26,328 bases of DNA from an uncultured Methanomicrobiales archaeon. GTDB lineage: Archaea > Halobacteriota > Methanomicrobia > Methanomicrobiales > Methanospirillaceae. A program made the position numbers and the translations under genes. The notes beneath the pieces were generated by a model, which saw nothing but the letters and a program-made list of their open reading frames with translations, was not told the DNA's origin and made no database searches. The stretch is from assembly GCA_963758915.1 (NCBI GenBank), contig CAVWXH010000011.1, positions 1 through 26,328 of the forward strand, in the 5' to 3' direction. Shown here one piece after another: positions 1-26,328 of this stretch. How positions within the stretch are numbered: the stretch's first letter is position 1; each line of letters starts with the position of its first letter.

Positions 1-127
1 CTTTCACCACGATTCCAGAAGCCCTGAAAACAAAAAGAATTCTCCTCAATTGCGTTTCTTTATCCTTTAAATTTTTACGAGTCAGATAGTACAGCATGAA
101 TCTGTCCTGTGTGAGGTTGTTCCCGTC

Positions 128-836
128 ATGAATTGCGAACAACATGTTTCGTGGATCAGCAGGGTTAAAGAATCGTTCCGCTGCTCCTTCGGTGAGATTG
201 TCTTTGGCATGTCGGACGGTACCGTCTCGATTTTCGGCCTCGTGGCCGGTATGCTGGCGGGTGCCCAGTCCGGTGATGTTATCCTCCTTGCCGGTGCAAC
301 CGCAGCAATCGCGGCAACAGTCTCCATGATGGCGGGTGTCTTCATGGACCTTGAGTCAGAAAAGGATGCGGCCCGCGTGGAAGCGGAACGGCGGGCGGCA
401 GAGATCCATAGTGATCCCGATGGTGCTGTGAAGAAACTGATGGGTGATCTGCAGGGCTCCGGCCTGAGTCAGACAAGTCTTGATGCGATCCAGTGTTGAT
501 CTCCAGACGAATCCCCTCACCATCCAGAAGTTTGAGGATGCGGTATCAGCCGAGGAGGAGACGCCGGCAGAGAAAGCCCCGCCCTATGTCCATGCATGCT
601 GGATGGGGATTGCTGACTTCATCGCTGCGATGACCCCGGTTATCCCGTTTGCGTTCCTGCCAGTTGAACAGGCGAAGTATGTCTGCATTGCGGGGACTGC
701 GGTGCTCCTGCTCCTGCTGGGTATCGGGCGGGCACGGCTTGGCCAGCGCCCGTTATTCCGGACGGTGCTCGAGACCATGGCAATTGCAACCGCTGCGGGT
801 ATTGCCGGTGTGATCTTCGCCCTGATTATCACCTGA
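128..836 (+). CDS. VIT1/CCC1 family (DUF125) Fe/Mn transporter, split by one frameshift near 493
   Basis: ORF 128..499 has the VIT1 signature IVFGMSDGTVSIFGLVAG and AATVSMMAGVF. ORF 480..836 has the C-terminal helices (FIAAMTPVIPF, LLLLGIGRA). Removing one base at ATC CAG (T) GTT GAT joins them. Confidence 0.85.
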
Positions 837-1036
837 CGAGGAAGGGGGCAAAACCGGCTTCCTTGTGCCCTATATCCAAACACTTTTTTCAACCGGAGAT
901 ACGGGAATTAATCTCAAGCGTCGTGTGACAACAGATATACAGGATAGTATGTATTCGAAAGCGTCAAATCTGATTTTTTCCACCCGGAATCACGGAATGT
1001 ACTGTTGATTACGAAAAAAAATGAACGGTAAGAATA

Positions 1037-1228
1037 TTATTCATCAAGCGGTTTGAAAACACCTTTTTTTGCCTTGAGGATTTTGCATTCAGGACAGCGC
1101 CAGGTGTCAGGAACATCTTTCCATGCTGTCCCAGGAGTTATCCCATTTTTTGGGTCTCCCTTTATCGGATCATAAATATAATGGCATTCGAGACACACAT
1201 ACCGAATCATTTTCACCAACTCTGCCAT
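1037..1228 (-). CDS. Rubredoxin
   Basis: CLECHYIYDP...PGTAWKDVPDTWRCPEC: two CxxC knuckles with the canonical rubredoxin YDP...PGT..W.CP.C pattern. Confidence 0.93.
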   Translation of the reverse strand: MAELVKMIRYVCLECHYIYDPIKGDPKNGITPGTAWKDVPDTWRCPECKILKAKKGVFKPLDE

Positions 1229-1459
1229 GGTTCATTCAACTCTGTTCAATCTCATTAATTGGTTGATCATTTCAACGTGTATTCTTAAGAATTCTTTTCA
1301 CGAGGCAATTCTTAATTGTCCTCTCGTACTCTCCACCGTCCGGATGGATAGCGGGTACCTGAAATGTATCGCTCCTGAAAATTGTTAGAATTCCAGGATT
1401 TCAATGAAAAATGCGACAATTCGCAGTAACCAGGCGGGGAATAAAAAAGGATGAGGGGG

Positions 1460-2182
1460 TTACCTGATCAGGTACGTCACCGAAACGGTTGCCGTCACGG
1501 TCACATCACCCGGTTGGATTGGTGTTGGAGCTACCCCGGATGCCGAATCACTCCTTGCATAGTTCTGGAACAGCACCGGGGTGTACCCCTGGCCGACATC
1601 AACCGTCTTTACCGCGGTAATGTTGACACCGAGTGCGGTGGCAACAGTCTGTGCATCGGCGGCCGCCCTGGCAGTGGCCTCTTTCAGCGCCTCGGTCCTG
1701 AGCACCTGTGCCTGTTCATCCGAGAGGAGGAACTGGATGGAGTTCGCCTGGTTAATCCCGTTTGCAACACCGATGTCAATAACCTCACCAGTCCGGCTTA
1801 CATCATGGAGGGTGACCGTCAGGGTATTCGTTACGCGATAGGCCTTGATCTTCTGCCCGATAGGGAATTTTGAATCATCGTATACCGGGTAGATGTTGTA
1901 ACCGGTCGTCTTGAGGGCATCTTTCGGGATCCCGGCAGCCTTCAGTGCATCCATAACTTTTGTCATTATGGCAGCATTTTCCGCCTGGGCTGCTTTTACA
2001 TCAATATTCTCGGTTTCGACAGCGAGTGAAATCTGGGCACGGTCCGGGGTACCGATAACAGAGCCGGTCCCTGAAGCTGTAATTGTCCGATCATCGCTTG
2101 TATCAGCCGCCGAAACAGTTCCAATCGCCAGAAGGGCAACGAGAACCACGAGGGCCGTCAGAATTGCTATTCTATTCTTCAT
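1460..2182 (-). CDS. SIMPL domain (DUF541, BP26/YggE-like) exported protein
   Basis: Signal peptide, then ITASGTGSV..TPDRAQISLAVET, T.GYNIYPVYD, YRVTNTLTV, GINQANSIQF and C-terminal PIQPGDVTVTATVSVTY. Confidence 0.9.
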   Translation of the reverse strand: MKNRIAILTALVVLVALLAIGTVSAADTSDDRTITASGTGSVIGTPDRAQISLAVETENIDVKAAQAENAAIMTKVMDALKAAGIPKDALKTTGYNIYPVYDDSKFPIGQKIKAYRVTNTLTVTLHDVSRTGEVIDIGVANGINQANSIQFLLSDEQAQVLRTEALKEATARAAADAQTVATALGVNITAVKTVDVGQGYTPVLFQNYARSDSASGVAPTPIQPGDVTVTATVSVTYLIR

Positions 2183-2409
2183 GATTGATCAGGACACTGT
2201 TTCGCGGCGTTCTGTTTAATCTTTCCCTTGACTGCGAACAGAATGGCAGTCATGATGAGATCGACTGATACCTGGTATATCCGGGTGAATCACGATATTA
2301 TTGCCCTGATTGCTTCCGTGCATCTTTTTTTTAGAGACCTGGTATAGTAATAAGATGATTATAGGAGTAGGACCATACGTTCCGGTGCTGACGAAGTGGT
2401 GAAAAAGAT

Positions 2410-2679
2410 ATGATTACGCAGGATATTGTACAGAAACTTTGGGATGCAGCGGGTTATGGGAATGTTGCGGTATGGGAGGACGACACCATGACGGTTGTTC
2501 CGCCGGATTATCCCGGTGAAACCGAAGGTAAAAAACCGCTTGTCATCCTCAAGCCCATCGCACTCGTGAACCGGTTTGAGCTGCTTGGTTTCGCCCTCAA
2601 TGACGAAGAATTGCTGGGGAACATCGAAGAAACAATCCGTGCTGCCGGCGGACAGGTGACAAGAGGCCCGAAGTCATAG
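2410..2679 (+). CDS. Small hypothetical protein (89 aa)
   Basis: Clean ATG-TAG ORF preceded by GTGGTGA (SD-like) and followed by a T-tract. No family recognised. Confidence 0.7.
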   Translation: MITQDIVQKLWDAAGYGNVAVWEDDTMTVVPPDYPGETEGKKPLVILKPIALVNRFELLGFALNDEELLGNIEETIRAAGGQVTRGPKS

Positions 2680-3041
2680 CCATTTTTATAGCAGTTTCCC
2701 GCTTAGCACCGGGTTACTTCAGGACCCGGCCAACCAGGAAAAACGATGCATAAAACAAAAACAGAGGCCTCTCTTTTTCACGGAACACGCACAATTCCGG
2801 ACCTGAAACATTTTTGCACGGGGCCTGCAGCGGGGACGGTGATCCGGGGGAGTGAGGTCCTCCGGGGCATCGGTCCTGTACCGATAATCAACCTTTTAGA
2901 ATGTGTTGATCTGCCATCAGGCTCCGAAAAATTGTCAGCCGCCTTCAGGAAAGGTCCCGGTTGTACATCAATCAGCTGTGCCCCGATAACACCGCGAAGA
3001 CCCCCGCTGATTTTCGGGAAGTGTCCTGACCAGCAAGTATA

Positions 3042-3062
3042 TAGTTAGGTAAAGCCTAACTA
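3042..3062. promoter_or_regulatory. Putative MarR operator: TAGTTAGG-N5-CCTAACTA
   Basis: Perfect 8-bp inverted repeat overlapping a TATA-like GTATATAG and ending 15 nt before the marR ATG. Confidence 0.7.
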
Positions 3063-3077
3063 ACGAAAGATCGACGT

Positions 3078-3497
3078 ATGATAGAACAGGGAGAGGATCT
3101 GTGTGAAGCATTTGAAGGCCTTATCCGGCTCAAAAACGACTGTTCCTGCAATATCTTCTCTGAATGCGGGTTGTCGGATATAACGGTCAAACAGATCGCA
3201 TACCTGAAAGTCATCGATCAACATGGGGAAATCACCTTCAGCAGGCTTGCCGAGATCACCCGGAACTCGAAACCCACCATCACCGAGATGATCAACAGGT
3301 TTGTCCGGATGGAATGCGTGTTCCGCGAACGATGCCCCGATGATGGCAGGATCCTGTACATCCGCCTGACCGAAAAGGGACAGAAGATCGCAAAAGCTGA
3401 ACAAGCCGCTATGCAGCGGGTGATTGAACGGATGATGAATTCACTGGATGAACACGAGCTGGATCTCCTGGTTGAGATCCTGCAGAAAGTCAGGTAA
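3078..3497 (+). CDS. MarR family transcriptional regulator
   Basis: ITVKQIAYLKVI, wHTH segment TFSRLAEITRNSKPTITEMINRF, and the MarR wing motif DDGRILYIRLTEKG. Confidence 0.92.
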   Translation: MIEQGEDLCEAFEGLIRLKNDCSCNIFSECGLSDITVKQIAYLKVIDQHGEITFSRLAEITRNSKPTITEMINRFVRMECVFRERCPDDGRILYIRLTEKGQKIAKAEQAAMQRVIERMMNSLDEHELDLLVEILQKVR

Positions 3498-3539
3498 TAT
3501 TTTTTGTCCTGATCTTAATTTTTGGTAAATTCGAACTAT

Positions 3540-5939
3540 ATGAACGAGGAAACAATGCAACAGGCACAACCTGATGACACACAGGAAAAAATTGTCATAC
3601 CGCTCTTTGAGATCGTCGTCTACCCAAACAACCGGACAAAATTCCAGGTTGACCAGGTCACCGGAGACCTCCTGCTGGCCGAAATGAAAGATACAGGGGC
3701 TGCATATGCAGTCGGGCTTACCGTAAAAAGTGGCACAAGGCCATCAGAGCTGACCGGGGAGTCCCTGTATCAGACCGGAAACCTGTTTAAGATCTCGCAC
3801 GTGCAGCCTGCCAACGACGGGTACCTGATCTGTGCGGAAGTTATGCAGAGGGTAAGAGTGGTCACCCTGGCCGAAAAGGACGGGCGGCTCAGTGCCATAT
3901 ATACACCGCTCCCGGATATCCAGGACCTTGGAGATGACCTTCAGGCCCGGATCCTCGCAGACATTAAAACAACCATCCACGAGATCAGCAGCAGGTTCCC
4001 GGGCTCCGAACAGTTCACCGGGCCGCTCGACCGGATGGACTCTATCGAGCAGATCATGGGGTTCGTCATGCCCTACCTCCCGGTTGACCTTGCCGAAAAA
4101 CAGGCACTTCTTGAGCTTGACTCTGTCCTGCTGCGGTATACCACGTTCCTTGAGCTCCTCAACAAAACAAGGGATGACATCAACATCCGGATCGAGATGG
4201 CAAAGAAAGTCTCAGACCGGGTGAGCAAGTCCAACCGGGAAGCAATGCTCCGGGAGCAGCTGAAGGTGATCCAGGAGGAGCTGAACGAAAGCGAAGGAGA
4301 TACCGGGGATAGCGGGTACCGGGAACGGGTTGAAAACTCAAAGATGCCGGACGATGTGCGGAAAAAAGCACTGGCAGAGGTGAAGAAACTCGAGACCGGG
4401 GGACCCCACAACCATGAAGGTTCAGTGATCCGTAACTATCTCGACCTCCTGCTCGACCTTCCCTGGGTGACGGAAGAGAAGAAGAGCATCGATATCGAAG
4501 AGGCCCGGAAGGTACTTGAAAGCCACCACAACGGCCTCGAAAAGGTCAAGGAACGGATCATCCAGCACCTTGCGGTCATGAAACTGAAGCAGGAGAAGCA
4601 GGGCTCGATCCTCCTCTTTGCAGGCCCGCCCGGAACAGGAAAGACGAGCCTTGGCAAGAGCATTGCCGAGGCTCTCGGACGGAAATATGTCAGGATCAGC
4701 CTCGGCGGAGTCAGGGACGAGGCCGAGATCCGGGGACACCGGAGGACCTATGTCGGCGCACTGCCGGGCAGGATTATCCAGGGGATAAAAAAGGCCGGGA
4801 CGAAAAACCCGGTATTTATCCTCGATGAGATCGACAAGCTGGCAATGTCCTACGCCGGGGACCCGGCCAGTGCCCTCCTCGAAGTCCTCGACCCCGAGCA
4901 GAACAACACCTTCTCGGACCATTATCTTGAGGTCGCCTACGATCTCTCCGACGTGCTGTTCATCGCGACCGCGAACTCCCTCGCGACAATCCCGGCACCC
5001 CTCCTTGACCGGATGGAGTTGATCGAGATCTCGGGCTATACGAAAAACGAGAAATTCGCAATAGCAAAGGACCACCTGCTGCCCGAAACCTTGAAGGAGC
5101 ATGGTCTCGATGCAGACCAGCTCCAGATAGATGACGAGGCATTGAAGGTAATTATTGAGAAATACACCCGGGAAGCAGGCGTCCGGTGGCTGAAAAAACA
5201 GCTGGCGAAGATTGCACGCCACGTATCGGAGAAGATTGTTTCCGGGAAGGCAGAACTGCCGTTCGTCGTAACACCAGATATGCTCTCCGTGATACTCGGG
5301 AAGGAACCGGTACGGCAGGAAGTTGCCCGGAAAGAACCGGTCCCCGGTGTCGTTACCGGCCTTGCATGGACCCCGGTCGGCGGGGAGATCCTCTTCATCG
5401 AAGGGACGTTCATGCCCGGGACCGGCAAACTGACCCTCACCGGCCAGCTCGGGGACGTAATGAAGGAGTCGGCAACGATATCGTTGAGCCTCATCCGGTC
5501 ACGGCTTGCAGGAACGGAGAACGGTTTCGACTTCATCACGCGGGACATCCATATCCACGTGCCATCAGGAGCTACCCCGAAGGACGGTCCTTCGGCAGGT
5601 GTGACCCTCTTTACGGCGCTCGCGTCCCTGATCACCGGGAAGACCGTTGACCCCCATGTAGCGATGACCGGGGAGATCACCCTCAGCGGCGGAGTGTTAC
5701 CCGTAGGGGGAATCAAGGAAAAGGTCCTCGCTGCTCACAGGGCGGGAATTACCACCGTGATCCTGCCGAAGGAAAACGAACGGGACCTCGAGGATGTGCC
5801 TGAAGATGTCCGGAATGAACTTACCTTCATCACCGTTAAAACCATCGAGGACGTGCTCAAAGAGGCGCTGGGGATTGAACTGCCACAGACCGTTGTGCAG
5901 TATTCCGGGAACAGTTTTGTCCCGGTGCAGAATATCTGA
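3540..5939 (+). CDS. lon: ATP-dependent protease La, bacterial LonA type
   Basis: N-terminal LON domain, LREQLKVIQEEL, Walker A GPPGTGKT, RDEAEIRGHRRTYVGALPG, Walker B ILDEIDK, catalytic PKDGPSAG and GGIKEK. ATG at 3540 is preferred over the TTG at 3522. Confidence 0.97.
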   Translation: MNEETMQQAQPDDTQEKIVIPLFEIVVYPNNRTKFQVDQVTGDLLLAEMKDTGAAYAVGLTVKSGTRPSELTGESLYQTGNLFKISHVQPANDGYLICAEVMQRVRVVTLAEKDGRLSAIYTPLPDIQDLGDDLQARILADIKTTIHEISSRFPGSEQFTGPLDRMDSIEQIMGFVMPYLPVDLAEKQALLELDSVLLRYTTFLELLNKTRDDINIRIEMAKKVSDRVSKSNREAMLREQLKVIQEELNESEGDTGDSGYRERVENSKMPDDVRKKALAEVKKLETGGPHNHEGSVIRNYLDLLLDLPWVTEEKKSIDIEEARKVLESHHNGLEKVKERIIQHLAVMKLKQEKQGSILLFAGPPGTGKTSLGKSIAEALGRKYVRISLGGVRDEAEIRGHRRTYVGALPGRIIQGIKKAGTKNPVFILDEIDKLAMSYAGDPASALLEVLDPEQNNTFSDHYLEVAYDLSDVLFIATANSLATIPAPLLDRMELIEISGYTKNEKFAIAKDHLLPETLKEHGLDADQLQIDDEALKVIIEKYTREAGVRWLKKQLAKIARHVSEKIVSGKAELPFVVTPDMLSVILGKEPVRQEVARKEPVPGVVTGLAWTPVGGEILFIEGTFMPGTGKLTLTGQLGDVMKESATISLSLIRSRLAGTENGFDFITRDIHIHVPSGATPKDGPSAGVTLFTALASLITGKTVDPHVAMTGEITLSGGVLPVGGIKEKVLAAHRAGITTVILPKENERDLEDVPEDVRNELTFITVKTIEDVLKEALGIELPQTVVQYSGNSFVPVQNI

Positions 5940-5972
5940 AGGTCAGGGTATTCGCAAAGATACGGGGAGTTG

Positions 5973-6004
5973 TGGGCTTTGAAAAGCCCATTCTCATTTC
6001 TTTT
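5973..6004 (+). terminator. Hairpin plus T-tract after lon
   Basis: TGGGCTTT-GA-AAAGCCCA followed by ttctcatttctttt. It sits inside an outer repeat TCAGGGTA (5943-5950) / TACCCTGA (6017-6024). Confidence 0.55.
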
Positions 6005-6114
6005 ATTAAAGTCTTGTACCCTGATAAACCTGAAACGAAGGTGTTTGAGTCATGGTTCATTTAACAACCAGAACGGCAGAAAAAACAATACTCTCACCGG
6101 ATAATTAGATCCCT

Positions 6115-7473
6115 GTGATCTCCCTCGTTGAGCCGGAACGGGTCCGGGTACTCAATAATGCCCCCGTACGCACCGGGGACTATGTGCTGTACTGGATGCA
6201 GTCCTCGCACCGGACAGAACAAAATCCGGCACTTGTGTATGCAATCGAACGGGCTGACCATGCAAACCTCCCGCTGGTCGTTTATTTCGGGCTCTGGCAG
6301 ACCTACCCGGAGGCGAACCTCCGTCATTTCCAGTTCATGCTGGAAGGGCTTGTGGACGTCGCACATTCCCTGGAATCCCTGGGGATCAGGTTTGTGCTGA
6401 GGATTGAACCCCCGGACGAGGGAGTCCTTTCCCTCGCGAAAAACGCCGCATTAGTAATAGCAGACCGGGGATACCTCCGGCAGCAGCAGGTATGGTACCA
6501 TGATGTTGCCGAACGGTGCACGTGCCCTCTCGTGCAGGTTGAGGGAAACGTTGTCGTGCCGGTAGAGGTGGCATCCCAGAAAGAGGAATATTCAGCCGCC
6601 ACGTTCCGCCGTAAGGTCACCTACCATGTGGACAGGTTCCTGCACCATGTTGAAACGGACAGACCGGAGCGTTCTTCTCTTGCCCTTGACATTCCCACGC
6701 TTGCCGGGGAAACACCCGGTGCACTACTCTCACAGCTCACCATCGACCGGTCGGTCCCTGCATCGGATTCCTACAAGGGTGGGACAACGGAAGCGAACCG
6801 GAGGTTTCTGCAATTTCTCGACAAACGACTCGGGGGATATGGTGATAACCGCAATGATCCCGGTGGGGAGGGGAGTTCGGACATGAGCCCCTACCTCCAT
6901 TTTGGCCAGGTATCGCCGGTTACCCTCGCAGTCCTCGCACAGGAACAGGGCGGGAACGGTACTCCGGCCTTTCTCGAACAACTGATTGTGCGCCGGGAGC
7001 TTGCCGTGAACTTTGTCCGGTACAATGACCACTACGATTCATTCTCATCACTTCCTGCATGGGCACAGAAAACGCTGGCGCTTCACCAGGCAGATCTGCG
7101 GGAATATAGGTATTCTCTCGATGAACTGGAGCATGCTGCAACCCATGACCCGTACTGGAATGCAGCCCAGCAGGAGATGATGAAGACCGGTAAGATGCAG
7201 GGCTACATGAGGATGTACTGGGGCAAGAAGGTCCTCGAGTGGAGCAGAACCCCGGAGGAGGCATATTCGACCGCCCTGTATCTCAATAATAAATACGAGA
7301 TCGACGGCAGGGACCCGAACGGCTACGCCGGGGTTGCCTGGTGCTTTGGCAAACACGACCGCCCGTGGGGGGAGCGTCCGATCTTTGGCATGGTCCGGTA
7401 CATGAATGCGCAGGGACTGCGGCGTAAGTTTGACATGGACCGGTACCTCGAGAGTGTCAGGCAGGTACACTGA
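6115..7473 (+). CDS. phr: Class II CPD (deoxyribodipyrimidine) photolyase
   Basis: YVLYWMQ..R...N.AL, SDMSPYLHFGQVS, RRELAVNF, THDPYWNAAQ, GYMRMYWGKK, DGRDPNGYAG and FGMVRYMN are class II photolyase motifs. Confidence 0.95.
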   Translation: MISLVEPERVRVLNNAPVRTGDYVLYWMQSSHRTEQNPALVYAIERADHANLPLVVYFGLWQTYPEANLRHFQFMLEGLVDVAHSLESLGIRFVLRIEPPDEGVLSLAKNAALVIADRGYLRQQQVWYHDVAERCTCPLVQVEGNVVVPVEVASQKEEYSAATFRRKVTYHVDRFLHHVETDRPERSSLALDIPTLAGETPGALLSQLTIDRSVPASDSYKGGTTEANRRFLQFLDKRLGGYGDNRNDPGGEGSSDMSPYLHFGQVSPVTLAVLAQEQGGNGTPAFLEQLIVRRELAVNFVRYNDHYDSFSSLPAWAQKTLALHQADLREYRYSLDELEHAATHDPYWNAAQQEMMKTGKMQGYMRMYWGKKVLEWSRTPEEAYSTALYLNNKYEIDGRDPNGYAGVAWCFGKHDRPWGERPIFGMVRYMNAQGLRRKFDMDRYLESVRQVH

Positions 7474-7525
7474 GAAAGAGACTCACTGATAACCCTGGTC
7501 CGGACAAAAACGCGGGTATGTAATC

Positions 7526-8563
7526 TTATCCCTTATTTGAAGGCCCCGCGTTTTCCCGGGTGTCCGGTGCATTCCGGCTTTTCCAGACATCCCTGCCGCG
7601 GTCCGTGATATCTTCCGGCAGTTCCGCCAGCTCGATCGGGTACGGGGCAAAGAAGGTCTGGTTCAGGAGGGCTCGGCTCCTGGAACCTGATCACCCACGA
7701 ACGGAGCAGGTCGCGGGGTTCAGCAAGCGTTGCATGACCTTCCCTGTAGCGATCGATTAACCTGAGGCAGTACGCTTTTTCCTCGGCCGAAACCCGGTTG
7801 CTAAAATATCCCATGGTATGGTGGAGGACATTGATATTGTTCGTATATCGCGGGACCTGGGCAAGTGCAGCACAGAGCATCCGGCGGTACTCGAAAAACA
7901 GCTCGTCCGGTTGAGTCTTCGCCCGGGATGCAACAAGCCTTCCCATCTCACGCATCAGCTGCTGGTGACAGGCCATCAGCAGGTGCTTGTTCGCAGCGTG
8001 GAACTGCACCAGTGCTTCACGATCCTGTTGGCTTTCAATTGCCCGGAAGGCGGCGAGAGTAAAGATCCCGGTAAGGAAATGGTCACGGATCCGTGCATTG
8101 TTCAGGCGGAGCTCATCTTCAACAGGCAGTTCTGGAAAACCGTTTCAGCACCTCCCGGGCAAAAAAGCCGGCAGGTCTTCTCTATAGCCATGGATTTTTC
8201 TGCGGACGGGTATACACGAACGCCACTTGCACCGGATGTAGGAGAGCCGCCTTTCAGGATGAACCCGTCAACCGGGGGCAGGTCATCAAGGAACCGGGAG
8301 GCAAAACCGGTCATCTCACGGGTTACGTCGCGTCCGGTCGCAGGCTGGATAAGATGATCGACACCATCCATCCGCACGATCCTGACCGTTGCCCGCGGGA
8401 TGCCAAGACCTATCTCTACCTCGGGGCAGACAGGGATACAATCAGCAAAAGACTTGAGACGTGCCACGGTGGGGGATGGTATTTTTGAACCGTCATAACG
8501 GCACGGGTCAAACTCGATACAACGGCTGATAACAATGCGGGGACGCGGGTAATCTCGGGCCAT
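7526..8563 (-). CDS. DUF523-DUF1722 (YbgA/RudS-like) fusion protein, three +1 frameshifts near 8174, 8138 and 7671
   Basis: N-terminal SRCIEFDPCRYDG, CPEVEIGLGIPR, GFILKGGSP. Correcting three extra bases restores AGFFAREVLKRFPELPVEDELRL..RIRDHF, FHAANKHLLMA, NVLHHTMGYFS and LLNQTFFAPYPIEL, with the stop at 7526. Confidence 0.88.
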
Positions 8564-8669
8564 GGGGTATCACACTACATTTTTCAGTACCCTCAGGATG
8601 CTTATGAACACTTGGGTCTTCAAGTATCCTTATCATCCCCCTGAATTAAAATACTCATACGGAGAGCTG

Positions 8670-9155
8670 ATGATCAAAATGGACCCGTTAAAAATTCCCA
8701 GGATGCCAAAAGCTGAGTATGATGCCCTGATCGAACGCCAGTATGTATCAAGGATTTCGTTTGGCGCATGTGACCATCCCTACATAGCGCCATTCATGTA
8801 TGTCTTTGACAAGAAGTACCTCTATTTCCTTTCCACAAAATATGGCCGGAAGATAGACTATTTTAATGCAAACCCAAAGGTCTCTGTCGAAATTGAAGAG
8901 TACGCCCCTGACATGTCTGCCTTTACGTTTGTGAGCCTGCAGGGAACTATCGAGGAGGTGACGGACCCGGCACAGAAAAAGAAGGTACGCCAGCAGTTTG
9001 TTGACATGATTGCAAAAAACCGGCTTTCACCCCGCGTGCTCACGGCTCTTGGTCACAGCCCGGATGACAGTCCGGACGTTATTGTCCGTGAAGAGCGTTC
9101 GGCGGTCTGGAAACTGGTCGGCGTAAAGGATATTGTTGCCCTGAAAAACGGGTAA
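8670..9155 (+). CDS. Pyridoxamine 5'-phosphate oxidase-like / NimA-like flavin-binding split-barrel protein
   Basis: VSRISF....PYIAPFMYVFD...LYFLSTKYGRKIDYFNANPKVSVEIE. Start is 8670 or 8679 (GGAG upstream); the ORF-track start at 8562 overlaps the divergent gene. Confidence 0.85.
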   Translation: MIKMDPLKIPRMPKAEYDALIERQYVSRISFGACDHPYIAPFMYVFDKKYLYFLSTKYGRKIDYFNANPKVSVEIEEYAPDMSAFTFVSLQGTIEEVTDPAQKKKVRQQFVDMIAKNRLSPRVLTALGHSPDDSPDVIVREERSAVWKLVGVKDIVALKNG

Positions 9156-9356
9156 TCTCAAATTCTTTTTATTCGCCCTTTGTTGCACCGGTTACCGGGG
9201 GAAGCCAGAGGGATATGTGAATCCACCTATATATAGTTCAGTCCGGGACCAGGTACTGCTTCGGTGGAATCCCGGGATGAAAAATCCGACCCTTCCGGAG
9301 CGAAACATCCATAAAGACCCCGGGGAATATACCGCGTAGCTGGAGACGACACGATA

Positions 9357-9875
9357 ATGGCTGATACAATACCCTATGAAATCACCGGGAAAGAGGGAGA
9401 CATTGAATACAGGCACTACCCCGCAATGGTGCTTGCGACAGCAGACAGTCCCGGGAACGACAGCGGTTTCAACCTGCTTTTTGCCTACATCTCAGGCAAC
9501 AATAAAATCCGGAGTAAAATCCCGATGACCACTCCCGTCATAACCTCAGAAAAGATCCCGATGACTTCCCCTGTTGTATCAGATGCAGAATCAATGTCGT
9601 TTGTCATGCCCGCAGGAAAATCACGGGAGGAGGTCCCCGACCCGCTGGACAACAGGGTCAGGATCACAACAGTACCCGAACGGGAGATCGCGGTTATCCG
9701 TTTCCGGGGATATGCATCTCAACAAGACGTGGATGAAGCGGTTTCACGGCTGCAGGAAGGGCTGAAAAACGCTGGTATTACCGCTGTGGGCCAGCCGTTC
9801 CTGATGCGGTATAATCCACCGTGGACTCCCGGCTTTCTCCGGCGGAACGAGGTTGGGGTAGAGATCCGGCGTTAG
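9357..9875 (+). CDS. SOUL/HBP heme-binding family protein (no signal peptide)
   Basis: IEYRHYP, GFNLLFAYISGNN, KIPMTTPV, MSFVMP, PDPLDNRV, AVIRFRG, YNPPWTPGFLRRNEV. Confidence 0.92.
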   Translation: MADTIPYEITGKEGDIEYRHYPAMVLATADSPGNDSGFNLLFAYISGNNKIRSKIPMTTPVITSEKIPMTSPVVSDAESMSFVMPAGKSREEVPDPLDNRVRITTVPEREIAVIRFRGYASQQDVDEAVSRLQEGLKNAGITAVGQPFLMRYNPPWTPGFLRRNEVGVEIRR

Positions 9876-10137
9876 GTTAAATGGCCCTTGCAGCGGATCT
9901 CAATCCACCGGTCCGGGTACCTGGGACGGATGGCCGGGTCAAGGTAAGACAACGGTTCACCAGATTATATTATCATAGGAGAGGGTTCAGGAAAAAAGGG
10001 AGCAACACTCCTGCCCGGGCAGGATAATCAACAACCCCTTTGTGATACGATACGTAAGGGCCCATAATCAGAACTTTTTTTTATACAATACTGATTTGAC
10101 ATCCACATTTATTACCTGTGGAACCCCATTGGGCAGT

Positions 10138-10732
10138 ATGCGAAAAATCCTTCTGGTGTCGTCTGCCGTTATAATTATCCTGCTTCTGGCCCTTTTTGTG
10201 CTGGCCCAGCCTGCTACAGAAACAATCCCCTACACAGTCAAAGGGAATACCGGAGAGATCGAGTTCCGGCACTACCCCGCAATGGTGCTTGCTACCGTGG
10301 ACAGTCCCGGGAGCGATGCCGGTTTCAGCCCGCTCTTTGCCTATATCTCGGGCAGCAATAAAGCCCGGAGTAAAATCCCGATGACCGCACCGGTAATAAC
10401 CTCGGAAAAGATCCCGATGACTTCCCCTGTTGTTTCAGATGCAGCATCAATGTCGTTTGTCATGCCGGCAGGATACATCCAGGGATGAGGTTCCCGACCC
10501 GCTGGACAGCAGGGTACGGATCGTCACGGTTCCCGAACGGGATGTTGCAGTCATCCGCTTTTCAGGGGATGGCACCCAACAGGATGTGGATGCGAAAACA
10601 TCCCTGCTGCAGGAAGGACTGAAAAATGCCGGCATTAAGACGGTGGGCCAGCCATTCCTGATGCGGTACGATTCGCCCTGGACACCCGGATTCCTCCGGC
10701 GGAACGAGGTTGGGGTGGAGATTACTCGGTAA
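10138..10732 (+). CDS. SOUL/HBP heme-binding paralogue with N-terminal signal/anchor, one frameshift near 10475
   Basis: MRKILLVSSAVIIILLLALFVLAQPA followed by the same SOUL motifs. One extra base in GGA TAC ATC CAG GGA TGA separates it from ORF 10430..10732 (SRDEVPDPLDSRV...YDSPWTPGFLRRNEV). Confidence 0.88.
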
Positions 10733-10970
10733 TGTTACCCAGGCTGTTTCAATGGGATATCATCCAATCCGGCACGTTGCAGCCACATTTCCACGGGGCC
10801 CGGCCTGAACGCCGGTGCGGATTTGTGAATAACCAATAAATCAGACCTTTAATCTACCCGTTGATACCGGGCCCACCCAAATTTAAACACCGGTTTTGGT
10901 CCACGCGTGATAGCATGTTGAGGATGAGACAAAAAGACCGGACGACGAAGGGAGAAATTAAAAAAAAATC

Positions 10971-11429
10971 TTATGTGGTGGACACCGGATAACCGGCATT
11001 CACCCATGCTGCATAGTTCCCGGCAAGACGGTAGACATGCGGGAAACCAGCGGCAACGAGTTTTTGCGCCCCGGCAATACTCGGTTCATCACCGTGACAG
11101 TATACCAGGTACACTTTTGTTTTATCCAGGGATGGGATTTTTGAATCGAGCGTGGATAGCGGGATGCTGATGGCACCCGGGATATGGCCGTTCGCGTAAT
11201 ACGGTGAGACATCCACAATCACCAGGTTTTTTTCTGTTGCGATCAGGTCTTTGGCCTGGGCAGGGGTCAGGTCAGTGTACCCGGCTGTGGCCGGAGTTGG
11301 TGCCGGCGTTGAAATGATCGTCGTAACAGAAGTAGTCTTGGCAACAGGCGGGGTTGCGCTCTGGGTGCAGCCGGTGGCCAATACCAGTGAGATTATTACA
11401 AGGAACAGGATAATGGGAGTTATTTTCAT
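10971..11429 (-). CDS. Rhodanese-like domain lipoprotein
   Basis: Lipobox-like VLATGC, Thr/Pro linker, VIVDV...GHIPGAISIP, active-site loop VYCHGDEPS, LAGNYAAWVNAGYPV. Confidence 0.9.
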   Translation of the reverse strand: MKITPIILFLVIISLVLATGCTQSATPPVAKTTSVTTIISTPAPTPATAGYTDLTPAQAKDLIATEKNLVIVDVSPYYANGHIPGAISIPLSTLDSKIPSLDKTKVYLVYCHGDEPSIAGAQKLVAAGFPHVYRLAGNYAAWVNAGYPVSTT

Positions 11430-11635
11430 TCAGTTCACCACCATCTCTGCGAGGGTCTATACCGCAGAGCAGGTTGTTGACATTCTGCATCCCACTATAA
11501 TAACATTGGGTTTGGGATACACCGGGCAGCAGGAATCCCCGGCCCGGTATGTGTATGAGATAAAAGCCAGCCTTCCCCACCCGGACCACCCCTGATAAAA
11601 GACCTTAAACAGTCAGGAGAAGACTAACTTAGCAA

Positions 11636-12871
11636 ATGGCACAGCTGACCGTCGATATCGGCGGACGCCCGGGGATCGACTGCCGGGGGTTCTGCGAGTA
11701 CTGCTACTTCAAGCGGGTGAAGGATGTCCCCCCGCTCGGGTGCCGGTACTGCCTGCCCTTCAAAAAAGGCTGTGATTATTGTTCACGGAGCGTGCAGGAG
11801 CAGTATTCCGGGTTTAAAAGTTTCCGGGACATCGCTGACGACACCCTCGCCCGCCTTAACGTGCTGAACGAGGACGTAAGCCGGGTCACCATCAGCGGTG
11901 GCGGGGACCCAAGCTGCTACCCGCGGTTCAGGGAATTAATCGAGCTCCTCTCCAGCATGGAGGCCCCGCTCCATATCGGGTACACGAGCGGGAAGGGGTT
12001 TGATTCCCCAAAAATTGCGAAATTCCTGATCGATAACAACATGTCGGAACTTTCCTTCACGGTATTCTCTACAAACCCCTCGCTCCGGAAACGGTATATG
12101 CACGACCCATCCCCTGAAATCTCGTTGAAAATACTCGATGAACTCTGCGGGGCGATCGATGTTTATGCCGCTGCCGTTGTCCTCCCGGGAATCAACGACG
12201 GCGACCGGCTGATGGAGACCTGCCAGTGGCTCGAGGACCGTGGAGCAAAGGGTATTATCCTGATGCGGTTTGCCAACTCCCGCGAAAACGGATTGATCCT
12301 CGGGAATGAACCGGTGATCAAGGGCCAGCGGGTCCATACCCCTGAAGAGTTCCGGGACATGGTGACCGATATTGCAGGCTGTTTTGGGCAGCTCAAAATA
12401 AGCGGGACACCCCTCTGGGACCCCAAAATCGGTTCGCCGTTTACACTCCTGAACGAACCTGACCTCATCGCAAAACTTCCCAGGATCACGAGGAAAGCGA
12501 GTATTATTACCGGTTCCATCGCAGCCCCGTTCATCAGGGACGTCCTTCTCCAGTGCGGACACGGGGCGTCCGTTATACCGGTAACAAAAGATATTGCCTG
12601 CCTGATTACCATTGAAGACTTAAAAAACCTCGACCTTTCAGCACTCGAAAAGACGGTCATCATACCCGGACGGGCGTTCGTGCATGACCGGGAGGCATCG
12701 AGCGTCCTCTCGGCAGACGGGGTGGAACGATTAGTGGTCCGTGGACCGGAGACGCTCACGGCCGACGCGGAGACCAGCATGGGGATGACCCGCAACGAGG
12801 TCCTTTCTCTCGAACTGGAAGGGTTTGCAGACCTTATCAGGGTGATCAACCAGTATGGGCAGCCGGGATAG
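11636..12871 (+). CDS. mmp10: Methanogenesis marker 10 radical SAM enzyme (MCR arginine methyltransferase)
   Basis: DIGGRPGIDCRGFCEYCYF (CxxxCxxC), second Cys cluster GCRYCLPFKKGCDYC, ISGGGDPSCYP, HIGYTSGKGF, KDIACLIT, IPGRAFVHD, VRGPETLTADAETSMGM. Confidence 0.93.
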   Translation: MAQLTVDIGGRPGIDCRGFCEYCYFKRVKDVPPLGCRYCLPFKKGCDYCSRSVQEQYSGFKSFRDIADDTLARLNVLNEDVSRVTISGGGDPSCYPRFRELIELLSSMEAPLHIGYTSGKGFDSPKIAKFLIDNNMSELSFTVFSTNPSLRKRYMHDPSPEISLKILDELCGAIDVYAAAVVLPGINDGDRLMETCQWLEDRGAKGIILMRFANSRENGLILGNEPVIKGQRVHTPEEFRDMVTDIAGCFGQLKISGTPLWDPKIGSPFTLLNEPDLIAKLPRITRKASIITGSIAAPFIRDVLLQCGHGASVIPVTKDIACLITIEDLKNLDLSALEKTVIIPGRAFVHDREASSVLSADGVERLVVRGPETLTADAETSMGMTRNEVLSLELEGFADLIRVINQYGQPG

Positions 12872-12911
12872 CCAAAAAAACCGGCGATACTATTATGAAC
12901 GGAACCACCCA

Positions 12912-12919
12912 TTTATAAA
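12912..12919 (+). promoter_or_regulatory. TATA box of the rps15 operon
   Basis: TTTATAAA lies about 25 nt upstream of the structured leader and is followed by the palindrome CAGCAC-TTTTTA-GTGCTG (12920-12937). Confidence 0.65.
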
Positions 12920-12940
12920 CAGCACTTTTTAGTGCTGGCA

Positions 12941-13035
12941 GATGTAAATCCGACGTGCTATTCTTGCACGGCCCATTCGTGGCTGGGGATTACGGGGAGT
13001 CAGCAGTGGCGGCTCTTTTCCCGGATTTACTGATC
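12941..13035 (+). ncRNA. Ribosomal protein S15 leader RNA (S15-Methanomicrobia-like motif)
   Basis: Closing stem GTAAATCCG (12944-12952) / CGGATTTAC (13022-13030) encloses hairpins CGTGC-TATTCTT-GCACG, CCA-TTCG-TGG and GAGTC...GGCTC. It lies just upstream of the SD GAGGTG and the rps15 ATG. Confidence 0.75.
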
Positions 13036-13054
13036 GCACAGTTAGAGGTGAACT

Positions 13055-13513
13055 ATGGCAAGAATGTATGCGCGAACGAGAGGTCAGTCAGGATCGGTCA
13101 GGCCATACCGGAAAGAAGCACCGGAATGGTCCAACACCGATGTGACCGCGATCGAGAAGGTCATTGTTGACCTGAGTAAAGAGGGTGTATCAACCGCCCG
13201 GATCGGCCTGGTCCTCCGTGACCGCTATGGTGTCCCTGACGTGAAACTCGCTACAGGGAAGCGGATTGGACAGATTGTAAAGGAAAAAGGGCTTGAAGGA
13301 GAGATCCCGGAAGATTTAAAGAACCTTATTGTTAAGGCACTCGGGCTCCGAAAGCACCTTGCAGAGAATAAGAAAGATGTGCACAACAAGCGGCAGATGC
13401 AGCTGACAGAATCAAAAGTCCGGAGACTTGTCAAGTATTATGTAAGCTCCGGTAAGCTGGCGAAGGGCTGGGTATACAAGCCCGAGACCGCAGAAATCCT
13501 GCTTTCAAGATAA
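13055..13513 (+). CDS. rps15: 30S ribosomal protein S15 (uS15, S13e-like)
   Basis: MARMYARTRGQSGS.RP, IGLVLRDRYGVPDVK, IPEDLKNLI, KKDVHNKR, ESKVRRLVKYY. Confidence 0.98.
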   Translation: MARMYARTRGQSGSVRPYRKEAPEWSNTDVTAIEKVIVDLSKEGVSTARIGLVLRDRYGVPDVKLATGKRIGQIVKEKGLEGEIPEDLKNLIVKALGLRKHLAENKKDVHNKRQMQLTESKVRRLVKYYVSSGKLAKGWVYKPETAEILLSR

Positions 13514-13518
13514 TCCAA

Positions 13519-14736
13519 ATGTCGCTCGAAGAAGCAGCCGGAAGGGTCGCAGATCACCTGGAACGCCAGGAGTTTGTGGAGGTGTACGCTCACCATGATG
13601 CAGACGGTATTACGGCCGCGTCTATCCTCTGCATCGCGATGCTCCGGAAGGACATGAAATTCCGCCTCAGGGTAGTCTCTGAACTACCGGAGACCGGGAT
13701 CGCTGCCGGGCAGGGGACACTCCTCTGTGACCTCGGGTCAGGCCGTGAAGACCTGCCCGGGGACGTGATGGTCGTGGACCACCATATCCCGGGTTTCTCA
13801 GGGAACTATCATGTGAACCCCCGGCTGTATGGGATCGACGGAGACCATGAACTAAGTGCATCGGGTACAGCGTACCTGGTCGCCAACCAGCTCGGGGACA
13901 ACCGGGACCTCGCAGGCCTTGCGGTCACGGGGTTTGTCGGCGATGGCCAGGAACTCGCAGGGAAAAACCTCGAGATCTTCAACGAGGCTGTTGCAGAACG
14001 GATCATCACACCCGGGCGGGGATTACACCTGCCGGGGAGAGATGCACCCGAACGGCTCTACATGTCGATCAACCCCTACCTGCCGGGGATCAGCGGGAAC
14101 CAGCCGGTCGTGGAATCGATCCTCGACAAGTGTACCGGTGAAGAGGACCTGGACAAATCCCTTCTCCTTTCGCTGCTCGTCCTTGAGGTTGGGCCTAAGT
14201 CCGGTGCAAATGCTGCATACCGGTTGTACGGGGACACGTACGGGCTGGAACGTGAAGTCCTCCCGGACGCCCATACCCTTGCTGCAGTACTCGATGCATG
14301 CGGAAAAGCCGGAAAAGGCGGACTCGCAGCATCTATCTGCATGAGGTCAGCCGCAGGGCTCAACGATGCATGGGAGATCGCCCGGTCACACCGGCTGCAG
14401 GTAGTCGGGGCACTCGACAATGCCTGTAACATGGCTGGCGAGGGCGGGTTCTACGAGGTTGAAGATGTTGTTGTGGCCAGTGACGTTGCCGATGCTCTCG
14501 CATATGACTGCACCGACAGGACCCCGATCGTCGTGTTTGCGTCCACCGGGGAAGTCTGCCATATCTCGGCACGGTGCCCGAAAGGTGTCACCCGGGATAT
14601 CGGCACGATAATCCGCGAGATCGCCCGTGCATGCGGTGGAAAAGGCGGAGGACACCGGCTCAGGGCCGGGGCAACCGTTCCGTGCACGAAGGTCCCGGAA
14701 TTCCGGTCAGCATGGCAGGAGGCGATGGCCTCATGA
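13519..14736 (+). CDS. DHH family phosphoesterase (RecJ-like, DHHA1 domain)
   Basis: HHDADG, CDLGS, VVDHH, NP, ELSASG and C-terminal GGKGGGH...AGA, in the conserved position after rps15. Confidence 0.92.
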   Translation: MSLEEAAGRVADHLERQEFVEVYAHHDADGITAASILCIAMLRKDMKFRLRVVSELPETGIAAGQGTLLCDLGSGREDLPGDVMVVDHHIPGFSGNYHVNPRLYGIDGDHELSASGTAYLVANQLGDNRDLAGLAVTGFVGDGQELAGKNLEIFNEAVAERIITPGRGLHLPGRDAPERLYMSINPYLPGISGNQPVVESILDKCTGEEDLDKSLLLSLLVLEVGPKSGANAAYRLYGDTYGLEREVLPDAHTLAAVLDACGKAGKGGLAASICMRSAAGLNDAWEIARSHRLQVVGALDNACNMAGEGGFYEVEDVVVASDVADALAYDCTDRTPIVVFASTGEVCHISARCPKGVTRDIGTIIREIARACGGKGGGHRLRAGATVPCTKVPEFRSAWQEAMAS

Positions 14737-14963
14737 GCAGGTTAACAGTAGAAGGAGTCATTTTGACCAGGCACGGGCATTCCCCCGAGATGGCAGGCTC
14801 AATCCAGCCTGACAACCTCTCGAGCATGACCACCGGGGTGGAAGACGGGTGCGTGAAAACGGTCATCCGGAGCGAAAACCTCAGGTCCGTGATCGCTTCG
14901 GTTGACGATTACCTGATGAACCTGGGAATAGCGGAGGAGATATGTTCGTACGCTTTGCATTAG
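14733..14963 (+). CDS. pcc1: KEOPS complex subunit Pcc1
   Basis: ATG overlaps the DHH stop (ATGA). SIQPDNL...LRSVIASVDDYLMNLGIAEE is typical of Pcc1, and the position is conserved. Confidence 0.85.
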   Translation: MSRLTVEGVILTRHGHSPEMAGSIQPDNLSSMTTGVEDGCVKTVIRSENLRSVIASVDDYLMNLGIAEEICSYALH

Positions 14964-16477
14964 ATGCCGAACTTATATTCAGCGCTGACCTCACTCCCGA
15001 GGCGGTGCAGGCAGTCGGCACCCTCGTAGAGGAGTCCAACCGGACCCTGTTCCGGAAAGGAGTACCGGCTGGTGCCGGGGAAGACGAGATCGGCCGTATT
15101 GTCAGCTGGTCAGCTGAAGGGTCCCGGGTCTTCCTCTCGATCGAGAGCGGCCCGTACACCCGTGCACACGATGGCCTGTTCCGGTTCCGGAAGCAGATCG
15201 CACCGACACTCGGGCGGTTCCGGGTCGGGCTCCGGGATATCGTCGTGAAAGCATTCAGGATCACGATGAAAGGGGACTTCCCGAAGGAAGTCCATATCCC
15301 GAAGCTCCCCTTCATTACCCGGTCATGCCTCCTTGGCGATACCCTCGAAATGGAACTTGCGATGACGGCAGCCGACCTTGAAAACCGGGTCCCTGACCGT
15401 GTCGTCCGCCTGGTCGAGGAGAAAATCCAGGCATGCAGCTACGGGGGTAAAACCGAGCACTGGGAGCTCGTCTTCGAAAGCGGTCCAAAACCCCGGTTCT
15501 TTGAGAGCGACCCCACTGAAGAGATGATCAAGCGGAACTGGGTCAGGCATGCATTGTCCCGCGGACAGTGGATACATGCACCCCAGTCAGTCCAGCTCTT
15601 CCGGGCATTCGAGCAGATCGTCGTCGAGAAGATCATCGGACCAATGGGCTTTTCCGAGATGATCTTCCCGAAACTCGTCCCGTGGGAAGTCTGGAAGAAG
15701 TCCGGGCATGCAAAAGGGGTCTATCCGGAGATCTACTATGTTTGCACACCGAAAACCCGTGACCCGGCCTACTGGGAGGATGTTGGCGACTACTTCAAGG
15801 TGACCGGCGAGGTCCCGGTAGAGATGATCCGGGAAAAGATCGACGGACCTATCGGTGGGCTCTGCTATGCACAGTGCCCCTCGTTCTGGCCGTTCCTGCA
15901 GGGGGAGACCCTTGCAAACGACTGTCTCCCGATCCGGATCTTTGACCGGAGCGGGACCTCCCACCGGTACGAGAGCGGCGGGATCCACGGGATTGAACGC
16001 GTAGACGAGTTCCACAGGATCGAGATCCTCTGGCTCGGCACCGCTGAACAGACCGTTGAGACTGCAGACCGGCTCCACGAGGCATACCGGCATGTCTTCG
16101 AGGACCTCCTCGAACTGGAATGGCGTGCAGCACGGGTAACACCGTGGTTCATGGCACAGGAAGGGATGATCGAGACCGAGACGGAAAGCAGCTGCGGTTG
16201 CGGCTCACGGATTGGGACAACCGATTACGAGGCGTTCCTCCCGTACAACAAGAGCTGGCTCGAGTTCCAGAACGTTAGTATCAATGGGGACAAGTACCCG
16301 ACCGGGTTCAACGTGAAGATCCAGAGCGGTGTGGACTGCTGGTCAGGCTGCTCAGGCATCGGCCTTGAGCGGTGGACCGCTGCGTTCCTCGCACAGAAAG
16401 GCCTTGACATGGATAAGTGGCCGGAAGCGGTCGCAAAACTGGTCGGAGAGCCAAAAGAACTATTCAAATTCCTTTAA
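14942..16477 (+). CDS. serS: Serine--tRNA ligase, methanogen-type (type 2, Zn-dependent)
   Basis: IESGPYTRAHDGLFR, VPDRVVRLVEEK, GGKTEHW, LCYAQCPSFW, DRSGTSHRYESGGIHGIERVDEFHRIE, WLEFQN, WSGCSGIGLERW, including the Cys/Glu/Cys zinc ligands of the rare SerRS class. Confidence 0.94.
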   Translation: MFVRFALDAELIFSADLTPEAVQAVGTLVEESNRTLFRKGVPAGAGEDEIGRIVSWSAEGSRVFLSIESGPYTRAHDGLFRFRKQIAPTLGRFRVGLRDIVVKAFRITMKGDFPKEVHIPKLPFITRSCLLGDTLEMELAMTAADLENRVPDRVVRLVEEKIQACSYGGKTEHWELVFESGPKPRFFESDPTEEMIKRNWVRHALSRGQWIHAPQSVQLFRAFEQIVVEKIIGPMGFSEMIFPKLVPWEVWKKSGHAKGVYPEIYYVCTPKTRDPAYWEDVGDYFKVTGEVPVEMIREKIDGPIGGLCYAQCPSFWPFLQGETLANDCLPIRIFDRSGTSHRYESGGIHGIERVDEFHRIEILWLGTAEQTVETADRLHEAYRHVFEDLLELEWRAARVTPWFMAQEGMIETETESSCGCGSRIGTTDYEAFLPYNKSWLEFQNVSINGDKYPTGFNVKIQSGVDCWSGCSGIGLERWTAAFLAQKGLDMDKWPEAVAKLVGEPKELFKFL

Positions 16478-16487
16478 AGGTGATATT

Positions 16488-17090
16488 ATGGCAAGAAAGA
16501 AACAGATTGGAAGAAGAGTTGAAGGCTGGAAAGCCAAGAGCTGGTACAAGGTGTACACACCCGACCAGCTCGGAAAATACTACATTGGGGATACCATTGC
16601 GAACGACCCGGAGAGCGTGGTCGGGCGTGTCATGCAGACCACCCTCGGTGAGATCATCAATGACTACTCACGGCAGAACGTGAAAATGCGGTTCCGTATC
16701 GCAAACGTTGCAGGCGATTCGGCCTACACCGAGTTTATCGGCCATGAGGTCACCAAGGACTACCTGAGGTCCCTCGTCAAGCGGCGGACCACCCGTATCG
16801 ATTCCCACATCCCGGTAACGACCAAGGACGGAAAGAAGCTCCTCCTGACCGTCACCTGCTACACGCTCACCAATGCAAACCTCTCGCAGACTCACGCGAT
16901 CAGGGGCATGATGACGAAGTACGTGCTCGAACAGGTTAAGGGCGGGGACCTCAACGCGTTTGTGAACGCGATTATTACCGGCGAGATCTCAAAAGAACTC
17001 TTCAAGATGTTGAAACTGGTCTTCCCGATCCGGCGTGTCGAAGTCATCAAGTCAAAAGTGGAAGTACCTTCGTTATCAGTCGCAACATAA
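16488..17090 (+). CDS. rps3ae: 30S ribosomal protein S3Ae (eS1)
   Basis: SD AGGTGA then ATG at 16488. WKAKSWYKVYTP, GRVMQTTLGE, DYLRSLVKRRTTRID, FPIRRVEVIKSKV. Confidence 0.97.
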   Translation: MARKKQIGRRVEGWKAKSWYKVYTPDQLGKYYIGDTIANDPESVVGRVMQTTLGEIINDYSRQNVKMRFRIANVAGDSAYTEFIGHEVTKDYLRSLVKRRTTRIDSHIPVTTKDGKKLLLTVTCYTLTNANLSQTHAIRGMMTKYVLEQVKGGDLNAFVNAIITGEISKELFKMLKLVFPIRRVEVIKSKVEVPSLSVAT

Positions 17091-17108
17091 GGGTTACCAT
17101 ACCCTGAC

Positions 17109-17144
17109 CAGGGATTTATTCCCTGCAACGGTTTTTCTTATTTT
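17109..17144 (+). terminator. Putative terminator of the ribosomal operon
   Basis: CAGGGA-TTTAT-TCCCTG hairpin followed by gtttttcttatttt. Confidence 0.5.
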
Positions 17145-17176
17145 CGTGTTCAGGATACCTTTGAACGGTATTTTAA

Positions 17177-17282
17177 CCTGCGTTCCCGGTATCGGCACGT
17201 CAGGCGTAAAGGGGGACATGTTCACCGGACCGTAATCCCCCCAAGGTCCGTGAACATCATTACGTCAGTCACCCGGAACAGG
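17177..17282. repeat. About 106-nt imperfect inverted repeat (long hairpin)
   Basis: Nested complementary arms: CCTG/CAGG, GTTCCCGGT/ACCCGGAAC (one mismatch), GGCGTAA/TTACGTC (one G-U), ATGTTCAC/GTGAACAT and GGACC/GGTCC. Confidence 0.65.
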
Positions 17283-17376
17283 AGAAGGTCTTTTTTAAAA
17301 AAAAAGGTTTTAGAAAAAGTTTTTGTCCCTGCGATAAACTTTTAAATTCCTTCTTATAACAGGATTGTGGGAAGCC

Positions 17377-17856
17377 ATGCAATATATTATCCAGGTTCTG
17401 ATCCTGCTGTTCGGGTTTATATTTGGTTATTTCATGTACGAATTATACCGGTACCGTGCAGGAGGTGTGATCGCCATCCCGATCCTCGTGCTGTACACCT
17501 TTGAATCCCCGATCGCACTCCCTATATTTATCTATTCGGTGGCTATCTGTTACCTGATCGGGTTCATTATCACCGAGAAGACGCTGATTTACGGGAGACG
17601 GCTCCTTTACCTCTACCTGACCACGTCACTCCTGGTTACCAGTTTTTCGTTTTTTTTCGTCCTCTATTACCTGAACATGGACCTCCTGACGATTACCATC
17701 GGTGCAATATTCCCGGGGCTCATTGCCTATAATATCTCCCGTGAAGCATATTCCTTCAAGGCAGGGTTAAATACAGTCCTGATGATGATCTGGCATTTCT
17801 TTATCGTCGTAATGTTCGGTGTTATTATCTTACTGGCATCAGGGTGGAGGCCTTGA
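17377..17856 (+). CDS. capC: Poly-gamma-glutamate biosynthesis membrane protein CapC/PgsC
   Basis: About 159-aa highly hydrophobic protein with YRAGGVIAIPILVLY, LIYGRRLLY and IGAIFPGLIAYNISRE, matching CapC motifs (LYGRR; G..VPGLIA). TATA-like TTTTAAA at about 17340. Confidence 0.88.
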   Translation: MQYIIQVLILLFGFIFGYFMYELYRYRAGGVIAIPILVLYTFESPIALPIFIYSVAICYLIGFIITEKTLIYGRRLLYLYLTTSLLVTSFSFFFVLYYLNMDLLTITIGAIFPGLIAYNISREAYSFKAGLNTVLMMIWHFFIVVMFGVIILLASGWRP

Positions 17857-18979
17857 AGGACTTTATCCCCCGGATCGATGGCCGGATACGGATGGTCCGG
17901 GATTTCAAGGAAAAGATCGATAAGGTCCCACTCAGGATCGTCGTGGAGGGTACCGGGGGAAGTCCTCAACCGTTATGATGGTTGCAGAGATGTTACGGGG
18001 ACTGGACAGGGTCACCCTCGCCAAGGTGACAGGTGAGAACCCGATTGTAATGTTTGGTGGCGTCGTAATGCCACTGTACCGGGAGAATAATTCTGTCCTC
18101 CTTGATTACGAGATCATTCCCGAAGTCCTGAATTTTAATTTTGACTCGCTTGTGTTTGAAAACCAGGCAATATCACCCTACACGATGCAGTATTTTCACA
18201 AGGTGATCAACCCGACCCACGTGATTATCCCGAATATCAGGCTCGACCATGTCGAGAGCCTTGGGGAGGACCTTGTTGAAATAACAGAAAATTTTGCCCA
18301 CAATTACTACGTGCACAGGTCAAAGGTTGAAGTCTATTATATTGAGCCCATTGAATCTGTTCACCGGGTCGTGTATCCCATCCTGAAGGAAGCCGCACAA
18401 GACCTCCCGGACATTGTGACCCTCCATGATGTCCCCGTCCCGGAACAATACCAGTACCTCCCGGGGGCAGAGAACATCCTGATCAGTACCTACTTTATCA
18501 GACACTATTTTGGTGTGGATATCGATGAAACGAGATACCTCCGGAGGCTCGAGGGAAACCTCACCATCAGGACCGGCCCTGACGGGATCCGTTATATCAG
18601 CCTCGCGAAAGTGAACGATCCGGCCTCGTTCCTATCAATGATGAAATATTTTCTGGCCAGAACCGAGGATGATGTAATCCTCGTGGGATATTTCCGGAGG
18701 GACCGGATCGGGAGAAATTACCTCTTTGAGACGATAATGCCGGAAGTAGAAAAATTATACGGGCACCGGATACGGAAGATCTGGCTTGCAGGGCACGCCT
18801 CAAAACATGCATTTGACAGGTTTTCTCCTGAAACCCAGGAAAAAACGTATTACTGGGTCGGCAATGAAAGCATTGACTCAATCATCGCATACGCTAAAAA
18901 GCATAATTACATCCTCATCACGATGGTTAACCGCGTGAATAAATTCATGGATGAACTCTATGAAAAAATGGTTGTGTGA
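17853..18979 (+). CDS. capB: Poly-gamma-glutamate synthase CapB/PgsB (Mur ligase family), one missing base near 17955
   Basis: TTG at 17853 overlaps the capC stop and reads MKDFIPRIDGRIRMVRDFKEKIDKVPLRIVVEGT. Adding one base gives the P-loop GT(R)GKSST, in frame with ORF 17975 (AKVTG, VFENQAISP, PNIRLDHVESLG, AKVNDPAS, RRDRIGR), all recognisable PgsB motifs. Confidence 0.87.
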
Positions 18980-18982
18980 GTA

Positions 18983-19735
18983 ATGCAACTCAGGGGCAGT
19001 CATGTAGCATGTATCGTTATGCTCCTTGCCCTTTTCGTTTCAGCGATATCATCCGGGTGTGCACAGCTTGATGCCCGGCTGGAAGATGTGTACCTTACCC
19101 TTACGACCAGCCGGGAGCCCTGTACCGCGGGTAGCAGCCTGCCGCACCAGGGCAGTGTGCTGCTGCTCCGTGAAGCAGAACGGCAACTTGGCCGTATGAA
19201 CGCGTCACGTTACTCCCATGAAACCTATATCGATGAAACGAACGGGACCTACGAGTACGATTGTTCTGGTTTTGTCGGGTATGCCCTCTCCAGGGCCGAC
19301 CCGTGTGCAATGAGTGTCCTCCTGCATAAACGGCCTGATGCAGGGAATTTTTATTATCATTTCATCCAGTTCGGGCCTTCACCGGGCAGCGGTGGTTGGA
19401 TGAGCGTTTCGACACCAACCGAGCTTCGCCCCGGGGATATCATTGTCTGGCTGAAACCAGATGAATCAGATGCAAAGAGCACCGGCCATATCATGATTGT
19501 TGCAGGAACCCCCGGGCCAAACCCGGAACGTGATGGTGAGATCCTCGTCAGGGTAATCGATTCAACAACGTCTCCCCATGCAGATGATACAAGAAAACCC
19601 GGCCAGACCGGTCTTGGAAAAGGGACAATTGGCATAATGACAGGACCGTCAGGGCACCCGTCCGGATATTACTGGCGGGGAGGGGTGTCTTCGGCCCTGC
19701 AGGAGACGAAAATGGTATTTGCACGGATTGCATGA
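18983..19735 (+). CDS. NlpC/P60-like cysteine hydrolase lipoprotein
   Basis: Lipobox-like ISSGC, catalytic YEYDCSGFVGY, LRPGDIIVW, TGHIMIV, then VIDST. Starts 3 nt after the capB stop. Confidence 0.78.
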   Translation: MQLRGSHVACIVMLLALFVSAISSGCAQLDARLEDVYLTLTTSREPCTAGSSLPHQGSVLLLREAERQLGRMNASRYSHETYIDETNGTYEYDCSGFVGYALSRADPCAMSVLLHKRPDAGNFYYHFIQFGPSPGSGGWMSVSTPTELRPGDIIVWLKPDESDAKSTGHIMIVAGTPGPNPERDGEILVRVIDSTTSPHADDTRKPGQTGLGKGTIGIMTGPSGHPSGYYWRGGVSSALQETKMVFARIA

Positions 19736-19796
19736 GTGAAAAACGGGTAAAGATACCTTTAAATCATAACTGGTATAGTTCAGAGGTACGGCTATC

Positions 19797-21947
19797 ATGG
19801 TAAAGGATGTCCAGGTAATACTGGTTGCATTTGTCATATCGATCGTGTTTTTTTCAGCACTGGCCCTCGTGTTCGGCGACGGGAAAGAGCCCGTGGTCCC
19901 AGGCCATGGAACCCCCGTAACACCAGCTCCTGGTATCACCGTAACACCGCCGGCACAGGTAACCCCTGCAGGACCTTTACAAGAGGTCCGGCTGGTAACG
20001 ACCACGGATTTTTATAATACAGGCCTGCTCCAGTACCTGAAACCGCTGTTCGACGAACAGTACCATGCTGACCTCCGGGTGATTGCCAGTGACGCGAACG
20101 GGGCGGTTGCAACAGCGAAACGGGGTGATGCCGATATCCTGCTGCTGAATGATCCAATCCGCGAACGGGCATTTCTTGAAGAAGGGTACGGGGTGAACCA
20201 CAGGACCTTTGCCAGTAATTCCTTCATCATCATCGGGCCTTCAGATGATCCTGCCGGTATCAGGGGTATGAATGCGTCGGGAGCCCTGCAGAGGATTTTT
20301 GAAGCGGGAAGCGCCGGAGAACCAGGGGTCCTCTTCATATCACGCGGTGATGGTTCAGAAATTCACCGGGTTGAGCTGGCAGCCTGGAATAGTGGGGGAT
20401 CCACGCCAGGAAAAATGGCATTTTCTCCGGCCTTCTGGTACATTGAGGTGGATAAAGGGGCAGATGAGACCATAAAAATTGCCGGCGACCTGCAGGCATA
20501 TACCATTGCCGACAACGCCAGTTACCATGGATACCAGGCAGACCTGACCCTCGAACCGCTTGTTTCGGGAGGGGGACTGCTGTTCAACGGTTACAGCACC
20601 ATTTCTGTCTTCAATGACCTGCAACCGGTTGAACGGATCAGAATGGCCAATAATTTCACTAATTTTATGCTATCCACGGAGATACAGGACGAGATTGGAA
20701 GCTATGGCAAAGGGAAATACGGGATACCGCTCTTTATACCGACGGTAGGGAATACAATTCCAGTACCTGAGGACTACATGACGAACCTCACTGCCCCGGC
20801 TGTTGCGGTCAGGCCGTTAAAAGTACTTTACCCCTCGACAAATCCCTCAATTTTTGGAAAGTTCCGGAAAAAATTTGAGCAGCTCCATCCCCTGACCGAC
20901 GTGCAGCTCTGGCCGGGGAGCAATGCAGATAACACGGATAAGGTCAGCCGGTATGGGGGCTTCAGCGACCTGCTTGCGACCACCAGCGAAAACCTCGTCA
21001 TCGATGACCTCTACCCGGATGATGTGACGTTCCTTGTCACCTACGCGAAAAATGGCATGGTGATCGCCTACACCAATAAGAGCAGGGGTGCAGCGATCAT
21101 TAACGAGACCAACTGGTACAGGGTGCTTGAAACCGACCGGGTAACGTATGCCACAAGTGACCCCAACGAAGAACCGGTCGGTTACCGGGCGTATATGGTC
21201 ATCGAACTCGCTGAACGGTATTACGGCGATCCCGGGATCTTTGACCGCCTGGTCAGTTCCCATAGCAACATCACGGAAGTCACGTACCGGGACAGTTACC
21301 GCGGCCGCTGGACGGTTAATGTCACCAATACGTCCCCGGACAACCGGAAACTGTTCATTTCGAGACCTGGGGGGATATCAACAACACAGATGCTTGATGA
21401 TGGCAGGGTTGATTACATCTTTACCTACCAGAGCCTGGCCACGAGGGAGGGGTTTAAGTATATTGCACTCCCGCCGGAGATCGACCTGTCGGACCCCAAC
21501 ATGTCCGGGCGTTACGAACTCGTGCGTGTTATCCGGGCGCCGGAAACAATCGTAGTCAGGGCAACGGGCACGACTATTACAACCTCCGGAGATGAGGGTT
21601 ACCCGGGTACAATTGCCGGGTTTACCGGTATTACATCAGGGGCAGGGGAGGATATTCTCGTGACAGACATGGCTGCAGCAAATCCTGCTGTTTCGTTACG
21701 TTCGGGATCTCTCTGGATACTGCGATCAACAGGGCCAAGGACTGTCATCGGCAGGCCATTGACCTACGGTATTACGATACCGGCAAGTGCCCGCAACACG
21801 GAAGGGGCTGCCGAGTTTATCAACCTGGTCATCAGTGGGCAGGGGCAGGCAATTACCAGTTCGGAAGGGCAGGTACCAATCGTTCCTGCCATCGCGTACG
21901 GATATGGGATCCCGTATTTCCTGCTGCCAAAACTGCAATTCGTCTGA
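19797..21947 (+). CDS. Membrane-anchored fusion of TupA-like and WtpA/ModA-like substrate-binding domains, with divergent ligand motifs
   Basis: N-terminal TM helix and Pro/Thr linker. TupA-like half: VTTTDFYNTGLLQYL, KRGDADILL, NSFIIIGPSDDPAGI, FISRGD. WtpA-like half: YAKNGMVIAYT.KS, INETNWY.VL, SDPNEEPVGYR, VDYIFTYQSLA, LPPEIDLSD, LTYGITIP. Confidence 0.85.
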   Translation: MVKDVQVILVAFVISIVFFSALALVFGDGKEPVVPGHGTPVTPAPGITVTPPAQVTPAGPLQEVRLVTTTDFYNTGLLQYLKPLFDEQYHADLRVIASDANGAVATAKRGDADILLLNDPIRERAFLEEGYGVNHRTFASNSFIIIGPSDDPAGIRGMNASGALQRIFEAGSAGEPGVLFISRGDGSEIHRVELAAWNSGGSTPGKMAFSPAFWYIEVDKGADETIKIAGDLQAYTIADNASYHGYQADLTLEPLVSGGGLLFNGYSTISVFNDLQPVERIRMANNFTNFMLSTEIQDEIGSYGKGKYGIPLFIPTVGNTIPVPEDYMTNLTAPAVAVRPLKVLYPSTNPSIFGKFRKKFEQLHPLTDVQLWPGSNADNTDKVSRYGGFSDLLATTSENLVIDDLYPDDVTFLVTYAKNGMVIAYTNKSRGAAIINETNWYRVLETDRVTYATSDPNEEPVGYRAYMVIELAERYYGDPGIFDRLVSSHSNITEVTYRDSYRGRWTVNVTNTSPDNRKLFISRPGGISTTQMLDDGRVDYIFTYQSLATREGFKYIALPPEIDLSDPNMSGRYELVRVIRAPETIVVRATGTTITTSGDEGYPGTIAGFTGITSGAGEDILVTDMAAANPAVSLRSGSLWILRSTGPRTVIGRPLTYGITIPASARNTEGAAEFINLVISGQGQAITSSEGQVPIVPAIAYGYGIPYFLLPKLQFV

Positions 21948-22234
21948 TAATTCTCTTTTTTCGAGTTACACATCAACACCCGCCTGCCCCGGCTGGGAAA
22001 TCAATGTCGTGTATTAGCGCCCCGTGGGTTTTTCCGGGGCTGTTACCTGGCCTCCGGAAATAGTTATTGGATACCCGTTTGGCAGCACGGCAGAATTACC
22101 AGGCTAACACGACCGAGACACTTTTAGTTCACGGGGAATATACTGATGAAGAGGGAACACAGGTGTACACGGGTCACCGGTGACTCCGGTTAAGAGAGAG
22201 CAGGATGTTGCAGGAAGGACCAGGTGACGGATAA

Positions 22235-22616
22235 ATGCCTCACAGGAAAGTCCGGGTACTGGTTGTTGAGGATGACGGGAAGTTACGCGAAGTTCTTCAG
22301 GCTTTTTATCAAGAAATACGGCTACCACCTGTGCGGTGTGGCCGAATCCGGGGAAGAGGCCCTTGAACTTATCAAGGAAACCTCCCCGAACCTTGTCTTT
22401 ATCGATATCGTGCTGAAAGGGAAGATGACCGGGATCGGCCTTGCACGCCATATCAACCGGGAAGTCAGAATCCCCTTCATCTATATAACGGGACACTCGG
22501 ATGCACACATTATTGAAGAAGTGATCCATACGCGCCCCAGTGCATTCATCCTGAAGCCTTTTGTCGGCGAGGAGCTGAAAGTCGCAGTGGAAATTGCAAT
22601 ACGGAAGAAAACCTGA
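22235..22616 (+). CDS. Stand-alone response regulator receiver, one extra T near 22305
   Basis: Reconstructed MPHRKVRVLVVEDDGKLREVLQAFIKKYGYHLCG...PNLVFIDIVLKG...IYITGH...FILKPF, with acidic pocket, phospho-Asp, Thr and Lys present. Confidence 0.88.
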
Positions 22617-22733
22617 TTTTTTCCCCATATTATTGCTAATATGAGCCCCCTGTTAATTCAGACCTAAAAGCCGGGGGGTAATTCATGAAATGAGAATTTT
22701 TCATGGCAGGTTACATTTTGTTATCTGGATAAA

Positions 22734-22777
22734 ATTTTTGGCTTTTCTCCCGGTCCGGAGAGATAGAAGCCAAAAAT
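22734..22777. repeat. Strong inverted repeat between receiver genes
   Basis: ATTTTTGGCTT / AAGCCAAAAAT (11 bp, perfect) with an inner TCTCC-CGGTCC-GGAGA stem. Confidence 0.7.
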
Positions 22778-22921
22778 GAACCCAGCATTAATGTTCCCGG
22801 AATTTGAGGTATATAACCTGATTAAGATGAATATTTCTAAAATAAAAATATTTAAATAAAAAAAATTTAATTAGATCAATGCTAATACCCTCTTAAAGAA
22901 GACTGGGGGGTTTCGGGATTA

Positions 22922-23290
22922 ATGGCGGATACGAAAAATACTCGTTGTAGATAGTCTTGGAGAGAGTGAACGTCTCACATCCTTTATCAAAAAGTTCGGG
23001 AACCATCTTTGCGGTGTGGCGGAATGCGGGGAAGATGCCATGAAACTGATCGGTGAGACGAAGCCGGACCTGCTTTTTATCGACATGGCATTGAAAGATC
23101 AGATGAACTGTACGGGTCTTGCATGCCATATCAACGAGAATAAGATCCCGTTCATCTTTATGACCGAACATGCAGATGCACACATTATTGGAGATATTAC
23201 GGGTACCCGTCCCAATGCATTCCTGATGAGGCCGTTCGGGAAGAAGAAATCCGTCTCGCAGTAGAGATCGCAATGCAAAAAAAATCCTGA
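22922..23290 (+). CDS. Degenerate receiver protein, paralogue of 22235-22616, frameshifts near 22934 and 23240
   Basis: Reconstructed MA..KILVVDSLGESERLTSFIKKFGNHLCGVAECGEDAMKLI.ETKPDLLFIDM...FIFMTEHADAHII...AFLMRPFG.EEIRLAVEIAMQKKS, collinear with the preceding receiver. Confidence 0.78.
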
Positions 23291-23522
23291 TTCATCCTGG
23301 ATATGGATGATTCCGTGGCTTTTTCTCTATCCATCACGCACCGCTTTCTTTTATCTACCAGGTCAGAGATGTGAAACCAAACATTGTATTCGGTTATTCA
23401 GTCTCGAAACAACAAGGCAATGGAACTTTTCACAGACCAGGATTTTACAATGAGAATGATTATCATGTATCAGTTTTCATTACCAATTATAGATACAATG
23501 GAAAAGAGGTTTACAGAGTTCA

Positions 23523-23892
23523 ATGGCTGAAACAAGAATTCTCGTGGTGGATGATGAAGAAAATATCCTGACTATTTTCCGCCTGGCACTTGAGAGCAGG
23601 GGCTACAAGGTAGATACCGCTGGCCACCGCCGCTGAAGCCCTCGAAAAGGCAAAGTCTACTACCTACCAGGTCTGTCTCCTTGATATCAATCTCCCTGAT
23701 ATGCATGGTACAGAACTGTTAAAATTGATGCATCAGATCGATCCGTCTATGAAAAAACTGATGGTCACCGGGGACTGGGCACCAAGGGATGTTGAACTTG
23801 CAAGGAAAAACGGGGCTGATGAGTTCGTTGCAAAACCCCTTAGCAAGGCGGACCTTATCGCAGTCGTTGAAAGTGTGTTGACGCCCACCTGA
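23523..23892 (+). CDS. Stand-alone CheY-like receiver, one extra G near 23622
   Basis: Reconstructed MAETRILVVDDEENILTIFRLALESRGYKVDTAATAAEAL...CLLDINLPDMHG...MVTG...GADEFVAKPL. Confidence 0.88.
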
Positions 23893-24017
23893 TCCAGGTC
23901 ATTCTGTCAATCCGGGTTATTGGTTCTTTCCGGGAGACCTTGGTTCGGGCATATCGGAAAAAAAGATAACCTCGTGAGAACAGCATATACATGAACGGAT
24001 AATCCGGGTGTAGTACC

Positions 24018-26271
24018 ATGACAATGAAACCCTGCAGGCGGAATTATTACCTCGCCATCGCATTGCTGGTATTACTCACCGTCATCGTCGCTCCTTATTA
24101 TTGTCCTCATGGCAAACGCCGATGTCGTGACAAAGGAAAATATGGCACGGCAACAGGTTTTAAAAGAGCCCGTCAACCTCCGGGGAACCATCATAAGCGA
24201 AAATGGAAACCCGGTAAAGGGGGCGACGGTATCCCTGCAGGATAAGACAGCGGTCACGACCGGAAGCGGTTCATTTACCCTTGACGGGATAACCCGCCAG
24301 AACAGCCTGATGGTGATCGATGCCCCGGGTTTCAGGAGAGAGTTCATCCCGGTCCACCTTTTCCTTCCCGTTTCGGTCGGCGGGGTAGAGACTGGACCCG
24401 GTCTATATGATAGAGGCCGACCCCGGAGAGGTCAGGTTCCTTTTCGGGGGCGACACCCATTTCGGACGCCGCTATATTGACCCCATGGAAATTACCCCGA
24501 GAGACCAGCTGCCCCCTGATAACAAAAGTGCCCTTATCAGTGTTTCAGACCCCGGACCTGGTACACGCGAGGTCCTCAGGTACGTCCGGCCATTCTTCCA
24601 GGAGGCCGATTTCAGCAGTGTGAACCTTGAATCACCGGTCACCCTGAACGTGTCAACACCACACCTGACAAAAGACTATGTCTTAATGACCCTGCCGGGT
24701 TCATTGCCTGCATTACAATGGGCGGGCATATCCTATGTTTCGCTCGGGAACAACCATGTCTACGATTACCGTGAGCAGGGACTTTCAGATACCATCTCCT
24801 CCTTACAGGCTGCAGGCATCGCCTATAGTGGTGCAGGGCCCAATGCTACTGAGGCATTCAAAGCATATCGTGTCGTTTTGAACGGTACCCCGTATGCAAT
24901 CCTCGCGATGAATTCCATCGATGGCATTGAACATCCCATCAATTATGTTGCTGATGACCGAAAAGGCGGGTCGGCAAACCTGAAAGATACCACGATGGTG
25001 ACCTCTGCCATTGGGCGTGAACTGGATGAGGGCTTTGTTCCGATCGTACAGGTCCACGGGGGCGATGAATATGTCTATGAACCCCCGGATTACATCAGCG
25101 GACGGCTGGACATGGTGACGGATGCCGGTGCGGGGCTGGTGGTATCAGAACACTCCCATATTGCAGAGGGGGTCGGGATCAGGAATGGGGTTGTAGTTAT
25201 AGAAGGTCTTGGCAACCTCGCCTTTGATGCCGAACGCCACGAGACGATGCTCGGCCTCCTTGCACGGGTTGACATGAACGGGAAGGAGATCCGGTCTGTC
25301 CGGCTCATCCCGGTCTACATCGGCAATTTCACGCCACGCCTGGTTTCCGGGGGGGTCGCTGACATACTCCTGCGCCGGGTTGGGGAGTTTTCAAAGGACT
25401 CACCGTACCCGGTCTACCCCTATAACGGACAGGGGTGGGTAGCCCTCGGGGAAAAACAGGTCAGCGAGAAACGCGATCGTACTGCCAGGGTGAACATTAC
25501 CATACCCGAATCCGGTTCAACGGTGCTTTGACCTCCCCAGACTGGCCCATAGCAGTGAATCCCTGGCAGGTATCAGGATAATGTTACCGGCAGCCAGGTC
25601 CGCTTGGGCGTGACCTGATGATCTACGGGGACTTTGAAGACTGGAACGTTGATGATACGGTGGGGGTGGCTGACCAGTGGGATACTTCAGCGGGCTCAGT
25701 GGAACTTGCAGTTACCCAGCCGTACAGCGGGACCCAGAACCTCATGAGTATCCGCCAGTTCGGTAACACCAAAGACTCCGTGATCCCGTTCAGGAACAGG
25801 ATCCGCGTCATGGGGGATGCCCGAAACCAGGCTAACCCAATAAAAATCTCACGTTTATCGGGTATATCCGGGGAAGGGATGCCGGACCCGTGAAGATTGT
25901 TTCGAAATACCTCGCGAGCGAAAATCCGGTAGATGGTGGACCGGGGATGACATTTGGCGAGGAAAAATCATGGCCCGTTCCCGGGGGGTACCTTCCCGTG
26001 GCAGCAGTATGTCGCCGATATCCATATGCCACCCGATGACCCCGGAGTCCCGAGAAACCCCGTAACGGACCCAAGGGCACTCCAGGTCTTTATCCACCAT
26101 TCGGCATCGCCGAAAACCACAAGCATCGCTGAGTTCGATGATTTCGCCATTATTTCCTGGGAGGAGACGGTCAACAGTCAACGGGGTGCAACACTTAGGA
26201 CCCCTCATGCCAGGGATTTCCTCCGGATTAACGGGACACCAGGTACCCACCAGCTCGACCCTGACGTTTGA
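24018..26271 (+). CDS. capA: Large CapA/PgsA family (PGA_cap metallophosphatase-like) protein with TM anchor, beta-sandwich domain and C-terminal extension; multiple frameshifts
   Basis: TM segment (24018), carboxypeptidase-regulatory-like domain (GTIISENGNPVKGATV...T.GSGSFTL), CapA motifs GGDTHFGR, VNLESP, SLGNNHVYDY, AYSGAG, VHGGDEY, SEHSH, GLGNLAFD, then a C-terminal region (YGDFEDW...GTFPWQQY). Breaks near 24093, 24390, 25528, 25575-25610, 25838 and 25965. The true stop is uncertain (26271 or about 26298). Confidence 0.83.
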
Positions 26272-26328
26272 ATCGTATCCCCCTCTTTTTGGCGGTAAGC
26301 AGCACAGGGTAGTGATTTCCTCGCTGCC

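What the first reader, a model, noticed from the sequence alone, without database searches (positions are those of the whole stretch)
17377..26271. Apparent poly-gamma-glutamate capsule/slime system in a methanogen (capC-capB-NlpC/P60 ... capA)
Seen: capC overlaps the capB start, an NlpC/P60 gene begins 3 nt after capB, and a large capA lies about 5 kb downstream on the same strand, the whole block following the rps15-rps3ae operon. capB is easy to miss because a frameshift removes its P-loop from the ORF track. Known: CapB plus CapC form the PGA synthase in Bacillus (order B-C-A), and archaeal PGA is mainly reported from haloarchaea. Here the order is C-B, CapB lacks the N-terminal TM helix of Bacillus PgsB, and no capD, capE or glutamate racemase is visible in the window. 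Inference: this methanogen makes and remodels an extracellular glutamate polymer for aggregation, metal binding or stress protection. I know of no characterised example in this group but cannot search the literature.
Basis: partly seen in the sequence, partly recalled or inferred. Interest (0 to 1): 0.85.

Follow-up and report, generated by a model that had tools for sequence, protein, structure and literature searches.

The report
Polyglutamate synthase-like locus in methanogen
An uncultured methane-producing archaeon carries a divergent, archaeal-type version of the genes bacteria use to make poly-glutamate slime, but several of them are interrupted in this assembly, probably by sequencing errors, and the polymer itself is unproven.

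Summary
capC-like (17377-17856), a frameshifted capB-like ligase (17844-18979), an NlpC/P60/CHAP-like lipoprotein (18983-19735) and a large broken PGA_cap protein (24018 to the contig end) are all present on the + strand.

capB-like is a true PgsB relative: hhalign gives 99.2% probability, and PgsB is its best NCBIfam model. It still scores far below the PgsB equivalog cut-off (72 against 222.7 bits) and has no transmembrane helix. It belongs to an archaeal-type clade separate from bacterial PgsB.

capC-capB adjacency holds in 6 of 6 other Methanomicrobiales loci. The CapA-like protein and a response regulator join the pair in the Methanoregulaceae-type subset, and the NlpC/P60-like gene recurs beside capA in a rearranged Methanoregula locus.

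The capB frameshift is one missing base inside the P-loop. It is one of at least 12 frame breaks on this 26-kb MAG contig, two of them in unrelated genes. Intact copies of four of the broken genes, at 88-99.7% identity to the window, exist elsewhere. An assembly artefact is therefore likelier than decay.

The product, poly-gamma-glutamate or a related polymer, is inferred only. I found no published report for Methanomicrobiales, though CapB homologues are already known in haloarchaea and some Methanosarcinales. This is a new member of a known kind, of moderate interest.

The parts
17377..17856 (+). capC-like polytopic membrane protein, 159 aa, intact.
   Evidence: Pfam Caps_synth_CapC scores 69.7 bits against a cut-off of 27. 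NCBIfam PgsC scores 37.3 bits, below its cut-off of 96.45. Several hydrophobic segments are present. Conserved motifs T-L-L-Y-G-R-R-L-L-Y and F-P-G-x-I-A-Y-N are shared with 5 other methanogen loci and Halogranum. The exact sequence is in the public collection.
17844..18979 (+). capB-like ATP-dependent amide ligase with a Mur-ligase/FPGS fold. It would be 378 aa when read through. It is broken by one missing base between 17954 and 17955, inside the P-loop. The start is GTG 17844 or TTG 17853, and both overlap the capC stop.
   Evidence: The intact homologue P0091 is identical at 342 of 343 aligned residues. PgsB is the best NCBIfam model at 72.4 bits, against a cut-off of 222.7. hhalign against bacterial PgsB gives 99.2% probability. 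The AlphaFold2 model of P0091 has pLDDT 86.8, and Foldseek matches MurF, FPGS, MurD, pMurE and CphA.
18983..19735 (+). NlpC/P60/CHAP-like predicted lipoprotein, 250 aa, intact. Candidate gamma-glutamyl endopeptidase.
   Evidence: Pfam CHAP gives E 4e-4 and 21.3 bits, below the cut-off of 26. Of 31 family members, 13 hit CHAP and 4 hit NLPC_P60 at E<=0.01. D-C-S-G (Cys94), G-H (His169) and Asp193 are invariant and His199 is conserved in at least 90% of members. An N-terminal hydrophobic segment is followed by S-G-C. The homologue in L001 is 65.6% identical and lies beside capA-like.
19797..21947 (+). Membrane-anchored double solute-binding protein (TupA-like plus WtpA-like), 716 aa, intact. It is a neighbour only, and belonging to the system is not shown.
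   Evidence: Pfam PBP_like_2 plus SBP_bac_11. NCBIfam TupA and WtpA are both below cut-off. It appears to be syntenic only in close relatives, judged from cluster members reported with the same longest-contig lengths. It is absent from L001-L007.
22235..22616 (+). Receiver-domain gene 1 (stand-alone response regulator), frameshifted near 22240-22290. It is the counterpart of the regulator that follows capB in L001 and L003.
   Evidence: Pfam Response_reg. tblastn gives 70.6% identity to the L001 regulator and 57.8% to the L003 regulator.
22922..23264 (+). Receiver-domain gene 2, with a probable frameshift near its start (about 22930).
   Evidence: No intact reference was found, so the break is inferred from the three-frame translation.
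23523..23892 (+). Receiver-domain gene 3, with one frameshift near 23624.
   Evidence: The intact 122-aa homologue P0312 aligns as residues 1-34 in one frame and 34-122 in another.
24018..26328 (+). capA-like large surface protein: N-terminal anchor, CarboxypepD_reg domain, PGA_cap metallophosphatase-fold domain and an unassigned C-terminal domain of about 350 aa. It has at least 6 frame changes (about 24093, 24365-24399, 25603-25609, two within 25880-25985, and 26237-26256). The last frame runs off the contig end.
   Evidence: Pfam PGA_cap scores 149.4 bits against a cut-off of 27, and CarboxypepD_reg scores 38.6 bits. tblastn with the intact homologues L001 (752 aa) and P0308 (758 aa) maps the breaks.

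Best explanation
The locus is an archaeal-type relative of the bacterial poly-gamma-glutamate (PGA) synthase system.

Shown:
- A cytoplasmic, TM-less ligase with a Mur-ligase/FPGS fold (capB-like) is encoded immediately after, and overlapping, a small polytopic membrane protein (capC-like).
- The ligase shares the P-loop, the N-x-R-x-D-H motif and C-terminal N-D / R-x-D-R motifs with bacterial PgsB.
- This pairing is conserved across Methanomicrobiales loci.

Inferred:
- CapB uses ATP to activate a glutamate gamma-carboxylate as an acyl phosphate and adds glutamate units.
- CapC tethers CapB to the membrane and passes the chain outwards.
- The anchored PGA_cap multidomain protein handles the chain outside the cell, possibly epimerising it.
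- The NlpC/P60-like lipoprotein trims or releases the polymer, as PgdS does in Bacillus.
- Stand-alone receiver proteins regulate the system.
- The product is most likely PGA or a closely related gamma-linked glutamyl polymer, used as a surface or matrix polymer.

The frame breaks in capB, the three receivers and capA on this contig are most likely consensus errors of the assembly. The organism probably has a working system.
For: Homology of the ligase:
- PgsB is the best NCBIfam model for the ligase, and for all 81 representatives scanned.
- hhalign against bacterial PgsB gives 99.2% probability, E 7e-20, over 268 columns.
- 29 columns are invariant across 33 archaeal and bacterial sequences, including G-x-R-G-K-S, N-x-R-x-D-H, N-D and R-x-D-R.
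- The model has pLDDT 86.8 and a two-domain Mur-ligase fold.

Gene neighbourhood:
- capC passes Pfam.
- capC lies directly upstream of capB in 6 of 6 other methanogen loci and in Halogranum.
- In Halogranum the pair is flanked by two Gamma_PGA_hydro genes.
- Archaeal PgsB hits include Natrialba aegyptia. The same paper cites Hezayen et al. 2000 for archaeal polymer production. That N. aegyptia itself produces PGA is recalled.
- CapA-like lies within 6 kb in L001 (divergent) and L003 (co-directional). A receiver gene follows capB in both. One family member has the receiver fused to the ligase (P0201).
- The NlpC/P60 homologue lies beside capA-like in L001.

Literature:
- The PgdS gene sits directly after the pgs operon in B. 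subtilis (passages seen).
- CapA has been proposed as a chain epimerase (passages seen).

Artefact reading of the breaks:
- 12 breaks occur on one contig, including VIT1 and SOUL.
- Intact copies exist elsewhere: capB P0091 (378 aa, seen on 4 contigs, 342/343 identical), capA P0308 (758 aa), receiver P0312 (122 aa) and VIT1 P0321 (235 aa).
Against: - Both core proteins fail the NCBIfam equivalog cut-offs (72.4 against 222.7, and 37.3 against 96.45). Substrate and product cannot be read from homology.
- In a tree rooted arbitrarily on the PgsB-passing proteins, those proteins and the archaeal-type group separate with SH-aLRT 100.
- No archaeal CapBC has been tested, to my knowledge and in the searches made.
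- CapA-like was absent from the neighbourhoods scanned by Pfam at 4 of 6 other methanogen loci. Its family is widespread in bacteria not known to me as PGA producers.
- The NlpC/P60 assignment is below Pfam's cut-off, and no structure could be predicted.
- A second contig of 249,417 bp also carries the truncated 334-aa capB form (P0095), although its VIT1 is intact. The capB break could therefore be real in a sub-population.
- Breaks are strongly concentrated in 22.1-26.3 kb: 9 of 12, binomial P about 1e-5. They are not all in homopolymers. Real decay of the regulator-capA block would also fit this pattern.
Confidence: 0.6

Rival explanations
1. The synthase is real, but the product is not free PGA. 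The capCB pair would build a different glutamyl polymer. Candidates are a poly-gamma-glutamyl or poly-gamma-glutaminyl backbone that is glycosylated or attached to the S-layer or sheath, as in the glutaminylglycan of Natronococcus, or short oligo-glutamyl decorations.
For: - The family is a separate clade scoring 50-110 bits on the PgsB model, against 169-436 for the bacterial group. The split has SH-aLRT 100.
- Authors of the pseudomurein pangenome paper suggest haloarchaeal CapB may make glutaminylglycan (passages seen).
- The large CapA-like protein has extra domains, CarboxypepD_reg and an unassigned 350-aa C-terminus, that are not listed among the Pfam domains here for a simple CapA.
Against: - No glycosyltransferase or amidotransferase gene is in the cluster among the ORFs scanned.
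- Halogranum's homologous pair is flanked by two PGA-hydrolase-family genes.
- The shared catalytic motifs with PgsB are complete.
Confidence: 0.2
2. In this organism the system is a decaying remnant. The frame breaks in capB, the three receiver genes and capA are real mutations, and no polymer is made.
For: - 10 of the 12 breaks fall in capB, the receivers and capA. 9 of 12 lie in the last 4.2 kb (binomial P about 1e-5).
- Break sites are not typical homopolymer errors.
- A second, independent contig also has the 334-aa capB form.
- The clade is patchy. Only 6 Methanomicrobiales species representatives matched among the 185,579 species genomes that the tool description gives for the collection scanned by pattern.
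Against: - Unrelated genes (VIT1, SOUL) are broken too.
- capC, the NlpC/P60-like gene and the 716-aa SBP are intact.
- Intact alleles exist for capB, capA, receiver 3 and VIT1, at 88-99.7% identity to the window.
- The other long contig has a different set of breaks: SBP split, VIT1 intact. This is what error-prone consensus gives.
- There are six frame changes in one 2.3-kb gene with no large deletions. The flanking sequence remains readable at 72-88% identity to an intact homologue. This is unusual for slow decay.
Confidence: 0.2
3. capC-capB is the whole system. The distant capA-like gene and the NlpC/P60-like gene are unrelated neighbours. The capA-like protein would be a general surface metallophosphatase-fold enzyme. 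The NlpC/P60-like protein could be an enzyme aimed at bacterial cell walls.
For: - The Pfam-scanned neighbourhoods of 4 of 6 other methanogen loci hold neither a PGA_cap protein nor an NlpC/P60 homologue.
- CapA-like has full-length bacterial homologues in Nitrosomonas, Methylococcaceae, Myxococcus and others.
- PGA can be made without pgsA in B. subtilis (title and abstract start only). CapsuleFinder treats CapA as accessory (passage).
- Five kb and five other genes separate capB and capA in the window.
Against: - capA-like is near capCB in three different arrangements: the window, L001 (divergent) and L003 (co-directional).
- The NlpC/P60 homologue travels with capA-like in L001.
- Family members of capB, NlpC/P60 and capA are each reported with a longest contig of 26,527 bp (P0007, P0123, P0327). 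That they share one contig is inferred from that length alone.
- Methanomicrobiales have no murein of their own for an NlpC/P60 enzyme to act on (established knowledge).
Confidence: 0.25
4. capB-like is a cytoplasmic cofactor-tail glutamyl ligase, acting on the oligo-glutamyl tails of F420, methanopterin-type or methanofuran cofactors, rather than a polymer synthase.
For: It has no TM helix. Its fold is shared with folylpolyglutamate synthase. FolC is the second-best NCBIfam model.
Against: - It overlaps the membrane protein capC in every locus, which suggests translational coupling.
- Its distribution is patchy and accessory, which does not fit a core cofactor step.
- It lies in variable genomic locations: after rps3ae here, and beside mcrA in L002 and L005.
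- Known tail ligases belong to other families (CofE; ATP-grasp MptN and MfnD; recalled).
Confidence: 0.04

Closest known systems
Bacterial PgsB-PgsC-PgsA(-PgsE) / CapBCA(DE) poly-gamma-glutamate synthase (Bacillus and others; NCBIfam TIGR04012, TIGR04011; Pfam PF14102, PF09587)
   Same: Homologous ligase (hhalign 99.2%), with shared P-loop, N-x-R-x-D-H, N-D and R-x-D-R motifs. A homologous small membrane partner passes Pfam. A PGA_cap protein lies nearby. A papain-fold hydrolase gene follows directly after the synthase genes, as pgdS does.
   Different: - The order is C then B, with overlapping reading frames.
- The ligase has no N-terminal TM helix.
- Both core proteins are far below the equivalog cut-offs and form a separate clade.
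- capA-like is about 750 aa with extra domains and is not in the same operon.
- Receiver-domain genes are associated with the cluster.
- No capD/GGT, capE or racemase was seen.
Haloarchaeal capC-capB loci (Haloquadratum walsbyi as annotated in 2006; Halogranum amylolyticum locus L007)
   Same: Same archaeal-type side of the tree. The C-B order holds. Both are below the PgsB cut-off (99.7 bits for L007). Both are predicted from sequence only.
   Different: - Only 28% identity to the methanogen family.
- The haloarchaeal clade is separate, with SH-aLRT 100.
- Halogranum has a doubled CapC (383 aa) and two PghP-type hydrolases instead of an NlpC/P60-type.
- Several members of that clade carry HVO_2922/DUF1508 fusions. 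Their haloarchaeal origin is inferred from the clade and the family name, because those representatives carry no taxonomy.
PgdS (YwtD), the secreted gamma-PGA endo-hydrolase of Bacillus subtilis
   Same: A secreted or anchored enzyme encoded immediately downstream of the synthase genes (position in Bacillus: passage). The window protein keeps a Cys-His-Asp/His set typical of NlpC/P60/CHAP enzymes.
   Different: That PgdS belongs to NlpC/P60 is recalled, not tested here. The window protein is a single-domain lipoprotein-like protein with only sub-threshold CHAP similarity. No direct comparison with PgdS was made.
Folylpolyglutamate synthase / Mur ligases / cyanophycin synthetase ligase domain
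   Same: Two-domain fold. Foldseek E is about 1e-7 to 4e-11 over the listed matches, with TM about 0.6 for the best-fitting ones (MurF, FPGS/FolC, MurD, MurE, pMurE).
   Different: Sequence models for these families score about 18-24 bits, against 72 for PgsB. There is no N-terminal substrate-binding domain of Mur type. The ligase is partnered with a membrane protein.
MslH, the lasso-peptide C-terminal epimerase (a CapA homologue)
   Same: It is the only NCBIfam model hit by the window's PGA_cap piece (E 9e-8). Its authors propose from it that CapA is a chain epimerase. That would explain the absence of a racemase gene.
   Different: The score of 30.9 bits is far below the cut-off of 700. The architecture and context are different.

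Membership tests
PgsB/CapB (NCBIfam TIGR04012 equivalog) | Scores at or above the curated whole-protein cut-off of 222.7 bits. | tested here: not met
   P0091, the intact homologue 99.7% identical to the window, scores 72.4 bits. The window's downstream piece scores 52.9 bits. Bacterial comparators score 380-436 bits.
PgsB/CapB (NCBIfam TIGR04012 equivalog) | Mur-ligase-type ATPase core with P-loop and metal/ATP-binding motifs, closer to PgsB than to other ligase families. | tested here: met
   PgsB is the best model by a wide margin (72 against 24 bits). hhalign gives 99.2% probability. 29 columns are invariant with bacterial PgsB. The fold was checked.
PgsB/CapB (NCBIfam TIGR04012 equivalog) | N-terminal membrane-spanning helix. 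| tested here: not met
   The hydropathy scan finds no segment in P0091 and a segment at residues 1-19 in bacterial P0039. The match to the PgsB profile starts at about position 20.
PgsB/CapB (NCBIfam TIGR04012 equivalog) | Encoded next to a PgsC/CapC partner. | tested here: met
   The pair is adjacent and overlapping in the window, in 6 of 6 methanogen loci and in Halogranum. The order is reversed relative to Bacillus.
PgsB/CapB (NCBIfam TIGR04012 equivalog) | Polymerises glutamate through gamma-amide bonds. | not testable with these tools
   This needs expression and chemistry. Complex prediction with CapC was unavailable.
PgsC/CapC (Pfam PF14102; NCBIfam TIGR04011) | Passes the family model. 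| tested here: inconclusive
   Pfam gives 69.7 bits against a cut-off of 27, so that test is met. The NCBIfam equivalog gives 37.3 bits against 96.45, so that test is not met.
CapA/PgsA (Pfam PF09587 PGA_cap) | PGA_cap metallophosphatase-fold domain present. | tested here: met
   149.4 bits against a cut-off of 27. The intact homologue P0308 scores 142.5 bits.
CapA/PgsA (Pfam PF09587 PGA_cap) | Is the third subunit of a PGA synthase, encoded with B and C. | tested here: inconclusive
   It lies within 6 kb in the window, L001 and L003, but was not found in the scanned neighbourhoods of the other 4 methanogen loci. The same 750-aa architecture is common in bacteria. No PgsA-specific model matched.
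NlpC/P60 / CHAP papain-fold hydrolases (Pfam PF00877, PF05257) | Passes the family model. | tested here: not met
   CHAP scores 21.3 bits against a cut-off of 26. At E<=0.01, 13 of 31 relatives hit CHAP and 4 of 31 hit NLPC_P60. The PDB profile search gives only E 0.055-0.35 to C40 peptidases.
NlpC/P60 / CHAP papain-fold hydrolases (Pfam PF00877, PF05257) | Conserved catalytic Cys and His with a third polar residue. | tested here: met
   Cys94 (D-C-S-G), His169 (G-H) and Asp193 are invariant in 31 sequences, and His199 is conserved in at least 90%. The assignment of these residues as catalytic is by analogy.
NlpC/P60 / CHAP papain-fold hydrolases (Pfam PF00877, PF05257) | Papain-like fold. | not tested
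The Atlas lead for homologue P0126 has an NLPC_P60/CHAP cluster at 0.92 as the nearest named cluster.

The most novel reading that the evidence does not exclude
Methanomicrobiales carry their own ancient branch of the PgsB/PgsC machinery. It would be a soluble ligase docked on CapC, switched by a dedicated receiver protein. A giant surface CapA-like enzyme would epimerise or anchor the chain, and an NlpC/P60-type depolymerase would trim it. The product would be a glutamyl surface polymer not yet described for any methanogen, shaping aggregation, metal binding or syntrophic contact in wetland and sediment methanogens. The polymer could differ chemically from Bacillus PGA.
Probability: 0.25. Interest if true: 0.65.

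Novelty: new member of a known kind. Interest (0 to 1): 0.42.

Why it matters
If the genes work, some uncultured Methanoregulaceae-type and Methanomicrobiaceae-type methanogens make an anionic poly-amino-acid envelope or matrix polymer. No such polymer is described for this order in the literature I could search. It would bear on how these methanogens aggregate, bind metals, resist drying or salt, and attach to syntrophic partners.

The locus also offers a compact, TM-less CapB plus CapC pair. That pair might be easier to study biochemically than the unstable Bacillus complex. The conserved receiver-domain partner, including one natural ligase-receiver fusion, points to phosphorelay control, which I do not know of for bacterial PGA synthases.

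There is a practical lesson too. The apparent inactivation of capB and capA sits on a contig with at least 12 frame breaks. It should not be read as biology without the reads.

Tried and rejected
- Complex prediction of CapB with CapC was not available. Nothing can be said from it.
- A structure prediction of the NlpC/P60-like protein failed.
- The Atlas look-up of the window's own NlpC/P60 protein was not possible. The stored homologue P0126 gave only a lead.
- I suspected that the longer representatives whose match starts near residue 150 were CapC-CapB fusions (P0179, P0183, P0186, P0188, P0192, P0193, P0194). Pfam showed no CapC domain in any of the 7, and DUF1508 in 3 of them (P0183, P0186, P0193). 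The idea was rejected.
- I tested whether all frame breaks sit in homopolymer runs. They do not, for example at the VIT1, receiver 3 and first capA sites. A simple homopolymer-error explanation was rejected.
- The sigma-70 promoter and terminator scan is not meaningful for an archaeon and gave nothing usable.
- No tRNA was found. The only Rfam hit is the S15 leader.
- The PDB holds no PgsB-like structure among the Foldseek or profile hits, so substrate-site comparison was impossible.
- The cofactor-tail ligase idea was considered and set aside (see rivals).
- The Cloacimonadota PGA paper and the Haloferax annotation preprint held nothing on archaeal capBC.
Synteny on metagenome contigs rests on equal contig lengths reported for different proteins, which is suggestive only.

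Full report
**What is there**

The window is a whole 26,328-bp contig of a Methanomicrobiales/Methanoregulaceae-type MAG. Its proteins are listed with a longest contig of 26,328 bp, and their 90%-identity clusters carry names such as 'Methanomicrobiales archaeon'. An S15-Methanomicrobia leader lies at 12921-12993.

After rps15, a DHH protein, the methanogen-type SerRS and rps3ae, the + strand carries the following genes.

- **capC-like, 17377-17856.** 159 aa. Pfam Caps_synth_CapC scores 69.7 bits against a cut-off of 27.
- **capB-like ligase, 17844-18979.**
- **NlpC/P60/CHAP-like ORF, 18983-19735.** It starts 3 nt after the ligase stop.
- **716-aa double solute-binding protein, 19797-21947.** TupA-like plus WtpA-like.
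- **Three stand-alone receiver-domain genes, 22235-23892**.
- **Large PGA_cap protein, from 24018/24024 to the contig end**.

**The capB frameshift**

The upstream frame (GTG 17844, or TTG 17853) reads through V-V-E-G-T and then runs into a stop at 17976-17978. The downstream frame is open from 17924 and reads R-G-K-S-S-T-V-M-M and onwards. Intact homologues read V-V-E-G-T-R-G-K-S-S-T. So one base, the first of the Arg codon, is missing between 17954 and 17955.

P0091 is 378 aa and was seen on 4 contigs. It is identical at 342 of 343 aligned residues and is intact. I used it as the stand-in for the window's ligase.

**Is the break real?**

The contig has at least 12 frame breaks:

| Gene | Breaks |
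|---|---|
| VIT1 (position 494) | 1 |
| A SOUL gene (about 10430-10488) | 1 |
| capB | 1 |
| Receiver genes | 3, one each |
| capA | at least 6 |

Intact versions of four of the broken genes exist elsewhere, at 88-99.7% identity to the window: VIT1 (235 aa), capB (378 aa), receiver 3 (122 aa) and capA (758 aa).

A second long contig of 249,417 bp has a different break pattern. Its SBP is split and its VIT1 is intact, but it shares the 334-aa capB form.

Two points count against a pure artefact reading. Nine of the 12 breaks lie in the last 4.2 kb (binomial P about 1e-5). The sites are also not all homopolymers.

I rate assembly error as the more likely cause, at roughly two to one. Only the reads can decide.

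**What the ligase is**

PgsB is its best NCBIfam model (72.4 bits). FolC follows at 24 bits, and pMurE and MurC at about 18 bits. The PgsB cut-off is 222.7 bits.

Profile-profile comparison with bacterial proteins that pass the PgsB model gives 99.2% probability, E 7e-20, over 268 columns reaching into the C-terminal domain.

Across 33 archaeal and bacterial sequences, 29 columns are invariant. They include the P-loop, N-x-R-x-D-H, N-D and R-x-D-R.

The AlphaFold2 model has pLDDT 86.8 and pTM 0.84. It matches MurF, FPGS/FolC, MurD, pMurE, MurT and cyanophycin synthetase (E down to 4e-11, TM about 0.6). No PgsB structure was among the hits.

The protein has no hydrophobic segment, whereas bacterial PgsB has one at residues 1-19.

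**Family and phylogeny**

A full HMM search of 1.84 billion representatives found 1251 hits at E<=1e-3, 900 at 1e-10 and 57 at 1e-30. Of the 81 representatives I scanned, all had PgsB as their best model. The scores were bimodal:

- 45 at 50-110 bits
- 15 at 169-222 bits
- 21 above the cut-off

I built a quick IQ-TREE with SH-aLRT support only. It used 84 rows: P0091, 10 of the 38 homologues, 7 locus proteins, 45 low-scoring representatives, 20 PgsB-passing representatives and P0039. Fragments and the intermediate scorers were left out. The tree was rooted arbitrarily on the PgsB-passing rows.

It separates the passing group from all low scorers with support of 100. It recovers a 15-row Methanomicrobiales clade (100) whose sub-clades follow taxonomy. 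It also recovers a separate 20-row clade holding Halogranum (100). P0034 and P0035 fell outside the Methanomicrobiales clade.

**Context elsewhere**

The pattern scan of the species-representative genome collection returned 7 loci from 243 pattern matches. Six are Methanomicrobiales MAGs at 44-49% identity. The seventh is Halogranum amylolyticum at 28%.

- **capC-capB pairing.** capC lies directly upstream of capB in all six methanogen loci. L003's capC is itself frameshifted. In L002 and L005 the overlap is 4 nt. The window's TTG start would give the same kind of overlap.
- **L001 (Methanoregula sp.).** A 752-aa CarboxypepD_reg plus PGA_cap protein lies about 0.9 kb upstream, divergent. A full-length homologue of the window's NlpC/P60-like gene (65.6% identity) follows it on that strand. 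A receiver gene follows capB.
- **L003.** The order is capC-capB-receiver-capA.
- **The four Methanomicrobiaceae-type loci.** Their scanned neighbourhoods show only capC-capB.
- **Halogranum.** A doubled CapC and the ligase are flanked by two Gamma_PGA_hydro genes.
- **Fusions.** One family member has a receiver domain fused to the ligase (P0201).
- **Close relatives of the window.** They appear to keep capC-capB-NlpC/P60-SBP together, judged from cluster members reported on contigs of 5,517, 20,271 and 249,417 bp. Proteins of all three families (capB, NlpC/P60, capA) are reported with a longest contig of 26,527 bp. This is inferred from the lengths alone.

**The accessory proteins**

*NlpC/P60-like protein.* It has an N-terminal hydrophobic segment followed by S-G-C. 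D-C-S-G, G-H and Asp193 are invariant in 31 relatives, and His199 is conserved in at least 90%. Its CHAP score is below cut-off (21.3 against 26). Of 31 relatives, 13 hit CHAP and 4 hit NLPC_P60 at E<=0.01. PDB profile hits to C40 peptidases are marginal. Its fold could not be predicted.

*capA-like protein.* It keeps its PGA_cap domain (149 bits). However, the same 750-aa architecture occurs at 40-48% identity in many bacteria. Membership in a PGA synthase therefore rests on synteny only.

**Literature**

I saw passages only, unless stated otherwise.

- CapB is reported in Gammaproteobacteria, Bacilli, Synergistota, Halobacteria, a few Methanosarcinales and Korarchaeota (PMC11915815 and its preprint).
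- A 2015 BLAST survey lists Halobacteriales (including Natrialba aegyptia), Methanococcoides methylutens and Korarchaeum. It found no archaeal PgsC (PMC4497714, text and supplement look-up).
- H. walsbyi capC and capB were annotated in 2006 (PMC1544339).
- CapsuleFinder's genome list includes six Methanomicrobiales. In my supplement look-ups only Methanoregula formicicum appeared in a system row, as Syn_cps3 and not PGA (PMC5542703).
- CapA has been proposed as a chain epimerase (PMC8179263).
- Six searches found no paper linking Methanomicrobiales with CapB or PGA synthesis.

**Verdict**

This is a genuine archaeal-type CapC-CapB system, with plausible CapA-like, hydrolase and regulator partners, in a lineage where it has not been reported. 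The product is inferred, and the breaks are probably artefacts. It is a new member of a known kind and of moderate interest.

Noticed in passing
window 128-836; 10042-10732: A VIT1 iron/manganese transporter gene and the second of two tandem SOUL haem-binding genes are each split by a frameshift. VIT1 has one extra base at 494 relative to an intact 235-aa homologue. These breaks in unrelated genes are the main reason to distrust the capB and capA breaks.
   Followed up: yes
window 19797-21947: A 716-aa membrane-anchored fusion of two oxyanion-type solute-binding domains (TupA-like plus WtpA-like). No ABC permease or ATPase gene lies next to it. It is wedged between the NlpC/P60-like gene and the receivers, and is seen only in close relatives. 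Whether it serves tungstate uptake or has to do with the anionic polymer is open.
   Followed up: partly
window 22235-23892: Three tandem stand-alone receiver-domain genes, all frame-broken, in a low-GC stretch (0.44 against 0.53 for the contig). No histidine kinase is in the window. L003 has a PAS/GAF kinase about 5 kb beyond its capA.
   Followed up: partly
window 17377-18979 and 22200-23892: capC (GC 0.456), capB (0.485) and the receiver block (0.444) are below the contig mean of 0.53. capCB sits in different places in different genomes: after rps3ae here, beside the mcr operon in L002 and L005, and beside a Hef-type helicase in L003. This suggests an accessory, possibly transferred, cassette.
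   Followed up: partly
L007 7488-12224: The Halogranum amylolyticum locus reads PghP-type hydrolase, doubled CapC (383 aa, two CapC repeats), CapB-like, then a second PghP-type hydrolase. A bacterio-opsin-activator-like regulator follows.
   Followed up: partly
proteins P0174, P0183, P0186, P0193, P0185, P0201 (representatives): Archaeal-type CapB-like ligases occur fused to HVO_2922/DUF1508 domains, to DUF7504 and, once, to a response-regulator receiver domain.
   Followed up: partly
L001 5880-6617 (- strand): A Galaxin-repeat, Cys-rich protein lies between the capA-like gene and the divergent capC-capB pair in the Methanoregula MAG. Its role is unknown.
   Followed up: no
window 11636-12871; 12921-12993; 14942-16477; 3522-5939: Housekeeping context: Mmp10 (the methyl-coenzyme M reductase arginine methyltransferase, so named in its cluster), the S15-Methanomicrobia leader RNA, the methanogen-type seryl-tRNA synthetase, and a LonA-type protease with an N-terminal substrate-binding domain.
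   Followed up: no
proteins P0343, P0351, P0365, P0367, P0413 and others: The 750-aa CarboxypepD_reg plus PGA_cap plus C-terminal-domain architecture is shared at 40-48% identity, over 85-95% of the query for the full-length named hits, with proteins named from Nitrosomonas, Methylococcaceae, Crenotrichaceae, Gammaproteobacteria and, as a partial protein, Myxococcus. This is a widespread and apparently unstudied family of 'large CapA' proteins.
   Followed up: no

Follow-up and report, generated by a model that had tools for sequence, protein, structure and literature searches.

In the genome of an uncultured archaeon of the order Methanomicrobiales (contig CAVWXH010000011.1), a gene for a predicted exported cysteine peptidase (hereafter nlp; 18983..19735, plus strand, 250 aa) directly follows a gene for a polyglutamate synthase subunit. 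This arrangement raises the question of the substrate of such an enzyme in a host without murein; the other wall polymer of this type, pseudomurein, is limited to Methanobacteriales and Methanopyrales according to PMC11915815. The original prediction, made from the sequence, took the protein for an NlpC/P60 lipoprotein that acts on polyglutamate. We examined this proposal for the entire stretch of 26,328 nucleotides that was analyzed (hereafter, the window) and for the loci of homologs in other genomes.

Only GTA separates the ATG of nlp at 18983 from the TGA (18977-18979) of the upstream gene. A start further upstream is thus impossible, and the gap of 3 nt noted between the capB-like gene and nlp is borne out. 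The protein consists of a signal peptide with a lipobox-like motif (residues 1-26), a linker that includes Cys47 (27-56) and a catalytic domain (57-250). By hydropathy and sequence, the predicted signal peptide (18983..19060) starts with a charged n-region (R4), continues with a hydrophobic stretch (residues 10-20, where the Kyte-Doolittle maximum is 2.95) and ends in the motif ISSGC with Cys26 (codon 19058-19060); position -3 of the lipobox is Ser, as opposed to Leu, Val or Ile. The consensus motif of archaeal lipoboxes is given in PMC12462473, and in the account provided there, lipidation is demonstrated for Haloferax volcanii only. A lipobox pattern closes the hydrophobic stretch in 18 of the 46 listed homologs, these 18 being short archaeal proteins (P0001-P0013, P0015, P0016, P0023, P0029, P0037), and Cys26, Cys47 and Cys108 jointly occur in 20 of 188 aligned sequences, namely, the short Methanomicrobiales-type forms. 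Judging by these features, a lipid on Cys26 probably holds the enzyme on the extracellular side of the cytoplasmic membrane.

The alignment and the structural model point to three candidate catalytic residues: Cys94 (codon 19262..19264), the putative nucleophile, in the DCSG motif (YDCSGFV); His169 (19487..19489), the putative general base, in the TGH motif (STGHIMIV); and Asp193 (19559..19561), the putative third polar residue, in VIDST. Cys94 is kept in 187 of the 188 aligned homologs, and His169 and Asp193 in 186 each, the sequences that lack one or another of these residues being fragments (P0031, P0037 and P0040). Thus, all the elements on which the original prediction relied, that is, the lipobox-like SGC, the Cys in DCSGFV, the His in TGHIMIV and the downstream Asp, are present and conserved across this alignment (the lipobox in the short archaeal forms), and given the homologs and the conservation, these residues and motifs are far beyond chance.

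The proposed assignment to NlpC/P60 is upheld by the fold and by the register of the Cys and His with MepS, MepH and NlpC, and requires qualification at the level of the family: the protein scores below every Pfam cut-off, and the family it belongs to is unnamed and mostly bacterial. The top Pfam match is CHAP (PF05257; E 4e-4), with 21.3 bits against a cut-off of 26, and NLPC_P60 (PF00877) and Amidase_5 likewise stay below theirs, with 13.9 against 23 bits and 13.2 against 21 bits, respectively; there was no NCBIfam match of the NlpC/P60 kind. Sub-threshold matches to CHAP, NLPC_P60 and Amidase_5 recur in 25, 10 and 6 of 36 family members, respectively, and some members of the wider family exceed the curated cut-offs (P0100, 29.3 bits with NLPC_P60, above 23; P0074, 25.6 bits; P0047, 35.4 bits with CHAP, above 26). 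In an hhalign comparison, the family profile matches that of E. coli MepS/MepH/NlpC with a probability of 87.9% and E 3.2e-6 over 87 columns, in a register that places DCSG on DCSG and GH on the strand with the catalytic His. The segment PGDIIVW (150-156), followed by TGH169, aligns with MepS GDLVLF...H and corresponds to strands 153-157 and 168-173 of the model, with the Cys located before the His. In the greedy hhalign alignment, VIDST with Asp193 falls opposite another strand of MepS, with low confidence in this placement.

The AlphaFold2 model of the enzyme (mean pLDDT 90.9, pTM 0.81) consists of a single catalytic module and a family-specific C-terminal beta subdomain (strands 210-249). 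Helix 94-105 begins with Cys94, strand 168-173 contains His169, and the strand after it (186-195) contains Asp193. In a Foldseek search against the PDB, nearly all matches are NlpC/P60 and CHAP domains, with probabilities of 0.9-1.0; the target-normalized TM-scores for Acd24020 and four other structures range from 0.54 to 0.64 (7v6u, 0.64; CwlO, 0.63; LytE, 0.62; Spr, 0.60), so that the structural comparison, which had been called for originally, gives an NlpC/P60-CHAP fold. The best E value is modest (3.1e-4), and the query-normalized TM-scores are just 0.24-0.37, which is due to the extra elements in the enzyme. A single-protein sequence search against PDB chains gave no match at E<=10, and profile searches gave marginal NlpC/P60 matches (E 0.05-0.3) as well as ubiquitin-like matches of residues 189-245 (E 0.1-0.3) that were taken as chance. 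Look-alikes in the ESM Atlas are mostly unnamed clusters and include, at 0.90-0.94, some NlpC/P60, CHAP and DUF1175 clusters; these are leads only, which fit the fold, and DUF1175 is absent from the Pfam scan of the enzyme. Taken together, the profile comparison and the model indicate that the enzyme is a genuine but divergent member of the NlpC/P60/CHAP superfamily, with a predicted papain-like fold and the canonical, non-permuted order of catalytic residues.

Among the characterized relatives, MepS/Spr, CwlO and LytE share with the enzyme the fold and the order of the helix with the Cys, the GD strand and the His strand, and MepS and NlpC are also lipoproteins, with the lipobox visible in the alignment. 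The similarity to MepS, CwlO and LytE is, however, detectable only in the profile-to-profile comparison; in the enzyme, unlike these proteins, about 12 extra residues separate the His strand from the following one, the third residue is probably Asp193 rather than His, and there is the additional C-terminal subdomain with the invariant H199, D202, R204 and G210. The top Foldseek matches also include CHAP endolysins (LysK, LysGH15) and Gsp amidase, and the TGH motif of the His strand is similar in the latter, but the hhalign match to Gsp amidase is weak (probability 5%, E 0.008), and the CHAP affinity remains below the cut-off, with no match in phage genomes.

Searches with the enzyme sequence retrieved 46 homologs at E<=1e-3 (the best with 98% identity and E 7.6e-164), and the profile search retrieved 2029 cluster representatives. 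The nearest labeled relatives of the enzyme are from Myxococcota. The short-lipobox group (21 entries) occupies one side of a branch with support of 100/99, and the enzymes of the window and of the Methanoregula locus described below (L001) belong to separate sub-branches of this group. Ten near-invariant residues (Y77, H79, D93, S95, W139, D152, W156, H199, D202 and R204) are identical in the members that are linked to cap genes and those that are not, so there is no change in the pocket that would mark a change of substrate. Basic residues have not been gained at any of the positions specific to the short clade, and the catalytic domain is acidic, with a pI of 6.1 in the window protein and 4.9 in the L001 protein. 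Domain fusions were uninformative as a clue to the substrate: among the 22 longer family members scanned with Pfam, 15 have no other domain, and the remaining 7 show only NlpC/P60, CHAP or Amidase_6; the bacterial member P0047 contains three copies of the domain, with the Cys kept only in the last one. No match to the enzyme was found among 50,697 phage records, and the two matches on plasmids are cyanobacterial, annotated as hypothetical (the RefSeq name of the Nostoc plasmid copy is 'hypothetical protein') and located in uninformative contexts.

Upstream of nlp, on the same strand, the window encodes a PgsC-like membrane subunit, capC (17377..17856; PF14102 Caps_synth_CapC, E 3.8e-19; TIGR04011, E 3e-9, below the cut-off). 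The ORF list starts this gene at TTG 17365; in the alignment with the L001 ortholog, which is 50% identical over 159 aa, the start of the latter coincides with the ATG at 17377. The next gene encodes a capB-like, Mur-ligase-type polyglutamate synthase subunit (17844..18979; start GTG 17844, overlap of 13 nt with the end of capC, stop TGA 18977-18979). The original identification of this gene as capB was correct as to kind, but the match to the PgsB model is weak, and the gene is frameshifted in the window: ORF 17975..18979 matches TIGR04012 by its N-terminal portion only (E 2.1e-10, 39.9 bits against a cut-off of 222.7; the intact L001 CapB reaches E 5e-25 and 88 bits), and a 1-nt frameshift inside the P-loop GTRGKSS, at about nt 17950-17960, leaves the P-loop and the N-terminus in another frame. 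Translation gives VEGTGGSPQPL* in frame +3 (from 17844) and G(Y)RGKSSTV in frame +2, compared to VEGTRGKSSTV in L001. An intact relative (P0204, 378 aa) is 94.8% identical, and the CapB relatives are, in order, Methanomicrobiales, Korarchaeota and then bacterial PgsB, the last at merely E 1e-9. The 13-nt overlap of capC and capB and the 3-nt gap to nlp suggest a single transcript; a scan of 17000-22200 for sigma-70 promoters and terminators, with a model ill-suited to archaea, gave results no better than those for shuffled sequences.

Downstream of nlp, also on the plus strand, there are three single-domain response regulators (22200..23892, at about 22200-22616, 22930-23280 and 23520-23892), each apparently frameshifted, with Response_reg matches on the ORF pieces, and capA (24019..26271), located 4.3 kb from nlp and split into at least 6 frame pieces. 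The latter encodes PGA_cap (PF09587, E 1.7e-43 on 24407-25531), CarboxypepD_reg (24109-24480) and a long C-terminal region, and matches the 753-aa CapA of L001 in three tblastn segments with up to 65% identity. Thus, the window contains a complete cap island in the order capC-capB-nlp, response regulators, capA, with one frameshift in capB, at least 5 in capA and others in the three regulators; the nlp ORF is intact. The island also contains a gene for a membrane-anchored protein of 716 aa in which two solute-binding domains of the tungstate/molybdate type are fused (19797..21947, plus strand; PBP_like_2, SBP_bac_11, TupA-like and WtpA-like matches), for which tblastn found no match in any of the 38 loci, L001 included, and which is probably unrelated. 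The G+C content is 0.45-0.48 at 17-19 kb and 0.38-0.43 at 22.5-23.5 kb, compared to 0.55-0.61 in the flanks. As for RNA genes, no tRNA genes were found in the window, and an S15-Methanomicrobia leader RNA is the sole Rfam match; this leader, as well as the closest relatives, assigns the window to Methanomicrobia.

L001, a locus of a Methanoregula sp. metagenome-assembled genome, encodes an enzyme that is 66% identical to that of the window and is likewise located inside a cap island. Here, capC, capB and a regulator are on one strand and a galaxin-like gene, capA, a second galaxin-like gene and the enzyme gene on the other; the regulator, located directly after capB, shares 70.6% identity with 22302-22607 and 46.6% with 22932-23237 of the window. 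The two islands thus share the gene set of capC, capB, regulator, capA and enzyme, with different order and strands and unlike flanks. L001 is the only further Methanoregula-type locus with enough context; direct linkage is seen in two loci, which come from related genomes and are not independent events. In 36 loci outside Methanomicrobiales (35 bacterial and one from Methanotrichaceae), cap genes were found neither by tblastn over 2.1-20.7 kb per locus nor by scanning with Pfam the 272 ORFs located up to 4.5 kb from the match (thresholds 1e-5, 1e-8 and 1e-6), and the Methanomicrobiales locus with a long form of the enzyme (L003) contains no cap gene within 10 kb upstream. Contigs of equal size occur in the match lists (26527, 3710, 4267 and 2914), a weak hint at co-location; one further size match (2072, L002) is contradicted by the tblastn search, in which capC was not found. 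Co-occurrence with capBC, named originally as a check, applies to the window and L001, whereas 36 of the 38 loci show homologs not linked to capBC, an outcome that the prediction itself had named as refuting it. The absence of cap genes from the 36 loci implies that the family overall is not a polyglutamate family; the polyglutamate link is confined to the Methanoregula-type clade of short lipobox forms. In the loci from Planctomycetota, genes for secreted hydrolases lie beside the family gene (Peptidase_M10 in 7 of 16 cases, GH25 muramidase and GH18 in 3 of 16 each), in keeping with an ancestral enzyme that had a cell-wall substrate.

In Bacillus subtilis, the gene for PgdS (YwtD) lies directly 3' of pgsBCAE, an arrangement implied in PMC3815933. 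As with PgdS, the enzyme is exported, by prediction, and encoded together with polyglutamate synthase genes, in the window and L001 although not in L003 or the other 36 loci. PgdS is described as an NlpC/P60 endo-gamma-glutamyl peptidase, and the two proteins have in common the superfamily, the D-C-S motif at the nucleophile and a conserved upstream Tyr (PMC5880399). The DL-endopeptidases LytE, LytF and CwlO are reported to hydrolyze polyglutamate as well (PMC11075323). There are also differences. PgdS consists of three tandem NlpC/P60 modules, only one of which has the full triad, compared to the one module and C-terminal beta subdomain of the enzyme; it is released via a 32-residue signal peptide (PMC5880399), whereas the enzyme has a lipobox; and the enzyme, which is under the Pfam NLPC_P60 cut-off, is not close kin of PgdS, the comparison being with the published description of PgdS.

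The best explanation, to which we assign a probability slightly short of even, is that the enzyme is a PgdS-like, membrane-tethered polyglutamate-processing enzyme. Under this scenario, one branch of a mainly bacterial family would have entered Methanomicrobiales and, in the Methanoregula-type clade, would have gained the lipobox and the clade-specific pair Cys47/Cys108 and joined the capC-capB-capA island. The different affinities of CapB (Methanomicrobiales and Korarchaeota) and the enzyme (Myxococcota) point to recruitment into the island as opposed to co-inheritance. Cys94 and His169 would attack the gamma-glutamyl amide bonds of the polyglutamate extruded by CapBCA nearby, with a gamma-glutamyl thioester formed on the enzyme and then resolved by water; by cutting the polymer, the enzyme would set the chain length or free the polymer from the cell, as proposed for Bacillus PgdS, for which a stimulating role in polyglutamate release has been suggested (PMC3815933). 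The predicted fold, the register of the Cys and His, the predicted export signal and the linkage in two genomes are the established parts of this reading; lipidation, the substrate and hydrolysis over transfer are what we infer. The acidic character of the predicted catalytic domain argues against it, given that a positive patch is reported to be important in PgdS (PMC5880399). Furthermore, if the frameshifts in the window are real, the enzyme persists without its supposed partner, which is another point against.

The main rival to polyglutamate processing, unlikely in our estimate, is that the enzyme kept the ancestral bacterial role and cleaves the peptides of peptidoglycan, as a gamma-D-glutamyl-diamino acid endopeptidase or an amidase, directed at neighboring bacteria or used to scavenge wall fragments, with the adjacency to capB being functionally meaningless. 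The top structural matches, namely, peptidoglycan endopeptidases, endolysin CHAP domains and type VI amidase effectors, are compatible with such a role, and so are the weak PHROG matches to tail-lysin and endolysin families, the hydrolase genes that adjoin the relatives in Planctomycetota and the identity of the conserved pocket residues in bacterial and archaeal members; a bacterial lysozyme family that has reportedly passed into archaea counts in the same direction. Peptidoglycan hydrolases that kill bacteria have been reported from archaea (PMC12352652), but these are described there as modular, whereas no peptidoglycan-binding domain was detected in the enzyme with Pfam. Moreover, the conserved lipobox would tie the enzyme to the membrane of the producer, under the S-layer, where it is poorly placed for the walls of other cells; the linkage with cap genes was retained in two genomes despite rearrangement; and phage records contain no match. 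Were the enzyme nevertheless aimed at peptidoglycan, it would extend the antibacterial hydrolases of archaea by a membrane-bound type without modular architecture.

We considered two further explanations. The enzyme could act on some other substrate in the envelope or surroundings of the methanogen (for example, a different isopeptide, a compound with a gamma-glutamyl group or a secreted protein) or be carried along in an island that is rearranging and partly decayed, with which it has only history in common; the lower and uneven G+C content of the island relative to the flanks, the different flanks in the window and L001, the frameshifted capB, capA and regulators, and the relatedness of the two genomes all allow for this. 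We nonetheless consider it improbable, in view of the gene set that was kept while order and strand changed and of the way capC, capB and nlp overlap or abut. Alternatively, the enzyme could be a polyglutamate transpeptidase in which the Cys94 thioester is resolved by the amine of an envelope acceptor (an S-layer protein, a lipid or another chain), so that the capsule is anchored and the enzyme substitutes for CapD. This version shares the linkage and location evidence with polyglutamate hydrolysis, and the membrane tether would suit an anchoring role; Pfam detected no GGT/CapD-type gene among the 27 ORFs of the window or the 13 ORFs of L001, and the superfamily employs a covalent acyl-thioester, with some members being acyltransferases (PMC7387801). 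However, the transferases of the superfamily described in that source represent the permuted LRAT/YiiX-like branch, with the His before the Cys, whereas the enzyme has Cys94 before His169, the canonical order typical of hydrolases, and such an acceptor is not known from these archaea. The Bacillus anthracis-type CapD resembles the enzyme only in its proposed place in the pathway, as an extracytoplasmic enzyme that acts on finished polyglutamate (PMC3815933); it is unrelated in fold and mechanism, its acceptor, peptidoglycan, is absent from this host, and no GGT-family (Ntn-hydrolase) domain was detected in the enzyme with Pfam or NCBIfam at E<=0.1. Accordingly, we regard transpeptidation as quite remote.

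Archaeal polyglutamate is known from haloarchaea (PMC3815933), and the listing of CapB in a pangenomic survey includes Halobacteria, a few Methanosarcinales and Korarchaeota, Methanomicrobiales not being named in it (PMC11915815). Our literature search found no report of polyglutamate genes from Methanoregula, Methanoculleus or Methanomicrobiales and no archaeal enzyme that degrades or anchors polyglutamate. Against this background, the preferred reading of the enzyme as a tethered polyglutamate-processing protein suggests a broader picture, which we put forward tentatively and with rather less than even confidence: Methanoregula-type methanogens may possess an envelope polymer of polyglutamate made by a divergent archaeal CapBCA, together with a captured, tethered bacterial wall endopeptidase that was rebuilt with Cys47/Cys108 and re-aimed at a similar polymer. 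If this is the case, no polyglutamate-processing enzyme of Archaea would precede it, and the unnamed family, with its more than 2000 sequence clusters, would obtain in it a founding characterized member and a first function. It would represent an enzyme for peptidoglycan that, having crossed between domains, was redirected to a polymer of similar chemistry, as well as a compact, single-domain candidate for a polyglutamate depolymerase, and would offer a way to study the control of a capsule-like polymer by a methanogen that has no wall.

The gene immediately downstream of capB is real and occupies positions 18983-19735 (+), encoding 250 residues; its ATG lies three bases (GTA) after the TGA of the upstream ORF at 18977-18979, so that a longer reading of the ORF is impossible. 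The N-terminus of the encoded enzyme consists of one basic residue, a hydrophobic core and the motif ISSGC, with Cys26 in the last position, followed downstream by the motifs YDCSGFV (Cys94), STGHIMIV (His169) and VIDST (Asp193). All the features listed in the original prediction, namely the lipobox-like Cys, the Cys and His of the two longer motifs, the downstream Asp and the 3-nt gap after capB, are found where it placed them. Cys94, His169 and Asp193 are retained in 187, 186 and 186, respectively, of the 188 aligned sequences, with only fragments lacking them, and Asp193 is a candidate third catalytic residue. Also near-invariant, both in this alignment and in a 128-row alignment, are Y77, H79, D93, S95, W139, G151, D152, W156, H199, D202, R204 and G210.

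Cys26, Cys47 (codon 19121-19123, +) and Cys108 (codon 19304-19306, +) occur together in exactly 20 of the 188 sequences, in each case short forms, that is, members of the Methanoregula-type lipobox clade, and Cys47 is never found without Cys108. As a disulfide or a metal site, the Cys47/Cys108 pair may hold the linker against the catalytic domain. In the long forms, relatives just outside this clade, the signal-peptidase site is of the ALA-DQV type and the linker runs to about 120 residues. In Haloferax, AliA and AliB are reported to lipidate archaeal lipobox proteins with archaeol (PMC12462473).

We detected 46 homologs of the enzyme (best match: 98% identity, 250 aa, E 7.6e-164). A profile of 36 sequences, comprising the window protein and 35 of these homologs (the close relatives P0007, P0010, P0012, P0018, P0021, P0024 and P0026 and the fragments P0031, P0033, P0037 and P0040 were left out), retrieved 2029 cluster representatives at E<=1e-3, 1377 at <=1e-10 and 510 at <=1e-30. 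All Pfam matches of the enzyme itself are below the cut-offs (given in brackets): CHAP, 21.3 bits (26); NLPC_P60, 13.9 (23); Amidase_5, 13.2 (21); an NCBIfam scan of the enzyme yielded no relevant family. These weak matches recur among the 36 members at E<=0.05 (CHAP in 25, NLPC_P60 in 10 and Amidase_5 in 6), and some strong profile matches among the distant members pass the curated cut-offs (NLPC_P60 for P0100, 29.3 bits, and P0074, 25.6; CHAP for P0047, 35.4). A 128-sequence family profile aligned with MepS, MepH and NlpC of E. coli (NC_000913.3) with a probability of 87.9% (E 3.2e-6, 87 columns), with DCSG on DCSG and the PGD...GH strands on GDLV...H (a separate alignment gave a shorter match), whereas the alignment with the CHAP amidase domain of E. 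coli Gss was far weaker.

The AlphaFold2 model built from the 128-sequence alignment (mean pLDDT 90.9, pTM 0.81; 10-residue block means of 89-99 for residues 61-250) bears out the proposed NlpC/P60-CHAP fold at the level of prediction: helix 94-105 opens with Cys94, strand 168-173 holds His169, the next strand, 186-195, holds Asp193, and three extra strands (210-249) make up the family-specific C-terminal part. Nearly all Foldseek matches of the model in the PDB are NlpC/P60 and CHAP domains (best E-value 3.1e-4), with target-normalized TM-scores of 0.54-0.64 (7v6u, 0.64; CwlO 23tz, 0.63; LytE, 0.62; Spr, 0.60); the query-normalized scores are just 0.24-0.37 because the enzyme has a helix at its N-terminus and the additional C-terminal strands. 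Under the description of the superfamily in PMC7387801, the Cys-before-His order places the enzyme in its canonical branch rather than the permuted one. In one distant member, P0047 (652 aa), the family domain occurs three times in tandem; copies 1 and 2 have lost the nucleophile Cys and copy 3 retains DCSG, the same arrangement of three modules with a single active one as reported for the Bacillus polyglutamate hydrolase PgdS (PMC5880399). With an architecture unlike that of PgdS and scores below the cut-offs of the curated NlpC/P60 and CHAP models, the enzyme itself does not belong to the PgdS family.

The original prediction linked the enzyme to capB; in the window, it is surrounded by a complete capC/capB/capA set. 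Upstream, capC (17377-17856, +; PF14102, E 3.8e-19) overlaps by 13 nt the capB-like gene (17844-18979, +; GTG start at 17844), as it does in L001, a Methanoregula sp. MAG locus. The capB part of the link is qualified by the gene itself: its P-loop carries a 1-nt frameshift (VEGTGGSPQPL and a stop in frame +3, G(Y)RGKSSTV in frame +2, versus VEGTRGKSSTV in L001), and the match to the PgsB model is weak and N-terminal only (39.9 bits for the window piece and 88 for the intact L001 CapB, with a cut-off of 222.7). The relatives of CapB form about 39 Methanomicrobiales-type clusters, two of them named by NCBI (Methanoculleus sp. and Methanomicrobiaceae), followed by Korarchaeota Mur-ligase proteins and then by bacterial PgsB at no better than E ~1e-9. 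One relative, P0204 (378 aa), is unbroken and 94.8% identical. CapB has been reported from Halobacteria, a few Methanosarcinales and Korarchaeota (PMC11915815); our literature search found nothing relevant on polyglutamate in Methanoregula, Methanomicrobiales or Methanoculleus.

Downstream of the enzyme, the gene at 19797-21947 (+) encodes a double solute-binding protein of 716 aa, in which a membrane helix at the N-terminus precedes fused TupA-like and WtpA-like tungstate/molybdate-binding domains; there is neither an adjoining transporter permease or ATPase gene nor a counterpart in L001. It is followed by three single-domain response regulators (22200-23892) and capA (24019-26271; PGA_cap, E 1.7e-43, and CarboxypepD_reg), which is split into at least six frame pieces and shares up to 65% identity with the CapA (753 aa) of L001. 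The composition of the island is uneven: G+C is 0.45-0.48 at 17001-19000 and 0.38-0.43 at 22501-23500, below the 0.55-0.61 of the housekeeping flanks.

One-base frame breaks number one in capB, at least one in every response regulator of the three and at least five in capA, and several of them lie in homopolymer runs; none was found in the genes for Lon, SerRS, the solute-binding protein, CapC or the enzyme, even though runs of at least four bases occur there at about the same frequency. All breaks except that in capB fall within a single stretch at the window end (22.2-26.3 kb), which may reflect either poor local assembly or real decay of the cap island. Elsewhere in the window, a VIT1-family ORF (128-499) matches only positions 3-101 of its 214-position profile, and the second SOUL-domain ORF (10042-10488) only positions 2-90 of 173; both may be additional cases of truncation or frameshift. 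An S15-Methanomicrobia ribosomal-protein leader RNA (RF03137, 70.2 bits) at 12921-12993 (+), upstream of the S15 gene (13055-13513), supports the taxonomic placement.

Scanning a single genome from each species, we identified 38 loci with a homolog of the enzyme. In L001, where the enzyme (9992-10741, +) is 66% identical to that of the window, capC (5850-6329, -), capB (4591-5862, -) and a response regulator (4136-4585, -), which is 70.6% identical to the first regulator of the window, share one strand, and capA (7224-9485, +) lies on the other. Both flanks of this capA encode Cys-rich galaxin-like repeat proteins (6471-7211, + and a small ORF at 9539-9811, +), which have no counterpart in the window. 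Thus, capC, capB, the regulator, capA and the enzyme are common to both layouts, and the order and flanks differ.

Co-occurrence with capBC, which the original prediction proposed to check, holds for L001 and the window and does not extend to the other loci in which it was assessed. Searches of the 38 loci by tblastn with the window capC and capB and the L001 CapB, CapC and CapA gave no match outside L001, and among 272 ORFs located no more than 4.5 kb from the enzyme match (Pfam scans of 112, 137 and 23 ORFs at thresholds of 1e-5, 1e-8 and 1e-6), CapC and PGA_cap were found in L001 alone. By both methods, cap genes are absent from all 35 bacterial loci; none was found in L031 (Methanotrichaceae), a distant branch shared with Smithella, or in the 10 kb upstream of the enzyme in L003 (Methanomicrobiales), which encodes a 300-aa form without the Cys47/Cys108 pair next to eIF2B-family, DUF116 and transposase genes. 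L002 spans only 2.1 kb.

In a quick unrooted tree of the window and the 38 loci, the four Methanomicrobiales sequences form one group (SH-aLRT 99) that neighbors Myxococcota (97). In a more careful tree of 44 sequences (the window, nine loci with L006 excluded, and P0001-P0038 minus five fragments or aberrant rows), 21 short lipobox forms fall on one side of a branch with support of 100/99, with the long forms (296-380 aa) placed immediately outside this group; a quick tree of the same rows places the window and L001 in different sub-branches. The quick tree of all loci also joins L031 with L028 (Smithella) with support of 99, that is, a Methanothrix-type archaeon with syntrophic bacteria, suggesting that a second transfer took place independently between partners that share a habitat.

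Several observations do not favor polyglutamate as the substrate of the enzyme: the catalytic domains of the two cap-linked proteins are acidic (pI 6.1 and 4.9), the clade-specific positions of the short forms (D106, C108, L114, Y125, T196 and M244) brought no additional basic residue, and the near-invariant residues are common to the bacterial members as well. The activity of PgdS is reported to be helped by a positive surface patch (PMC5880399). Furthermore, should the frame breaks be genuine, the enzyme would be intact next to dead synthase genes, which would argue against polyglutamate. A rather unlikely, second-ranked alternative is that the enzyme keeps an antibacterial or peptidoglycan-directed role. 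Modular peptidoglycan hydrolases made by archaea have been reported to kill bacteria (PMC12352652), and among the 16 Planctomycetota loci, the gene is followed by Peptidase_M10 in seven, with GH25 muramidase and GH18-dockerin genes in three each and fatty-acid synthesis genes upstream in six, a neighborhood that looks like a secreted hydrolase cluster. The order fatty-acid synthesis, NlpC/P60-like protein, Peptidase_M10 is conserved in L011, L016, L017, L018, L019, L022, L023 and L025, and some loci continue with the GH25 and GH18-dockerin genes.

With respect to polyglutamate itself, PgdS is proposed to stimulate release and CapD, of the gamma-glutamyltranspeptidase family, to anchor the polymer (PMC3815933), and LytE, LytF, CwlO and other DL-endopeptidases are reported to hydrolyze it as well (PMC11075323). 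That the enzyme is an anchoring transpeptidase, in the manner of CapD, appears quite improbable, and another role or the lack of any link to the cap genes, to which the shared gene set of L001 and the window is opposed, is also improbable.

Taken together, the enzyme is a genuine, probably active cysteine peptidase of the NlpC/P60 superfamily, predicted to be exported and belonging to an unnamed family. In the Methanoregula-type clade, it is predicted to be membrane-tethered and, in the window and L001, travels with a CapBCA set that is complete and of a divergent archaeal type. The host order has neither murein nor pseudomurein, and enzymes of this fold cut both gamma-D-glutamyl wall peptides and polyglutamate; for these reasons, together with the tether and the CapBCA set, the best single explanation, which we hold tentatively, is the proposed PgdS analog in the functional sense only, whereby the enzyme would work like PgdS without belonging to the PgdS family.
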